From the IMG/VR virus record IMGVR_UViG_3300022856_000003: a DNA stretch of 64,000 nt. The stretch is one strand, 5' to 3'. The stretch is from a virus. The notes under the pieces were generated by a model, which saw nothing but the letters and a program-made list of their open reading frames with translations, searched no databases and was not told the origin of the DNA. Made by a program: the position numbers and the translations under genes. Position 1 is the first letter of the stretch. The number at the start of each line of letters is the position of its first letter. This document shows positions 1 through 64,000 of this stretch, in pieces.

Positions 1-8800: not shown

Positions 8801-10807
8801 ATGAATCAGGCCATAGCCGCGACTCGATTCCCGAATCTACTGAGCGAGTTTGTCTATACGAGGACCTACTCCAGATGGATGAACGAAGAGAGTCGTCGCG
8901 AGAAGTGGCCTGAGACCGTCACCCGGTACGTCAACTACGTCTGTGCGAAGCTCGAGTCTGCACCAGACGTGAGTGAAGCTCTGCTGTCTGAGACGAGGTC
9001 CGAACTCTGGAATGCCATCGTCAACATGGACACGCTCCCGTCGATGCGCGCCATGTGGTCGGCCGGGAAGTCGCTCGAAGCAGACAACTGCTTTGGCTAC
9101 AACTGCGCCTTCCTCCCCATCGATTCGGTAGTCAGCTTCACGGAGGCGCTCTACATCTTGATGTGTGGAACTGGAGTCGGGTTCAGCGTCGAATCCCAGT
9201 TCGTGAACAACCTGCCGAAGGTGTATGAACCCTCAGAGGGCTATGTCTCGACGTGCTTCACGGTTCCTGATTCGACCATCGGATGGAAGGAAGCATTCGA
9301 GTTCGGATTGATGACATGGTGGCAGGGCGGGGATGTGGTCTTTGACTACTCTCTGGTCCGAGAGAAGGGATCCATCCTCAAAACGAAGGGTGGACGAGCC
9401 TCCGGTCCTGAGCCTCTCAAGAAGCTCCTCGACTTTGCCCGGAAGATGATCATGGGTGCCCAGGGTCGACAGCTCCGTCCCATCGAGTGCCACGACCTGA
9501 TGTGCATCGTGGGTGAGGTCGTCGTCGTTGGTGGTGTTCGTCGCGCCGCTCTCATCTCCGTCTCAGATCCGTGGGATGTGGATATGCGCCACGCGAAGGA
9601 CTGGTCTGACGGAAAGACCTTCCCGTCGCTGCGGTACATGAGCAACAACAGCTCGTACTGGGAGGAACGACCGGAGCCGGAACTCTTCTGGCAGGAGTGG
9701 GTTGCACTCCAGAGGTCTGGCTCTGGTGAACGTGGCTTCCTCATCGACAACTTCCATCTGCGGTCCGACAGGCCAAAGGGTTCTTGTCGAACCAACCCCT
9801 GTGGTGAGATCGGGCTCCGCTTCAAGCTCTCCACGAACCCCTGGACGGGTGAAGGCGGTGGTGGCCAGTTCTGCAACCTGACAGCCACGGTGGTGCGCCC
9901 CTGGGACACTCTCGAGACCATGCTCGAGAAGGTGAGGCTCGCAGCCATCCTGGGGACGATCCAGGCGTCCTGGACCCACTTCCCGCACATCCGACCGGGC
10001 TGGGCCGAGACCTGCAACGAGGACCGCCTTCTGGGTGTCGACATCACGGGACAGTGCGACAACCCCACGCTCTGCAACGACCCCGAGTCCATGCGCCAAC
10101 TCAACCGGATGGCCATCGATACGAACATCGAGTGGGCCAGGCGACTCGGAATCAACGAGGCAGCGGCAGTCACCTGTGGCAAGCCAAGTGGGAACAGCTC
10201 TCAGCTTGTGAACTGCGCCAGTGGTTTTCATCACCGGTTCTCCAGCTTCTACTTCCGGCACGTCCGCATCAGCGCAGCCGATCCCCTGTTCTTGCTCGCT
10301 CGGGACTCAGGCATTCCCTACTACAAGGAGAATGGTCAGGAGGATCGCGCCGATGAGGATGTAGAGGTCTGGGTGGTTCGCTTCCCTGTGCGGGCACCAG
10401 AGGGATCTGTCCTTCGGAACTCAGAGACAGCCATCGAGCAGCTCGAGCGTTACCTTCACATCATGCGAACATGGTGCGGTGAGAAGGGTCACAACCAGTC
10501 GGCCACGATCTACGTCAAGGAACACGAGTGGGACGAGGTCGGCGCGTGGGTCTATGAGAACTTCGACGAAATCACCGGGGTCAGCTTCCTGCCATTCGAT
10601 GGCGGCAAGTACAACCTGGCCCCCTACGTCGAGATCACCGAAGCTGAGTACGAGATTGCCCAGGCAGAGATGCCGATCATCGACTTCGACATCCTGACCC
10701 TCTACGAGAAGGAGGACCGAGGGGAAGGTTCCACTGAACTCGCGTGCGTCGGCGGAAGCTGCGAAATCGATTTCGATAAGATGGCTATGGAGGCCACCGC
10801 TCAGTAG
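8801..10807 (+). CDS. nrdJ: class II (adenosylcobalamin-dependent) ribonucleotide reductase
   Basis: RTYSR, PSMR, NCAF, GGRASGPEPL, VGGVRRAALIS, catalytic TNPCGEI, KPSGN.SQL and C-terminal C-x4-C (ACVGGSCEI); no beta subunit adjacent. Confidence 0.93.
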   Translation: MNQAIAATRFPNLLSEFVYTRTYSRWMNEESRREKWPETVTRYVNYVCAKLESAPDVSEALLSETRSELWNAIVNMDTLPSMRAMWSAGKSLEADNCFGYNCAFLPIDSVVSFTEALYILMCGTGVGFSVESQFVNNLPKVYEPSEGYVSTCFTVPDSTIGWKEAFEFGLMTWWQGGDVVFDYSLVREKGSILKTKGGRASGPEPLKKLLDFARKMIMGAQGRQLRPIECHDLMCIVGEVVVVGGVRRAALISVSDPWDVDMRHAKDWSDGKTFPSLRYMSNNSSYWEERPEPELFWQEWVALQRSGSGERGFLIDNFHLRSDRPKGSCRTNPCGEIGLRFKLSTNPWTGEGGGGQFCNLTATVVRPWDTLETMLEKVRLAAILGTIQASWTHFPHIRPGWAETCNEDRLLGVDITGQCDNPTLCNDPESMRQLNRMAIDTNIEWARRLGINEAAAVTCGKPSGNSSQLVNCASGFHHRFSSFYFRHVRISAADPLFLLARDSGIPYYKENGQEDRADEDVEVWVVRFPVRAPEGSVLRNSETAIEQLERYLHIMRTWCGEKGHNQSATIYVKEHEWDEVGAWVYENFDEITGVSFLPFDGGKYNLAPYVEITEAEYEIAQAEMPIIDFDILTLYEKEDRGEGSTELACVGGSCEIDFDKMAMEATAQ

Positions 10808-10852
10808 CGGTGCTATAGTTGGTCAAACAGCGCAAGGTGCGCGAGGAAACAT

Positions 10853-11548
10853 ATGAGCAAGACTCCCATCGGTGAACGACATGCCCTAGACGCCTACGGA
10901 ACAGATCCGAGGTTTGCTCTAGCAATCTGTCGTCGTCTCGCAGACATCGGCCAGCTCTTCGATGGCGCTCGCGTTCTCGAACCCCATGTGGGTAAGGGGC
11001 CGTTCGTCCGTGCTCTTCGTCAGGTGGCGAGAGAACGCGAGTGGAAGTTCGACATCATGGTCTGTGACATCGACCCGAACGTCCCAGGGATGAAGTACGC
11101 CGACCAGTTCAAAGATGTCACGGCCATGCCCCCATGCGCGTTCCTTGAGTGGGCCGCAGAGTGGGAAGGTGAACCCTGGGATCTGGTTGTCGGCAACCCA
11201 CCCTTCTCTGTAGTGGAGCCGGGAAAGAAGCGAGGTCCTGTCGTGGCCCACCTCCACATCCAGGCAGCTCGAAAGATCGCGAAGGCGACATGCCTTGTCA
11301 CCCGTGTTGGGCTGCTGACGACCTCCGACGACCGGCCCTTCGCCCTTGAGGAGCCTCCGAACCATCGGTTCGATGCTTACCCGCGTCCGAGCTTCACGAT
11401 CCGTGGCACCGATGCCTGTGAGTATCTGGGTGGACTGTGGGATGACCGCATGGACCGAGTTCAGATCGCTGGTGTCGATTGCGCCACCTCTGAGATCCTC
11501 CAATGGAAGGAAATTGGCCGCTGGCCGAGGACTCTTCCGGGCGGGTGA
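10853..11548 (+). CDS. amino (N6A/N4C) DNA methyltransferase
   Basis: Motif I-like VLEPHVGKG and catalytic VGNPPF; RPSF motif seen in phage methyltransferases. Confidence 0.8.
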   Translation: MSKTPIGERHALDAYGTDPRFALAICRRLADIGQLFDGARVLEPHVGKGPFVRALRQVAREREWKFDIMVCDIDPNVPGMKYADQFKDVTAMPPCAFLEWAAEWEGEPWDLVVGNPPFSVVEPGKKRGPVVAHLHIQAARKIAKATCLVTRVGLLTTSDDRPFALEEPPNHRFDAYPRPSFTIRGTDACEYLGGLWDDRMDRVQIAGVDCATSEILQWKEIGRWPRTLPGG

Positions 11549-11563
11549 AATCGATTTCGCGTG

Positions 11564-11591
11564 TTGACTTAACAACTGCTTGCGATACAAT
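11564..11591 (+). promoter_or_regulatory. sigma70-like promoter
   Basis: TTGACT-16 nt-TACAAT, directly after a GAAATCGATTTC palindrome. Confidence 0.6.
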
Positions 11592-11626
11592 CTCCGGGTA
11601 CAGGCGAGGTGTCTGTCGGAGCAAAG

Positions 11627-12568
11627 ATGACCTCTCTTCTCACTCTCCCATATGACGAAAGAATTGCGAGTCGCAAAGAACTGGGAGGCCAGATCCTCGC
11701 AGTTCTCAAGCTCTTCAAGTTCCAGGAGATGGACGTACCGAACAACCGCGCTTTTAGACGGTCGCGGAATCTCGAAGCTCCTGGACGATGCTTCGTTCTC
11801 CCTCGGTCCTCTGGCTACTGCCACATCGTCTACTCGAACTTGGCCAATAGTGACATTGCCTTGAGACGGAAGGGCAACGGCTTGAACAAGCTTGAGTCGA
11901 AGCTGGAGATTTCTTTTGGGACTGAAACTAGCCCGTCAATGACTCGATCTGGTCCGGTCATCCTGCCTGGGTGGCTAACTCAGGACGGCAAGCTCAAGGA
12001 GGTCGGGACTAAGAAGAACGATCGCTATGTCCGAATGCTCAGTGTTGATCTGCTCCCTGTTTCTGAACAGGTGAAGAAGTTCGTCGAGAACCTCGAAGGT
12101 CACGACTGGCAACTACGCAATGGCTTCACTCACGTGCAAGCCTGCAAGAATTGCGGTTCTCCGATGTTCGTCGCGAAATCGAGTGGCCGTATGACCTGTT
12201 CCGACATCTGCTGGGAGTTCCCGAAGAGGAACGGTCTCGGAGGACCACCGGGTCCGAACCTCTACATGAAGGGTCTGACTGATCAGATTGAGTACGACCA
12301 CGAGGGACGTGTCGTCTACAACGACCATGAGGCGATCAAGCAGCAAAAGATGATGTACCTCGCGATTCGGACCGAGAGCAACATCCACCTCGGCGAGACG
12401 ACGCAGGATTTCCAGACTCGCGCTCTCGGTCTCTACGTCGTTGAGCACAGCAAAACCCCTCTGACGCCAGGCGACTGGCTAGAGGCGGCTCGACTCGCCA
12501 GGAGTCATGTCGCACCCATCACCACCACGGATGTCGAGAACCTTCTCTCAGACATCCTCTTCGATTGA
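11627..12568 (+). CDS. hypothetical protein with a Zn-ribbon (CKNC...CSDIC) and the C-terminal acidic tag
   Basis: ATG after GGAG; ends TDVENLLSDILFD. Confidence 0.65.
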   Translation: MTSLLTLPYDERIASRKELGGQILAVLKLFKFQEMDVPNNRAFRRSRNLEAPGRCFVLPRSSGYCHIVYSNLANSDIALRRKGNGLNKLESKLEISFGTETSPSMTRSGPVILPGWLTQDGKLKEVGTKKNDRYVRMLSVDLLPVSEQVKKFVENLEGHDWQLRNGFTHVQACKNCGSPMFVAKSSGRMTCSDICWEFPKRNGLGGPPGPNLYMKGLTDQIEYDHEGRVVYNDHEAIKQQKMMYLAIRTESNIHLGETTQDFQTRALGLYVVEHSKTPLTPGDWLEAARLARSHVAPITTTDVENLLSDILFD

Positions 12569-12582
12569 ATCAGGAGCCTTTC

Positions 12583-13182
12583 ATGTCCGGTATCAACATC
12601 CCCGAGTCCCTCTTTGCCAAGCACATCGCCAACTGCAACGGCAGTCGCACTGGTGCCACCATCCTCCTGTATCGACAGATGTCCGGGATGACGGCGAAGG
12701 ATCTGGGAGCCGCATCCACGCTCTCCCCCTCGACCATCCGTCGGCTCGAGCAAGGCAACGCGGTCAATGCACCCACCGTCGCCGCCGTCGAGGCTGGCCT
12801 GGGAATGGAGCCCGGTTCTATCCTGCGCGAGTACTTCGCCGAGCAGGATCTCAAGGTCACGGACCTCCCTGACGACATCCTCGCGATGGTGCTCGCGGAG
12901 CTGTCAAAGCAGGCGCTCGAATCTGTGAACCCGACCGACGACGCAGGACGCCCGTACAGCGACGAGGCCGTGAAGATCGTCACGTCGGTTCTCGAGCGCG
13001 CTGATCTCGAGGTGACTGAGCACTGGGCCAGTCGTGACGACCAGGAGACCATCTACGCCGACCTCCAGATCCTCATCGACGAGGAGAAGTTCTACAACCA
13101 CGAGTCGATCATCGACATGGTGATGGGGAACGTCACTGTGGTCGAAGCCAACGAGGTCGCTCCCGCCCAATCCCTGGCATAG
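12583..13182 (+). CDS. XRE-family helix-turn-helix regulator
   Basis: RQMSGMTAKDLGAASTLSPSTIRRLEQG is a typical XRE HTH; AGGAG RBS. Confidence 0.8.
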   Translation: MSGINIPESLFAKHIANCNGSRTGATILLYRQMSGMTAKDLGAASTLSPSTIRRLEQGNAVNAPTVAAVEAGLGMEPGSILREYFAEQDLKVTDLPDDILAMVLAELSKQALESVNPTDDAGRPYSDEAVKIVTSVLERADLEVTEHWASRDDQETIYADLQILIDEEKFYNHESIIDMVMGNVTVVEANEVAPAQSLA

Positions 13183-13250
13183 CCAGAGAACCCCCGTCCT
13201 GATACGGTGCCGAGGCCACGGTAGGTGGCAAAGGCAGACACGAGGTAGCC

Positions 13251-14078
13251 ATGAGTGAAGGCAAAGACAGTCCCGCATCTGCGGAGGGTCCTGACGACCC
13301 GAACAACGAACACCATCTCAACCCTCGACCGGCCTCTGGTAGCTATGAGTTGCCGTGCGGCTACGTCGACAGCGATGGCGAGCTTCACACACATGTGATC
13401 GTCAACGAATTGACGGGTGTGGAAGAGGAGCTTCTGGCTGGTCGTGGCGAGATCTTGTTCCGAATGAACAAGGTCATGGCCAACGCGGTACAGAACGTCG
13501 GGCCGCACCCTGCGACGATGGGCATCATCCACAAGCTCACGGTCGTCGACCGGTACTTCCTCCTCATCGCGCTTCGTCGAGCTTCTCTCGGTGACCGCTA
13601 CGAGGTTGAGGTCGTCTGTCCTTCGTGCAAGGTGAAGCACCGTCGCCACGCGGACCTGGGCTCGCTGCCTATCACGCCGATGGCTGATCCGAAGAAGCGC
13701 AACGTCACAGGGACGACGCCGAACGGGGCCGAGTTCACCCTCCACGTCATGACGGGCAAGGATGAGTTGTGGCTCTCGAAGGCGAAGAAGAAGCTCGACG
13801 GTCATGGGCTCATCACGCTCAACATGATCTGCCGCATGGACTCGTTCGACGGTGTGGAGATCTGCCGAGACATCAAGTCGAAGCAGGAGTTCCTCAGCTC
13901 TGTCAACCGCATCGCCCGCCTGGGTCTGCGTGACCGGAACGCTATCCGACAGGTGATCGACGAGGCCGAAGGCGACATCGACCTGAATCTCGAGTTCTCC
14001 TGCGATGAATGTGGAGAGGACTGGGAACGGGAGCTGGACTTGTCCTCGCGGGATTTCTTCTTCCCGTCGGCGACGTAG
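13251..14078 (+). CDS. baseplate hub/tail assembly chaperone (T4 gp26-like)
   Basis: ELTGVEEELL, DRYFLLIALRRASLG, CPSC...CDEC; located just before the tape measure. Confidence 0.75.
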   Translation: MSEGKDSPASAEGPDDPNNEHHLNPRPASGSYELPCGYVDSDGELHTHVIVNELTGVEEELLAGRGEILFRMNKVMANAVQNVGPHPATMGIIHKLTVVDRYFLLIALRRASLGDRYEVEVVCPSCKVKHRRHADLGSLPITPMADPKKRNVTGTTPNGAEFTLHVMTGKDELWLSKAKKKLDGHGLITLNMICRMDSFDGVEICRDIKSKQEFLSSVNRIARLGLRDRNAIRQVIDEAEGDIDLNLEFSCDECGEDWERELDLSSRDFFFPSAT

Positions 14079-14254
14079 TCTCCCTGGAGAGCGACCAGCT
14101 CTACTTGGTGGATCAGCTCCACTTGTCACCGACGGCGATTCGAGAAATGCCCTGGTCTAGGAGAAAGCGTCTCATCAACGAGCACGTCGAACTTGAACAG
14201 CTCAGGGCTCGCAAGCGAGAAGAGGCCATGCGTAAGGCTCGCCGTAGGAGGTAG
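14009..14254 (+). CDS. small gp51/gpT-like tail assembly protein in the -1 frame (start uncertain, possibly a frameshift product)
   Basis: LHLSPTAIREMPWSRRKRLI resembles small hub-assembly proteins; overlaps the upstream gene in the -1 frame. Confidence 0.55.
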   Translation: MWRGLGTGAGLVLAGFLLPVGDVVSLESDQLYLVDQLHLSPTAIREMPWSRRKRLINEHVELEQLRARKREEAMRKARRRR

Positions 14255-14263
14255 ACTGCCGAC

Positions 14264-17146
14264 ATGAAGCTAGGGATCGGATATCTCCTCGGAGCTGCGG
14301 ACAAGGGTGTCAAGAAGGCACTCAAGGTGGTCTTTGGTGGTCTGACCGATACCGAGGAAGCTGCCGAGGGTGCCACCCGTGAAAGCGGGAAGCTCCGCGA
14401 CATGCTCCTGGGGCTCCAGAGCCTTCAGCTTCATGACATCCGTGGGTCGCTCGACGACATCCGATCAGGAGCACAGGGCATCGCCTCTAGTGGCCTGGAC
14501 ACCGAGATCGAGTCGATGTTCGTCTCTTTCGATCAGGGCTTCGCATCGGCGGCTGTGCGCTCTGGAATCATGGGTGCTGAGTTGAAGTCGCTTGAGTCTC
14601 AGGTGTTCAGCACAGCCTTCGCGATGAACCGCAGTGCCGACGAGGTCGGGAACAACGTCCTCGCCCTGGAGAGGGCTGGATTGACGCTTGAACAGATTCT
14701 CGGTAAGGGCGGCACGATGGCCGACTACCAGAAGATGTTGGAGGTCACTGGGATGGAGGCTGGTTCCTTCACGTCCGTGTTCAACGACCTCAACAAGTCC
14801 TGGGGCTTCGGTGAGGAGGGCGCTCGCGACTTCTTCGATGCCTTCTCGAACCAGGCGGCAGTGCTCGGAATCGGAGAGGAGGCGTTCGGTGCTCTCCCTG
14901 GCATGATCACGGAGGTCGACAAGGCGTTCGCCCACCTAGACATGAAGCCTGCCGACATCCAGTCAGCGATGCTCGGGATCGCAAAGCTCGGCGCAGGACT
15001 CCAGGAAGCCATCGGTGAGGACCCGCAGGCGTCGATGCAGAAGGCGACTCAGATGTTCGCTGCCATCGCGGGAGAGGCTGCGACGTTCGACAAGATGATG
15101 GTCGGCATGGGCAGTGGCCTGGGCGACCTCACCAGTGAACTGACCTTCCTCGATGGAGGTCTTGACGGGACGCTCCAGCGGCTCTCGGATGGTGCGAAGG
15201 ATCCCGCCGTGTTCATGTCCGAACTCGGGAACACGTTCGCTGCTCTCGAGGCTGACGGCTCGGCGGCATCGAAGACCTTGAAGGACAGGCTGCTGCACAC
15301 GTTGACTGATCTTGACCCGAGCTTCTCGTTCATGGCACAGCAGGGCACAGACCTGACGACGATGTTCTCGACGATGACAAAGCAGGTTGACAAGAGCAGC
15401 GTGTCTTTGCGCGACATGAGCAACCAGGGCTACCGCTCCGGTCTGACTTTAGGCGAAGGTGTTGACCGCGCTCGCATGTCGATGGAACAGGCGTTCGGCG
15501 GTGCAACCCGCAAGGATCGCGAAGCCTTTGCTAGTTCCATGAGGAAGAGCTACGGGCTCGTTGGTACGACGATTCGGAACCTGACCGTAGACACCGAGGA
15601 GGCCAACAAGGCATGGCTGGAACAGGCGGCGGGCATGGGGCTCTCTGTGAAGGCCGCAGAGCGCCTCAAGGGTCCGCTGGGGTCCGTGGTCGAATACATG
15701 GGCATCTTCGCCTCTGCGGGCGTCCACGGCGTGCTGGTGAAGATGTTTGGGGAGGACTCGGCCATCGCTGCGGGGATCGGAGTCATGGCATCTGGATTCG
15801 CGAGTCTGGCGATGACCCTTCTGCCCATCGTGATCCTGCTCCGACCCATCGCCGGGCCAATCATCAAGGGTCTGGTGAAGAGTCTCGGATTCCTCACGAA
15901 GGCACTCATCAGGACCACCTTGCCTATCGGCTGGATCATCACGGCGATTAGCCTCTTGAGTCTGGCCATCAAGGGGAAGCTCGACGACGCCATCATCAGC
16001 GTGAAGGAAACCCTCGAGAACGCCTTCATCTGGATGGCCACGAAGGGAGCTGACCTGCTCAACCGCGTGACCGACTGGTTCTCGAACCTCGACGGAAAGA
16101 AGACCGCGTCGGCTGCGATGACGTGGATCAAGAGCACTATCGCTGGAATTTTCTCCGGGTTCGATCGCGAGATCAAAGGGAACCCGATGGTGAAGAAGGT
16201 GGCTGTCCAGTTCTGGAACGCGCTCAAGGGCGCTGTGATGGCTGGCGGCAGATTCGTCAGGGACTTCGCGTCCTCAGTCATCGGGAAGATGTCCAGTGTC
16301 GACTGGGGTGTCGCTGGCTACGAGATCGGGCAGAAGGTCACCGGGGCCATCATCAACTTCTTTTCCAAAGCCAAGAGCTTCGCGACTGAGATGGCTCCCA
16401 TCGTCTCCGACCTGATTGGGCAAGCCTTTGAGTTCGTGACCACCCCTGAGTACTGGGCCACCGCGTTTGGATACCTCTGGGAGGGTCTCAAGCTGGTCAT
16501 GAGCTACTCGGCTGGCATCGCAGAGTTCGTCGGTGGGATCTTCATGGGTATCGGACAGGCCGCGACCGACGCACTGTTCGGTGAAGGGACCTGGGCCGCA
16601 GGATGGAACGAGTTCTCCTATCAGATAGGCCGCGTGGCTACGTGGTTCACCGATCTGTGGGAGACCATCAAGGAGGGTGCGTTCAACCTGTTCGGGAACA
16701 GCATCAACACCTTCGTCGAACACGACTTCGGCAAGATCTTCGAGATCATCGAGACGGCGAAGGGCTGGTTCGGTGTCCTGGCTGATGTCGTCTCGGCTGT
16801 GTTCCGTGGAGTCGTGTCCGCCATTGGAGGATTCTTCGACCACTTCAAGCTCATCGGTGCGTTGGTCACGAAGTTGGCTGACAAGTTCGGCTTCAAAGCA
16901 GAGGACGCCGCTGTCGTCGTCAACTCGACCCCAGGTCAGAACACCAAGGGCACACAGGCGCTCGTGTCCCGTGCCGGTGACTCTGCACTCATCACGACGA
17001 TCATCGAGCAGCACACCCAGGACCGTCAGGTGCTCAACAAGATCCTGGCTCGTCTGGGAGCTTCTGCGGCTGCTGGTGCCGCTCCATCCGCAACTGTCTC
17101 TGGCTCGGCTAGCCCCTCTGCTCACGTCGCACAAGGTCTGCACTGA
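14264..17146 (+). CDS. tape measure protein
   Basis: 960 aa, Ala/Gly-rich and helical, with hydrophobic segments and periodic W/F; follows the chaperone genes. Confidence 0.85.
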   Translation: MKLGIGYLLGAADKGVKKALKVVFGGLTDTEEAAEGATRESGKLRDMLLGLQSLQLHDIRGSLDDIRSGAQGIASSGLDTEIESMFVSFDQGFASAAVRSGIMGAELKSLESQVFSTAFAMNRSADEVGNNVLALERAGLTLEQILGKGGTMADYQKMLEVTGMEAGSFTSVFNDLNKSWGFGEEGARDFFDAFSNQAAVLGIGEEAFGALPGMITEVDKAFAHLDMKPADIQSAMLGIAKLGAGLQEAIGEDPQASMQKATQMFAAIAGEAATFDKMMVGMGSGLGDLTSELTFLDGGLDGTLQRLSDGAKDPAVFMSELGNTFAALEADGSAASKTLKDRLLHTLTDLDPSFSFMAQQGTDLTTMFSTMTKQVDKSSVSLRDMSNQGYRSGLTLGEGVDRARMSMEQAFGGATRKDREAFASSMRKSYGLVGTTIRNLTVDTEEANKAWLEQAAGMGLSVKAAERLKGPLGSVVEYMGIFASAGVHGVLVKMFGEDSAIAAGIGVMASGFASLAMTLLPIVILLRPIAGPIIKGLVKSLGFLTKALIRTTLPIGWIITAISLLSLAIKGKLDDAIISVKETLENAFIWMATKGADLLNRVTDWFSNLDGKKTASAAMTWIKSTIAGIFSGFDREIKGNPMVKKVAVQFWNALKGAVMAGGRFVRDFASSVIGKMSSVDWGVAGYEIGQKVTGAIINFFSKAKSFATEMAPIVSDLIGQAFEFVTTPEYWATAFGYLWEGLKLVMSYSAGIAEFVGGIFMGIGQAATDALFGEGTWAAGWNEFSYQIGRVATWFTDLWETIKEGAFNLFGNSINTFVEHDFGKIFEIIETAKGWFGVLADVVSAVFRGVVSAIGGFFDHFKLIGALVTKLADKFGFKAEDAAVVVNSTPGQNTKGTQALVSRAGDSALITTIIEQHTQDRQVLNKILARLGASAAAGAAPSATVSGSASPSAHVAQGLH

Positions 17147-17463
17147 TGGCTAAGGTACGAACCAGCAGGCGGTCATTCCTTCGCAACTGCGAAGTGCAGG
17201 AGGAACAGGTTCTCGACACGGTGTTCACCTACTGGGAGATCTTCGAGCCGCCAGCCATCCTGGAGCAGGACGAGGACATCACCCACACCTGCACCGGTCA
17301 GGATCGGATCGACAGTCTCGCGAACAGGTACTACCAGGACTCGAGGCTCTGGTGGGTCATCGCTCAGGCCAATGACCTGGACGATCCCGTGTCATCCATG
17401 AAGGTCGGTCTTGAGCTGACGATTCCAAACCCTCGCTACGTGCTTGAGCGCGTGGCGGTGTGA
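17146..17463 (+). CDS. LysM-like baseplate wedge protein (gp53/tail X-like)
   Basis: DRIDSLANRYYQDSRLWWVIAQAN...G.ELTIP. Confidence 0.85.
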   Translation: MAKVRTSRRSFLRNCEVQEEQVLDTVFTYWEIFEPPAILEQDEDITHTCTGQDRIDSLANRYYQDSRLWWVIAQANDLDDPVSSMKVGLELTIPNPRYVLERVAV

Positions 17464-17484
17464 AATCGATTTCGTAGGTATCAG

Positions 17485-17688
17485 ATGGCCATGATCGCAG
17501 GAAAGGTTCTCGCTCGCACCGGTATGGCGGGAGCTATAGCTGACGCTCTTGAGACCACCTTCGGGAAGGGTTTCGACCCGAAGAAGTCAGAGAAGGCTCT
17601 TGAGGCTATCGCCACCGCCATCGTCATTTACATCCAGACAAATGCCGAGGTGGACTTGTCTGGTTCTGACCCGGCTTCGGTGGACTGA
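17485..17688 (+). CDS. small hypothetical baseplate-region protein
   Basis: 67 aa with ALEAIATAIVIYI; coupled to the next gene. Confidence 0.55.
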   Translation: MAMIAGKVLARTGMAGAIADALETTFGKGFDPKKSEKALEAIATAIVIYIQTNAEVDLSGSDPASVD

Positions 17689-18962
17689 TGCCGTTCATTG
17701 GAGTCCACGCATCCGCGAAGATCGTCTCGGTCGACGGCCAGAGTCTCGACCTCTGGGGTGAGGATCAGTCGTGGGTCACTGGTGTGAGCATTTCCTTCGG
17801 GATCGGCTTCATCACCACCATCACTGCGACCATCGACATGCCCTACAAGCAAGGGTTGGAGCTGTTGGAAAGCGGGTGGATTGACATCAAGAACTTCCTG
17901 CTCGTTCGCGTCGGGTACAGCAAGACGGGGTTCATGAGCCCGTGGTATTCGGGCATCCTCACGGCTCCCAACGTGTCTTTGAGCCCGAACGGACTCCAGG
18001 GCTCGCTGGTGTCTCATGGCGCTGCGGCTGTGGGAATGGTGAACGGAAGTGGGAAGACGTGGTCTGGCACGCCCTACGACGTGATTGAGGCGATGAAATC
18101 CAAATACGGATGGCACATCGACGACCCCCAGGGGAAGGCGAAGGAAATTCTCGAGGCCGAAGGCGACTGGAACGCCAGCCAGGCCAGGATGGATGACTGG
18201 TCGTTCGTCAAGGACATCTGCGAATCTCGTGGTGTACAGATGTGGGGCGGCAACGACAGCAAAGGTCGTGCTGGCTTGTCTCTGCGATCGACGAACGCCC
18301 AGCTCGCCTCTCAGCCTGTACGCACCTTCGTCATGATGGGTGGGTTCGATATCGCGAAGAATCAGTATCCAGTCATCAGCTTCAACGTCGAGACGGACCA
18401 GAAGTCCATCTTCGCCTCTGGCGCTACTCGCGGAACGCGGTTGATGTATCTGGACGACGAGGCAGAAGAGCAAGTCATCGAGTCCTCTCCGTCCGATTCT
18501 GTGGATCAACACTTGGGAGGGTCGACGACCCAAACAGGAACGTCTGACGGTCAGCAGGACCCCGACACTGGCGCGAAGAACGACGCCACCCCTGATGCGG
18601 GCGGTGCTGACGATGAGGGAGCTGGACTCATCCTCGCCGAGGCCCCAAACGGGGATCACCAGGCGTTCGTCGACGCTGTGGTTCAGGACGCTGAGACTGG
18701 GTTCCCTGGCGTGGTCGTATCTGTCACGACGATAGGCGTCCCGGTTCAATACCCAGCGGAGCTTGTGGGTCTTCGTGGTGCCTCGACGATGTTCGACGGG
18801 ACCTACATGGTGAAGAAGGTGGATCATCAGGTGAACGGCGGCGGCTTCGAGACGACCTGGACTGGCATTCGGAATGCTCTGACCTCTGGGTCGCTCCAGG
18901 ATGCCTCGAACCAGAACACGCTCGACCCGCTTGAGGACGGCGAGTCCGAGGAGGTGACGTGA
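17688..18962 (+). CDS. baseplate hub protein (gp27/late control D-like)
   Basis: DDWSFVKDICE and FDGTYMVKKVDHQVNGGGFETT; lies before the spike gene. Confidence 0.75.
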   Translation: MPFIGVHASAKIVSVDGQSLDLWGEDQSWVTGVSISFGIGFITTITATIDMPYKQGLELLESGWIDIKNFLLVRVGYSKTGFMSPWYSGILTAPNVSLSPNGLQGSLVSHGAAAVGMVNGSGKTWSGTPYDVIEAMKSKYGWHIDDPQGKAKEILEAEGDWNASQARMDDWSFVKDICESRGVQMWGGNDSKGRAGLSLRSTNAQLASQPVRTFVMMGGFDIAKNQYPVISFNVETDQKSIFASGATRGTRLMYLDDEAEEQVIESSPSDSVDQHLGGSTTQTGTSDGQQDPDTGAKNDATPDAGGADDEGAGLILAEAPNGDHQAFVDAVVQDAETGFPGVVVSVTTIGVPVQYPAELVGLRGASTMFDGTYMVKKVDHQVNGGGFETTWTGIRNALTSGSLQDASNQNTLDPLEDGESEEVT

Positions 18963-19834
18963 TCGACGCACAGAGCATCATCGACCTCCTGATCTCGCAG
19001 GTCCGACGCTTCGGCTTCGAGCAGATATTCCAGAGGTACTACGGTATCTATCCGGCCATCGTTGATGACGTGGAGGACGATGAGGGTCGTGGCCGCATCC
19101 GAGTTCGTGTCGCCGCTCTAGGCCAGAAGAAGGCTCCAGAGAGCATTTGGGCTCTGCCCGCTGTCTATGGCGGCTCGGAGGGTTCTGGAGTCTTCTTCCC
19201 TCCTGCAAAGGATGACCGAGTCTGGGTGCAGTTCCAGGGTGGAAATCCCTCGAAGCCTGTCTACATGGGAGGGTTCTTGGGCAAGGGGAAGGCTGCTGAC
19301 GAGTTCGGCGACTACTTCAAGCGCGGTATCCGCACCCCTGCTGGACACTGGATTCGGTTCTCGGATGAGGATGGTGACGAGCACATCACCGTGTCTGCCA
19401 TCGGTGGAGGGTTCGCCACACTCGACAAAGACGGGTCGTTCGAGATCAAGAACGGGAACGACTCCATCATCCACCTTGATGCAGTGGATCAAAAGACCAC
19501 CATCACGGACGAGGGCGGGTCCACTGTGGTCATGGACAACGGCGAGGTGGTCGTGACCTCAAAGGATGGAGGAACGAAACTGACGATGACCTCTACCGGT
19601 TTCACGGTCGACGGTGGTGCCTCCGCAGTGATTGAGGTGTCGGGGAACGTCACCTTGAGAGCTGCAACCGTGAACATCGGCAAGGGAGCGAAGGAGTCTG
19701 TGGTATTGGGTGACTCGTTCCTGAGCTACTTCAACACCCACTTTCACTCGGGCAACCTCGGTGTTCCGACAGGTACTCCTATTGTCCCGATGGTCAAGGG
19801 GGTCCACACCTCGCTCGCAGTGAAGACGAAGTGA
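18959..19834 (+). CDS. baseplate spike (gpV / gp5 OB-fold, VgrG C-terminal-like)
   Basis: D.EGRGRIRVRV, FFPP.KDDRVWVQFQGGNPSKPVYMG, beta-helix repeats and an HxH apex (THFH). Confidence 0.9.
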   Translation: MIDAQSIIDLLISQVRRFGFEQIFQRYYGIYPAIVDDVEDDEGRGRIRVRVAALGQKKAPESIWALPAVYGGSEGSGVFFPPAKDDRVWVQFQGGNPSKPVYMGGFLGKGKAADEFGDYFKRGIRTPAGHWIRFSDEDGDEHITVSAIGGGFATLDKDGSFEIKNGNDSIIHLDAVDQKTTITDEGGSTVVMDNGEVVVTSKDGGTKLTMTSTGFTVDGGASAVIEVSGNVTLRAATVNIGKGAKESVVLGDSFLSYFNTHFHSGNLGVPTGTPIVPMVKGVHTSLAVKTK

Positions 19835-19889
19835 CCAACGCAGTTCTGGAAACCCTCTCACTCGACTAGACTGATCACGAGGAGTACGC

Positions 19890-20288
19890 TTGGCGAAGAC
19901 GATCCGAGGATTCAAGATGCCGTTCCAGTCTTCTGGTGGGCGTCTACCTGCGTCTGCGGAAACCGATGACTCGGTCAACGCGAGCATTCGTCGTATCATC
20001 CACACTCGAAAGGGTGAGCGTCCGATGCGACCGAACGTGGGATCAAGGGTCTGGGATTACGTCTTCGAGAACGTCAACGCGACGGCAAAGGCTCTCATCC
20101 GCGCTGACGCTCGCAGGTCGGTGCAGGCTCAGGAGCCCAGAATCACTGTGCTGTCTGTGAAGGTCTCGAGCTTCGATGAGTTGATTGGGTTCCCTGGCCG
20201 CACTGGGTACCTGATCGACTTCACTTACCGGTTGTCTGGAAAGACGTACATGACCTCGACAGAACTCGACCCGGAGGCATCGGCATGA
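19890..20288 (+). CDS. baseplate wedge protein gp25/GpW
   Basis: SIRRIIHTRKGERPMRPNVGS...FE...EPRI. Confidence 0.9.
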   Translation: MAKTIRGFKMPFQSSGGRLPASAETDDSVNASIRRIIHTRKGERPMRPNVGSRVWDYVFENVNATAKALIRADARRSVQAQEPRITVLSVKVSSFDELIGFPGRTGYLIDFTYRLSGKTYMTSTELDPEASA

Positions 20289-22414
20289 CCACTGACGGCA
20301 TCACCGCAGTCAACCGAGCCAGGTACTCAGCCCGGGACTTCGACACGCTCTTCGACGACATGAAGCAGTATCTCGAGGATCGATATCCGACCGAGTTCAC
20401 GGACTTCCAGTCGACCACCCAGGGCGTAATGCTCATGGACATGCTGGCGCACAGCTTGTCCCAGCTTCATTGGTACATCGATCGCCGAGCGTCTGAGGCA
20501 TACCTCGACACGGCACGTAGGACGAAATCCGCCAGCAGACTCACTCGTCAGCAGGGCTACCGGATGCGCCCCTCTGCGTCATCGAGTGTGGAGCTGTCCG
20601 TCTCGCCAGAAGCCGCTCAGTTGTTCGAGTTCCCTGTCAAACAGGGCTTCAAGTTCACTGGACCGGAAGGACTCATCTTCGAGGCAACCGAGACGGTCAC
20701 TTGGGCCGCTGGCGACACGTCAACGAAGACTGTCTCTGTCCGAGAGGGCACCACGCTTCGTGTGACTTCGGCTTCGGATGGCACCGCAAGCCAGGAGGTT
20801 CGCCTTCCGGCTGCGGACAACGACGGCAACTTCCTCCTGAACAGCTCAGTGGTCGTCTATGTCGATGGCGTCCTGTGGAAAGAGGCTGACTTCCTCGACT
20901 TCGGAGAGAACAACCAGTTCGAGGTCCACTATCACGAGGAGCCTGCGCTGATTCGATTCGGGAACGCCATCAGTGGGAAGATCCCCGACATCGGCTCCGA
21001 CATCCGCATCAGTTACGTCGTCCAACACGGTGAAGGTGGCAACGTAGGCAACGGGACCATCGTCGATGTGGACACGTCGCTGGTGTACCGGTTCACGACC
21101 ATCGCGCTGACGATCACCAACGCGGATGCCAGCTCAGGTGGTGCGGACCCTGAAACCATCGAAGAGGCTCGTCGGAACGCTCCGAGGTTCTTCGGGTCCA
21201 GGAAGCGTGCCGTCACCCAAGAGGACTATCAGGTTCTTGCTGGGGTCTTCACGTCTCCTGAATACGGTGCTATCGCCGCCGCGAATGCCTTCGTAGCTCG
21301 GACGGTTGAAGAGGACCTGGAGGCTCAGGGGTACATCACAACCGTGAAGGGTGAGATAGAGACGTATCAGGTGGTCCTGGCGTCCGATGTGACGGCTGGA
21401 GAGGCGTCCGCTGCATCCGCCGTCGTCTCGACCACCACGCTCGCTCTGAGGTCCTCAGAGGTCGCTACGCAGACTGCTGCAATCATCGCTTCTGCCGCCA
21501 CCCTGGCGACACAGGCGAACGAGCTAGGGGCTCAGAGTCCGCAGATGCAAGCTGTGGTTGACCTGTTCGCGATCATGCTCGCCAACGACGGCACGTGGGC
21601 CTACGACATCGACGAGCTGATCACAGCAACTTCGTCGCTCGCTCCGGTCTCGGCTGATCTGACGAACAACTGGAAGCCAGCTATCACCCTCATGGACAGC
21701 ATCAACACGGCTGTGAAGGCTGTGCTCGACGCCAATGCGCCGGGGCTCAGGACGGGTGCGGTCAACATCGACTCCTACGCGGACCTCGCGGACAGCGCCC
21801 TTGCCGACATCGACACCGAGAACGCGGCCATCATCGTCATCGTGGGCACGGACCTGCCAGCGACATTAACGAGCATTGGCTCGATCGTCGCGACACATGA
21901 GGTGACGATCGACGCCACCCTCGACCTGCTCGAGGCCCACCTCACGGACATCCTGGGTGCCGACTGCAAGACCAACGTCATCACGGTCCCGGTACTGAGC
22001 TTCGACGGAGACGGGAACTACCAGGCACCGAGCCAGGCCCTCCGCAATGAGCTGGAGCGATACCTACAAGGCATTGCGGATGTGGCTCACGTCGTCAACG
22101 TGGTCAGTGGAGTCGCGGACATCGTCGTGGTGGACATCAGCGTCAACCTCAAACAGGCCGATTCCTTCGTGTTCTCCGAGGTGTCTTCTGACACGAACTC
22201 AGTCATCGTCACCGAGATGAAGAAGCGAGAGTTCAGTGCTTCGCTGTACCTCAACAAGGCGTACAAGCTCGTAGAAGACGTGACCGGAGTGGAAGACTTC
22301 GATCTGACCCTGTCGGCTGATGCGACCTATGTGGATTCGGCTGGAAACATCATCTGTCCCGAGTCCAAGGTCCTGACCCTCGGCACCCTCACCATCCTCC
22401 CGCTCGTCACATGA
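20285..22414 (+). CDS. baseplate J / gp6-like wedge protein with an Ala-rich insertion
   Basis: YSARDFD, WYIDRRASEAYL.TA, IRFGN...GKIP, GGADPETIEEARRNAP, RAVTQEDY. Confidence 0.9.
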   Translation: MTTDGITAVNRARYSARDFDTLFDDMKQYLEDRYPTEFTDFQSTTQGVMLMDMLAHSLSQLHWYIDRRASEAYLDTARRTKSASRLTRQQGYRMRPSASSSVELSVSPEAAQLFEFPVKQGFKFTGPEGLIFEATETVTWAAGDTSTKTVSVREGTTLRVTSASDGTASQEVRLPAADNDGNFLLNSSVVVYVDGVLWKEADFLDFGENNQFEVHYHEEPALIRFGNAISGKIPDIGSDIRISYVVQHGEGGNVGNGTIVDVDTSLVYRFTTIALTITNADASSGGADPETIEEARRNAPRFFGSRKRAVTQEDYQVLAGVFTSPEYGAIAAANAFVARTVEEDLEAQGYITTVKGEIETYQVVLASDVTAGEASAASAVVSTTTLALRSSEVATQTAAIIASAATLATQANELGAQSPQMQAVVDLFAIMLANDGTWAYDIDELITATSSLAPVSADLTNNWKPAITLMDSINTAVKAVLDANAPGLRTGAVNIDSYADLADSALADIDTENAAIIVIVGTDLPATLTSIGSIVATHEVTIDATLDLLEAHLTDILGADCKTNVITVPVLSFDGDGNYQAPSQALRNELERYLQGIADVAHVVNVVSGVADIVVVDISVNLKQADSFVFSEVSSDTNSVIVTEMKKREFSASLYLNKAYKLVEDVTGVEDFDLTLSADATYVDSAGNIICPESKVLTLGTLTILPLVT

Positions 22415-22440
22415 GCGCAATCGATTTCGCGGAGTAGTAC

Positions 22441-23124
22441 ATGCCGTCAACACAAAGGATGGGGATCCCGTACCCGTCGGATGGGCAGGAGGATGCCTTC
22501 GACATCATCGTCGACATGGTCGATTCGATGGATGGTCACCACTTCGCCGCATTCGAGGACAGAAATCTGTTCGTATCGGGTGGTGGAGACTGGACGTGGA
22601 ATTCGGGCACGGGCTCGGTGACCTGGGACGCCACCCTGCGACTCAACACGCCGAACACTGGGATCGCTCAAGACCTCGCCGCATCAAGCGCGATTCTGGT
22701 CGATGGCGACATGCTCGTGATTGACATCTCACGAGGAGCAACCAGCACGGTCACTCTGGTGGCGGCGGTTGACAACGCGCTCGAACCTGACGATGCGGTT
22801 CTCGCTCTGGCCTTTTCCTATGGTGGAAAGCTCTACTTCCGCAACGGCGTAGTCCTCACCCATGGGACCACCTACGCGGTGTTCGAGGAAGGTGCCATCA
22901 GCGCCAGGCCGAACGATCAGGAAGACGTGTTCGTCGCTATCGCTTCTCAGACGACGTTTGCCATGAGCGGGACGCCTGACGCGAATAGTGTGGTCAAGGT
23001 GTACGTTCTAGGCGTGCTCCAATGGAACGACGCTGGTGGCGACTACACGATCGTGGGTACCGACGTGATCTTCAACACGGCAGTGACCACGGGATTTCGC
23101 GTGATCATTCACTACTGGACCTGA
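22441..23124 (+). CDS. putative virion structural protein
   Basis: Beta-rich 227 aa ORF within the baseplate operon; GGAG RBS. Confidence 0.55.
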   Translation: MPSTQRMGIPYPSDGQEDAFDIIVDMVDSMDGHHFAAFEDRNLFVSGGGDWTWNSGTGSVTWDATLRLNTPNTGIAQDLAASSAILVDGDMLVIDISRGATSTVTLVAAVDNALEPDDAVLALAFSYGGKLYFRNGVVLTHGTTYAVFEEGAISARPNDQEDVFVAIASQTTFAMSGTPDANSVVKVYVLGVLQWNDAGGDYTIVGTDVIFNTAVTTGFRVIIHYWT

Positions 23125-23127
23125 TCC

Positions 23128-24516
23128 ATGCCTCGCAACGGAATCGGCTTTGGACGCGACGCATTTGGGCGTGCCCCTTTCGGGCGTGCCTGGTGGAGTC
23201 GTCGCGTCCTGTGGGAGAACATCCCTGAGTACGACAAGTTGCTGGACACCCAGGAAGGTGGAGGAGCACTCGAAGCCTTCACTCGAGTCATGGGCGACAT
23301 GCTCGACATGCCGAGGACGATGGTCCGTGACTTCGAGCACCTTCGAGATGCCCGAGAGCTGAGGACGAAATGGAACGATAGGATCGTTCTGACTGGCGTC
23401 ACGTACCTCTTCTACGGTCCCGAGGACACCGACGACGTTGATGGTCGACCCTATGTCACCGCGATGGTGACGGATGGAAGGGATCTGCTCGCAGCCAACC
23501 CCGAATGGGCGGTTGATGATGGTTCGACGCAATACGAGATCCGCGTCTTCCGAAAGCAGGACGACGAGTTCGACTTCTACGTGGACTCTCTCCCGACCGT
23601 CACCGCGCTCGAATTGAGGCCACCGAGTCTGCTCGGTCACCTGGGCGCAGATTACGGAGTGAAGGTCGACGGGCATGAGCCCGAGATCAACCAGCGAAGC
23701 TCGGTCTACGACTACCACAAGCTCCTGTATTGGAAGGGCACGAAGTTCGGCATTGAGGTTCGCGCTCTGATGGCTGGCTTCACCGCCAACGTACTGAGCC
23801 TGTACCGCATAGACTCGGACGCCTGGATCGCGACCCTGGGCGCTGATCACGTCTTTGAGATCCCTGACGGGTCAGGGCAGTGGTACACGGACACGCCGCC
23901 CTATTCCGTGCTCTACGACTCGACGCCAGCCGACGTGATCCCGACCGACCAGATCGGTGATTGCACCGACGTTGATCTCCAGTTTGCAGACACGATCGAG
24001 TCAGTGACCGGTGTGGTTTCGGCTTGGGACTGCGTGTTCACCGGACCCGTCTCCCAGGTGGGTAGTGGATACTGGTACTTCGTCTCCGACTCCGACACCG
24101 CTGCGGAGCCGACGAGGTACTACGCTGGTGGAGCTGCTGCGTCTTCGACAGAAGTCCAGATCATCTCCGTGACGAGCCCTCCCATAGGGCCTGGAGTGTG
24201 GCACTACTACTGCACCATCGAGACGGACTGCAATTACTGCAAGAGCTACAAGCTCATCATCGAGCTGGAAATTGCCGACTCGGCTCTGCTGAGTGACGCA
24301 AGGGCTCTCGAGTCTGCTTTCGACCGCATGGAATCGAAGGTCAGCAAGATGTTGCCCGCCCACGTGAAGGTGGTTCAGTACACGTTCTCATCCTCGCATT
24401 CAGCCACAATGGCGATGAGTGGTGCAAGTCAGTCGCAGACCCTCACCTTCGACCAGTACGATGCGGTTGCTGCTGATGTGCAGCCTGCTGATCAGTTCAC
24501 GGTCACGGAGCAATGA
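23128..24516 (+). CDS. baseplate wedge protein (P2 gpI / gp7-like)
   Basis: LLGHLGADYG, YWKGTKFGI and LPAHV motifs. Confidence 0.7.
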   Translation: MPRNGIGFGRDAFGRAPFGRAWWSRRVLWENIPEYDKLLDTQEGGGALEAFTRVMGDMLDMPRTMVRDFEHLRDARELRTKWNDRIVLTGVTYLFYGPEDTDDVDGRPYVTAMVTDGRDLLAANPEWAVDDGSTQYEIRVFRKQDDEFDFYVDSLPTVTALELRPPSLLGHLGADYGVKVDGHEPEINQRSSVYDYHKLLYWKGTKFGIEVRALMAGFTANVLSLYRIDSDAWIATLGADHVFEIPDGSGQWYTDTPPYSVLYDSTPADVIPTDQIGDCTDVDLQFADTIESVTGVVSAWDCVFTGPVSQVGSGYWYFVSDSDTAAEPTRYYAGGAAASSTEVQIISVTSPPIGPGVWHYYCTIETDCNYCKSYKLIIELEIADSALLSDARALESAFDRMESKVSKMLPAHVKVVQYTFSSSHSATMAMSGASQSQTLTFDQYDAVAADVQPADQFTVTEQ

Positions 24517-24517
24517 C

Positions 24518-24979
24518 ATGAGCGACATGACCATCCAGGACGCCTGGCTCGCGAAGGTGATGGACGCAGTCCAGTCAGGGACCTTCCAGTTCGACATCAG
24601 CTACTTTCGTATCGCCGAGGGCGGCTTCCAGCTCGTGGACGCCGTCGCAGTTGTTCGCGACCCTGACTCCACCTTGACCGACGTGGATGTGAATGAGAAT
24701 CCGTCGAGGTATGCAGCCACCCAGCTCTACTCTTTCCAGAAGACCATCGTCCCCACGAAGATCACCGAGGTCACAAGCCAGTCAGTACAGGTAGAGTGCT
24801 TCGTGGATCCGACAGAGGCGAACGACGACGGGAATGGCTTTGCACCAGAGTTCTGGGAGTTGGGCATCTTCGACAGCGAAGACACCATGATGGGGTACTT
24901 GACGTTTTCGAGTCAGCCGAAGACCGACACCGTCGCCCTTCGCCACTACGCCACCTTTACTATCGCCTTCGTGCCCTGA
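24518..24979 (+). CDS. tail fibre attachment/collar-like protein
   Basis: FWELGIFDSEDTM..Y.TF...PKT resembles fibre-proximal domains. Confidence 0.55.
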   Translation: MSDMTIQDAWLAKVMDAVQSGTFQFDISYFRIAEGGFQLVDAVAVVRDPDSTLTDVDVNENPSRYAATQLYSFQKTIVPTKITEVTSQSVQVECFVDPTEANDDGNGFAPEFWELGIFDSEDTMMGYLTFSSQPKTDTVALRHYATFTIAFVP

Positions 24980-24991
24980 TCAGGAGACTTC

Positions 24992-26950
24992 ATGTCCACG
25001 ACGCTTTCGACCATCGCTGAGGCCAAGCTCAAGATCCGCTGGGAAGAGCCCTATGTCTCCCAGGCGCTCAACATGGTGGTCGGCGCTCTGAACGCCGGGA
25101 TCCTCATGGGATTCGATGTCCACCCTGGTGGAGGACTTTCTGTTGATCTCGAGGTCAACACGGAGACGGGCCTCTCTGCGATGTTCGTCCGCAACAGCAC
25201 TGATGGCCTCTCCGTGCTGTATCGGGACACGGCTACGGTCGCACTCGATCTATCCGCGCACGCCTCTACAACGATCTACATCGGTGTTGCGGTCACTTAC
25301 GTCACAGGTTCATCCACGACGGGGACCATCAAGGCGTACACCCAGTCCGAGTACGACGCTGGGCTCGGAGATGTCGAACTCATCACCATGGTCGAGGTGC
25401 CCGCCTCGGGGAACATCGCGGATGACGAGATCTACCCGGTGTACTCGGACATGGCATGGAGGGAGCCGCACGAGTCAAACTTCGCTCCGATGCGGACGAT
25501 GTCGCTCGAGCCCATCGGGATCTACTTGCCACAGGAGCGAGGTCCCAAGGACGCTGCCGGAAATGTCCAATCGGACTACGTCGCTACGTCTGGCTCGCAC
25601 ACCGGAAAGGCTTGGACATTCACTTACAACGCCGCTCCGTCTAACAAGTCGATGTACCTGGGCACGGTTCCTGTCGACGCTGAGGAATACCTGCATCTGC
25701 ACTGGCGGATGCTGATCGCGAGCAGCGGTGTCGCGGACACGGGAGGCTGGTATCTGGATTGGCTCGACGAGGACTATGCCTCGCTCGGGACTGAGTACAT
25801 CGGCCTCCCCGTCTCTGCTGACGAGGGGTGGACTGAGTACAAGGATGCCGTCATCGCACCATCCGACGCGAAGTGGGTGAAAGTCTCGTTTGCCGTAGAG
25901 AACATGTCCGCTGGCGTGGTCAAGATGGAGCGCCCACGGGTCGCGTACCGTGACGACAACTCGCGGACCTTCCGCGACGACATCGGTATGCGGAATTTCT
26001 CTGGAGTCACGCTCAACGGAGAGGGCTTCGCTGGCCAGGGCATCATGTGGTACGACGACGCCAGTAGCGTCCTGTCCATCAGTGCCATCGAGGGGTCTGG
26101 AACCTCCCACATGGCTCTCAATGGAGGGACTGGTGGTGGCAACCTGACCTTGACTTTCGTGGGCCAGATGTCGGCCAACGTGGGCGATGTCGACTTCGCA
26201 CTCGCGACTGGCGAGTTCGTCATCAGTCAGGGCAAGCTCCAGGTAACGGAGCAGATCGAGGTTGGAGGCGCTTACTCGGGTGGTTCTGGCGTGACTATCA
26301 CGACCACCGGCAACCTGAGCATGAATGGCGACCTCGTGGTCGACGGGACAATCTCTGCGGCGGGTGGCTTTGTCGCCATCGAGTTGGCCTCACCCTATGA
26401 GCGGAAGTTGCGTCGGCACATGACCGGTGATGAGACTGTTGACGGTGTGGTGTGGCAACCGGCTACGACCCCGGCGTGGACTCCCGCATCAGCGACCCAT
26501 TCGGTCTCTGGATTCTCTGTCCCGTCCTTCGTGGGTTGGGACCACCTTCTGATGGACGGGCTAGGTAGCGGAAACATGTGGCGCTTCCTTGTGCCTCCTG
26601 GGGCCACGGTGACCGACATCCGGCTGGGTGTCGGAGAGGGTGACGCGACAGACAACGTCACCTGGACCTGCCGCATCTACGAGACGGACAACGACAACAC
26701 CGATGAGGGCATGGAGTACATCGGCTCCTTCGCTGATGTCACCTCGCCATGGATCGTCGGAGGTCAGGTCTACAATGAGATGACCATGGCGGCTGATGGT
26801 GGCTGGAGTAATTTCGTCTGTGACAACGGCGAGCTTTGGGTCGAGATCCACGTCGCTAAGACGGGTGGCACGCCTCCTGGATCGGCCTGGTTGCTTTACG
26901 CTCTGAGCGTCGAGTACGAGTTCACCAGCATCGAGAACGCTGGCCGCTGA
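24992..26950 (+). CDS. tail fibre / receptor-binding protein
   Basis: 652 aa; last gene of the module; central carbohydrate-binding-like segment (WTEY...APSDAKWVKV) and Gly-rich beta repeats. Confidence 0.65.
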   Translation: MSTTLSTIAEAKLKIRWEEPYVSQALNMVVGALNAGILMGFDVHPGGGLSVDLEVNTETGLSAMFVRNSTDGLSVLYRDTATVALDLSAHASTTIYIGVAVTYVTGSSTTGTIKAYTQSEYDAGLGDVELITMVEVPASGNIADDEIYPVYSDMAWREPHESNFAPMRTMSLEPIGIYLPQERGPKDAAGNVQSDYVATSGSHTGKAWTFTYNAAPSNKSMYLGTVPVDAEEYLHLHWRMLIASSGVADTGGWYLDWLDEDYASLGTEYIGLPVSADEGWTEYKDAVIAPSDAKWVKVSFAVENMSAGVVKMERPRVAYRDDNSRTFRDDIGMRNFSGVTLNGEGFAGQGIMWYDDASSVLSISAIEGSGTSHMALNGGTGGGNLTLTFVGQMSANVGDVDFALATGEFVISQGKLQVTEQIEVGGAYSGGSGVTITTTGNLSMNGDLVVDGTISAAGGFVAIELASPYERKLRRHMTGDETVDGVVWQPATTPAWTPASATHSVSGFSVPSFVGWDHLLMDGLGSGNMWRFLVPPGATVTDIRLGVGEGDATDNVTWTCRIYETDNDNTDEGMEYIGSFADVTSPWIVGGQVYNEMTMAADGGWSNFVCDNGELWVEIHVAKTGGTPPGSAWLLYALSVEYEFTSIENAGR

Positions 26951-26959
26951 CCCTCTCGC

Positions 26960-26988
26960 TTGCTTGACAACGCGACCGCTGCTATACT
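26960..26988 (+). promoter_or_regulatory. sigma70-like promoter with extended -10
   Basis: TTGCTT-17 nt-TATACT, with TG at -15/-14. Confidence 0.55.
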
Positions 26989-27022
26989 CGCCTCAGTTCA
27001 CTGATGAACACCCGAGGTGGGT

Positions 27023-27820
27023 ATGCTGCGCGTGCTGGATGACGAACTGCGAAATCGATTGCGCGATGCGATCGATGGCTATGAGAAGACATGCCCTGTG
27101 GGTCCTGACGACCTCAAGTCCGGGCAGGCGGAAGCCTTGCTTCCTTTTATTCGACAGGACTATGCGACCGTCGATGAGTTCTTTCAGATCCGCTCGCAGC
27201 AGGTAGAGGAGGCCGGTCACAAGGTTCAGTGCGGCAACTGCAAGACCGCTAACTGCTGCTACGACTACGCGATAGTCACGCCGCCAGAGATGGTCCTGGT
27301 GATCGACGCCTTCCAGAGACTCGATGTCGACGACCAACTCCACGTAGCCAGACAGAACTGGTCATGGTCGAAGGCCCACAAACCCGAGTCTGAGGTGTTC
27401 CCCATCGTCATGGACGAACCGAAACAGGGAGCCGCCTACTACGAGTTGATGGAGGAAGAGGGCCTCAGCGCAGATCGGATGATGATCGGTATGACGACCG
27501 AGCGCAGCTTCCGAGAGAAGACGCCTTGCTCGTTCCTCAAGGACAATCGGTGCATGATCTACGAGGACAGGCCGCTGGCTTGCCGTGGACACAACTCCAT
27601 CGATCCGCGAGGCCCGAAGGTCTGCACGACCGTCTTGTGGGACATGGTCGCTACGAAGGTCAAGCGATTCGACATGGCCGACATCTGCGCTGCGGCTGTC
27701 AGGAACTACATGAGTGCGGGACTGCCGATGCATCCGAATGGCGAGCTGAACGCTGTACTGGCCCGATGGCTACAGCAGCAAGCGACCCTCGCAAACATGG
27801 ACACCGACGACCAACCCTGA
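27023..27820 (+). CDS. YkgJ-family (CxxCxxCC) Zn/Fe-S cluster protein
   Basis: CGNCKTANCC and CSFLKDNRCMIYEDRPLACR. Confidence 0.85.
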   Translation: MLRVLDDELRNRLRDAIDGYEKTCPVGPDDLKSGQAEALLPFIRQDYATVDEFFQIRSQQVEEAGHKVQCGNCKTANCCYDYAIVTPPEMVLVIDAFQRLDVDDQLHVARQNWSWSKAHKPESEVFPIVMDEPKQGAAYYELMEEEGLSADRMMIGMTTERSFREKTPCSFLKDNRCMIYEDRPLACRGHNSIDPRGPKVCTTVLWDMVATKVKRFDMADICAAAVRNYMSAGLPMHPNGELNAVLARWLQQQATLANMDTDDQP

Positions 27821-27870
27821 TACAATCAAACCACGTCAATGAGCCCGCTCAAGGTGAGCCTGGAGGGACG

Positions 27871-28683
27871 ATGGATCCAATGACCGCACAGATGGGGATG
27901 ATCCCCAAGTTCGACCCGCTGGGATTCCCGGTGATGGCCGACATCCTCACGCCGATCGAGATCGGTAACGTCCGCGTCGATACGTTCGTGGTCGATGAGC
28001 AAGAGGCGTTTGTCACGTTCATGAAGTGCCAGTTCAGCGGTGAAGGGAGAACCTACGTCGCCCCTGGTCGCTACGCCCGAATGCTGGTCCGCACAGACCA
28101 GGACATGGCTCCTGACGAGTTCGGAGAGACGGAGGCTAAGTGGCGCATCATGATGTCCGACACTATGGCTGAGCGCGTTGAAACGCAGAAGGCTCTCAAG
28201 AACCTGACCGGCAATGTCCTCGTTGCTGGACTAGGGCTCGGGATGCTTGTTCACGCTCTGGTGTTGAAGCCTGATGTGAAGTCGGTGACCGTCATCGAGG
28301 TCAACCCGTTCGTCATCTCCGCTGTGGCTCCGACGCTGCCGAAAAACGTCACGGTCATTCACAAGTCAGTCTTCGACTGGCAACCGGATCCGGGCGTCGT
28401 CTACGACACGTGGTTCTATGACATCTGGCCGACCATCGGTGAGCACATGCTGACGCAGATGAAGCAGCTTCGCTTCCTACATCAGGACGGTCATTCCAAG
28501 GCCACATGGGTCGAGGGGTGGCTTGAACGCGAACTCGAGGCCGTACAGGCTATCGAGGACTCGATTCTGGAGTACGCGAAGCATCACGGTGTCGACCCTG
28601 TCAAGGTCGTCGGGATGGTGAACTCTCGTATCCGACTCGCCCTGGAAAACGAAGAGGTCAAGCGGATGAGGGAGCAAGGATGA
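27871..28683 (+). CDS. class I SAM-dependent methyltransferase (spermidine-synthase-like)
   Basis: MMSDT, VLVAGLGLG, VTVIE, YD...DIW; ATG 27871 after GGAGG. Confidence 0.8.
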   Translation: MDPMTAQMGMIPKFDPLGFPVMADILTPIEIGNVRVDTFVVDEQEAFVTFMKCQFSGEGRTYVAPGRYARMLVRTDQDMAPDEFGETEAKWRIMMSDTMAERVETQKALKNLTGNVLVAGLGLGMLVHALVLKPDVKSVTVIEVNPFVISAVAPTLPKNVTVIHKSVFDWQPDPGVVYDTWFYDIWPTIGEHMLTQMKQLRFLHQDGHSKATWVEGWLERELEAVQAIEDSILEYAKHHGVDPVKVVGMVNSRIRLALENEEVKRMREQG

Positions 28684-29225
28684 AACCCTGCAAATCCTGT
28701 CCGTTTCGCAAGGACTCTCGTCACGGCCTCTGGAGCGCAGCCCACTACCTGCTCGTGGCCTACCTCCAAAGCGCCGACATCCCCAGTCTTCCGTCGATGG
28801 GGTGCCATCAGTACAACGGGAAGGTCAAGCCGAGTCTCAAGGCTGAGGTGTCTCCCTACTGCGGAGGCTGGATTCGCGCCGCCAAAGACAACGTGGCCAT
28901 CGGTATTCGTGTCGCCTTCGGGAGAATCGACAACGATGAGATCCACGATGGGTACGACGTGATGAGCCCCGAGGAGATGGCGAAGACCAACGGGATCGAC
29001 ATGACTCGTGTCCCGGCTCTCCGGTTCGACCATCGCAACCAGGACGTGCAGAGTTACGTGGAATGGCTCAACGAGCACACGGAGCTGCGAAATCGATTGC
29101 GCGCCGATCCTGAGTACGCTCGGACCTTTATCGTTCCTGGGAGTCCACTCGCCAACCCTCCGGGACAGGCCGAGGTTGATGAGATCTTTGGCATCGACAA
29201 TGCCTACCAGCAGGATCAACCATGA
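28680..29225 (+). CDS. Cys-rich protein (PCxxCPF family)
   Basis: KPCKSCPFRK...CH...CGG; resembles 58102..58533. Confidence 0.6.
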   Translation: MKPCKSCPFRKDSRHGLWSAAHYLLVAYLQSADIPSLPSMGCHQYNGKVKPSLKAEVSPYCGGWIRAAKDNVAIGIRVAFGRIDNDEIHDGYDVMSPEEMAKTNGIDMTRVPALRFDHRNQDVQSYVEWLNEHTELRNRLRADPEYARTFIVPGSPLANPPGQAEVDEIFGIDNAYQQDQP

Positions 29226-30719
29226 TGTGGAAGCCACTGAACTACGACCCGGATACGGGTGAAGACGACGCTCAATGGGTGCGCTGCTGGTTCGCCTGGG
29301 AATACGAGCCGGGTAAATGGGATGTGTGGAACGAGATCGGACTCGACATCGTTGGCGGGCACGCTCCCATCAATGCGCTGGCGACGATGTTCTGGATGCC
29401 GTTCGTCGCTCCAGTCCCCCCAGCGCCTCCTGGTGAGACAGAAGAGCCTCCAGAGGTCTGGCTCAAGGCCGAGTACCAGGCTCATCGTCGCATCGTCCCT
29501 GATGGTGTCGACGGCACATGGTGTGTGGAGGCTGGCGAGTTTCGATGCTCGATCACTGAGGGGTCCAGCTACGGGAAAGATGACTACCGTGGCTATGTGT
29601 CCATCGTCTGGGTAGGTATCGGTTGGAAGGTTCACGCCTGGATGACGCCGATTAAGGATCGTGAGATCAAGGAGTCATGCTTCGATCGTGTGATTGACGC
29701 TTTCGCGTATGCTCATGCAGAGATGGAGAAGACCCGATGAGCTGGCTCCAAACCTTGCCGCTGACCTCAATGGAGGGCGAGTGGTCCCGCGATGACGGCG
29801 TGTCCATCTACATGGACCCGGAGATCGACGACGCCTCATGGTCTGTTCGACTGCCTGACGGCCACAGGATGCGAACACCGGTTCAAGGGAACATGGAAGG
29901 TGTGGGCGACCGTGCCTGCCAGTGGGTAGACAAGTTCATCGTCGATCAGACCGTTCAGTACGAGCACTGTGGCTGCGACCATCACGGGGACAAGGCTGGC
30001 TGCGAGTTCAACGTCTGCGAATGCAAGTGTGAGTGGAAGGTGGAGAAGATCCGATGAGCCTTACCGAGTTCCTTAGCTCCGACACGAAGGCCGGTTGGGT
30101 CCATTTCGAGGGTGGCCAGGTCTATCTGACCCTCGCCCCGGGAAAGATGAACCTCAAGGACTTGAAGGCCACCAGTGGGCTTCACGGGTTCATCACGGAG
30201 GCCGAGTCTGCGTGTCTCGAACGGGGATGGGTGTGCCACGTCACGACGACCCAGGCCAACCACGTCATCACGCTCGAGGAGCGCGGGTTCAAGAAGGGTA
30301 CCGGGTACGGTCACACGACGTTCTCTCGAAGTATGAAGCCGAAGGAGATCGTCGAGGAGAAGACACCCACGAGGTCACAGTGGAGCCGATTGATCAACGT
30401 TCTTCTGGCGAAAGCTCTCGGAGGCGCTCCACGTCGACTGACCGAGGCCGAGGTCTGCAAGCTCGCCCCTGCCGCGCAGGAGCAGCTTCTTCGCGCCCTC
30501 CAGGCTCTCGATCGTCGTGAGCCGACGAACCGCGACCTGCAACGAGCAGTAGCAGGTGGAAAGTTGAGACTGCCAACGGCGAGCAAGGGTTGAGTCGCGT
30601 CAAAGACTGAGTTAGGGTGCAGTGATTGCGGCGGGGAGATGGTACATTCTCTCTACTGACCTGGCGGGTTGAGCCGATCAGGTCGAAAGATCCCCACTCG
30701 GACACCCGGAGCCACTCGA

Positions 30720-31178
30720 ATGACGGACTTCCTCACGCTGAACCTCTCTGAACTTGATCTCGACGACATCTTCGGCGCGGAGACGAATCGTCCGCCGAGC
30801 TGGCACAAGTTCCGGCTCATCTTCTCGAAGCTGGCCGCCGATCTGAACCTCCACATGTCGACCGACATTGTCGAGATCGACATGGCTGACGCGGCGCACG
30901 CGCTCGTCGTGGGTCCGAACGCCGGAGCGGGTCAGACCCGGATGTCGAGTTTCGTGCTTGTGGTGGACCCGGATTCGTCGGGTGCGAGCGAGATCCTCAC
31001 CCTCGACGAGACCGCGCTGCCTCCTGGCGTCTACTCGATCAAGAACAGCGGTGGCGAGGGCATCGCGGTGCAGGATTCCGCCGCTTCGGCCATCGCGACC
31101 GTGGCCACGGCCACGACGGCGCTGTTCCATCTGAACGAGGACACGGGCGTGACTCTGGTCGGCACCATGGACGCCTAG
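30720..31178 (+). CDS. hypothetical, possibly virion decoration protein
   Basis: ATG 30720 after GGAG; strongly biased codons; followed by a hairpin. Confidence 0.55.
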   Translation: MTDFLTLNLSELDLDDIFGAETNRPPSWHKFRLIFSKLAADLNLHMSTDIVEIDMADAAHALVVGPNAGAGQTRMSSFVLVVDPDSSGASEILTLDETALPPGVYSIKNSGGEGIAVQDSAASAIATVATATTALFHLNEDTGVTLVGTMDA

Positions 31179-31210
31179 TAGGCGTCTGGACGACTGTCGT
31201 CCGAAGATTC

Positions 31211-31250
31211 GGTGATGCCTCGCCACCACGTCGGTGTGCGGGGCATCACC
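31211..31250 (+). terminator. stem-loop after gene (terminator-like, no U tract)
   Basis: GGTGATGCCTCGC ... GCGGGGCATCACC inverted repeat. Confidence 0.5.
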
Positions 31251-31256
31251 ATGTCT

Positions 31257-31388
31257 GCACCATTAGGTCTTTGAATAGCCCCTGCCGCGCGCTGTGCGGC
31301 CACCTCGTGGGCGAGCGGTTAGTGAACGCCGACTCGCGCCAGTGAAGCCTAAGACCTCTCTATGAGGCTCCTGCGCCCTCTGACGAGG
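31257..31388 (+). repeat. fixed-spacing dispersed element, copy 1
   Basis: GCACCATT at 31257, ACGCCGACTC at 31326, CTC-led units at 31358/31368/31378. Confidence 0.7.
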
Positions 31389-31416
31389 TGTGGGTATAAT
31401 CCTCTCAGGAGCACTT

Positions 31417-32088
31417 ATGAGTCTTATTGGTCTGGCCTCAGCCATCATCGAAGGACCCTTCGGGAGAACCCAGGAGATGGTCCTCACTGGCCTCAACGAG
31501 ATGGGCGACATCATCGTCCCTCGTAGTCCATTCCAGTTCTGGCCAGAGTCCATCAGCATCAGCATGTCTGCCGACTACGCAGACAAACCAATCCTCGGAG
31601 GTAGTCACCCCATCAAGCAATGGGTGAGTACTTCCGGTCGTCAGATCAGCTTCTCGCTTCTCGTAGCTCGAGACATCAAGCCGAAGACTGAACTCCCAGA
31701 GATCGCGTTCCTAGTCGCCCCCCAGGCTGACACGAACAAGGAGTTCAATTACGACATCAAGCGGGAGATCGACCGACTACAGGCTTGCCTGCTGCCGACG
31801 TACAAGGACGGAGACGAGCCGATCATCGTCCGTCCTCCTCCGATCGTGTACATCGAAGCTCCAGGACTCGGGTGGGCTCTGAATGCCGAACCAGACATCC
31901 TCGTAGGCGTCATCACCAGTCTGAACATCGTCTACAAGCGCGTCTTCACGGAGAGTGGAACGCCACGACAGGCCACCATCGACGTGTCTGTGTCCGAGGT
32001 GGTTCAGTACCCGGGTGAAGGTGTGAGGTTCTTCGGGCTCGAGGACCTAGCCAGCCGAGACTGGTGGAACGTCTCAGACCCGTCCTGA
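31417..32088 (+). CDS. contractile-injection-system tube initiator-like protein (Afp7/Pvc7 N-terminal-like)
   Basis: FQFWPESISIS...PILGGSHPIKQWVSTSGRQISFSL, PPP.V, GVITSLNIVY..F...GTPR.A.IDVS..E. Confidence 0.7.
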   Translation: MSLIGLASAIIEGPFGRTQEMVLTGLNEMGDIIVPRSPFQFWPESISISMSADYADKPILGGSHPIKQWVSTSGRQISFSLLVARDIKPKTELPEIAFLVAPQADTNKEFNYDIKREIDRLQACLLPTYKDGDEPIIVRPPPIVYIEAPGLGWALNAEPDILVGVITSLNIVYKRVFTESGTPRQATIDVSVSEVVQYPGEGVRFFGLEDLASRDWWNVSDPS

Positions 32089-32117
32089 TTGCGCTTCTGG
32101 TTGTTCAGTGCTAGACT
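32089..32117 (+). promoter_or_regulatory. sigma70-like promoter with a TGTTCA spacer motif
   Basis: TTGCGC-17 nt-TAGACT, extended -10. Confidence 0.6.
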
Positions 32118-32580
32118 GTAGTCAGGAGATGCGCTGAATGTCATCAAAGCTGGAACGACTACGTCGTCTCAAAAAGCCGCAGAAATCTCCACAGGCGTTC
32201 CCGATCGTCCGTAAGAAGTTCCCTGTTCCCGGTACCGACGGGCAGGGACCTCTACAGCCGGAACTTCTGTCTATCCAGCCCCTCTCCAAACCAGCAGCAC
32301 TACTGGAGCTGTCTGAGAGCATCCAGAAGAAACGACGTGCGACCGGCAAGGTCATCGATGTGGATCTCTCTGAGTACGAGGGCAGACCTGATCAGAGATG
32401 TGAGAACTGCCCTAACCAGGCTACTGCGTGGTTCCTGATCTACATGGACGACCAGGACATGGACTTCTTCTTCAACGATCAGCAGTACACAGGACCCCAC
32501 CCGACTGCCTGTTGCACAGGTGCTTGTGCCAAAGAGTTCGGTGCCTGGGACGGAAGCAAGAAGGTTCGCGTCCGTCGCGT

Positions 32581-32632
32581 TTGAACATTCAGCGAACCAG
32601 TGTTACACTGTTCGCACAACGAAATCGATTTC
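32581..32632 (+). promoter_or_regulatory. sigma70-like promoter with a downstream palindromic site
   Basis: TTGAAC-17 nt-TACACT (32604-32609), then GAAATCGATTTC at 32621. Confidence 0.65.
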
Positions 32633-33712
32633 GCCACGAGGTGTGGCTGAGAGGTTCTGGTGCCAGACCCCATTCAAGTACTTGCTGATCCCACCGACCC
32701 GCACCGGATGACGGTCTCCGAGATGCTCGACATCATCCGCCAGGAAACGGCCGACGACCCGTCCTTCGTCGAGGAAGTGATTGAAGCGTCAAAGCAGTAC
32801 GCGATCTACTGCAAGTGCGGCGGAATGCCCAACGAGGGTCGGAACAACCAGCCGTTCGACACCGAGGCCGAAGCTCAGTCCGAACTCGAGAAGATGCGCG
32901 CCGTGTTCAACCCCCTGGGCTCAGGCTCCATCGCGTGCTCTCAGTGGGCTGGTGCGAAGGTCTTTCCGTACACCGGGGAGAAGTGGCGACCCGAACTCGC
33001 CGCCGCGGAAGAGGCTGAGTCCCGTGCTTAGCGTCAAAGGCTTCCGTGCAGGATGGGGCGGGTCCGCAGGCGGATCACTCTCCGGGTTCCAGCGTGTCGC
33101 CCGCTCACGAGGAGAACCGGAGCCGACCACTGTGACCGGTAAGAAGGGACAGGGTCGAGCTGACCGCCTCCGTGACTACACCGTTCACGTCGTCCGTACC
33201 TCAGACCAGGAGCGGCGGGAGATGACCATCGGACCTGGGTATCACTCGAAGAAGGTGTGGCAGCAGAAGCAGGAAGACGCTCAGAAGACGCTCATGCGTC
33301 AACTCGGTTGGAAGGGATGATCTTGGATATCGAAGCCGTCATGGTCTCCAGACTCATCGCGCACCTCGAGTCCATTCAAGGGACATTGACGGACGACGAG
33401 CAGGAGGAGGAAAACCTCGAACTGCTGGAACATCTCCAACATGTAGAGAGGCAAGCCGGATGAGTTCACCGCAGTTCGACATGGGCCACATGATGGGTCT
33501 GAATACCGGTCGAGATGAGGCTAGAACCCTTCTGACCGCCATAGCTCAGCCGACGATAGATCGCCTCGTCAAGGAGGCGAAGGACGGTGCGAGCGTACTC
33601 AAGGTGAACCGACTCGAATGGATGGTCGTCGCCTACAGCATGAGCCGTTCTCTCGAGCCGAGAGAACCAGAGCCGGGTGCCAACTTCTACGGAATCCCGC
33701 TGGAGATATCTG

Positions 33713-34645
33713 ATGATTGAAGCATTGCCACTGCCCGAAGGCTGGTACCAGGACGACGAGAAGAACAACCTCCCCGTCTACAAGTCGCTGAGCGGGACGA
33801 TCTTGCTCGCCCGACCCGATGGGACCTACGGATTCCGCCCGAAGGGTGTTCCGATGCGTATCGAGTGCCCCGGCGAGACGGCGCTTGAGATCATGACCAG
33901 GATCAACGCGAGCCTGCCCTTCGCTGGGCTCAAGTTCTACGTCGCCTCGGGTCTGACAAATCGAGTCCTGGCCAGGCGCATGATCCTACGACTCCAAGGC
34001 CAGGGTGCCCAGGTGACCTACGACTGGACCCAACATGGATCTGTCGCTACTGACGGGCCTGAACGCCTACAGGAGGTCGCTGACGCTGAGGTCCGGGGAG
34101 TGATGGAGGCTGACTTCGTCGTCATCGTCATGCCAGGTGGTCGAGGCACGCACACCGAACTCGGTGTGGCTCTCGGGACCGGGTCGAAGGTCTTCATGTG
34201 GCTTCCCAGCGACGACGCCCAAGACCATGAGAAGTGGCTCAACGACTTGGGAGTAGTCAAGTCGACAAGCGGCTACCCCTGCGTCTTTCACTACCACCCG
34301 CTCGTCGAGATCATCGCTGGAGAGAACGTAGGCCCCCTCATGTCCGCGATCGGTGAGTGGGCCGCTGAGGCTGACCGCTCGTCCGTCTGGCCAGTGGAAC
34401 TGTCGAAGCATCCTCGAGTGACCTTCCTCATCGGACCAGACGGACAGCGACCGTTCCCCTGGTACTGCGTGAAGACTCCGTCCTATCCCGGGTGGTTCGT
34501 CCAGACCAACCTTCCCCTCACTGATGTGGTCGAGTACGCCAAGAAGTCTCTCGCCCGTGACGTTGGCGCAGGCGTGACCCCTGACCGCGTCGGTGAACTC
34601 ATCAGCGGGACACACATGCACGTCATCCCGGTGTTCTATGTCTGA
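33713..34645 (+). CDS. nucleoside 2-deoxyribosyltransferase-like domain protein
   Basis: KFYVASG, YDWT.H, EVRGVMEADFVVIVMPGGRGTHTELGVALG. Confidence 0.75.
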   Translation: MIEALPLPEGWYQDDEKNNLPVYKSLSGTILLARPDGTYGFRPKGVPMRIECPGETALEIMTRINASLPFAGLKFYVASGLTNRVLARRMILRLQGQGAQVTYDWTQHGSVATDGPERLQEVADAEVRGVMEADFVVIVMPGGRGTHTELGVALGTGSKVFMWLPSDDAQDHEKWLNDLGVVKSTSGYPCVFHYHPLVEIIAGENVGPLMSAIGEWAAEADRSSVWPVELSKHPRVTFLIGPDGQRPFPWYCVKTPSYPGWFVQTNLPLTDVVEYAKKSLARDVGAGVTPDRVGELISGTHMHVIPVFYV

Positions 34646-37194
34646 GCCAGAAGAACGCAACGTCCAGATCAATCGACTCGACAAGAAGCTCAAGGCGTAT
34701 GGGTTCGCCACCTGGATGCACTGGGTTCCTGAGACGTTCACTATTCGATTGGCGATCCGCCTAAAGGAAAGCAGTGTCAGGATCGACGAAGCCCGCGTCC
34801 TCCATCTCACCGACGAGCAGATCGATGGATGGGCGGCGAATCTGGCTGTCGCCTTGTCGCCGCTTCGACTTCCAGCCCCGACGCTGGAAGGAGAAACGAA
34901 GCCATGACCCCAACCGTCTGGACAAATGGCCGTGAAGGTCAGCCCGAAGAAGATGTCGAGTTCATCTACCTCGCATACAAGTCTGGTGATAGGAGGAAGA
35001 CCCTCATCGTCGCCCCGGTCCATGATTCCCACCCAGACACCAGCGTCCTTTTGCGTTCCCTGATGCACTACGCAAAGGGGAAGGGTAATAAGTTCAAGTG
35101 GTGGTGGGCTCCCTTAGATTCCCCAACCCACCTCCCTGGTGAAGATCCACCGGAAGAAACATGACCCCCATCGAAACCATCGCAGCAGCTCTGATCGTCG
35201 TAGGACTTGACCCTGATCTGGAGATCTATGGCATCCAGCATCAACCAGGAGAAGGTCCTCCCTTCCTTGCCTACTGTGTGAACACACACGAACGGCGAGG
35301 AGAGACGCCCCGGCTCGCTGCCGACCTCTTCGCGGCTGAGCCCATCGTGTCGACGACCCCGTGGAAGGCATGGACCGACGATGATGATGCTCGTCATGGG
35401 TTCACGAGGAAGTGGAAGGGCGTCCGTATCCGTGTCATCCAGGGAGCTGTCTACGACGCCACCGAACCAGGCGACGAGGATCAGTTCGACTGGAACGTCC
35501 GCTACTACCTCCACGCCGACAGTGAGCTGACCCTGGCTCACAAGTTGGACCTGCCACGCATGACCATCGATCAGGTGCAGATGGGTGCCTCGTCCTTCGG
35601 TAACAAGGTCATCGTCGGAATCCAGAACCAACAGAAGAAGGCTCTCCGTTCTCGAGCTGAGAGCCAGATGGCTACGATGCGTGCCGCTGGACAAATGCCA
35701 GAAGGTGAGCACTAGATGGAGAGATTCATCTATCGAGTGCGTCGGGCGATATACAGGTTCGCGTTCGACTACATCAAGCCAGATCCACCCATCCTTCAGG
35801 TGAAGCCAGAGGTGGGCGATACCCGCTTCGCTGAGGCCAAGTTCACTGGCGAGTACAGGGGATCGGTGAAGATGCCGAAGAGGACGAAGCTCGTAGACAC
35901 CTCTGCATTTGCCTTGGTGATGGCGAGCAACTGGATGGTCCTCCGAGCTGAGGACCAGGGCATGAGCGGTGTCCTCTTGTCCGAGGCGTTCGAGTACACG
36001 ATCAAGTACGAGATCGACTACAGACCCATCAACCCTATGTCGACCGGGCTCCAGCCGATGGACCCCGCAGGCATCCGCCAACTCATCGTCAGTATGCTGG
36101 AAGCCGCCCAGGCTGAGCCCGATGTCGAAGAGGAGGAGAGTGAGCCTGCCACTGTGATCCAGCTCTTTGGAATCCCCGGAGGAAAGACAGATTTCCCTGA
36201 CCCACTCGACCCGATCGACCCTGACCCGCTCGACACTTGGCAGGAAGACAGACCATGAGCCGCACACCATCGATTCCTACGCTGACAACGATCGAGTGGG
36301 GCGAGTCCCCGCTCTCATTCAAGATGACCATCCAGAAGATGCCATTCGGGAAGAATCCGTGGCATTGGAAGGTGTGGTCCACCGCTGACGGTGAGGACAA
36401 GCTCTTGATCAAGCGGAAGGCCGCGACCGAAGACAAGGCTCTCGCTGAGGCTGAGGACTACGTCGAGAACGACTTGAGTGTCCGCATTCAGTTGGCGGCG
36501 AAGATGTCGGAGTTGAAGGCCACGGAGAAGATCGAGCAGATGCGATCCGTTGAGGCTGACCTCGCCGCCGCGAACTCACCCGTCTGATGATGAACGTCCG
36601 GTTCTGCATGGGCGACCAGATCGGCCCGCCGCCTCCTGGCGGCTACAAGCTGATGCTCAATTCATCGAAGAACTGGGTGCAGATCGACGTGTACGAGTGG
36701 TGGATGCTCAAAGGTCCTGTTCATCGAGCCAAGAGGGCCATTGAAGGTGCTGAGACGCTCGAGGAAGTTCGGATAGGGCTTGAGATGTCAGGTGCAGAGA
36801 AGTGGGAAGGGCCGATGCCATGAATGACGTGGAGAGCAGACGAAATCGATTGCGCGAGATTCTCGAAGCTCGTGGAGACCTCTCCTGTTTGGCTGTGGAC
36901 ACAGTTGACTCGATCATGGCCGACCTAGATGAGTTTCTAATCAGGGACGTGATTGTCCAGATGCACATCCCCACGTCGCAGCTAGGCCCCAGGATCGTCT
37001 GGTGGTTGCTCGTCATCGAGACTCAACTCGGAGGCAAGCCCATCGTCCGCAACCGCGTGGTGACTGGTGATCCGATCGCGGCCTATATCGAGTACTGCGA
37101 GACTCACAGGGGAGCACATTCACTTCGGAACACGGTGCAGCTCACCGAAGACCAGGCCGCGACCTGGAATGAGAAGTTCCCGCCGTCCGATTGA

Positions 37195-37223
37195 TTGACC
37201 CAACGCTCGACCACTGTTACACT
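37195..37223 (+). promoter_or_regulatory. sigma70-like promoter
   Basis: TTGACC-17 nt-TACACT, extended -10. Confidence 0.65.
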
Positions 37224-37982
37224 GTGGTCACCTGCTGATCCCCTTCAAGGTGAAGGACCTCTGATGCCACTACAGCGAGATACCGTTTCCAGACGCGACC
37301 AAATCGAAATGGCCGAAAAGGTTCGTCGATTCATCGAGACCGAGCTGGGCGTAGGCGATCCAGCGGTGGAAGCCAACGTGCTCACTATCGCTCTGACGAC
37401 ATGCTCTGACGATCTGCTCGAAGTTGAGGCGACATGCGGTCGCGGGTCTGACGACCATCGGCTTGCCTCTCAGATCAGTCAGAAGGTCAGTGCGCTCCCT
37501 CTCAGGGATGCGACCTGATGATCACGAAGCTCAAGACTCATTCGCTCGCACTCATCCTCGCTCTGCCATTCGGTGCAGCGGCGGTTCACGCTGTCGCTCA
37601 TGTAGGCGCGGCCCTGTTTGGTGTGCCCTGTCCGTGAGTGGTTCGCCCATAGTCTTTACGGACCCTTTTGAGTTCCGTGTCATCGTCGTGGTTGACCCTT
37701 TTTCTCACTGGCAGATCCCTATTGGTCTGATCTGGAGGTTCACGTCGAGTAAGCAGGTTTCCATCATCAAGGTGGATGCCCTTCCAACGACCTACCCGAA
37801 CGCAGGCGAAGTTCGATTCATTCGTTCTTGCAGAGACAACCTCAATTGGACATGCGGTTTCGACGAGAGGCCAAATTCTCTCGGTCCATATGTGATCGTC
37901 AAAGACAAGGTCGTCATTGACTCGTGGGCTGCTGATTCGCCCGAATCCTGGATGAAGAAGGCGGTATTCAAGGGGCTCGCCC

Positions 37983-38603
37983 ATGAGTGAACCAACCCAG
38001 ATCCTCGTTCCATGGTCAGGTGGAGCCGACTCGACTCTCGCGCTGATGCTCGCCCTGGCGAAGTATCCGAAGATCACTCGGGCCATGGTTGTCGATTGTA
38101 CGAACTTCCCGAGGAAGCAATTCAAGGGAGAGGCCAGAGCCAGGCTTCACGCACATGCCTTCCTGGTGTCGAAGTTCGAGCTACCGAAGCACTGGCTATT
38201 CACTGTGAAGCTCGATTACCCCGCGCTCGACATGGGTAGCTGGAGTGTTGGGCAGGCCGTTGCGCTTCATCAAGCCGCCTCGATGGCCGTGAAAGACGGT
38301 GGTGAGATCTGGTGGGGCAGCATCCGAAGCGATGACTTCTGGACCTACTACGACAGGTACGCGAACCTCCACACTGCCCTCAAGGGAGTGATGGACAAGG
38401 ATTACAAGAACTTCTTCCCTTTGATGCACAAGAAGAAGTTTGAGGTCCTCGACGACCTCAAAGCGTTCGGAGTCACCGAGAAGATGCGGTGGTCCTGTTC
38501 TCAGAACTCGACACGACCTTGTCAAAAGTGTGACTCCTGCATCACTGAGGCCCTTGCCCACGTTGAGCGAGACCTGACCCCGAAAGGTGGCGTGAAGCCA
38601 TGA
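37983..38603 (+). CDS. QueC-like PP-loop ATPase (7-cyano-7-deazaguanine synthase family)
   Basis: WSGGADST PP-loop; C-terminal WSC...PCQKCDSC Zn site. Confidence 0.75.
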   Translation: MSEPTQILVPWSGGADSTLALMLALAKYPKITRAMVVDCTNFPRKQFKGEARARLHAHAFLVSKFELPKHWLFTVKLDYPALDMGSWSVGQAVALHQAASMAVKDGGEIWWGSIRSDDFWTYYDRYANLHTALKGVMDKDYKNFFPLMHKKKFEVLDDLKAFGVTEKMRWSCSQNSTRPCQKCDSCITEALAHVERDLTPKGGVKP

Positions 38604-39535
38604 TCGAACACTCGATGACAGTCATAGGTCCAGATGCCCCACCATCCGACCATGAGTGGGAGATACTCGGCCACCGTCGCGCCCGACTCCACTCGTCACA
38701 GCAAGGCTATCCAGTCGACGCCTACAACGATGTCCCGTTCAAGGACATCCCAGGCATGGTCATGAGCACGAACGTCCTGTCCGTGATTCGCTGCATCGAG
38801 GCGGATCGAGACAAGGAGATCAGGACACACATCACTATCGTCCACGGTGATGACGACGACGACTGGGTGGCCGAGCTGATGGAATACTGGTCTGACCGCG
38901 ACCTCGACGCCGTCGATAAGTTCCTCTGCGGTCCTGACCAGGGCATGAGTTCCGCTGCTCTCATCGCTGCCGTTTGTGGAAGGGTCAGTCCTGAGAACAA
39001 GTTGAAGTACAACGGCTACCTGCGTCCTGAATCAGCTCGTCGCGTCCCGGTCGACGCCGACTCGTTCCGCCGATGTAGTCTGGCTCTCGCTGCCCTCAAG
39101 GAGTGTGGATTGCTCCTGGCAGACCTTCGCGATGTCCTGTCGTCCAGGTGGTCTCCCATCATCACCAGATGGGCAGAACTGGAGCTGTTACTTCGCGAGG
39201 ATAACGCCACAAGAATGAACGAGATCCTCGACGACCGCGACGGTACTCATGTCGTGATCGACACAGGTGAAGGAGCGGATGGCTGGACGGCTAGCGTCGA
39301 TCCCAAGGGCATGGCCGACATGCTCTCTGAGCAATTAGGATTCCCAGTCACCGCCGACATCATCATCAATGTGGCAGAACAAGAAGGACACACCGCTGTG
39401 GACTACCTCGCACACGTTGTTCCCTGTGCCTGCTGTAGCGAGAGATTCTGCAACATCCACCTCGAGCACTGGGCCGATTGCCCGTGTCCCGGACCACATG
39501 GAGACGACGATGGCCACGAAGCCGAAGACGCCTGA
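38600..39535 (+). CDS. hypothetical protein
   Basis: 311 aa coupled ORF with a Cys/His-rich C-terminus. Confidence 0.6.
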   Translation: MIEHSMTVIGPDAPPSDHEWEILGHRRARLHSSQQGYPVDAYNDVPFKDIPGMVMSTNVLSVIRCIEADRDKEIRTHITIVHGDDDDDWVAELMEYWSDRDLDAVDKFLCGPDQGMSSAALIAAVCGRVSPENKLKYNGYLRPESARRVPVDADSFRRCSLALAALKECGLLLADLRDVLSSRWSPIITRWAELELLLREDNATRMNEILDDRDGTHVVIDTGEGADGWTASVDPKGMADMLSEQLGFPVTADIIINVAEQEGHTAVDYLAHVVPCACCSERFCNIHLEHWADCPCPGPHGDDDGHEAEDA

Positions 39536-39743
39536 CCTGCCTGCCTGCTGCATCCCCTCTGATGGGGCCAGTCGCGCCGAGATCCTCTACTGCGCCTACA
39601 ACGAGGGAGGACCCGCAGAGCGGGCTGGACTCGCGTGGAATGGTCTTCCGTGTCCGACGTGGGCCGACCTCGAACTGCGGGCTTCATCTGGTGATGATGG
39701 TGCGTTTGGCGTCGTCGACAAGTGGAACTACGTCGCTCTCAAG

Positions 39744-39776
39744 TAATCCACAGACCTATCCACAGCCTGTGGACAA
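39744..39776. promoter_or_regulatory. cluster of three DnaA-box-like 9-mers
   Basis: TAATCCACA (39744), CTATCCACA (39756) and TGTGGACAA (39768; reverse complement TTGTCCACA). Confidence 0.5.
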
Positions 39777-40042
39777 AGGAATCCGATGCTCAAAACTCAA
39801 GCTGCGATCTTCGACATGACCTACCGGACGTTCCGACAGTGAAGCTGCTCATCACCTTCAAGTTCGGCGACGACGACACGCTCCAGTGCTGGTTCGATGT
39901 GCGTAACCGCGAGCACGCCTTCAAGGCGCTCAAGCTCAAGCAGGACAACGGGAACATCATCCTGCACGCTGAACTGTGCAACGACGGGTCACCGATTGAC
40001 CCATTGGCAGACTTCACCGTCTGGAAAAGGAGGTAGAGCAAG

Positions 40043-40423
40043 ATGAAAGCCCGACTCAGTCTGTCGATCTCTGACGACGCCCACGATTCACTCCAAGGCA
40101 TGGCCAAGGAGTACGGCCTCAACCGATCACAGGCAGCGGAGCTGTGTATCAGTGCCTTCCTCCTTGACCGAGGTGGCCTGACACCCGATCAGACGAAACG
40201 ACTGGAGGGCATCGTCGAAGGCCACCTCCGAGGTCGACCGATGCCTCTTCGATCGGAGCAACCGCACAGGAAACTCGAGTGCGGCGTATCGAAGGTGATG
40301 TCGTCACCGACAACAGAAGCGCCTGACATGCATGAGATCACCTACTGGTGCCACGGAAGCTGCGGCCGTCACGGCCAGTGCATGTACCGAGGTATCAACC
40401 CGATGAAGGAAGCTGGCTGTTGA
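40043..40423 (+). CDS. ribbon-helix-helix (CopG-like) DNA-binding protein
   Basis: RLSLSISDDAHDSLQGMAKEYGLNRSQAAELCI. Confidence 0.6.
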   Translation: MKARLSLSISDDAHDSLQGMAKEYGLNRSQAAELCISAFLLDRGGLTPDQTKRLEGIVEGHLRGRPMPLRSEQPHRKLECGVSKVMSSPTTEAPDMHEITYWCHGSCGRHGQCMYRGINPMKEAGC

Positions 40424-40574
40424 CCGTCATCTGTCCTAAGTGCTCCCGGAGGGTGAAATCCCGTGTTCCTCGCGGAGGTGATGGGAGTGCTGTTGTGCCC
40501 GTATGGCACAAGTCGAACGGCGAACCATGCCTTGGGCGATTCCGTACCGTGCCCTGGGGCGACCTGGAGGATGA

Positions 40575-40880
40575 GTGACCGTCGACCACCTCTACATCCT
40601 CCAGATGGCCGTCACAGGCGACCTCAAGGTTGGTCGAAGCAAGAAGCCGTTCGCTCGCATGAAGCAGCTCCAGACAGGTGCGCCGCATCGTCTCAAGCTG
40701 CTGGTCGTAGCTCGCTACCAGGGTCACCGTGAATCTCGAGTTCACGACCGCATGGCGAAGTTCCGCCTAAGTGGAGGTAGTGAGTGGTTCAGCGTCGATG
40801 CGTTCGGCTCCATCCCCGACAACGTGGTGGAGCTGATGCCACCAGAAGTCATGGAAGACCCCGACTGGTGGAAGACGTGA
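40575..40880 (+). CDS. GIY-YIG-like (T5orf172) nuclease domain protein
   Basis: LYILQ...LKVGRS..P..RMKQLQTG.P, E.RVH, EWF. Confidence 0.8.
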   Translation: MTVDHLYILQMAVTGDLKVGRSKKPFARMKQLQTGAPHRLKLLVVARYQGHRESRVHDRMAKFRLSGGSEWFSVDAFGSIPDNVVELMPPEVMEDPDWWKT

Positions 40881-41102
40881 GCGAAACATTCCTCTTGTGC
40901 AAGAAATGGCGTGGCGCAATCAACGTCGCATCCATGCGTAGCTTCGGTAGCCGCGCCGAGCTTGAAACCCACCTCCGTTCAGACGGTCAGGCAGGGGGCT
41001 GGACCGAAAGATGGTTCCTCGTCTACAGGACATTCAGCGACAAGCCGCCAGAACGCCTGCTTGCGAAGGAGAAGAGAGAGATTGGGTTCGAGGTCTGACT
41101 CT

Positions 41103-41232
41103 GCACCATTGAGGCGAAACCCGCCCACACACACGTCCCTGATGCCCCCTCTGCGGCTCGGGACAGTTCTACGCACACTTACGACCCCTCGACCTTGAAG
41201 CTCTCTACGGGCCTCTGACGGGCTCCTGTGTC
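41103..41232 (+). repeat. fixed-spacing dispersed element, copy 2
   Basis: GCACCATT at 41103, ACGCACACT at 41171, CTC-led units at 41203/41213/41223. Confidence 0.7.
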
Positions 41233-41270
41233 TATAGATGAACCGACAAGAGACCCTGGTGTTACCCTCA

Positions 41271-41329
41271 ACGAAATCGATTTCGTCGGATCGACTCGGA
41301 TTGAATCCCTGAACAACTCAGATTAGAAT
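41271..41329 (+). promoter_or_regulatory. 16-bp palindrome followed by a sigma70-like promoter
   Basis: ACGAAATCGATTTCGT (41271-41286); TTGAAT-17 nt-TAGAAT (41301-41329). Confidence 0.6.
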
Positions 41330-41372
41330 AAGTATTAACAACGACGAACCACGAACCACATGGAGTTCACAC

Positions 41373-42239
41373 ATGCGACGACTGCTCATCGGCCTTCCTC
41401 TCTTGGCATCCCTGCTCTTCACAGGTTGCGATCTCGCCAGCGGATCGCTCGACGAACCGATTGGGCCTGATGCCTCCTACGTCGAGGATGACCCGAGCGC
41501 GGACAACGATGGTGACGGCTGGGCCGCTCGTTGGGACTGCGACGACGGCAACGAGGACATCAATCCAGACGCCTCCGACACGGTGGGCGATGGTGTCGAC
41601 CGCAACTGCGACGGCGTGGACGGCGTGGACTTCGACCTCGACGGTTGGGCTGGTGAACCCAGTGGCGGCCAGGACTGCAACGACGACGATCCGAACGTCA
41701 ACCCAGACGCCCTCGAGATTCCATATGACCAGATCGACAACAACTGCGACGGCGAAGATGCGAACGGCATCACGACCTGCGACTCGGTACCGACCCCCAC
41801 CGGCAACGACATCGGCGACGTGACCGAGGACTTCCTTCTACGAGACAGTCAGAACAACCCGATCATCCTCAGCGACTACTGCGGTATGGCCGTCGTCCTG
41901 GCCTCCGTCGCTCGATGGGAGCCGAACAGCCACGACCTCGCACCAGTGCTACAGGACTTCTACGAGGAGTACCGCGAACAGGGACTCATGGTCATCACGA
42001 TGGTCGGCGAAGGCGTCATGTTCGGCGGCGACTCTGCGACTCCCGACGACCTGGACTGGTGGACCAGCGAGTACGACATCACCCACCCTGTCGTGGGCGA
42101 CCCAGACTGGGAGATCTCTGACCGTTGGGAAGAGGATTTCTACCTCCCGTCCTTCATCCTCATCGCCCCGGGCATGCGGTTGGTGGCGAGGGACCTTCTG
42201 ACCGTGACCGAGGACGACATCCTCTCGATCCTCCCCTAA
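41373..42239 (+). CDS. lipoprotein with MopE-like metal-binding repeats and a redoxin-fold domain lacking CxxC
   Basis: Lipobox LFTGC; two DCxD..NP.A....DxNCDG repeats; DFLLRD...LSDYCG...WEPNS in place of WCxxC. Confidence 0.75.
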   Translation: MRRLLIGLPLLASLLFTGCDLASGSLDEPIGPDASYVEDDPSADNDGDGWAARWDCDDGNEDINPDASDTVGDGVDRNCDGVDGVDFDLDGWAGEPSGGQDCNDDDPNVNPDALEIPYDQIDNNCDGEDANGITTCDSVPTPTGNDIGDVTEDFLLRDSQNNPIILSDYCGMAVVLASVARWEPNSHDLAPVLQDFYEEYREQGLMVITMVGEGVMFGGDSATPDDLDWWTSEYDITHPVVGDPDWEISDRWEEDFYLPSFILIAPGMRLVARDLLTVTEDDILSILP

Positions 42240-42257
42240 GAAATCTACCCTCCCTGG

Positions 42258-42285
42258 TTGACATCCACAGCCAGGGAGGTAGAGT
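42258..42285 (+). promoter_or_regulatory. sigma70-like promoter embedded in an inverted repeat
   Basis: TTGACA-16 nt-TAGAGT, flanked by CTCCCTGG/CCAGGGAG. Confidence 0.55.
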
Positions 42286-42291
42286 GTTCTC

Positions 42292-42815
42292 ACTTCGAGG
42301 GGGAACACCCCAAAAGGTACCCGCAGCCGCAAGGCGAGACTGACGAAATCGATTTCACTTCGGTGAGAAAGACTAGAAGGAAGGTGCCAGGGAGGGAGCC
42401 CAGAGCGCCCCTTGAAGTAGTTGACCGACCCTCAAAGTCGCAGCCACCAGGAAGCCTTCGCGGGAATCCCAGGTGCTCGGAAGGGGAAGGGACAACAGCC
42501 CGAAGGCGAAAGCCGGAAGGTGCCGACCCTCCACTGGGAGCGCCGCAAGGCGATGTGGAACAGGCAGGACCAGCAAAGCTCTCGAGTTGAGCCATTCCGA
42601 CAACACCCTCGTCACCCGCTTCGGCAGGTCACGGGGGTGAAGTCGTTGTGCTTAACATCACCGACTGCTAGTATGTGCTTGCCAGCCAACAGCGGACAAG
42701 GCTTTGGCCCGTGAGTGCGCGTCCTGGGCGTGGGAGGGGAGACCCGCTTTACCACCGATGGATGCCTGCAAACCGGGGTGGGTAGCGAGTGGCTGACCAT
42801 GGCTGGCCTTGACCC
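42292..42815 (+). ncRNA. putative large structured ncRNA, family unknown
   Basis: About 520 nt without a credible ORF, behind its own promoter; many GNRA/UUCG-capped hairpins (GCC-GCAA-GGC, TCAC-TTCG-GTGA, GGC-GAAA-GCC, CGCC-GCAA-GGCG, GC-TTCG-GC, GGG-GAGA-CCC). Ends are approximate. Confidence 0.6.
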
Positions 42816-42821
42816 TTGATC

Positions 42822-42850
42822 TTGCGTCTTTGATGCCGTTGTGCTATGTT
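42822..42850 (+). promoter_or_regulatory. sigma70-like promoter
   Basis: TTGCGT-17 nt-TATGTT, extended -10. Confidence 0.5.
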
Positions 42851-44264
42851 CAACAGGTCGAGACGACCCATTGATACCTCGCAGGTGCGAGGACCGGGAG
42901 AAGCCATGGACCAAAATACCCTCATCCTGACAGCAACCGACGGCGAAGAGATTCGCCTCATGCCGAACAGCTCTGGCACGGAAGGCACACATGCCATCTG
43001 CGTCAACGGCTGGAACGAGGGGATTGAGCATTTCGACAAGCATGGGGACGGCAATACTGTCATCCCATGCTCACCCGATCGGATTGGAGCAATGTCACCC
43101 GCTGATGCCTACCAGGAGTTCTTCCGTCGCATGGACGAGGAGTCCATCGACATGATCGTCCACGGTATGAATGCGGGCTTCTACGAGATGGCACAGGTGG
43201 AGCTGGACTACGCACATCGACCCTACGTCCTCAAGGTCCTCGGTGAACAGATGGGATGGGTAGAGCCCAACCCTGGCAACCTGACCTACTCGGCGTTTCG
43301 TTCACTGCCGACGATCGTTGGTCCAGTGAGTGCTGCGGACATCAACGGTTGCCTCGACGTGGTGAACGGATGAGAGCCAAGACCGAAATCGCGTACCACG
43401 CTGAGGAGCAGCTCTCCGCAGCACTACAGCTTGTGGCAGCTCTCGTCCTCACCGACGAGGAAGTTGCCGAAACGGCTCCTGATGCACGTCCAGGGAACCT
43501 CGTAGGGTGGGCCGAGTCGACGCGCAAGGAGATGCTCGACGAGCACAACAGACCGAAGATCGTGGCGATGCTCAAGCGTCGCGGGTACTACACGAACACG
43601 CATATCGGGTTCCCGCTGGCCTCGTTGAGTTCGCCAGGCCCTCGCGCACTCGAGGACGGCCTCGAGAAGTGTAGAGCCATCTCTGATGCCATACGAGATG
43701 GATCTATCAACTATGACCTCGACACTGGGCCGAAGAGCATGACTGATCGCCTTGTCCATGACGGGATGCGACAGGCCGATGCTGAATGGATAGTCAGAGC
43801 CCATGGCACAACGATGTTCCTCCTGGCGTCGATGGATAGGGTGATGGGACGAACGAAGTGACCGATCCCGAACCAGAGCGCGAGTACACAAGGAAGGAAG
43901 ACTTCATCTTCGATTTCCTCCTGTGGGCACTGCCAGGCATCCCGTATTTCGACACCGAGAAGAACCCGTTGAAGCGAATCAACGGAGACCAATGTGACTA
44001 CCCTGTCGACGACATTGTCCACCCGGCTGACTGGCCCGTTTGCTACACCCTCCTCTACACGAAGAGAGACGGAGCCGGAGAGTGCTGGACAAGTGCCATG
44101 GGATTCTCTCGATGGCTGTGGTTCGCGAGGCTCTGGCAGAAGATGGCGCTAAGGCACTACACGACCGAGCTTCGCAAGGACCAGAGAAAGTGGAAGCGAC
44201 GCCTTCCTCCTACTGGCTACGGCTACTCCGTGACCATCGTGCCGACGGTGTGGGTGGACTAGAC

Positions 44265-47078
44265 ATGAGCAAGAAGAATCGATTTGGCCCGAAGGGCGAC
44301 TGGAACCGCAAGTTCCACCCTGGGAAGGTCAAGAAGGCTGATCTCGACGACGACCTCGGCATAATCTTCGACATGGCGGCTGAGATCCATGCACAGGACA
44401 AGTCGCTGTTCGGTGAACTGTTCGATCAGATCTCCTCGCAACCCTCCCTTGTGAAGAAGTCGGCCTCTGTGACATTCGTTCCTGCTGCACAGAAGTCGCC
44501 GCAAGAACTGTTGCTGTCAGGTGAGATCAATGACTTCAAGAACTCCATCGCCGCCGCTTTCAGTATTCCGAAGGAGTTCATCTTCGGAGCGGACGAAGAT
44601 CCACCAGTCGTCCTGTGTAAAGGATGCGACCCGACACTGCTACAGGCCGATGTGGAGTGGTGCGAGATCTGCTACGTGGCAGGGATCAACCCCTGCGGTG
44701 AGATCCCAATGGATGGCCCACCCACGGACGAAATCGATTTCGCGACTCTGACCCCAGAGGTCTTCGCAAAGATGACCTCGTCTCAGCGCGGATCCATGGT
44801 CGGGAAGATCATGAAAGCGGTGGGCAAGTACTCACTCAATGGGCTCGATGTTCCGAAGGAACTGCTTGATGCTGTACAGGCTATGGCTCTAGCCGCGACG
44901 ACCCATCTCGACGCCAGCCCTGAGAATGACGAGCTACAGAACAAGATCAAGATCCCCAAATACGACATCAAGTTCGTCAAGGACAAGCCAGGGGCAGGAC
45001 TCATTCCTTGCGGACCGGTGACGCCGACACCCATGCCCTACCCGAAGTCTGGGCTCTGGGGGAATCTGAGCGCTCACGACCTCATCAGTGTCCAGCCGAT
45101 GACGAACCCAGCCGGAGCTAAGTTCCACTTCGACTACAAGTACGCCGAGGACGCCGAGAGCGAGGGCGTGGTCGTCGAGGACGAGGGGCTCCTGCTCGCT
45201 TCTCTCGGGTATAGCGACGGAGACATCAAGAAGATCCTCGCCGACAAGGCTGAGGCGAAGAAGAAGGAGTGGCAAGACTCTCTCCCTGGCCTGTCCGACA
45301 TCAAGCTGACGAAGACAGAGGTCACGGTCCACCCTGACAAGAAGCTCAAAGCCAAATGGGGTGTCGAACCCGTTGAGGACTTCAACAGTCCCGACAGCAT
45401 TCAGTCTGAGGCTGACCTGATAGGTGAATGGCTAGAGGACACAGGCGTGACGCCGACAGTGCTACCCAACCCGACAGATTTCGATGAGGACACTCTCGCC
45501 GCGTTCGCTGAGGCCAAGCTCAACAAACAGAAGGTCGCCCTGCTGGTGAAGGACTGGAGAAAGGTCCACCCTGGTCAGTCATTGCCACCGTTCTGTAAGA
45601 AGCATTCCGACTACGGCGCGATGATGTTCGGTGAGATCCTTGTCCACTGCGACAATGGGAACGGAACCCTGACCCTAGTCACAGGTGTGGTTGTCCCACA
45701 CTCGAGCGAAGGTGTGCAGATCATCGTGGAGAAGTCTCTTGCCTCCTCTGGAGGTGTGGGATTGAGCGACATGGGAGAAGCACTAGCCGACGTGGTCAAT
45801 AGCTCCCTGGATCTGCCACCACTGAAAGCAATCGACTACTTCCTTGCTATAGGCGTCTCAGGCTCGGACGCCCCGACCTACCTCCCACAGGGCTGCTACA
45901 TCGGAGCTGGCACGAAGAACATCGTATGGGGAGTGCCAGGCTCTCAACACGCTGTGACTGTGGCTGCCATCCACGAGAACCACTTCACCCTAGTGACAGG
46001 CGTGAACGTCCCGATCAAGCCGCCAATAGGCCCGAAGCCGATCTTCATGGATGCAGACGGCCAGAAGCCGATCTTCGCGCCCTACATCCCAGTCGAGTCG
46101 ACCCCCACGCTCGAGCTGAAAACAGCCAACGCCAAGTACGCGAAAAAGACTCTCAACCCGGCGCACTACGGTGTGGTCCCTCTCTCGAAGGGAAAGACGC
46201 AGACCGCTGTCGCAGCGAAGATGACCATCAAGGGCGTAAGCCAATCGATGATCTTCTTCGACGCCCAGACCGGGACCGAGTACTACATCGACCCCGTAAC
46301 TGGAGATCTTCACGAGGTGACTCGAGTCGTGACCAACGAAGACACCCTGACCGTGACAGTCATACCCAACAGTAAGAGCACGTTCTTTCCGGTGTCTCCA
46401 CTAGATGTCAAGAACGGAACACTGCCCTTCTCTATCAAGATGGCGATGAAAGCCAAGGCTGTCCTAGAGGCCAAGATCGCGCAGGAGACTGAGGAGATGG
46501 CTGACTTCAAGGAGCTGATGGGTGCTCCCCTCAAGGACAAGACCTCGTCAACGGACCAGTACAGCCCGATTCCCAAGCCCATCGTCTACCGAAAGAAGCT
46601 CCTCGGCGTGACCGTGGAACACATCCAATCGGAGCTGCTACCAGATGGTGAGAGCTTCCAGTACTACAAGGACGTAGTGACCGGAGACCTCCACAAGATC
46701 GTGGAAGCATCGAGCGGATGGGCCACATCCAAGGACGATGCGAAGACGTGGGTAATCGTCGAGGAGAACCCGGAAGCCACAGCTCCACCGACACACCCAC
46801 TGCTGCATAAGCTGAACACGAAGAAGAAAGTCAACGGTGATGTAGCAAGCCTCGAGGCTGAGGAGCACGTAGACGAGAATGGCGACCTCACTGTGAAGTG
46901 GGCTCCCAAAGCCAAGATGGTCACCCACACCGCTTCCTTCAAGAACAATGAGAAGCCTGAGAACCCAGACGACTTCATGTACGCAATGGAACAAGCTCAA
47001 GCTGACCGCATTCAGGCGAAGCTCGACGCAACACCACCATGGGAACAAGCACTCGACCTACTACACGACATGGACTAG
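44265..47078 (+). CDS. large mosaic protein with gp23-capsid-like, portal-like and RNR-like motifs and the C-terminal tag
   Basis: ATG 44265 follows the upstream stop; DLISVQPM, KKLKAKW, APYIP..TPT...YAKK...P..YG, IAAAFSIPKEFI and NPCGEI motifs. Confidence 0.7.
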   Translation: MSKKNRFGPKGDWNRKFHPGKVKKADLDDDLGIIFDMAAEIHAQDKSLFGELFDQISSQPSLVKKSASVTFVPAAQKSPQELLLSGEINDFKNSIAAAFSIPKEFIFGADEDPPVVLCKGCDPTLLQADVEWCEICYVAGINPCGEIPMDGPPTDEIDFATLTPEVFAKMTSSQRGSMVGKIMKAVGKYSLNGLDVPKELLDAVQAMALAATTHLDASPENDELQNKIKIPKYDIKFVKDKPGAGLIPCGPVTPTPMPYPKSGLWGNLSAHDLISVQPMTNPAGAKFHFDYKYAEDAESEGVVVEDEGLLLASLGYSDGDIKKILADKAEAKKKEWQDSLPGLSDIKLTKTEVTVHPDKKLKAKWGVEPVEDFNSPDSIQSEADLIGEWLEDTGVTPTVLPNPTDFDEDTLAAFAEAKLNKQKVALLVKDWRKVHPGQSLPPFCKKHSDYGAMMFGEILVHCDNGNGTLTLVTGVVVPHSSEGVQIIVEKSLASSGGVGLSDMGEALADVVNSSLDLPPLKAIDYFLAIGVSGSDAPTYLPQGCYIGAGTKNIVWGVPGSQHAVTVAAIHENHFTLVTGVNVPIKPPIGPKPIFMDADGQKPIFAPYIPVESTPTLELKTANAKYAKKTLNPAHYGVVPLSKGKTQTAVAAKMTIKGVSQSMIFFDAQTGTEYYIDPVTGDLHEVTRVVTNEDTLTVTVIPNSKSTFFPVSPLDVKNGTLPFSIKMAMKAKAVLEAKIAQETEEMADFKELMGAPLKDKTSSTDQYSPIPKPIVYRKKLLGVTVEHIQSELLPDGESFQYYKDVVTGDLHKIVEASSGWATSKDDAKTWVIVEENPEATAPPTHPLLHKLNTKKKVNGDVASLEAEEHVDENGDLTVKWAPKAKMVTHTASFKNNEKPENPDDFMYAMEQAQADRIQAKLDATPPWEQALDLLHDMD

Positions 47079-47199
47079 CCGGTGAGTGATCACTACACCC
47101 AAGGCATGAACACCCAATAGCACTAGCACTCACACCAGTGAGTCCCCTAGTAGTGCAGTCCTTGTCCAGTCATAGTCTGACCACCACCACAGCTCCAGA

Positions 47200-47521
47200 T
47201 CTTGCACCATTAGACGTGGTGACCCACCCTCCCCCCCATAGGTGCCAGCCCTAGCTACGTCAGCCCTGGCTTTCAAGCCCTAGCTAACAGCCCTAGACAA
47301 TTGTTAAGGGCTAGCTTACTCCCGCCCTAGTGATTGACCTAGTTGTACGACAAGCGGAAACAGCACCATTTATGGGAAGACCCCCCTCCCCCCTATTTCG
47401 CAGCCCTTCCGGTCTGTTCAGGTAGCAGCGTCCGCACCAATGGCGTGCTACTCCCGCAGCCGGAAAGCGCCGTTCCCATCAGGTCTCTGATCAGCACCAA
47501 TTTATGGGAAGACCCCTCCCC
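47200..47521. repeat. iteron-like repeats and a ~30-bp direct repeat (candidate origin or packaging terminus)
   Basis: (A/C)GCCCT(A/G)G at 47247, 47262, 47276, 47289 and 47323, inverted at 47307; CAGCACCA(A)TTTATGGGAAGACCCC..TCCCC at 47361 and 47492. Confidence 0.7.
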
Positions 47522-47527
47522 ACTCTG

Positions 47528-47556
47528 TTGACGTGCTCTGATTGTTCAGCTAGAAT
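47528..47556 (+). promoter_or_regulatory. strong sigma70-like promoter
   Basis: TTGACG-17 nt-TAGAAT, with TGTTCA in the spacer. Confidence 0.75.
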
Positions 47557-47562
47557 GATTGT

Positions 47563-47694
47563 GAGGCGAGGTGTTCCAGGCAGCAACATGACGGGCGGTT
47601 CGATTCCGCTGACCGAGGGCGAAAGCTCCATACCGGCCCGGTTTGGGTGGTTGATAGAGGTTCCGTAGTGTTGCTGCCTTGAGCGCCTTGCTCC
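47563..47694 (+). ncRNA. ~130-nt structured RNA with a tRNA-like T arm (Y RNA/YrlA-like topology)
   Basis: 5' and 3' ends pair (GGCAGCAACA/TGTTGCTGCC); T arm GGCGG-TTCGATT-CCGCT; GAAA hairpin; starts at the predicted TSS. Confidence 0.65.
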
Positions 47695-47735
47695 TAAATC
47701 CAAATGTTCGACGAGGTGTCGTTCAGGAGTTCTAA

Positions 47736-48122
47736 ATGTCCCGTATCCGAGTAGTTCACATCGTCAGTGCGAAGTTGGAATTGTCCTTGAACCTTGCCGA
47801 GGTCCAGGCCGTCATGGTGGGAGTTGGTGAGGTTCACGTTGCGGTGTTGAACGACACGCTCAAGTTGAAAGGCGTTTCGGTCCCTGACGAAGTCTTCCAG
47901 CCCTTCGTCAGCGCATGGCCCGGCGCGATCACGATCTCCGACGAGAACGGAGCTTGGAGTGGTGCCTTCCGTCGAGACGGACTGGTGTCTGTCGCCTCGA
48001 CACCGGGAAGTCGAGCGATCACGTTCACTTACGACGACGGCAACATGGTCCAATGGCACGTCGATGCTGATGAGTACTTCGCCGAGGTCTTCAAGAACGC
48101 CCAGCGCCAGTTCGCCGCCTGA
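47736..48122 (+). CDS. hypothetical protein
   Basis: AGGAG RBS; 128 aa. Confidence 0.6.
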   Translation: MSRIRVVHIVSAKLELSLNLAEVQAVMVGVGEVHVAVLNDTLKLKGVSVPDEVFQPFVSAWPGAITISDENGAWSGAFRRDGLVSVASTPGSRAITFTYDDGNMVQWHVDADEYFAEVFKNAQRQFAA

Positions 48123-48766
48123 TGGCAAACAAGATCTCATCGACCTACGCCGAAGCAATGGCACTTTGGTCGCGCATATGGTCGGATTTTCCACTAGGTG
48201 TCGGTGGCCGTGCGATTCTCCTGCTACTCGCTATTTGTTATGCGGTATTGCTTTTGCGGTCTCTCCTATGAGTACTCGCGCCGCCCACGATCCTCGCGGT
48301 GAACCTGGGATCGCCTTCACAGGTGAAAACCGAGCCGTCGTTTGGTTCGACGATGATGGGCACACCGCTTGGATCAAGGACAGTCACACCGGGTCCATCA
48401 GGTCTCAGTGGCGCAAGAAGGGCGATTGGGCCGCATGTATTGAGCTTCCTGCGCCGACCGAAGACGAGTTCAGTCACGAGTGGGATACTGCAACGCCTCG
48501 CGACCCGACAGTCACGGCCCACTGCCCGTCGCGGTGCCGTGGTTGTTGGGTGTGCCGATGAGTCAAAAAGCCACGGTATGGCTCATCATGACCGGCTGCG
48601 TCCACGAGGGTTGGTCGACGCACAACGTGAAGTTCGACAAGGATGCTGCTCGAAGCAGCTACGAGAATCTGGCAGGCAAGGAACCGACGACTGACCGCCG
48701 ACTCGAAGGTTGGCAAGTACGCCATGGGATGAAGAGCCGTCTCGTTCATGAAGAGCAGGAGGATCG

Positions 48767-49342
48767 ATGAGATTTCTACGACTAGGTCTACTGATTGAGC
48801 GCATCGGCAAGCTGATGCAGAACCTCTCTGCGGACGAGAAGCTCGCCAACGCTCTGACCGCACAATCCGCCGACCACTGCACCGTGGGTGGTGAAGTCAC
48901 GACTCGAGGTTTCATCGTTGAGATGGGGATGCGCGGATGGACTCCCGAGTACGTCGGCGAGATGGTCCACTTCCGTCGCAACGGTTGGACCCCTGATGGT
49001 CACCCACTCGATAAGGTTCCGTACCTCGACGACAAGGGTCGGCCCGTGGTCCCACATGAGTGCTGCGGCTGCATCTGCCAGGTGTGTGTCGAGGGTCACA
49101 ACTCGTATGAAGACCTCGGGCACGACGCCCGATGTCTCGAGCACGCCGACCAGCGACGCCAGACGATCACGGCCGAAGTGTCACCGCCATACTGGATTGA
49201 AGCTCCGTGTTGCGGATGCATCTGTCAGGTCTGCCAGGCTGTCCATAGCGGAAACACGAGGATCCACTCGCCCAGGTGTGTGGACCACCGAGCGAAATCG
49301 ATTTCGCATGTCGACACACCCGCAACCTCCCTGGAGAAGTAG
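48767..49342 (+). CDS. protein with a duplicated CCGCICQVC metal-binding motif
   Basis: Two copies of CCGCICQVC...H...H..RC..H. Confidence 0.65.
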   Translation: MRFLRLGLLIERIGKLMQNLSADEKLANALTAQSADHCTVGGEVTTRGFIVEMGMRGWTPEYVGEMVHFRRNGWTPDGHPLDKVPYLDDKGRPVVPHECCGCICQVCVEGHNSYEDLGHDARCLEHADQRRQTITAEVSPPYWIEAPCCGCICQVCQAVHSGNTRIHSPRCVDHRAKSISHVDTPATSLEK

Positions 49343-50674
49343 ATGTCCCCTCTCGACCCGCCCAGCCTGTCTTCCGCCGAAGTCCGACTCATCAGCCGAG
49401 TCCGTCGGCTCAAGAGGCTGATGGAACTCGATGCACCCACCGTCATCCAGACCTCGGAGTCTGGGCTCGTCAGCATCGCGGTGGCCAACTGTGTCGAGGC
49501 CCCATCGCCGGGTGCGTTTCGGCTGTCGACCTACGACGAGTCTCGAGACAACCTGGGCCTCGCCCCTGCCGGTCCCGCGGTGAAGCGCGGTGAGACGACC
49601 ATCACGATGGACGACCGGATGTTCGACTCGATGGTCGCCTGGAACTACCCGCTCGCCAAGTACGAGATCGTTCCCGACAACCTGATGAACAACGGGGACA
49701 CCTGGACGATGGATGTGGTGGCCAACACGGGTGACGACATCGTCGAGTTCGACCGGTGGCAAGAAGGCGAGAAGGTGATGGGGATCGGCATCTACCAGAT
49801 CTGCGCCGACCTCATCCGCATGGGCAAGATGCCTGCGGGCAAAGTCATCATCAACGCGAGCTGGTAGTCCGATGTACGGATGTGTTGACCTCTGTTTTGG
49901 TGTGAAGCTCTACGGCATGGACACGATGCGAGAGTCCTTCGACGTATCGAAGTGGAAAGACGCGATGATCGACATCGCGAAGTACGAGTTCGACGGAGTC
50001 GACACTCTCGAGACCGCTGAGTTCGGAAACCCTGACGAGTGGGACGACGACGGCATCAAGATGTTCGTCGAAAACTGGCTCGGTGAGTCTAACTACGTCG
50101 AGAGTCCCTACACGGGCTCCGGTACGCCGCCGATGTACATCGGCATCCAGATCGGTAGCTGGCCCTACTTCCATTCAGGAGGAGAAGACGGGTTCATCGC
50201 CGCTGCGCGGAATGACCGACCCCTGACCGACGAGGAGTCAGGTAGGTGGATGTCCAAAGTGCCCGCAGAGGTACGCGACATCCTCACCAGGCACGGACAC
50301 ATCCCAGGGTTCGTCTGGGGAGCCAGTACAAGCTGATGCTCGAACGACTCAAAGCCTACGCCGCCGACACGAAGCCGCTCCTGGAGCAGGTCATCGCCTT
50401 CCGCCAACAGACCCTTGGAGGGTGGAACGTCACCAACGGCTCTGTGCGAGTCTTCTTCAAGAAGGGTGACGTGAGTGTTATCTACAGCGAGCATGGGGTC
50501 GGATGGAGGCTCGAGTCTGTGCGGATGGTCGACGACGGACATGTTCTATGGCGGATGAATGGAGACACGTTGAAGGTGACTTCGACGAGAAGTTCCAGGG
50601 TCGTTCCGCTCGGGGATGGGTTCGTTCGGTCCTGGCGTGACTGTGACGAAGTGTTCTACGAGTGACCCGATTGC

Positions 50675-50726
50675 TTGACATGCCTGCGATGTTCAACTAG
50701 AATGTGGTTGGAACGAAATCGATTGC
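50675..50726 (+). promoter_or_regulatory. near-consensus sigma70 promoter with a downstream palindromic site
   Basis: TTGACA-17 nt-TAGAAT (50698-50703); GAAATCGATTGC at 50715. Confidence 0.75.
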
Positions 50727-50915
50727 GCCGAAGGTCGGCGAGGAAGAATCCAGAATGATCAATCTCCACAACCTGTTCATCGCCCGTGACGGAATCGTAG
50801 CCGCTCTGGCCGAAGGTCTGTCTCCCGTGCAGGCTCTCAAGAAGGTCCGCGCGACGAAGGCTGGAAAGACCATCAGCGTGACGACCCTGATCCGCATGGC
50901 TCGGCGGCTCCAGGC

Positions 50916-51227
50916 ATGAACCCTTCCCCCTCAATCGCTGAGTCTGCCGTCTCAATGGCGTGCCTGTTCAAGGCCGTTGGCGACCGAGAGCTTTCAATCA
51001 CGAAGGCATCGGTCGCCACTGGTGGAACCAGCGCGATGGGAAAACCCTGGGCGAAACGCCATGTTGATCGGCTCGTCCGAGCAGGCATTCTGACCGTCCG
51101 TCAGAAGGGGAAGTGTCGCTGGGTTCGCCCCGCGAACCACGCCGAGTTCATGGAGTGGGCGAAGACGCAGGAGACGTATGAGTACACCGAGTCCATCGGC
51201 CAAAGCTGGGCGGAACACATCTCATGA
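50916..51227 (+). CDS. putative winged-helix DNA-binding protein
   Basis: AKRHVDRLVRAGILTVRQKGKCRWV resembles a recognition helix plus wing. Confidence 0.5.
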   Translation: MNPSPSIAESAVSMACLFKAVGDRELSITKASVATGGTSAMGKPWAKRHVDRLVRAGILTVRQKGKCRWVRPANHAEFMEWAKTQETYEYTESIGQSWAEHIS

Positions 51228-51813
51228 GCCGCCTCAAGACCATCGTGGAGATCGAGAAGATCCTCCGCGACCATGTGACCAACGGGGAAGTGGACGCCGA
51301 TGGCGATCCGAGGAACTATGGTCATCCGCTCCATGACAGTAAGGCCCGCTATGCGTGGCTCGTCGCTGCGGACGCCTTGAAGCCTCATCCGATCCCCGCT
51401 GCCATGCCGACCCGCGAGCGCATCAAGGAGCTGGAGGTCGTGTGGTGGCCTCTAACGATGGGGAAGACGAACAGGTCCGAGGATTGGACCGAGACCCTCC
51501 TAGCCGTTCTGACGGCAGAGGAGGCGGTCTGGGGCCTGCGTTTCGAGTCCTACCTCGATGTCTCAGGCTGGGACCGCTCCGATAGCGGTGACGTTGAGTA
51601 CTCGCTCAACGCTGGGAATAGCGACAAGCACGATGAGGATCCTGTCGTCAGCCTCGTCATCAAGCGCGACATCTCATCCTGGGAGTGGTTCGTTCATTCC
51701 GACTCCTCATGGGGCGAGAAAATCGCTCAAGGCACCGGAAACCTAGCCATCGAAGCCATCGTCGCGGGTCTCTGGGCCTTCCGAACCGCATGTGACGCAC
51801 GAGGAGTGGAGCT

Positions 51814-52458
51814 GTGACACCGGACGAATACTACGCCCACGTCAGCCCGCCGCGTAAAGCCTTATCGAAGCTACTTAGTGGCCTCGCGCAGATCGTACTC
51901 GATGCGGGCTCTGGCAATTCCGTAGGCTGGCGAGGCGCAGTCCGCGCCATCAACTCGCTGCCGATGCTGGCGGAAGAGATCGAGATTGCCGAGAATCCGC
52001 CGTACAGCTACGAGACGAAGACGCCATGGGAGATGGGTCAGCTCGGTTGGCAGGTAGAGAACACCGTCAACTTGCTCGGGTGGGGTAAGTCCACTGGATG
52101 CTCGATTCGCATCCGCCGTTGGGACTGGCATGGCGACCATGGTGATGCCCACTTCCTGGTGAACTACACGACAGAAGACGGGTACCAGGACGCCTACGAC
52201 CGATGCTGCCGTAAGGCGCTCCAGGCGTGGAAGGAGTATCGAAAGCCGGGATGCCCGCCCAATGGCATCGGCAAGGCATTGAAGCGAGACAAGCTCAAAG
52301 AGGGCATGCGCGACCGCCTCTTCGGCGACGACGACACGAAGGTCAACACCACCGTTGAGGTGCTGCTCGCGGAACTCGACAATGCGCTTGGCTTGCCGAT
52401 GTTCGCCAACGAAGAAGACCCAGTCGAGAACGCTCTCGACACGGTCCAGGAGGATTAG
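51814..52458 (+). CDS. hypothetical protein with the C-terminal tag
   Basis: Ends EDPVENALDTVQED. Confidence 0.65.
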   Translation: MTPDEYYAHVSPPRKALSKLLSGLAQIVLDAGSGNSVGWRGAVRAINSLPMLAEEIEIAENPPYSYETKTPWEMGQLGWQVENTVNLLGWGKSTGCSIRIRRWDWHGDHGDAHFLVNYTTEDGYQDAYDRCCRKALQAWKEYRKPGCPPNGIGKALKRDKLKEGMRDRLFGDDDTKVNTTVEVLLAELDNALGLPMFANEEDPVENALDTVQED

Positions 52459-52982
52459 ATGTCGATGAAGCTAAATCAGGAGCAGACGAACTTTCTCCTC
52501 AGCCTCCTGCATGACGAGTGGCAGAACGCGGACGAAGAAGATCTTGCCGACCTCGAGCTGATCGAGGCGACCGTGCGGGCTTCCATCGCAGAGGCTCATG
52601 GTCTCCCGTCCGACTCCGGTTCGCTTTGCATCCTCAACATCACGCCGTCGAAGGAGACCTAGATGGAACCGACCGCATCAGAAGTACTCGCTGACGTGAT
52701 AGCGAAGGCTGTAGTCAAGAAGATGAGAGGGACCTCCTCGGTCCTCTCCTCCATCCTTGCCTTCCTGCTGGTCGGATTGCCTATCGCATCCATCATCTAC
52801 GCCGCCGAGAAGTCGCAGAACAAGCCGTCCGACGAAGGTCCTTGGTCGCTCGTACAACCCGCTCAGCACATGAGCGACAATCAACAGATCCCCGCCATCT
52901 ACACGGCAGAGATCGACGGTCGACGCTGTCTCGTACTCATGGGAGTACTGGCCGATAGCCTCGACTGCGAGGAGAGAGACTG

Positions 52983-53609
52983 ATGGGTAATATCGGCGGC
53001 CTGATGAGGCGAGGTGCCTTGTCCATCGACACTGTTCGACCAGTGGCTCGACAAGTCTGTCTGGACCTGTTCCCGACACTCATCAAGGTGGTCGATGCCG
53101 AACACGGTGTTCTCTTCGAGTGGGTCCACGAAGATGACCGCGCCGCCGCCTACCAGGGCGAAGCCTTCTGCTGGTACCAGTACAACCGCTCGAAGGTCGG
53201 TGGAAAGCCCATCCGATGGGGTGAGTTCGGCTGGTGGCTACGAGGCCGGATCGAGGCCCACACTGCCGACCGACTCAGCGGAGTCGTAAAGCACTGGGAC
53301 GAAGGTGTCGGTGAAACCTGGCTACCAGACCTCGAGAAGCACAAGACCCCCTGGGAATACCAGCGTGGGTACCTGAGCAACTCGACCTCGGTGTGGGCTG
53401 ACTGCGCGTTAGTTCTCGCTGCCTTCTCGGGATACAAGAAGTTGCCTGCGGGACTCGATCAGAAGTACATCGACGACTACCCCGAATGGGTCCAGATCGC
53501 CTCATGCCCCGCCCCAAAACAGCCGCCGATGTGGTGGAAGTTGCTCACGGGCAAGTTGAAGCCGAAGACCGAAGTCGACGAAGTACTCGACATCATTGGA
53601 GAAGACTGA
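52983..53609 (+). CDS. hypothetical protein with the C-terminal tag
   Basis: Ends KTEVDEVLDIIGED. Confidence 0.65.
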   Translation: MGNIGGLMRRGALSIDTVRPVARQVCLDLFPTLIKVVDAEHGVLFEWVHEDDRAAAYQGEAFCWYQYNRSKVGGKPIRWGEFGWWLRGRIEAHTADRLSGVVKHWDEGVGETWLPDLEKHKTPWEYQRGYLSNSTSVWADCALVLAAFSGYKKLPAGLDQKYIDDYPEWVQIASCPAPKQPPMWWKLLTGKLKPKTEVDEVLDIIGED

Positions 53610-54552
53610 TGGCCACCGCCGAAGACCTGACCGAGACCGAACCGACCAGCCAGTGCGCCATTTGCAAGTCCACCGACGTTGAAGTGCGCCGATCCGACTG
53701 GTTCAAGGTCAACGGGAAGAAGGAATGCACCTACGGTGACCCTGACTCCTCGGACATCGAGTACCACTGCCAGGACTGCGATCACAACGAGATCGAGCCC
53801 TACGTCGCCAAGAAGGAGGCCACCGATGGCTGACCAGCCAGAGTGGATTGAGGTCAAGCTCATCCTCCGCTATCGACCCAGCGTTCTGACTCCTGGAGGA
53901 GAAAGTCGCAACGAGCCCTCCGACGAAGACGAGCTGATCGAGGAGATCGATCGGGCGATGAACTCCTCCCACTTCGGTGGTCAGATTGAGGTTCGCCGCG
54001 ACCCTCGTCACGACTGGACTCCCGGAATGCACGCACAACGCGCCCACTGGGACGCGATGACCTCGGGTGAGATTCCTCGACCCAAGTGCGTCCAGTGTGG
54101 CGAGACCGTTGAGGTTGAGCGCATCGTCTACGCGAGCCCGACTTGCTACGCATGCCTGCCACCACCACGGCTGACCAAAGAGAAGGAAGACAAATGAAGG
54201 ACTTCGTCGGAAGAGAGATTCAGCCACAGGACTTCCTCGTCAAAGGAGGCAAGGGAAACGGCGCAGGCGAGTACGGAATGATCCTTCACCGGGCACTCAC
54301 CCTCGCGGACGGTAGTGTTCGCACCGCCAGGCTCAGCATCAAGTACGACCACTCCACGGGGGTCTCGGTATCCACGGTCAGAATCAAGCAGACGACCATC
54401 TCAAATCTGAACACCGTCATGGTGGTGACCCCTCCCAAGCACGTAGTGGAGCTGTTCGAGCGAGCTGAGGCTAAGACCCTCACCGACGCCGACAAGGACA
54501 CCATCGGCAACTGGCTTCACGGGTCGTCGCACCAGAAGCCCTGGGGCTGACA

Positions 54553-54855
54553 ATGACCGTCGAACTGAGCAAAGAAGACTTCAACATGCTCATCGTCGGC
54601 GCAGTCCGCTACGCCATCGGACGACAGACCTACGTCGTCCAGGAGACAGTGGATCTGGTGCTACGACACAGAGATTCCATCACCAGGGGCCGCTGCCAGA
54701 TCATCGTGAGGTCCATCCGCGAGGAGGAGAAACGGAGCCGTCTAGGAGGAAGACCCGACACGTACCGGTGGACCCGTCTCGCCGAGGCACTCGAGCAGCC
54801 ACCAAGACCGTCGGACCCTGTCGAAGCCGCGCTGGATGACATCGCGTTCTCTTGA
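54553..54855 (+). CDS. hypothetical phage protein with the C-terminal tag
   Basis: GAVRYAIGRQTY motif; ends SDPVEAALDDIAFS. Confidence 0.65.
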   Translation: MTVELSKEDFNMLIVGAVRYAIGRQTYVVQETVDLVLRHRDSITRGRCQIIVRSIREEEKRSRLGGRPDTYRWTRLAEALEQPPRPSDPVEAALDDIAFS

Positions 54856-54880
54856 CAACGGTAACCACTTCGACTAGAGT
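54852..54880 (+). promoter_or_regulatory. sigma70-like promoter
   Basis: TTGACA-17 nt-TAGAGT. Confidence 0.65.
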
Positions 54881-55032
54881 AGAAATATGCCGCGTGAAAG
54901 CTCCAACGTCCGAATCGCCAACGCAATCAAGCTCCTGGACGACTTCGCCACCGAGGCGTCTTCCACTGATCAGGAGCCCGAGCAAGATGAGTGGTGGGAT
55001 CTCCTGTACGCCGTCCTCAAGGCGCTGAGAGG

Positions 55033-55470
55033 ATGAGCTACCACGTCGAGGAACTCGAGAAGTTCAGCAAGGCCCGAAAGACCGATCAGGACGCTCGATT
55101 CCAGATGGGCCGTAAGTACCAGCTCCTCACGCCGCGAGTGCAGGAGGTCGTGGCGATCTGCCGTGGCATGACAGATCGTCCTCCGAGGGACACTCGGTTC
55201 AAGCTCTGGCGCGTCAAGAAGATGGGCTCCGTCATCGAGGTGCTTCACGAGAGATACTACGGAGAGGGGGTCTACGGTGTGTGCTCGCGTATCCAGTTCC
55301 CCGCCTCCTGGCTCGACATGCCAAGGGATGAGATCAAGGCTGAGATGACTCTCACGCAGCAGAAGATCACCGACTTCGATGACGGTCAGGAAGGCTACCC
55401 AGCCGTCCCAGGGCCTCCGCAACCAGATACCGACCCGGTCGAGGACTTCCTCGACGACCTGATGGAATAG
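55033..55470 (+). CDS. hypothetical protein with the C-terminal tag
   Basis: ATG 55033; ends TDPVEDFLDDLME. Confidence 0.65.
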   Translation: MSYHVEELEKFSKARKTDQDARFQMGRKYQLLTPRVQEVVAICRGMTDRPPRDTRFKLWRVKKMGSVIEVLHERYYGEGVYGVCSRIQFPASWLDMPRDEIKAEMTLTQQKITDFDDGQEGYPAVPGPPQPDTDPVEDFLDDLME

Positions 55471-55773
55471 ACATGGTTGGACCAAAAGAGCGGTACTCGA
55501 AGCCCATCACGATCTGGTGAGCCGTGGTCGTAGGGTATGGCCCGAAAGGGACGTGCCCGACCGGCAGGTTGCCGGTATTCAGTGTCGAGACCGAAGAGGA
55601 AGCTGAGGCGTTGATCCAGCTCGCCTGTTCGACGAACTACGAAGGCGAGTACATCGCGAAGGAACTGGCGGAAGAGCAGACCATGGAGAACCTCCAGGCA
55701 TTCAGCGACCGACTTGCCGACATCCACGAGAGGTTCTTCGCTCCACGGTGCCCCGCGAAATCGATTTCACCGG

Positions 55774-56160
55774 ATGAGTAGGACCTGCCAGAGGTGTGGC
55801 GACACAGATCCGCCGTCCATCAACACGGTCTGTCAGAACTGCGGGGCTCTCATCCGTGGAAACAGAGTCCGCAATTTTCGATACGTCGTGAGCCAGCAAG
55901 GGAGCCACTGGGTCGCCCGCGTGTTCTCCGGGTACAGAGGGGAAACCTTCGCCGCCCTGGGTGCGCTTACGATGGACAAGACTGACGTGGAGGATCTTCA
56001 CGAGATAGCCAACTACACGCCGTTCATTGAGGTCCAGTTCGCCATAGCTGCGGAGAGGCAACTTGTTAAGATCAGGTACGACAGGGCTGGCCCAAAGAAG
56101 TCCCCTGACTCTTCGATAGAGGCCGAACCTAGTCTCCTCGACATCATCCAGGACACGTAG
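55774..56160 (+). CDS. Zn-ribbon protein with the C-terminal tag
   Basis: CQRC...CQNC; ends AEPSLLDIIQDT. Confidence 0.6.
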   Translation: MSRTCQRCGDTDPPSINTVCQNCGALIRGNRVRNFRYVVSQQGSHWVARVFSGYRGETFAALGALTMDKTDVEDLHEIANYTPFIEVQFAIAAERQLVKIRYDRAGPKKSPDSSIEAEPSLLDIIQDT

Positions 56161-56208
56161 GCGGCCCGTTGTGCTACTATGCGCTTGTTCAACCGATGTT
56201 GAGGTGAA

Positions 56209-56715
56209 ATGAGCACAGACCCACGACCATCCTGGCTACTCGACGCAAAGCTCAAGGTAGAGCTGGTGCCGCAGACATCCTGGGGCAACAACCTCCGATC
56301 CCTCCTGCGTCGAAAGGACTGGGATAACCTGCGCCGAGAGGCGTACATGAAGGCTGGTCACGTCTGCGAGATCTGCGGAGGCAAGGGTCGAAAGCACCCC
56401 GTCGAATGCCACGAGATCTGGGAGTACGACGACGATGCGAAGATCCAGAAGCTCACTGGGCTCATCGCTCTCTGTCCCGCGTGTCACCGCTGCAAGCACC
56501 CCGGTATGGCCGCAAGGATCGGCCTGATCGCCAACGTGTTCGCTCAGCTCGAGAAAGTGAATGGATGGACCTGGGACCAGGCCCGCGTGAGTCTCGAGCT
56601 TGCCTTTGAACTTCACCGACTCCGCTCGACCGTCCCCTGGACCGTCGACACGGACTGGCTCGGACTCGACGAGCAAGGTGTGACCTTGCTTCGCATGGGG
56701 ACTTCCGGTGAGTGA
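56209..56715 (+). CDS. HNH endonuclease-family protein
   Basis: LVPQTSWGNNLRS, CEICG, CHEIWEY, LCPACHRCKH. Confidence 0.85.
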   Translation: MSTDPRPSWLLDAKLKVELVPQTSWGNNLRSLLRRKDWDNLRREAYMKAGHVCEICGGKGRKHPVECHEIWEYDDDAKIQKLTGLIALCPACHRCKHPGMAARIGLIANVFAQLEKVNGWTWDQARVSLELAFELHRLRSTVPWTVDTDWLGLDEQGVTLLRMGTSGE

Positions 56716-57784
56716 TCGTTCCCAAGGCGAGTTCTGGGTCCACCGGAAGTACGCCGAACTCGTCAGCTACATGGTCGACTGCGGCGGATGCGAAGCCGAG
56801 AGCGAGGAGGAATGGCGTCTCCTGGTGTTCGAGCCCGCCTACGGCCAGTTACACGGGGATGCCAACGACGTAGAAGATACCACCGTTGTCCACATCACCC
56901 AGGGAGAGATGGCCGGAGGTGGCTACTCGGTCTCCGAGAGCATGGCTGGTCTAGGCATCCCGTTCCAGCACTACGGGAGCCGCCACTACATGTGGGCTGA
57001 GTACCGTAGTTGCTCTCTCGGCAAGCCAGGAGACTGGGGAAACTACGACTACGAGGGCGGGTACTGCCTGGAGTTCGGCAACGACTCAAAGCCTATCCCT
57101 AAGCATGTGGAGGTCATTGGGGCCTTTCATCACAGATGGCTCAAGATCGGACGCATCAACCTGGGGGCTTACCCCTATGTCCCGAAAGACGGCAGCGTGG
57201 GTGCGTGGTGGTTGAAGTACGTGGTTGAGAGGAAGGTCGAGGAGGCTGAGGCGGCTGAGAACAGTGTCGTCAAGGACATGTCGACTCAGATGGCTCAAGA
57301 GATCGACGCCGACATCATCAAGACGTTGAACGCTGGTTTCCAGAAAACAACGTCCGCGCTCGATGACGCGCAAGAGAAGCTCAAGCAGTTGAAGCTCAAG
57401 AAGGACCTCCTTGCATGGTCGGCGAAGAAGAAGGCCGCGAAGAAGAAGGCTAAGCTCGAGAAGCTCAAGGCGAAGAAGAAGCTCGTTGAGAAGGTCGTTG
57501 AGACGGCCATGGTCCAGAGCATGAAGAAGGACTTCAATATCGACTACTTCTGCGCTTCCTGTGAGGATCTCGGTTGCTTCCAGTGCGCGGAGAGTGAGCC
57601 TGAATCTTCCTGTACCGAATGCGACGGATCGGGTTGCTACGAATGTGAGGATGTCGTCGGGAAGTTCTTGCCGGATGCTGAGAACGGCACGGTCTGTAAG
57701 AAGCATGGCCTCTACGCCTGCTTTTCATGTGTTCCTGGCGCAGTCGAGCCTGATGTTCTGGACATCATCTACAACACGGACTGA
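56708..57784 (+). CDS. mosaic protein with a gp23-like helix, Lys-rich coil, Cys-rich repeats and the C-terminal tag
   Basis: MSTQMAQEIDADIIKTL; CxxCxxxGCxxC twice; ends EPDVLDIIYNTD. Confidence 0.65.
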   Translation: MSDRSQGEFWVHRKYAELVSYMVDCGGCEAESEEEWRLLVFEPAYGQLHGDANDVEDTTVVHITQGEMAGGGYSVSESMAGLGIPFQHYGSRHYMWAEYRSCSLGKPGDWGNYDYEGGYCLEFGNDSKPIPKHVEVIGAFHHRWLKIGRINLGAYPYVPKDGSVGAWWLKYVVERKVEEAEAAENSVVKDMSTQMAQEIDADIIKTLNAGFQKTTSALDDAQEKLKQLKLKKDLLAWSAKKKAAKKKAKLEKLKAKKKLVEKVVETAMVQSMKKDFNIDYFCASCEDLGCFQCAESEPESSCTECDGSGCYECEDVVGKFLPDAENGTVCKKHGLYACFSCVPGAVEPDVLDIIYNTD

Positions 57785-57839
57785 AATCGATTTCGCAGGA
57801 CGCCGTCGCGTTGCTACGCGCGACCCGTTGTGATACTCT
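57783..57839 (+). promoter_or_regulatory. palindromic site followed by a sigma70-like promoter
   Basis: GAAATCGATTTC at 57783; TTGCTA-17 nt-TACTCT (57811-57839). Confidence 0.55.
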
Positions 57840-58101
57840 ATCGATGTTCAAACGAATGCCCGTCAAGGTGACGGTGGAGGTGAACAGTGGCTTCTCGACG
57901 ATCTCAATGGAACAACGGAGCTAAGCGGTGCGTACAACGTCACCGTGGAGTTCAGACCCAATCAAACCTTGACGGTAAGAAGGCTCAAGAACGCCTTCAA
58001 GAGCGTCAAGTCCGTGCCGCTGCTCGTCGTGAAATCCGACGTGAGCGATGGTTTCAAGATCTCCTTGAGAGCTTCGAGCGTGAGAGCTTTGGACGACGCT
58101 G

Positions 58102-58533
58102 GTGAGTCAGGCCGACATTCTCAAGAAGCCCTGCCCAGGGTGCCCTTTCTCTCGAAAGACGGATCCGAAGTACCTCAAGTCTCGAGGCGAAGACGTGCGC
58201 CGATTCATCGGACAGTCCGTCGGCCCATTCTTGCTCCCGTGTCACACGTTCGCGGACAAGGAAGACTGGCCTCTCGACGTGGAGCGGCCACAGTGCGTGG
58301 GTGCTGCAATGCACCGAGACCTCATCGGCGTTGCGGACAGTCTCCCAGAACAGCTCACCAGAGCCACAGGTGACGCTGAGGAGGTCTTTGAGTCCTCTGC
58401 CGCGTACATGGCCTATCACGATGGCTGCACCGTCGAGGAGGCCGTAGAGAAGCTCGACAACTATCCTGTGAATCGTCTCTTCTACGACGAGATCGCTCGT
58501 TGTCATCGATCAGGACGAAAGGTGAAGGCATGA
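58102..58533 (+). CDS. Cys-rich protein (PCxxCPF family)
   Basis: KPCPGCPFSRK...PCH...QCVGAA. Confidence 0.6.
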   Translation: MSQADILKKPCPGCPFSRKTDPKYLKSRGEDVRRFIGQSVGPFLLPCHTFADKEDWPLDVERPQCVGAAMHRDLIGVADSLPEQLTRATGDAEEVFESSAAYMAYHDGCTVEEAVEKLDNYPVNRLFYDEIARCHRSGRKVKA

Positions 58534-59477
58534 GCGTCAAGCTGTACGGAGGTCGCATCCGCAGGATGGGCATCACGAACATCCATGCGTGGCAGTTGAA
58601 TCTACAGAAGGCTGCTGACCAGATGACTCAGGCCGCGCGGTTGTTCGCGTATGACTTCGTCTTCAATCAGGCAGTACGTCGTGCAGACCTTCTCGCCTGC
58701 GGTATGCCGTTTCACGGCGAGTTCCCCTGTGCCCCTGACCAGGCTGCATTCCAAGACCCTGCGAATGCATTGAGTCCGTTCAGCGCGGCCTGCGAACTCT
58801 ACCAAAAGCGGGTCGAGAATCTAAAGAAGGGCACACGCGATCCCCTGACGGATCGCTCGATGGAGCTGTGTTGGCACATGCAGATCGACGGGAGCATCCT
58901 GGTCATCCTCTACGGCGAGCGAGATCAGAAAGCGATGGCCACGAAGCTCCTCGGTCTCGATGACTACCACTACCAGAACCAGTCTGATCCCTCGGAGGAC
59001 TGCTCCAAGCAGGAGTGGGCCGAGCGCGGGACAGCATGGTCGACCCTGTTGGACGGATGGAATGCGGCTCCCGCCGCGAGGATGTCCACCTTCCAACTGG
59101 CTCCCCCACCCGAGTTCCTCATCTGGTGGAAGGGTCACCACCCTGAGAACCTGACGTGCGACACGCTTCCCGAGCGACTCCACCAGCTCGCCACCGAGCG
59201 TATCCACCTCGAGCACCCACTCCCGAAGAAGGATGGAGAGACCATCGGCGATTTCGTCGGGAACATGGGTGCCCACATCACCGACATCAAGAGCAGGACG
59301 AAGCCGGGAGGTGATCTCCAGAACCGATGGCTCGAGATCCTCGTTGACTGCAACGAACGCATCCCGGCGGAACCCAGTCTGGAGTGGGTCAAGACGCGAC
59401 GTGCCGCACCCACGGTCGGACCTACGGCGCTCGATGCTGCTCTCGACGAGATTGAGAAGTCGAAGGACTCCTCATGA
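58530..59477 (+). CDS. hypothetical protein with the C-terminal tag
   Basis: DYHYQNQSD motif; ends PTALDAALDEIEKSKDSS. Confidence 0.65.
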   Translation: MSVKLYGGRIRRMGITNIHAWQLNLQKAADQMTQAARLFAYDFVFNQAVRRADLLACGMPFHGEFPCAPDQAAFQDPANALSPFSAACELYQKRVENLKKGTRDPLTDRSMELCWHMQIDGSILVILYGERDQKAMATKLLGLDDYHYQNQSDPSEDCSKQEWAERGTAWSTLLDGWNAAPAARMSTFQLAPPPEFLIWWKGHHPENLTCDTLPERLHQLATERIHLEHPLPKKDGETIGDFVGNMGAHITDIKSRTKPGGDLQNRWLEILVDCNERIPAEPSLEWVKTRRAAPTVGPTALDAALDEIEKSKDSS

Positions 59478-59628
59478 TCGACCGGCTCCATCGCCTCCTG
59501 GGGCTCGCCGTGGTTACGCCCTATGTGGTCGCCTGCGTTCTGTTCGCAGGGGTCGGTGTATGGTTGCTGTCACGACCTGACTCGCACGCAATCACCGTGG
59601 CCTGGTTCAAGTGGTGGGGGTTCTGGAC

Positions 59629-59949
59629 ATGAACAAAATCGAGCATCTCTTGTCTTGTCTCGCGGAGGAATCCGCAGAGGTCGTCCAGGCGGCGATGAAG
59701 ATCCATCGCTTCGGACAGCACGATGGATACCCAGGTACCGACCGCACCAATATCGGTGATCTGGCACATGAACTCGACGACCTCGCCGGGGTAGTGTCCA
59801 TGCTCCGCGCCGAAGGAATTCTGCCGCCCGAGGACCACAACCGGGTGCAGGCAAAGGTGCTCAAGGTCGAGAGGTTCATGGAACACGCACGGAAGACTGG
59901 GGCTTTGGAATGCCACACAACGGACGTAACAGAACCGGAGACTGACTGA
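59629..59949 (+). CDS. MazG-like nucleotide pyrophosphohydrolase
   Basis: LAEESAEVVQAAMK..RFG and ELDDL (EExxE/ExxD pattern). Confidence 0.75.
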   Translation: MNKIEHLLSCLAEESAEVVQAAMKIHRFGQHDGYPGTDRTNIGDLAHELDDLAGVVSMLRAEGILPPEDHNRVQAKVLKVERFMEHARKTGALECHTTDVTEPETD

Positions 59950-60073
59950 TGGTGGAGCCCTACCTTACCGGTGACCCAGAGCCGATAGAGCGCGACTACA
60001 GGCTGATCGATACCGCACTACGTCTGTACGTGTGGGTGATCTGGCTGACAATTCTGTGGCTCGTGTTTTCGTG

Positions 60074-60643
60074 ATGAGGATCGGAATCATCGGGGCAAAA
60101 GGTCACGGCAAGGACTCAATCGCTGACATCCTGATCGACGAGAACGGCTTCCGAAAGGTCGCGTTCGCTGATCCCATGAAGGAGATGCTTCACGTTGGCC
60201 TTGGCATCTCTCGCAAGATTCTCTACGGGCCTGCCGACGTGAAGGAACGGGTTCTCCCGGAGTTCGGTGTGTCGCCGCGACACATGTTGGTGACCCTGGG
60301 GACCGAGTGGGGCCGAAGGCTCATTCATGAAGACCTATGGACCAACATCGCGATGCTCAGGACCCTCCCGCTCTATGAGCTTGAGCATGGTGTTCAGTCT
60401 TGGGTAGCTTCCGACGTGCGCTTTATCAACGAGGCAAAGGCTCTCGTAGAGGCTGGATTCGTCATGTTCAAGGTGGAGCGACCTGGATACGTCACGAAGA
60501 CGGGCGAGCACGCAGGGCATCAGTCGGAGACGGAGCTGAACGACATCGAGTACGACGTGTTGATCAGGAACGATTCCACACTGGAAGATCTGCACGAGAA
60601 GGCTAGGCGAATACTCAAGGCCATGCGACACGCCAACCCTTGA
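60074..60643 (+). CDS. deoxynucleoside monophosphate kinase
   Basis: GAKGHGKD P-loop, FADPMKE, LGTEWGR, DVRFINE, HQSE. Confidence 0.9.
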   Translation: MRIGIIGAKGHGKDSIADILIDENGFRKVAFADPMKEMLHVGLGISRKILYGPADVKERVLPEFGVSPRHMLVTLGTEWGRRLIHEDLWTNIAMLRTLPLYELEHGVQSWVASDVRFINEAKALVEAGFVMFKVERPGYVTKTGEHAGHQSETELNDIEYDVLIRNDSTLEDLHEKARRILKAMRHANP

Positions 60644-60668
60644 CTCGCTTTGATTGTTCAGCTACAGT
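60640..60668 (+). promoter_or_regulatory. sigma70-like promoter with a TGTTCA spacer motif
   Basis: TTGACT-17 nt-TACAGT. Confidence 0.65.
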
Positions 60669-61118
60669 AATTGCGTGACCTCGATCTCCCGCAAGGTGCG
60701 GGACTGGAGATATCGAATGCGCGACTTCTACGCTCGAATCATCAAGAATGCCGCCCGAACCAGCGAGACTCTCAAGTCGGCCCGAGCCTGCCCACAGGTC
60801 GAAGAGGCCGTGTGCTTCCTGAGCGAGTCCGAAGCTGCCGCGATGTTCGAGGAAGCTCGATGAGCGAGCGCAAAGAAGTTCGCATCCTCGGATCTAACAA
60901 GGTCACCCGTTTCAACATGCTGTTCGACGACGGGACAGACCGCCTCGAGTTTGGTACCCGCGCTGGCGGATACATCATCCGAGAGGACTCGATCGAGCGT
61001 GGTGAGACCATCGTTGATGGTTGGCTGACACTCGCGCAGATGGACCTCATCCGCGACAACTTCAAGGCCCTGGCAATGGGCACGATGACTGAGGCAGAAG
61101 CACTCGGCACGGTCGACG

Positions 61119-61682
61119 ATGCTTCCTGAACCACTCAGAACGCTCCAGGATCAGAAGAGGTTCCACGAGGAGATCAAGCGCGCATATCGATGGCTCGATA
61201 TTGATGTGGACCCGAAGGCGGCATGCCTCTACTGGGCGATGGCCACGCTGATCGCGGCTGAACGAAATCGATTGCGCGAAGACTTCGGCTGGGACTTCCA
61301 GCTCCAAGGCGGCACAGCTTCATTCGTTCGCCTTGCTGACGAAGACGACGACGGGCATGAGGACACGCACAACGCCTTCTCCTACGTCTTCGAGGATAGC
61401 CAGGTCACTCGAACCGCTATCCGAGAAGGTCGGCTCCCAGAGATGCACGTCTGGGTCGCCTGTGCGGTCAACGGCGTCATCGTCGATGTGACCACTGGCT
61501 TTCAGCCCGCCCAGTGCCTTGCTCGCGGGAAGATGCCATGGACGGCTCCAAAGCCTCCACCGTTCGTCATGTTCGGTGTGGACGATCCGCCGTCCGGTCT
61601 CTTCTACGCACCCAGTAGACCCGGAACAATCCTGGCGCATGCCTTCGCAGAAGACGCGATGCGCGAGAGGAAGAATCGATGA
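61119..61682 (+). CDS. hypothetical protein (possible transglutaminase-like C/H/D triad)
   Basis: CLYWA...HVWV...IVDVT spacing. Confidence 0.4.
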   Translation: MLPEPLRTLQDQKRFHEEIKRAYRWLDIDVDPKAACLYWAMATLIAAERNRLREDFGWDFQLQGGTASFVRLADEDDDGHEDTHNAFSYVFEDSQVTRTAIREGRLPEMHVWVACAVNGVIVDVTTGFQPAQCLARGKMPWTAPKPPPFVMFGVDDPPSGLFYAPSRPGTILAHAFAEDAMRERKNR

Positions 61683-62389
61683 GTCAAGTACCCATGTACG
61701 CCCACTGCCGAATCCCGAAGGACCTGACCCGTAAGCACTTCGATCTGATGATCGAAGCCTGCGGGAAGATCGATCCGCAGTTGTTCCCTGCGTTGCTTGA
61801 GATCGACCCGAACGGTGGCGACTGGCGAGGAGAACTCGGCGAGGACCATGCAGACGCCACTCTGCGTCGTCGCGACTCGGCTGGTGTCCTGTCGGCTGGA
61901 GACTCCGAGAAGATCAACAAGGAGATCGAGGGTCTCGAGCTTCTCGCGAAGCATCACTTCATCGAGAACACCCTCCGAGGAGCTGTGGACATCTTCATCG
62001 CTCCACGCCTCGACAAGAACCTGGAGCCGCCCGAGTTCACGGGAATCATGGACCCGCTCGACGACGACAAGTGGCTAATCCTCGTGACCGGTGGCATGTC
62101 GAGTGGAGGTCTTCCGAACGAGGACTATGCCTTGCTCTGCATGCTGGCTTTCAGCCACGTCACCCGCGTGGATCTCAAGGAGCTGCTGGCCGACGAGATC
62201 GTCACGGAGTTCGAGATCGGAAGCCCAGGTTGGGATATGGACGGCCTGCTCAACGATGAGGTGGCTCACATCTCGGGCTACGAGGGCGATGGAGTGAACG
62301 ACGAAGGGACGCGAGGCCAGGTGTTCTACCTACTCAACAATGGAGTCGATCGCGAGAAGATCGAGAAGCTCCTGAGCGGTACAGGCTGA
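61679..62389 (+). CDS. hypothetical protein
   Basis: 236 aa coupled ORF with VTGGMSSG. Confidence 0.6.
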   Translation: MSQVPMYAHCRIPKDLTRKHFDLMIEACGKIDPQLFPALLEIDPNGGDWRGELGEDHADATLRRRDSAGVLSAGDSEKINKEIEGLELLAKHHFIENTLRGAVDIFIAPRLDKNLEPPEFTGIMDPLDDDKWLILVTGGMSSGGLPNEDYALLCMLAFSHVTRVDLKELLADEIVTEFEIGSPGWDMDGLLNDEVAHISGYEGDGVNDEGTRGQVFYLLNNGVDREKIEKLLSGTG

Positions 62390-63334
62390 TGGAGCTGGAT
62401 TCCTTCGCCCCAGGCACCAGCTACGCATACGCCCTGGTGCGTGCGGCTTACCGAGGTAGCTATCCCGGGTCGAGGCTTTCTTGGAGGAAGCTGAATCCAG
62501 CTCTCATGTCCGCACTCAACTTCGCCATCGAACACCAGTTCAAGTTCAAGCTGGGCGAGATCGAGAGCATCTTCAAGAATTTCAACGGCGCATTCTGGTT
62601 CGGTGACCGCGAGTACATCTACACCCGGTCTTGTCGTGTCGGAAATGTGAGTGCAGCCAACTCATACGAGAACTGGGTAGGTAGGAAGCCCTTCCGATGG
62701 GACGGTGCCTCGGAACAAAGGCCATACGACCTGGGAGTGAACCGGCTATGCGTCGGTGCCTACTTCTACGTGGAAAACGAGGAATGGTGCGTGACCTCGT
62801 TCACCGATGATGGTCACAGTGTCAACGTCGTGCAGTACAAGGAGTGCCGGGCTGGCGAGCCTCGTATCAAGAAGGTGAGCCGTCGCTGGTCCATCCCACT
62901 GTCTTTACTCCGTGTGAAGCGGAAGGAAGCCAAGCGTGACGATGAGATCAAGAAGGCCCAAGATGCGATGGAGGTTTCATGAGTACACTCGAAGGCATGT
63001 TGAAGGCCGCGAGGAAGAAGTACCTCGCCAACATCAGTGCTCGATTCGACCTTGAGTTCGAGCGTCTCGAGTGCGTGACGCACGCTTTCAGGCAGCACAG
63101 TCAGAACTACATCGACTTTCAGACCGGCCCCCAGCTCGACATCACCGTGACCATCAGTCGGCCCGAGAGGTTCAGGCCAGGCTCGATCCGAATAGGGCTC
63201 ACAGCCACGGGAGCTGTGGAAACGTGGTGGAACAGCCGCGACGACTTGCCGCTAGTCCATGGGCGCTTGACGATGGAAGCACTTGACCCGATCGAGGTAG
63301 TCGAAGCGGTCCTGACTAAGGTCAGAATCGACCT

Positions 63335-63465
63335 GCACCATTGAGTGTTCCGAGGCGCATATCCGCGCTCTGTGCCGGTCCGTGATAGCCCTAGACCACA
63401 GCGACGCACACTCGCGCCCCTGAGAACTACAAAGTCTCTACGGGGCTCTACGAGCCTCTACGGAG
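63335..63465 (+). repeat. fixed-spacing dispersed element, copy 3
   Basis: GCACCATT at 63335, ACGCACACTC at 63404, CTCTACG at 63436/63446/63456. Confidence 0.7.
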
Positions 63466-63488
63466 GTCAGTGTTTTCGACCCGTTTCG

Positions 63489-63517
63489 TTGCGCTTGTCG
63501 ATGTTCAGTGCTATAGT
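63489..63517 (+). promoter_or_regulatory. sigma70-like promoter with a TGTTCA spacer motif
   Basis: TTGCGC-17 nt-TATAGT; nearly identical to the 32089 promoter. Confidence 0.65.
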
Positions 63518-64000
63518 CATCACATGTCCCACCCCTTATCTCCAGGAAGGTCCTGGATCGAGGTGCAGAGATGACGCCAGAAATTATTCCAGGTTGCTTC
63601 GTTCAGTCGACCCAGACTTCAAAGTCAAAGGGTCATCTGCCGATGGGCGTGGTAGGGAAGGTCATCAAGATGGCCAACTCGAGCTACGCCGAGAAGTGGT
63701 GGGTCCAGGACATGGACGGCACGAGCTACTGGCCGATGACGAAGTATCTGGCAGTTCTGGACGATCCTGGAGTGTGCTTCTCAACGCCCTGGGAAATCAG
63801 CCAGGGCGAGAGCGAGACGGGGCCTGGGAAGCGGCTCATCTTCACGATGAAGATCTGCTCCGTAAGTCGGTCCGGTGCGGCGGCGAAGGTTCGTATTTCC
63901 GGTATGAACGCATTCAAAGAGATCTGGCTTCCGGTAAGTCAGGTGCCTGCCCTTCAAATCACGGTTCGTGGTGCCACGGTCAATGCGTGGGTTCCAAACT

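Follow-up and report, generated by a model that had tools for sequence, protein, structure and literature searches.

A promoter-headed, gene-free stretch in an orphan phage genome and its candidate untranslated RNA

What does a compact phage genome keep in 666 nt that carry no credible gene? In the 64,000-nt stretch of DNA analysed here (the window), the gap at 42240-42905 is real and, as far as the sequence tells, non-coding, and it probably yields an untranslated RNA. Our preferred reading, held tentatively and with somewhat less than even confidence, is a promoter-launched untranslated leader with an internal hairpin, lying ahead of a cluster of genes for proteins of 155, 163, 134 and 937 aa. 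The first-pass annotation had seen here a tetraloop-rich RNA, either a divergent relative of GOLLD and ROOL, which are large ornate RNAs (PMC5737381; bioRxiv 10.1101/2024.12.08.627333), or a member of a new class. Its observation is partly confirmed and its interpretation partly supported: no available test places the RNA of the gap among large ornate RNAs such as GOLLD and ROOL, and a new structured RNA class is possible but unsupported.

Setting and coding status of the gap

The source phage is uncultured, about 144 kb long, and has been assembled repeatedly from ENA, JGI and Logan metagenomes; it encodes a tail sheath, a baseplate wedge and a class II ribonucleotide reductase. The source samples are metagenomes of Antarctic-lake type, behind JGI 3300005915 and 3300022885 and the assemblies ERZ273153xx-ERZ273165xx. 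The window has a GC content of 59% and carries nearly all of its genes on the plus strand. Upstream of the gap lies a gene for a 288-aa protein with AhpC/TSA and MopE metal-binding motifs according to Pfam (41373-42239, plus strand, with its TAA stop at 42237-42239), which is called in the contigs. Downstream, a 155-aa ORFan gene (42906-43373, plus strand), supported by contig gene calls and by its codon score, is the first of the 155/163/134/937-aa cluster. The small genes around the gap are ORFans, together with one T5orf172/MUG113 endonuclease-like gene. The 937-aa protein (44265-47078) matches T4 gp23 in Pfam below threshold, at 22.8 bits against a cut-off of 24.4, and for this reason we do not call the cluster a head operon.

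For a compact genome the gap is a long gene-free stretch, and the earlier statement that it lacks a credible gene holds: none of the nine metagenome contigs has a gene call inside it, and its GC frame plot is flat. While GC by codon position runs at about 0.65, 0.40 and 0.82 in the flanking genes, all three positions lie between 0.50 and 0.75 in the gap, without a stable phase, and the third position reaches only 0.5-0.6 there as against about 0.8 in genes. A log-odds model of codon usage, for which 16 long genes served as training set, scores all gap ORFs of at least 50 aa between -0.1 and -0.5 per codon and real genes between +0.2 and +0.5, and the translations of six gap ORFs returned nothing at E<=1 from Pfam and PHROGs. 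A protein-coding gene or pseudogene was rejected on these grounds, as codon-position GC and codon usage are unlike those of the phage genes and no protein family matches. That the gap encodes one or more short proteins is likewise very improbable. The frame in phase with the upstream gene does stay open for 116 codons past the TAA that ends at 42239, and a 34-aa ORF at 42715-42819 has a positive codon score of +0.23. However, a T-poor sequence has few stop codons in any frame, so that long ORFs occur on both strands, and to the third-position GC, the negative scores of the longer ORFs and the lack of any family match or contig gene call are added poor start contexts.

Can relatives inform on the gap? 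It is 100% identical in all nine contigs, and it matched none of 50,697 phage records with blastn in distant mode; nor did IMG/VR contain a locus carrying relatives of both flanking proteins. In a word-based search of 5.8 billion proteins, the 155-aa and 937-aa queries retrieved only themselves; when the 937-aa protein was taken through a full HMMER search against 1.84 billion representatives, it gave itself and three hits at E 2e-5 to 4e-4, which we regard as marginal sequence matches. By these comparisons the phage is an orphan lineage without sequenced relatives. Exact 18- and 19-mer scans from the gap through IMG/VR and GTDB genomes produced 8, 21 and 23 hits; these were discarded as homologues, being seed-only coincidences in which similarity never extends beyond 19-37 nt. 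Inside the window the gap has no paralogue, a palindrome alone recurring, and its sequence has no antisense target above chance.

The promoter and a possible long leader

An RNA product from the gap is plausible because the non-coding region is headed by its own promoter, as the first-pass annotation had proposed. This sigma70-type promoter (42258-42285, plus strand, TTGACA-16-TAGAGT) matches the consensus at 10 of 12 positions and is the sole sigma70-type hit within 2 kb; transcription would start near 42292. It scores 19.2 bits as a member of a plus-strand family of nine sites, located at 11564, 32581, 37195, 41301, 42258, 47528, 50675, 54852 and 60640, with 27798 perhaps a tenth. With a weight matrix made from the nine, these reach 16.8-20.6 bits, as against 14.7 and 12.4 for the next sites and 12.9 for the best minus-strand site, a scoring that is partly circular but nonetheless leaves a large separation from background. 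Spacers in the family measure 16-17 nt, and in three members the segment of the spacer immediately ahead of the -10 box is conserved.

The promoter is embedded in an inverted repeat with arms of 12-13 nt (42245-42282, plus strand), which begins 6 nt past the upstream stop codon, encloses the -35 box and overlaps the spacer and the -10 box. Its hairpin, with -26.7 kcal/mol and a local z near -4, ranks sixth in strength among 46-nt windows. By analogy, the repeat resembles either an operator or a composite terminator/promoter of the PeSL (promoter-early stem-loop) type. A second stem-loop of PeSL-like layout (32083-32128, -21.3 kcal/mol) surrounds a promoter-like site that comes directly behind the stop codon at 32088.

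How would such a promoter be connected to the gene cluster beyond the gap? The first genes behind family promoters are typically preceded by a small leader hairpin, with a stem of 4-6 bp and varied sequence and a constant AAGGU, GAGGU or AGGU loop, 8-16 nt before the ribosome-binding site and start codon. Such hairpins are found at 10830, 11600, 27010, 27847, 32633, 37242, 42877, 47709, 50726, 60687 and 63541. After most family promoters the hairpin starts 9-25 nt past the -10 box, and it lies within 10-25 nt of that box at 11564, 32581, 37195, 50675 and 60640. The 155-aa gene carries a hairpin of this type (42877-42892, plus strand, 6 bp, AGGU loop), yet the family matrix finds no second promoter of the family between 42286 and 42906. 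A precedent for a wider spacing is offered by the promoter at 47528, which is followed by a tRNA-like element of about 130 nt (47563-47690), the leader hairpin at 47709 and an ATG at 47736. Since this locus displays the order promoter, insert, leader hairpin and gene, the leader of the 155-aa cluster may by analogy contain the gap as a long non-coding insert. The unit at 47528-47735 is a second promoter-driven non-coding unit of the phage in its own right, with a segment resembling a tRNA T-arm, and is called neither by ARAGORN nor by Rfam; its promoter and the one at 42258 both have a C-rich element just upstream of the -35 box.

We thus tentatively favour the following scenario. A PeSL-like composite, with its stem-loop around the promoter, would end the upstream AhpC-like gene, and from near 42292 an untranslated, T-poor and purine-rich RNA would start. 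Most likely, this RNA would be an unusually long 5' leader, of about 615 nt, of the 155/163/134/937-aa gene cluster. Within it, a UUCG-capped hairpin at 42604-42639 could act as an internal attenuator, processing site or stabiliser, and clustered GGAA and AAGG motifs and small hairpins could offer sites to a regulator. That the region is transcribed, that transcripts run on into the 155-aa gene and that they have a regulatory role is all inferred. Several observations speak against this leader. The other leaders of the promoter family are shorter than about 180 nt, so that 615 nt is unprecedented here, and the hairpin at 42604-42639 could terminate the transcript fully: it has no U-tract, but such tracts are generally missing from the strong hairpins that follow stop codons in this phage. 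An example is the strongest hairpin of the window (31207-31252, -33.7 kcal/mol), in the gap past the gene ending at 31178. Furthermore, two weak promoter-like sites beyond the hairpin could drive the cluster alone, one at 42646-42674 and one at 42822-42850 (plus strand, a hexamer pair with a 17-nt spacer). The latter was found by eye, lies outside the family and does not score above 4 bits, and no shared late-promoter-like motif emerged near 42845. Finally, the AGGU-loop hairpin is no proof of linkage to the promoter at 42258, because those at 10830, 57860 and 63541 have no family promoter nearby.

Composition, folding and alternative readings

The sequence behind the promoter is of unusual composition, in agreement with the purine-rich character noted before. 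Its first 320 nt (42286-42605, plus strand) form a T-poor, purine-rich untranslated stretch with 12.5% T, 60% purine and an AT skew of 0.38, each of which falls in the extreme 0.2-0.4% of windows. GC skew is small (102 G against 90 C), so that the asymmetry is one of A over T. GGAA occurs eight times and AAGG nine times, both the window maximum, and GGA 13 times, which puts the stretch in the top 1.3% of windows. Only two further stretches, at 2461-2900 and 57120-57420, are as T-poor or purine-rich, and these are highly repetitive, apparently coding low-complexity sequence.

Repeats are present in the gap on a small scale. The duplicated motif of the earlier description was recovered as an exact 10-mer at 42379-42388 and 42515-42524, for which 0.11 copies are expected in the whole window; a 12-mer is likewise exactly repeated at 42326-42337 and 42542-42553 (both repeats on the plus strand), its first copy containing a 3-bp hairpin capped by GCAA. 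A degenerate 9-nt motif around AAGG, which was chosen post hoc, has five copies within 225 nt and 36 on both strands of the 64 kb. Overall, the k-mer repetitiveness of the gap is only in the top 4-5% of windows, and neither internal duplication nor long-range pairing, sought by aligning its halves in direct and inverted orientation, exceeds shuffles. The palindromic site reported at 42345 exists (12 bp, 42345-42356) but is not specific to the gap, being one of 19 copies in the window as against 2.2 expected. These copies share an ATCGAT core, extend from 5296 to 61275 and in many cases lie just past stop codons; a T-to-G variant is found inside genes, four of its copies being read in frame as one and the same peptide, RNRLR.

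Does this sequence fold into something special? The first-pass annotation counted at least six tetraloop hairpins, and with 3-bp stems admitted this stands: seven GNRA or UNCG tetramers closed by at least 3 bp lie on the plus strand and one on the minus strand, seven being the window maximum against a mean of 1.5, and 2000 dinucleotide shuffles yield 1.59 +/- 1.25 (P=0.001). It does not stand for stems of at least 4 bp, of which there are only two (P=0.12). The stem is 3 bp long in six of the seven, and two derive from the duplicated 12-mer; similarly, three heptad units at 42498-42524 (plus strand) provide three mutually exclusive 3-bp hairpins with NGAA loops. A 6-bp hairpin with a UUCG loop (42353-42368, plus strand) overlaps the 3' half of the palindrome. 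Even so, the strand-specificity of the tetraloop hairpins and the extreme T-poverty point to constraint on the plus-strand RNA.

The long stem that had been noticed near 42605-42638 is well borne out. It is a 36-nt, UUCG-capped hairpin at 42604-42639 on the plus strand, with 14 of 16 pairs formed, -23 kcal/mol and a local z of about -4 on the plus strand and about -3.6 on the minus strand, and it is a candidate terminator, attenuator or 3' stabiliser. In 120-nt sliding-window folding, only this hairpin and that of the promoter are significant. Folded as a whole, the region (576 nt) has an MFE z of -0.01 on the plus and +0.64 on the minus strand, and a putative 354-nt RNA from 42292 to 42645 one of -1.4 to -1.6 against shuffles, with ensemble diversity and positional entropy that match shuffles (z about 0). 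A multibranch domain is predicted at 42454-42551 on the plus strand, in which an interrupted helix of 15 bp closes over three or four small hairpins, but its energy is not significant (z -1.36). Nothing in these models indicates a defined large fold.

Known RNA families leave the gap unassigned. With cmscan against Rfam 15, the check that the first-pass annotation had proposed, the whole 64-kb window gave no hit at gathering score. The gap alone, searched at E<=10 with lax filters, gave three chance hits to miRNA and snoRNA models, the best at E 4.4, and the proposed divergent GOLLD or ROOL member is not borne out. ARAGORN found neither a tRNA nor a tmRNA gene in the window. The first-pass annotation had found no hallmarks of RNase P, tmRNA or group I and II introns. 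Membership in any of these families, in GOLLD or ROOL, or in the 6S and Csr/Rsm families was set aside as unsupported by Rfam and ARAGORN.

How do other readings of the gap compare with the leader? An unlikely but not negligible one is a stand-alone, trans-acting RNA of about 350 nt, running from about 42292 to about 42645 and ending at the long hairpin, which would serve as a motif-array decoy or sponge for an RNA-binding factor; candidates for this factor are a recogniser of the AGGU loops of the leader hairpins or a CsrA-like protein. The order of promoter and 3' hairpin without an ORF, the GGA, GGAA and AAGG counts, the five copies of the post hoc 9-nt motif and the weak promoter-like sites past the hairpin all fit it. 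However, the motifs show no preference for unpaired positions (predicted unpaired probability 0.46 for GGA and 0.39 for AAGG, against 0.40 overall), the k-mer repetitiveness is not extreme, no CsrB/Rsm family matches in Rfam even at the lax cut-off, the hairpin has no U-tract and the binding protein is hypothetical. Somewhat less probable still is a functionless spacer, an indel or recombination scar or a fully decayed gene in a plastic, ORFan-rich region, in which function would be confined to the promoter cassette and the leader hairpin. PeSL-type cassettes are associated with indels in T4-like phages (PMC4122927), the neighbours are ORFans and a small endonuclease-like gene, and the folding is not special. 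The composition of the stretch, in the 0.3% tail, is on the other hand unlike decayed coding sequence, the hairpin excess is strand-specific, and no frame retains a coding signal or a family match.

A large, ornate, well-folded RNA of a new class, about 350-550 nt long, we consider improbable. The strand-specific excess of tetraloop hairpins, the predicted multibranch domain, the long gene-free stretch in a compact genome and the second promoter-driven structured element of the same phage at 47563-47690 would agree with it. Yet neither MFE, ensemble diversity, positional entropy nor long-range pairing sets the RNA apart from shuffles, most tetraloop stems are minimal and several come from short repeats, and neither a family match in Rfam nor a homologue in any database searched was found. 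Least probable of all is a transcription-primed (R-loop) replication origin comparable to T4 oriF/oriG or ColE1 RNA II: the promoter is strong and the non-template strand behind it is purine-rich and has G runs, but the GC skew is small, the asymmetry being A over T, and there is no AT-rich unwinding element, no iteron and no skew inflection. The most far-reaching proposal is quite doubtful, though a shade less so than an ornate fold as such. It holds that 42292-42645 (or the sequence up to about 42860) is the founder of a new phage non-coding RNA class, transcribed from a host-type promoter as a folded multi-hairpin RNA or a motif-array decoy, paired with the tRNA-like unit at 47528-47700 beyond the other end of the gene cluster, and acting on expression of the cluster or on a host RNA-binding factor.

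Should the leader or another RNA indeed be made and have a function, a phage lineage without sequenced relatives would gain a long non-coding unit. Together with the tRNA-like unit 5 kb downstream, this would suggest that the phage brackets one gene cluster by promoter-driven RNAs. For the present, the finding is an ordinary candidate, with a credible promoter, a truly gene-free stretch and no defined large fold evident. The gap is a reasonable candidate for RNA-seq and not evidence for a GOLLD- or ROOL-like RNA.

Comparison with known systems

GOLLD and ROOL frequently have tRNA genes as neighbours in phage and prophage DNA. The gap shares with them its size range (about 350-600 nt), the phage setting and many GNRA-type loops, but differs in lacking a covariance-model match, adjacent tRNA genes, evidence of a defined fold and a family of homologues. 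To the CsrB/RsmZ sponges it is similar in its promoter, a length of about 350 nt without an ORF, many GGA motifs, short hairpins and a 3' hairpin. However, the motifs are GGAA and AAGG, not the loop-borne ANGGA of these sponges, predicted loops are not enriched for them, Rfam gives no match, and no CsrA-type partner is known for the phage or its host.

The late leader of lambdoid phages, the PR'-tR' "6S" transcript under Q control, offers a further parallel. Both arrangements run from a strong sigma70 promoter through a non-coding leader with a hairpin at its end to a gene block, and a symmetric element overlaps the promoter, as Q-binding elements do. In contrast to the lambdoid arrangement, no Q-like gene was identified in the part of the genome seen, where the neighbours are ORFans; the first transcribed bases hold no -10-like pause element, the hairpin has no U-tract, and the downstream block is only putatively late or structural, as its gp23 match stays below the Pfam cut-off.

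PeSLs are composite terminator/promoter cassettes of T4-like myoviruses (PMC2839356, PMC4122927). They directly precede genes, whereas here a 600-nt non-coding stretch intervenes. Furthermore, while the promoter part recurs nine to ten times in the window, a wrapped stem-loop was seen only at 42245 and 32083. Two of about ten family promoters thus show it, and the stem sequences of the two differ. Nevertheless, at 42245-42285 a near-consensus sigma70 promoter is joined to a stem-loop directly past the stop codon of a gene, in a myovirus-like genome and within an ORFan-rich region, with a second example at 32083-32128, as in the cassettes of the T4-like phages.

Follow-up and report, generated by a model that had tools for sequence, protein, structure and literature searches.

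A strongly diverged gp23-type capsid protein paralogue in the accessory region of a salt-lake phage

The window analysed here, a single stretch of 64,000 nucleotides, contains at 44265..47078 (forward strand) a gene for a 937-aa protein, referred to as P0001, which contains 87 lysines and 7 arginines and is described below as a diverged gp23 paralogue. The 2,814-nt open frame shows a strong codon-position GC periodicity, and its codon usage is native to the phage (GC3 0.72). The protein is extremely poor in arginine, and the lysine/arginine counts in its three successive parts (26/3, 32/1 and 29/3) show that the depletion is uniform. The source is an uncultured salt-lake phage with a genome of 144 kb, representing one phage population; the exact P0001 product has also been called on nine public metagenome contigs, and the gene is identical at the DNA level in all contigs found. 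Sequence searches with P0001 gave no matches in the PDB at E≤10, none by blastn in 50,697 phage records, and none in an IMG/VR scan, and a word-indexed search of 5.8 billion proteins returned only P0001 itself. The tblastn search of the phage records yielded weak matches only, between aa 270-395 and the major capsid proteins (MCPs) of Rak2-like jumbo phages. PADLOC profiles detected no defence or counter-defence family at E≤1 in P0001 and four neighbouring proteins.

Four genes form an accessory operon behind host-type promoter motifs, with P0001 in the final position. The three preceding genes, all on the forward strand, encode proteins of 155 aa (42906..43373), 163 aa (43370..43861, overlapping the first gene by 4 nt) and 134 aa (43858..44262, ending 2 nt before the P0001 ATG), none of which has a known family, and searches of the operon partners and the downstream genes with Pfam and PADLOC did not assign any of them to a family. 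A sigma-70-like sequence (TTGACA-16-TAGAGT, 42258..42285, forward strand) is located where the 667-nt non-coding stretch that precedes the operon begins, but is only suggestive as a promoter, since there are three such sites in 8 kb versus 2.1 expected. The same stretch has two extended -10-like motifs of the TGYTABDNT class on the forward strand, TGCTAGTAT at 42666..42674 and TGCTATGTT at 42842..42850, the latter 56 nt before the first operon gene. This class occurs nine times on the forward strand and not at all on the reverse strand, with 8/9 in intergenic positions and a total count at chance level; no motif of this class precedes the sheath or baseplate genes, and the T4 late promoter sequence TATAAATA is absent from the window. 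Searches of the non-coding stretches flanking the operon with Rfam and ARAGORN gave nothing. The surrounding region from 27 to 64 kb is nearly without homologues in related phages, with only two weak matches besides that between P0001 and the MCP, and a neighbouring 311-aa protein (38600-39535) is also an orphan.

The similarity of P0001 to gp23-family MCPs is confined to aa 264-306, 345-387 and 594-642. The original prediction had described three gp23-like segments in their native order, and these proved to be both colinear and significant: a clade HMM built from 122 MCPs matched P0001 in three colinear domains (60.9 bits, E 6.4e-18). All seven peptides quoted in that prediction are present and six have the positions it gave, the exception being TKTEV...KAKW, which begins at 45309 rather than around 45300. 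The first block (45054..45182) matches MCP HMM positions 82-120 and aligns with approximately residues 105-132 of T4 gp23, a part which contains Gol. The second block (45297..45425, HMM positions 248-289) covers the KLKAKW strand as well as the opening turns of the spine helix; the C-terminal APYIP...TP...KYAKK strands make up the third (46044..46190, HMM positions 441-493). The second and third blocks are separated by a 206-aa stretch without detectable similarity (45426..46043), which takes up the place where the MCP has its A domain and the remainder of the spine helix, 150 positions of the HMM. Assuming the usual HK97/gp23 layout, block 1 would represent the N-arm and E-loop base, block 2 the returning E-loop strand, a P-domain strand and the first spine-helix turns, and block 3 the C-terminal P-domain strands. 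Block 1 is the best kept of the three, with a domain E of 7.4e-9 versus approximately 1e-3 for each of blocks 2 and 3 in the clade HMM search.

The other profile searches agreed with this assignment. The Pfam Gp23 profile (PF07068) matched a single stretch at aa 267-298 (E 5.6e-5, profile positions 18-49 of 376), with a score of 23.1 bits that misses the curated cut-off of 24.4, and PHROG 138 ('major head protein') matched with an E of 1.3e-4. A HMMER search of 1.84 billion representatives with P0001 found only three proteins, which are all strong Gp23 MCPs aligning in three stretches each, and hhalign linked the three blocks colinearly with the MCP at a probability of 96%. Across the 120 positions of the blocks, identity to the clade MCPs is 39-44%, and P0001 keeps 17-23 of the 47 invariant MCP columns, including QPM..P.G, KLKAKW and APYIP..TP...K..KYAKK; changes at conserved MCP positions include arginine to lysine. 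Its best matches are the nearest relatives of the phage's own MCP, which itself ranks 11th of 122 (41% identity).

That MCP is a canonical 492-aa Gp23 protein encoded approximately 52 kb upstream of P0001, adjoining the gene for a 718-aa Peptidase_S77 prohead protease. Alignment of P0001 to this true capsid protein, a check proposed in the original prediction, showed that the two have the three colinear blocks in common. As the canonical MCP is located elsewhere in the phage, P0001 is a second, extremely diverged paralogue, which bears out the earlier suggestion of a very degenerate capsid paralogue, and we regard its derivation by paralogy from the phage's own gp23-type MCP as nearly certain. 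Each of five related phages, two of them with a completeness of 90% or more, has a single Gp23 gene, and a P0001 homologue was found in none of the five, indicating that this lineage builds capsids without P0001. More distant relatives have only structural genes in common with the phage.

The N-terminal extension (aa 1-263, 44265..45053) has no detectable relatives. It contains a peptide (aa 87-111, 44523..44597) that aligns with the motif DIEYFxxKLxxxIKIPKAYL, conserved in the portal proteins of three related phages, so the peptide predicted to be a gp20-type portal motif is present, but the likeness is not significant (E 0.03-0.9 in searches of one to three sequences). The Pfam Portal_T4 profile (PF07230) gave nothing at E≤1 on P0001, and no portal cluster was among the ESM Atlas clusters for either the whole protein or aa 1-263. 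Further downstream is CKGC-N11-CEIC (aa 118-136, 44616..44672), a putative zinc knuckle read from the translation, followed by the hexamer NPCGEI (aa 142-147), which P0001 does have in common with the class II ribonucleotide reductase NrdJ (8801-10807, aa 332-337), as predicted. The resemblance to the reductase does not go beyond this chance-level hexamer: there are three hexamers common to P0001 and the other proteins of the window versus 0.8 expected, a number reached in 6% of shuffles, there are no common heptamers, and pairwise BLAST against NrdJ aligned 6/8 identical residues with an E of 0.22. With the portal match not significant and the reductase match a chance hexamer, the proposed mosaic of capsid, portal and reductase epitopes, which was the premise for a multivalent decoy, is unsupported.

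The C-terminal extension (aa 643-937, about 296 aa, 46191..47075) contains an internal repeat, with copy 1 at aa 672-713 (46278..46403, starting YYIDPVTGDLHEV) and copy 2 at aa 799-846 (46659..46802, starting YYKDVVTGDLHKI), which are 38% identical over 48 aa (E 9e-6). It ends in a hydrophobic-acidic tag, WEQALDLLHDMD (47040..47075), which is common to other proteins of the phage. When the tag is defined as [AVLFI]-L-[DS]-x-[ILV] in an acidic context within the last 13 residues, the C-terminal end of P0001 conforms to it; in all, 11/94 open reading frames in the window have the motif there versus 0.65 expected, a 17-fold enrichment at C-termini. Approximately ten other proteins of the window carry the tag, including small non-structural-looking ones. 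The tag is absent from the distant relatives G005 and G001, in which the family-B polymerase also had no match. A possible kinship of P0001 with another lysine-rich tagged protein (56708-57784) was considered and rejected, as the two show no similarity.

These features bear on whether P0001 has a function at all. An orphan without relatives, which neither structure predictor folds (see below), could be a decaying or accidental mosaic, a remnant of some old duplication or recombination event whose frame simply has not closed, and fragments of core genes do occur in accessory open reading frames of related phages, for example part of a portal joined to an HNH-like protein. Such a relic would nevertheless have to have kept a 2,814-nt open frame with normal codon-position GC in a compact genome, translational coupling within an operon, a docking tag intact at the exact C-terminus, and an avoidance of arginine that is strong and uniform and reaches conserved MCP positions (R to K), and we give this explanation very little weight.

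Large parts of the capsid protein have no counterpart in P0001. Only 38 aa are present where the insertion domain should fill 127 HMM positions, and an HMM of the insertion module, which detects the sheath protein with an E of 2e-23, fails on P0001; a relocation of the module to aa 452-490 was considered but is unsupported, with DNGNGTLT as the sole match. Neither the invariant spine-helix residues L286-E287-x-D289-R290 nor the A-domain invariants (R341, A344, N345, V348, P351, G397, G402, D413, P414, G428 and G431) have an equivalent, and there is no [LI]-x-E cleavage site in aa 50-385; in the MCP this site is LNE (aa 57-59). Structure prediction by AF2 gave no confident fold either from the single sequence (pLDDT 38) or for aa 255-650 with an MCP alignment (pLDDT 42, pTM 0.31), both models being too poor for fold searches; the complete HK97 fold that the original prediction took as refuting a decoy was not obtained. 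The ESM Atlas model had a pLDDT of 0.38; the Atlas search linked the whole of P0001 to Gp23 clusters at 0.82 and aa 1-263 to clusters of short Gp23 fragments at 0.76, both below the level at which this tool counts a match as more than a lead. A complex prediction for MCP aa 60-492 with P0001 aa 255-650 (score 0.08, mark 0.32) was returned as 'no answer', which speaks neither for nor against an interaction.

A minor structural role, as a gp24-like vertex protein or special capsomer subunit with the C-terminal repeats projecting as a fibre or decoration, is in our view unlikely. P0001 is derived from an MCP and retains those blocks from which the lattice-contacting P-domain is built, a strand-rich module is duplicated in its C-terminal extension, and T4 has such a paralogue, gp24, at its vertices (PMC5694885). 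The phage has no gp24-like gene after its MCP gene, which is followed by a gene for a 341-aa acidic low-complexity protein and then a gp13 homologue. Accessory genes of the T4 head, hoc and soc among them, are likewise remote from gene 23. Against this, the spine-helix and A-domain invariants are gone, the propeptide cleavage site is missing at the equivalent position, the five relatives without a P0001 homologue close their capsids using one Gp23 protein, the gene lies among accessory genes behind host-type promoter motifs, and its tag is common to small non-structural-looking proteins. A divergent A domain may possibly be hidden among the 206 unmatched residues, which would favour the structural role.

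The most conserved region of gp23 contains Gol and binds EF-Tu (PMC3014915), and it is this region to which the best-kept block 1 of P0001 aligns. Together with the early-type promoter-like motifs before the operon and the status of P0001 as an orphan gene in an accessory region, this would fit an early capsid mimic directed at host immunity, which occupies or mis-engages a sensor of the MCP, or of the MCP-EF-Tu complex (Gol/Lit), before the real MCP appears. We consider this decidedly improbable: there is no match to any defence or anti-defence family, the multivalent premise fails, and a Gol-like peptide made early should set off a Lit-type system rather than block it.

P0001 could also be directed at other phages, as a dominant-negative poison that caps or derails the capsid lattice of co-infecting related phages and so provides superinfection exclusion. 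The retention of the inter-capsomer contact blocks but not of the intra-capsomer A domain, and the accessory location of the gene, would suit such a poison, and the many related MCPs in metagenomes (50-84% identity) make rival phages plausible. The blocks are, however, about as similar to the phage's own MCP (41%) as to those of rivals (39-44%), so that self-poisoning would be expected, and we know of no precedent for a dominant-negative capsid poison; we consider the explanation highly improbable. When both targets are allowed for, as an early-expressed, arginine-free and docking-tagged mimic that keeps only the lattice-contact and EF-Tu-binding (Gol-equivalent) surfaces and either blunts a host capsid sensor or sabotages the capsid assembly of rivals, the proposal is still improbable, but if true it would be the first case of a phage using a mimic of a structural protein as a weapon.

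The reading we favour, if tentatively and at somewhat less than even odds, is that P0001 is a lineage-specific, neofunctionalised capsid paralogue acting as a capsid-contact tether or modulator rather than as a shell subunit. That it is not a shell-building subunit is probable, and the specific role of tether or adaptor is a guess. P0001 keeps the predicted P-domain/E-loop-base unit, which in HK97 proteins makes the inter-capsomer contacts, and this unit may bind whatever normally contacts the MCP; the MCP itself or capsomer edges in assembling proheads would be the likeliest targets. The C-terminal tail would dock P0001 to a putative hub used by the other tagged proteins, and with both a capsid-contact unit and a docking tail it would act on capsid assembly as tether or modulator, not as a brick. 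Should P0001 bind proheads, EF-Tu or a host sensor, a core structural gene would have been recycled into a function in regulation or conflict, and this would point to functional hot-spot surfaces of gp23-type proteins; should it be a component of the virion, it would rank as an HK97 subunit remodelled to an unusual degree. With P0001 present in a single uncultured phage population, the practical reach of either outcome is limited until the protein is expressed.

The closest known parallel is T4 gp24, which like P0001 is the MCP-derived product of a second Gp23-family gene in one phage (PMC5694885), with P0001 being likewise colinear with its MCP. The gp24 protein, encoded beside gene 23, is a gp21-processed HK97 protein of full length and MCP size. 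P0001, in contrast, retains approximately 120 of about 410 core positions, is twice as long, is encoded approximately 52 kb from the MCP gene in an accessory operon, lacks an equivalent cleavage site and has no counterpart in the five relatives. Compared with gp23-family MCPs (PF07068), including the phage's own 492-aa protein, the three blocks are alike (39-44% identity), whereas the insertion domain, spine-helix LExDR and A-domain signatures are absent, both ends are added and the lysine/arginine ratio is 87/7. Known capsid-protein paralogues are mainly vertex proteins that remain complete capsid proteins; P0001 differs in being reduced to the three most conserved blocks of the family, with new domains, almost no arginine and a phage-specific docking tag. 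The tag resembles the short hydrophobic-acidic C-terminal epitope via which several unrelated proteins of one phage, T4 gp43, gp55 and gp33, bind the sliding clamp (PMC2988020); no clamp was found in the sequence analysed here. Family 4 'A-domain' encapsulins offer a precedent for truncated HK97 proteins with a role other than building a closed phage shell; the part that they retain is the A domain, and P0001 has the complementary P-domain and E-loop-base blocks.

At the level of sequence, the capsid resemblance of P0001, the 937-aa translation of the frame at 44265-47078 (+ strand), is real. Residues 267-298/305 were matched by Pfam Gp23, with a score slightly under the family cut-off, and by PHROG 138 ('major head protein'), and in a word-free HMMER scan 1.84 billion representatives yielded only three proteins besides P0001 itself, all strong Gp23 major capsid proteins (MCPs) in which three stretches were matched colinearly. 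An HMM made from 122 MCPs of the phage's clade matched P0001 (E 6.4e-18) in three domains (aa 265-306, 345-387 and 594-642; blocks 1 to 3), while hhalign gave a single colinear alignment across these blocks with a probability of 96% and no signal between them, bearing out the original prediction of capsid-like segments in native order.

P0001 is not the main capsid protein of the phage. A separate canonical MCP (P0005, 492 aa, strong Gp23 match) is encoded ~8 kb upstream of the window start, directly 3' of a 718-aa Peptidase_S77 gene and followed by genes for an acidic 341-aa protein, a gp13 homologue and topoisomerase IB. Alignment of P0001 to this true capsid protein recovered the same three blocks (phmmer E 6e-10), so that of the readings first offered the 'very degenerate capsid paralog' is close to certain as to origin. 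Identity to the clade MCPs is 39-44% over 120 aligned block positions, and the top-scoring MCPs are the nearest relatives of P0005, which itself ranks 11th of 122; block scores and rank fit an old duplication inside the lineage. A Gol-like fragment at 32138-32584 scored at chance level against the clade HMM (E 4.5).

The paralogue has lost much of the capsid protein sequence. Blocks 1 and 2 are separated by 38 residues, versus 127 HMM positions (the insertion domain) in MCPs, and the HMM of the insertion-domain module fails on P0001. The spine helix stops after block 2, neither the invariant LExDR nor any invariant A-domain residue has a counterpart, and 206 unmatched residues replace the rest of the helix and the A domain. 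The N-terminal 263 residues contain CKGC-N11-CEIC, and the C-terminal 296 two copies of a 42-48-aa segment at 38% identity (E 9e-6). The Lys/Arg ratio of P0001 (87 Lys, 7 Arg) is more extreme than that of any other window protein; the bias is uniform across its three parts, and Lys stands at conserved MCP arginine positions. Predicted structures were of low confidence (AF2 single sequence, pLDDT 38; AF2 with the MCP alignment, pLDDT 42 and pTM 0.31; Atlas model, pLDDT 0.38). Two operons away, a 288-aa MopE metal-binding/AhpC-TSA fusion with signal peptide (41373-42239) shows the opposite bias (0 K, 10 R). The tail sheath (815 aa, 2836-5283) carries 3-4 copies of the beta-module that makes the MCP insertion domain (module HMM E 2e-23, 4 domains; MCP HMM matches at aa 192-243, 248-294 and 432-510).

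By the usual HK97 layout, the three blocks together presumably represent the E-loop base and P-domain sheet, which form the inter-capsomer face, with intra-capsomer contacts coming from the A domain. As the inter-capsomer blocks are kept and the A domain is lost, we tentatively favour P0001 as a repurposed capsid paralogue, in which the retained blocks would still bind the MCP or an MCP partner, and the C-terminal tail would dock the protein onto a hub. An assembly poison, also proposed originally, is in our view very unlikely. Block 1, the best preserved, aligns with T4 gp23 ~105-132, which we take to be the Gol region. The most conserved region of gp23 holds Gol and binds EF-Tu (PMC3014915), and this alignment speaks for P0001 as a decoy, i.e. 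a capsid mimic, which we nevertheless consider distinctly unlikely.

The portal and RNR components of the predicted mosaic are unsupported. Residues 87-111 align with the conserved DIEYFxxKLxxxIKIPKAYL portal motif of three relatives only at E 0.03-0.9, even in searches of very few sequences; Pfam Portal_T4 does not match P0001. NPCGEI is indeed common to P0001 and the class II RNR NrdJ (8801-10807), but it counts among three hexamers that P0001 has in common with other window proteins versus 0.8 expected, a chance-level similarity (BLAST E 0.22). Portal-like fragments (..YYIDVG..P.EA...) form the C-termini of small ORFs in two relatives (G002:C1:4562-4804 and G001:C1:27061-27540), the former matching Portal_T4 positions 186-236 (E 5e-7) and the latter with an HNH-like N-terminus (CxxC...HH...CxxCH), which suggests partial core-gene duplication linked to a homing endonuclease.

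The window has a G+C of 59% and nearly every gene on the + strand. An identical P0001 product is called on nine public metagenome contigs (longest ~144 kb), the locus DNA shows no differences across the five loci compared, and a GC3 of 0.72 indicates native codon usage. That P0001 is a relic seems very unlikely. Its gene is the fourth and last of a tightly coupled set (42906-47078), for whose other three products no family was found. The preceding 667-nt non-coding stretch contains a TTGACA-16-TAGAGT site and two extended -10-like TGYTABDNT copies. This motif occurs nine times on the + strand of the window (10811, 26980, 32109, 32601, 37215, 42666, 42842, 56172 and 63509) and never on the - strand; eight of the nine are intergenic, directly 5' of non-structural genes, and none precedes the sheath or baseplate genes (gp6-like wedge, 20285-22414). 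Because the total count equals chance, the pattern is only suggestive of a candidate promoter class. No T4 late promoter was found in the window. Downstream of the gene, 657 nt of non-coding DNA (47079-47735; no Rfam or ARAGORN match) hold GCCCTAG repeats, a 30-nt direct repeat (47368, 47500) and a 38-nt imperfect inverted repeat (47557-47594/47663-47700) containing a T-loop-like motif, GGTTCGATTCC.

Compared with two related genomes, the 27-64 kb region has nearly no homologues (two weak matches besides P0001-to-MCP), whereas the structural genes of the window do have homologues there. One neighbour of P0001 is likewise an orphan. In each of five related IMG/VR contigs, whose MCPs share 39-52% identity with P0005 and of which two are at least 90% complete, there is exactly one Gp23-family gene and nothing P0001-like beyond block 1 of the MCP. 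This places P0001 outside the conserved head of the lineage; that it is a minor virion protein seems unlikely. It also indicates that, unlike T4, the lineage has no gp24-type vertex gene. As family-B DNA polymerase gave no match in the 100%-complete relative (G005 and G001 searched), the resemblance of the lineage to T4 in virion genes may not extend to replication.

The C-terminus of P0001 (...WEQALDLLHDMD) fits a hydrophobic-acidic motif present in the last 13 residues of 11/94 window ORFs versus 0.65 expected (17-fold enriched) and not found in the two related genomes searched. Otherwise unrelated window proteins share this hydrophobic-acidic ending, xE/DxxLDx[ILV]xxD/E (11609-12568, 51814-52458, 52983-53609, 54553-54855, 54991-55470, 55714-56160, 56708-57784 and 58500-59477). 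The Cys-rich 358-aa product of 56708-57784 is rich in Lys and poor in Arg (34 K, 8 R) and is not similar to P0001; its aa 183-233 marginally match MCP spine-helix HMM positions 283-334 (E 0.03 among 1272 ORFs), the piece absent from P0001. In T4, gp43, gp55 and gp33 hold the sliding clamp through a C-terminal motif of the hydrophobic-acidic kind that P0001 carries (PMC2988020).

Follow-up and report, generated by a model that had tools for sequence, protein, structure and literature searches.

Why should about 30 proteins of a single phage, otherwise unrelated, end in the same few residues? In the reconstructed ~143.9-kb genome of an uncultured salt-lake phage, this many non-structural proteins share a short acidic C-terminal tail of predicted helical character, and 11–12 of the tagged open reading frames (ORFs) lie within the 64,000-nt window, the whole stretch of DNA that was analyzed (Table 1). 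The tail is built of acidic residues, a hydrophobic residue, the pair L-D, any residue and one or two further hydrophobic residues. Zero to seven variable residues trail this motif, the longest trailer of seven residues being that of the 325-aa ORF, and Asp is the usual final residue. The initial annotation of the locus had listed about nine carriers. All nine tails were recovered on the plus strand at the stop coordinates given there, but the number was too low, as the tails ending at 42239, 43373 and 64206 add to it and the whole genome encodes about 30.

Table 1 ORFs of the 64,000-nt window that carry the C-terminal tag.
Coordinates	Strand	ORF	Public gene call	C-terminal end	In initial list
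11609..12568	+	319 aa, no assigned function		..DVENLLSDILFD	yes
41373..42239	+	288 aa, MopE motif and AhpC/TSA (peroxiredoxin-like)		..EDDILSILP	no
42846..43373	+	175 aa		..NGCLDVVNG (weaker variant)	no
44040..47078	+	1012 aa		..EQALDLLHDMD	yes
51814..52458	+	214 aa		..DPVENALDTVQED	yes
52983..53609	+	208 aa		..EVDEVLDIIGED	yes
54553..54855	+	100 aa		..DPVEAALDDIAFS	yes
54991..55470	+	159 aa	145 aa from 55033	..DPVEDFLDDLME	yes
55714..56160	+	148 aa	128 aa from 55774	..EPSLLDIIQDT	yes
56708..57784	+	358-aa ORFan, CxxCxGxG-type Cys clusters		..EPDVLDIIYNTD	yes
58500..59477	+	325 aa	315 aa from 58530	..AALDEIEKSKDSS	yes
63571..64000	+	start of a 211-aa ORF that leaves the window and ends at 64206		..ESCLDFMCE	no

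A portable C-terminal motif

The nine listed tails were generalized to the pattern [DE]-x(0-2)-[AFVLIMC]-[LIM]-[DSE]-x-[ILVMF]. Matches ending zero to five residues from the stop occurred at 12.5–25 per 1000 positions, compared with 1.2–1.8 per 1000 at internal positions, which makes the motif 10–20 times commoner immediately before the stop than elsewhere in proteins. For the whole genome, 23 C-terminal and 64 internal matches were counted (Poisson p = 4e-14). Genes outside the initial list yielded 14 C-terminal matches where 2.8 were expected (p = 1.5e-6). Shuffling of the last 20 residues reduced the number of tagged proteins from the 22 observed to a mean of 2.9 (maximum 10). The minus strand of the window contained no C-terminal match. 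Overall, 9–12% of the ORFs of this phage match, compared with 1.35% across 80 loci of other phages, a 7- to 9-fold difference. The shared C-terminal motif of the initial annotation is confirmed.

Codon usage confirms the claim that the tail is conserved as a protein sequence: the L-D dicodon of the tags is CTCGAC in 53% of cases, identical to the genome-wide usage for L-D (53%), and the flanking codons vary between copies. It is also portable. After removal of the last 18 residues, BLASTP detected similarity (E<0.01) between protein bodies in only one of 435 pairs, namely two neighboring paralogues with stops at 64634 and 65110, so that the carriers are indeed otherwise dissimilar and the notion of a portable label on unrelated proteins is borne out. 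The description of the preceding linker as Pro-rich holds statistically, with Pro at 9.2% versus 4.5%. In the 100-aa ORF, the match to phrog_11947 covers residues 1–80 and the tail therefore lies outside the family match.

Could general constraints on gene ends produce such tails with no common partner involved, be it the acidic protein composition of a salt-lake organism, ribosome-binding sites of the next gene embedded in the last codons or C-terminal capping helices? The genome does stem from salt-lake metagenomes and the tagged C-termini are very acidic, with a net charge of -3.8; untagged C-termini of the same genome, however, reach only -0.44. The last codons often hold GGAG- or GAGG-like strings ahead of the next start, e.g., ..CAGGAGGATTAG followed by ATG at 52458, but the core (hydrophobic, L-D, x, hydrophobic) shows no excess of purines, and its codons are used at genome-average frequencies. 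Shuffling of the last 20 residues moreover destroys the motif, and three enzyme families gained linker and tail with their orthologues keeping the tail. We consider this explanation very unlikely.

Acquisition, predicted structure and distribution of the tail

In the ATP-dependent DNA ligase, the AAA ATPase and the Cas4-like exonuclease, linker and tail are confined to close relatives of the phage. The tail-bearing relatives share at least 54% identity for the ligase, at least 43% for the AAA ATPase and 66% for the exonuclease; distant homologues of all three end where the conserved core ends. In a comparison with one relative at 24–49% identity, tag status was kept in nine of nine orthologue pairs, four tagged and five untagged. 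AAA-ATPase orthologues of related phages end in ..DLDLFAD, ..DMDLFED and ..DDLFGD. The tail was thus acquired in a clade-specific manner and subsequently retained in orthologues.

In AlphaFold2 models, the linker is predicted to be disordered and to lead into a short helix. In the ligase model, the core has pLDDT values above 90, residues 323–351 mostly fall below 50 and a short helix covers the motif at residues 343–348. In the model of the AAA ATPase, the core extends to about residue 500; thereafter follow a stretch without structure and, at residues 518–532, a helix of low confidence (pLDDT 51–59).

The AAA ATPase was also considered as a reader of the tag. This role is unlikely, as homologues with 33–48% identity occur in 80 phage loci in which only 1.35% of ORFs match the motif. 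In addition, the protein is itself tagged, its distant homologues are tail-less and its own tail helix is predicted with low confidence.

Within the non-structural region at 41–100 kb, the tag is borne by 16 of 24 genes of at least 200 aa and by seven of eight genes of at least 300 aa, but by only 4 of 42 genes below 150 aa. Besides the ligase, the AAA ATPase and the exonuclease, carriers include the peroxiredoxin-like protein and a QueE-like radical-SAM enzyme. The initial description of the carriers as effectors finds no support in a set consisting mostly of larger non-structural proteins such as DNA ligase and AAA ATPase. Helicase, primase, SSB and RecA-like protein are untagged. T4-type head and tail genes are present in this phage, and neither the head nor the tail module contains a tagged gene.

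A degron that directs early and middle proteins to a protease or unfoldase of the host or the phage for timed removal would suit the C-terminal site, the exposed flexible linker and the confinement of the tag to the non-structural region, which also contains sigma-70-like promoters. In addition, the phage encodes a classical-clade AAA ATPase. The tail is unlike known C-terminal degrons, such as ssrA-type ..LAA and the basic tails of the MuA type, which are non-acidic. The AAA ATPase is self-tagged and has neither a protease domain nor a nearby partner, and ligase and exonuclease carry the tail although they are needed throughout infection. A degron function appears quite unlikely on these grounds.

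Packaging into the virion and injection had been put forward as a further function, and terminal targeting peptides are known from the T4 capsid-targeting sequence (CTS) and from encapsulin cargo. As short portable address peptides on unrelated proteins, these and the microcompartment cargo peptides do resemble the tag. The T4 leader, however, is N-terminal, about ten residues long and cut by the prohead protease after Glu, whereas the tag is C-terminal and does not conform to it. At least five other proteins of this phage, all lacking the C-terminal tag, instead begin with a T4-style leader, M-[RK]-x-L-I-x-x-L-x-E, in which position 10 is Glu: a 160-aa protein, the 403-aa topoisomerase IB and three small proteins at 77–79 kb. 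Two further N-termini, of 62- and 111-aa proteins without the tag, resemble it. Because a separate leader of this kind sits on other proteins, capsid targeting by the tail is unlikely, and the packaging label found no support. Furthermore, a head could hardly accommodate about 30 cargoes, including enzymes of 350–1012 aa, and the head and tail modules contribute none of them. Encapsulin cargo peptides have a non-acidic, LxIGSL-type consensus and need a shell gene; the tails contain no LxIGSL motif, and the only HK97-/Gp23-type gene is that of the major capsid protein in the head module. The claim that two carriers contain capsid-like fragments shrinks to a weak one: the 1012-aa protein is the only carrier with such a signal, and its sole family match is a Gp23 fragment at residues 342–373, which stays under the Pfam cut-off (E 7e-5; PHROG E 1.6e-4). 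Taken together, capsid targeting is very unlikely.

Candidate docking partners

The close resemblance of the tail to the peptide by which T4 proteins hold on to the sliding clamp makes it a probable docking handle, with one partner common to all carriers. We propose a portable short linear docking motif, a 10- to 12-residue acidic amphipathic helix of the T4 'LDFLF' type, which a flexible, Pro-enriched linker would join to the ~30 unrelated non-structural proteins. It would tether its carriers to one partner. A ring-shaped sliding clamp of DNA is the likeliest candidate, here the beta clamp of the host, loaded onto phage DNA during replication, so that ligase, exonuclease and many other enzymes would be concentrated on that DNA. 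Recruitment to one partner, suggested from the outset among other functions, fits the data best; that the partner is single, and that it is a clamp, we infer. Tethering of all carriers to the host clamp is a tentative reading, possible rather than probable. The host clamp is our first guess, and another hub is about equally likely.

The genome encodes DnaB, a DnaC-like loader, primase, a gp32-like SSB, a RecA-like protein and ligase. With these replication genes but no polymerase, the phage should replicate with the polymerase and clamp of its host. From 52 kb onward, none of the Pfam hits recorded for the public gene calls points to a gp45-like or DnaN-like gene. When 70 proteins were scanned with Pfam and PHROG, no clamp was detected either, although a very divergent one could escape such scans, and T4 gp45, gp44 and gp62 as phmmer queries gave no match in the phage. 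Likewise, neither a DNA polymerase nor a gp55 homologue is present among the Pfam hits of the public gene calls or the scanned proteins. As the phage has no recognizable clamp or DNA polymerase, the partner would be the host beta clamp.

Several tails (..EALDFLCR, ..EPSLLDII.., ..QALDLLHDMD and ..AIDFMMED) resemble experimentally defined clamp-binding peptides. DNA ligase and Cas4-like exonuclease belong to enzyme classes that use clamps elsewhere, which also speaks for the clamp. The portability of the tail, the retention of tag status in orthologues and the AlphaFold2 models count on the same side. Against it, homologues of the canonical T4 carriers gp43, gp55 and gp33 were not found in the phage, and ~30 clients would far exceed any known clamp toolbelt. 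They would include the peroxiredoxin-like protein, the QueE-like radical-SAM enzyme and many function-unassigned proteins, whereas helicase, primase, SSB and RecA-like protein are themselves untagged.

The same docking principle could serve a hub other than the clamp, either an unrecognized scaffold or receptor made by the phage or, on the host side, RNA polymerase or a chaperone, for example. Most of the larger non-structural enzymes would then gather in one assembly or viral factory; this too is conceivable without being probable. The size bias of the tag at 41–100 kb favors such a hub, as do carriers beyond DNA enzymes (peroxiredoxin-like, QueE-like, AAA ATPase, the 1012-aa protein) and the failure to detect a phage clamp gene. 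The neighboring genes are family-less nearly throughout, so a receptor could hide among them. No receptor candidate was found, however, and clamp-binding peptides stay nearest among characterized motifs. A proteome-wide address label read by an undescribed receptor, which the phage would either encode itself or recruit from the host as a hub in a novel role, is also put forward with reserve. If true, the label would unite two-thirds of the phage's larger non-structural enzymes in a single assembly or compartment, a phage equivalent of dockerin–cohesin pairing or microcompartment targeting made from a 10-residue helix.

Comparison with known docking peptides

Acidic tails with a hydrophobic end that dock on partners are known from the SSB tip ..DDDIPF and from T7 gp2.5 and gp4. 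In those tails an aromatic residue must occupy the free carboxyl end, whereas the tags have trailers and usually end in Asp. In this phage, only the gp32-like SSB (..DDEDIPF) ends like the bacterial SSB tip (..D-I-P-F at the free carboxyl end).

The hydrophobic spacing also recalls the paxillin LD motif, LDxLLxxL, and the ESCRT-III MIM, which binds the MIT domain of Vps4. Both are eukaryotic helix-in-groove motifs, acidic amphipathic helices with an L-D start that are found on several proteins and read by helical-bundle domains. The analogy is functional only; the motifs are not homologous, and a FAT- or MIT-like reader was not identified in the phage.

Among characterized motifs, the bacterial beta-clamp motif comes second in likeness. 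Its consensus is QL[SD]LF; Mor functions with DLF alone, proteins of the Mor/C family share Qx[DE][LM]F, and phage proteins such as MuC of phage Mu and Mor are able to use the host clamp (PMC12867686). In common with the tails, it combines an L-[SD] core with hydrophobic residues and occurs, often terminally, on many unrelated clients. The AAA-ATPase tails of related phages (..LDLF.., ..MDLF.., ..DDLF..) fit x[DE][LM]F, and an L-[DS] core with a hydrophobic pair is found in roughly 60% of tails. In contrast, Gln, which occupies position 1 of the consensus, is near the motif in only 2 of ~30 tails, and about 40% of tails are polar at position 4, where Leu is needed. Beta-clamp ligands occupy the cleft between domains II and III of DnaN. 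They bind in an extended form, unlike the helical gp45 ligand (PMC6212786), and the hydrophobic spacing of the tails looks helical.

The nearest known motif is the gp45-binding LDFLF peptide of T4. The two differ in the number of carriers, ~30 here versus four or five in T4 (gp43, gp55, gp33 and a loop of the gp30 ligase), and in the aromatic residues of LDFLF, which are mostly swapped for I, L, V or M in the tails. Furthermore, the clamp loader and the T4 late-promoter box TATAAATA were, like gp45, gp43, gp55 and gp33, not found in the phage. The resemblance is nevertheless close. In T4, gp43 ends in ..EEKASLDFLFG and gp55 in ..DDSPSLDFLYEAND, and hydrophobic, acidic C-termini act as interchangeable gp45-binding epitopes on a variable unstructured linker (PMC2988020). 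The EPEGLDFLFD peptide of the T4 ligase takes the form of an amphipathic alpha-helix when it binds gp45 (Kd ~11 uM; PMC6212786). The phage tails, too, are short acidic and hydrophobic peptides in which hydrophobic residues, two or three in T4, come after an L-D core; they lie at or near the C-terminus with few trailing residues behind a variable flexible linker and, like the T4 epitopes, recur on unrelated proteins.

A C-terminal tag shared by unrelated proteins

About 30 proteins of this phage, roughly 16% of all its genes when counted by eye with close variants included, end in an acidic, hydrophobic peptide built around an L-D core. The initial annotation had quoted nine such tails, all of which we found at the positions it gave; its figure of about nine tagged proteins holds for these nine and underestimates the genome-wide number. 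Generalized from the nine tails, the pattern [DE]-x(0-2)-[AFVLIMC]-[LIM]-[DSE]-x-[ILVMF] matches 23 C-termini and 64 internal sites across the genome (Poisson p 4e-14), showing that the motif is commoner at C-termini than internally. Expressed as rates, matches ending 0-5 residues before the stop codon occur at 12.5-25 per 1000 positions, compared to 1.2-1.8 elsewhere in the same proteins. Shuffling the last 20 residues of each protein yielded a mean of 2.9 tagged proteins (maximum 10) versus 22 observed. Genes outside the original list of nine contributed 14 C-terminal matches where 2.8 were expected (p 1.5e-6). The match rate was 1.35% (27 of 2002 ORFs) in a set of 80 loci from other phages and 9-12% in this phage. 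N-terminal copies (8 matches, about twice background) were judged unconvincing.

The tails carry a net charge of -3.8 versus -0.44 for other C-termini, their helical hydrophobic moment is higher, and 13 of 29 terminate in Asp. As proposed earlier, they follow a proline-rich linker, with twice the usual proline content in the preceding stretch. Once the tails are removed, only 1 of 435 carrier pairs is similar, and this pair consists of two adjacent paralogues. Since the codons flanking the core differ between copies and usage of the L-D dicodon equals the genome-wide average, conservation acts at the level of protein and not of a DNA element, which agrees with the initial annotation. The idea that L-D is encoded by cTTGAC serving as a -35 promoter box was rejected on the same dicodon usage and because CTT-GAC does not occur in the tags. 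A literature search retrieved no published description of a proteome-wide tag of this kind.

Carriers and their conservation among relatives

Of 29 carriers, 27 lie within 36-108 kb, the non-structural part of the genome, and none falls into the head, tail or baseplate modules. Between 41 and 100 kb the tag is found on 16 of 24 genes of at least 200 aa and 7 of 8 genes of at least 300 aa, and on 4 of 42 genes below 150 aa. Recognizable families among the carriers are an ATP-dependent DNA ligase, a Cas4/RecB-like exonuclease, a classical-clade AAA ATPase, a QueE-like radical-SAM enzyme and a MopE-motif/AhpC-TSA protein; Pfam and PHROGs gave no informative family for the others. The tail of the QueE-like enzyme may be a native helix rather than an added tag, because conserved sequence runs on into it. 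DnaB, a DnaC-like loader, primase, an SSB-like protein, a ResIII helicase, a RecA-like protein, RNR and ThyX are untagged.

A PDB sequence search with the 1012-aa and 534-aa carriers returned no match, and the ESM Atlas model of a 245-aa carrier was poor. The 358-aa carrier, an ORFan that matched only itself among 5.8 billion proteins, contains a Lys-rich coiled segment and C-terminal CxxCxGxG-like Cys clusters that recall the DnaJ zinc-finger domain. Three consecutive genes encoding 534, 155 and 316 aa, with bodies dissimilar by BLASTP, have a longer tail variant in common, V-V-x-x-x-D-[VI]-D-x-x-L-[DE]-x-I-[LM].

In three enzymes the tail is confined to close homologues. For the AAA ATPase, a low-complexity linker and acidic-hydrophobic tail are present in 13 of the closest homologues (43-66% identity); in more than 100 distant ones the sequence stops shortly beyond the conserved RARPASS motif and there is no tail. 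Scans of IMG/VR and a metagenome collection with the AAA ATPase returned, among the matches listed, only relatives of 33-50% identity, with alignments reaching about residue 503-532 of 535. The six closest ligase homologues (54-63%) possess a 20-30-residue extension with a tag-type end, and those at 47% or below stop at the conserved CVFDF end. A 66% homologue of the exonuclease retains the tail, and the majority of the remoter homologues terminate close to a conserved Cys motif. In cultured-phage homologues of AAA ATPase and ligase, the alignment ends where the tail starts. Tag status also agreed on a 21-kb fragment from a related phage whose AAA ATPase is 44% identical: the tag is present on each of the four orthologues of tagged proteins and missing from each of the five orthologues of untagged ones.

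In the AlphaFold2 model of the ligase the core is confident, residues 323-351 are mostly at pLDDT below 50, and a short helix coincides exactly with the motif. The model of the AAA ATPase likewise has a confident core, followed by a linker without structure and a terminal helix (518-532) of low confidence; docking of this helix onto its own AAA body was discarded given its pLDDT of 51-59. Taken together, homologue ends, orthologue tag status and structural models lead us to conclude that unrelated proteins of a single phage clade acquired, and have since retained, a short linear motif borne on a flexible tether. Explaining the tails purely by composition or ribosome-binding-site constraints is highly improbable, as this fails the shuffle, codon and orthologue tests.

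The reconstructed genome and its replication genes

The window belongs to the genome of an uncultured myovirus that has T4-type morphogenesis genes. Public contigs from several salt-lake metagenomes are identical to it, and the remaining contigs of the phage (0-1 mismatch) are identical as well. Walking along identical contigs resulted in a 143,881-nt map, which agrees with a circular 144,017-nt k141 contig; the join of pieces L015 and L017 has 5 overlapping bases and this length agreement as its sole support. Nearly all genes lie on the + strand. The gene content is that of a 144-kb lytic-type myovirus with DnaB, DnaC-like loader, primase, SSB, RecA-like protein, ligase, RNR, ThyX and QueC/QueE-like genes. 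IMG/VR contained no close relatives of the 358-aa protein or the major capsid protein. A megablast comparison of the region with phage records gave no match, and neither did a host search among genome contigs via the RNR gene. The portal shares only 31-32% identity with its counterparts in the cultured relatives Microcystis phage Mel-JY01 and Flavobacterium phage immuto; the latter has a family A polymerase and shows no tag enrichment in its first 50 kb.

Coordinates of features in the window and on the reconstructed genome (L-numbers denote pieces joined to the window)
Feature	Location	Remark
Sheath	window 2836-5283	
Baseplate wedge	window 20285-22414	
T4_baseplate and tube proteins	window	
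Gp23, T4 portal, gp13		just outside window
Leader proteins	L017:5447-5929, 7072-8283, 8280-8468, 8465-8800	immediately upstream of window position 1
Leader proteins	stitched genome 77055-79317 (L009)	
358-aa tagged ORFan	window 56708-57784	
534-, 155- and 316-aa genes	L012:1328-4349 (stitched 91315-94336)	longer tail variant
Palindrome GAAATCGATTTC	window 57782-57796, 42237-42250	copies or part-copies
Strong sigma-70-like promoters, one type	window 47528-47556, 50675-50703, 54852-54880, 60640-60668	+ strand, tag-rich region
gp32-like protein, 334 aa	L013:10001-11005	
204-aa protein	L013:13247-13861	between ResIII helicase and RecA-like gene

At least five proteins, including a 403-aa topoisomerase IB, start with a leader M-[RK]-x-L-I-x-x-L-x-E that resembles the T4 capsid-targeting sequence, with the cleavage Glu at residue 10; two further N-termini (62 and 111 aa) look similar by eye. 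Since this distinct leader marks other proteins, none of which bears the C-terminal tag, virion packaging by the tails, as suggested in the initial annotation, is unlikely. In two tagged genes, a copy or part-copy of the dispersed palindrome GAAATCGATTTC starts inside the stop codon or directly behind it. Promoters of the tag-rich region follow TTGAC-N17-TA[GC]A[AG]T; promoter-like sites in total do not exceed shuffled expectation.

Pfam and PHROG scans of 70 proteins and the Pfam hits of public gene calls revealed no recognizable clamp, clamp loader, DNA polymerase, gp55 or gp33 in the genome, and no polymerase of any family was detectable in the window plus L001-L017. Likewise, phmmer searches of all ORFs in the genome and of about 160 further loci, with T4 gp43, gp44, gp45, gp55 and gp62 as queries, gave no match in this phage. 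T4-like late transcription was rejected, as the late-promoter box TATAAATA is absent from the whole genome. The 204-aa protein was dismissed as a clamp: ESM Atlas folds it (pTM 0.67) into a large curved beta-sheet, and it is without a named relative. Its N-terminus (MMDDSVVDDLISE..) resembles the tag at the opposite end. The gp32-like protein has a Cys-rich zinc site, a long Gly/Pro/Ala linker and the C-terminus ..NIDDEDIPF, of which ..DDEDIPF is the bacterial SSB tip. It looks like a phage SSB whose tail imitates that of the host SSB so as to attract proteins of the host replisome.

The presumed partner and known docking peptides

[quoted passage not shown] The tails described here share this architecture, and several of them match almost letter for letter. 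They are also close to the bacterial beta-clamp motif QL[SD]LF, for which DLF alone or Qx[DE][LM]F is sufficient in the phage Mu Mor/MuC family (PMC12867686); in related phages the AAA tail has the form ..LDLF.., ..MDLF.. or ..DDLF... On this likeness, a sliding clamp is a tentative candidate for the partner. It would then be the host beta clamp, because no phage clamp was found and the phage apparently recruits the host replisome, as suggested by DnaB, loader, primase, ligase, RecA-like protein and a gp32-like SSB with a bacterial tip.

However, the tails almost always lack the consensus Gln of beta-clamp ligands, in many of them a polar residue occupies the position where these ligands require Leu, and a set of thirty clients with very mixed functions would be without precedent. 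Together with the lack of detected clamp, loader, polymerase, gp55, gp33 or late-promoter box in the genome, this leads us to regard a hub other than a clamp as an equally tentative reader of the tails. A role as degron, in line with the timed proteolysis considered earlier, is unlikely, as the tail differs from known degrons.

If the host clamp is the reader, the tagged proteins would form the largest clamp toolbelt known and point to a new route of host takeover, with the replisome as landing platform; if it is something else, they would represent an undescribed protein-sorting system. Under either reading the tail offers a ready-made handle toward the hub, whose identity could bring the first functional grouping of some 25 proteins without recognizable family. 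Shared phage docking peptides are known for a handful of replication or transcription proteins, namely the three to five clamp clients of T4 and the acidic tails of T7. In this phage, without detected clamp and polymerase, one peptide instead marks about 16% of genes and most enzyme-sized non-structural proteins.
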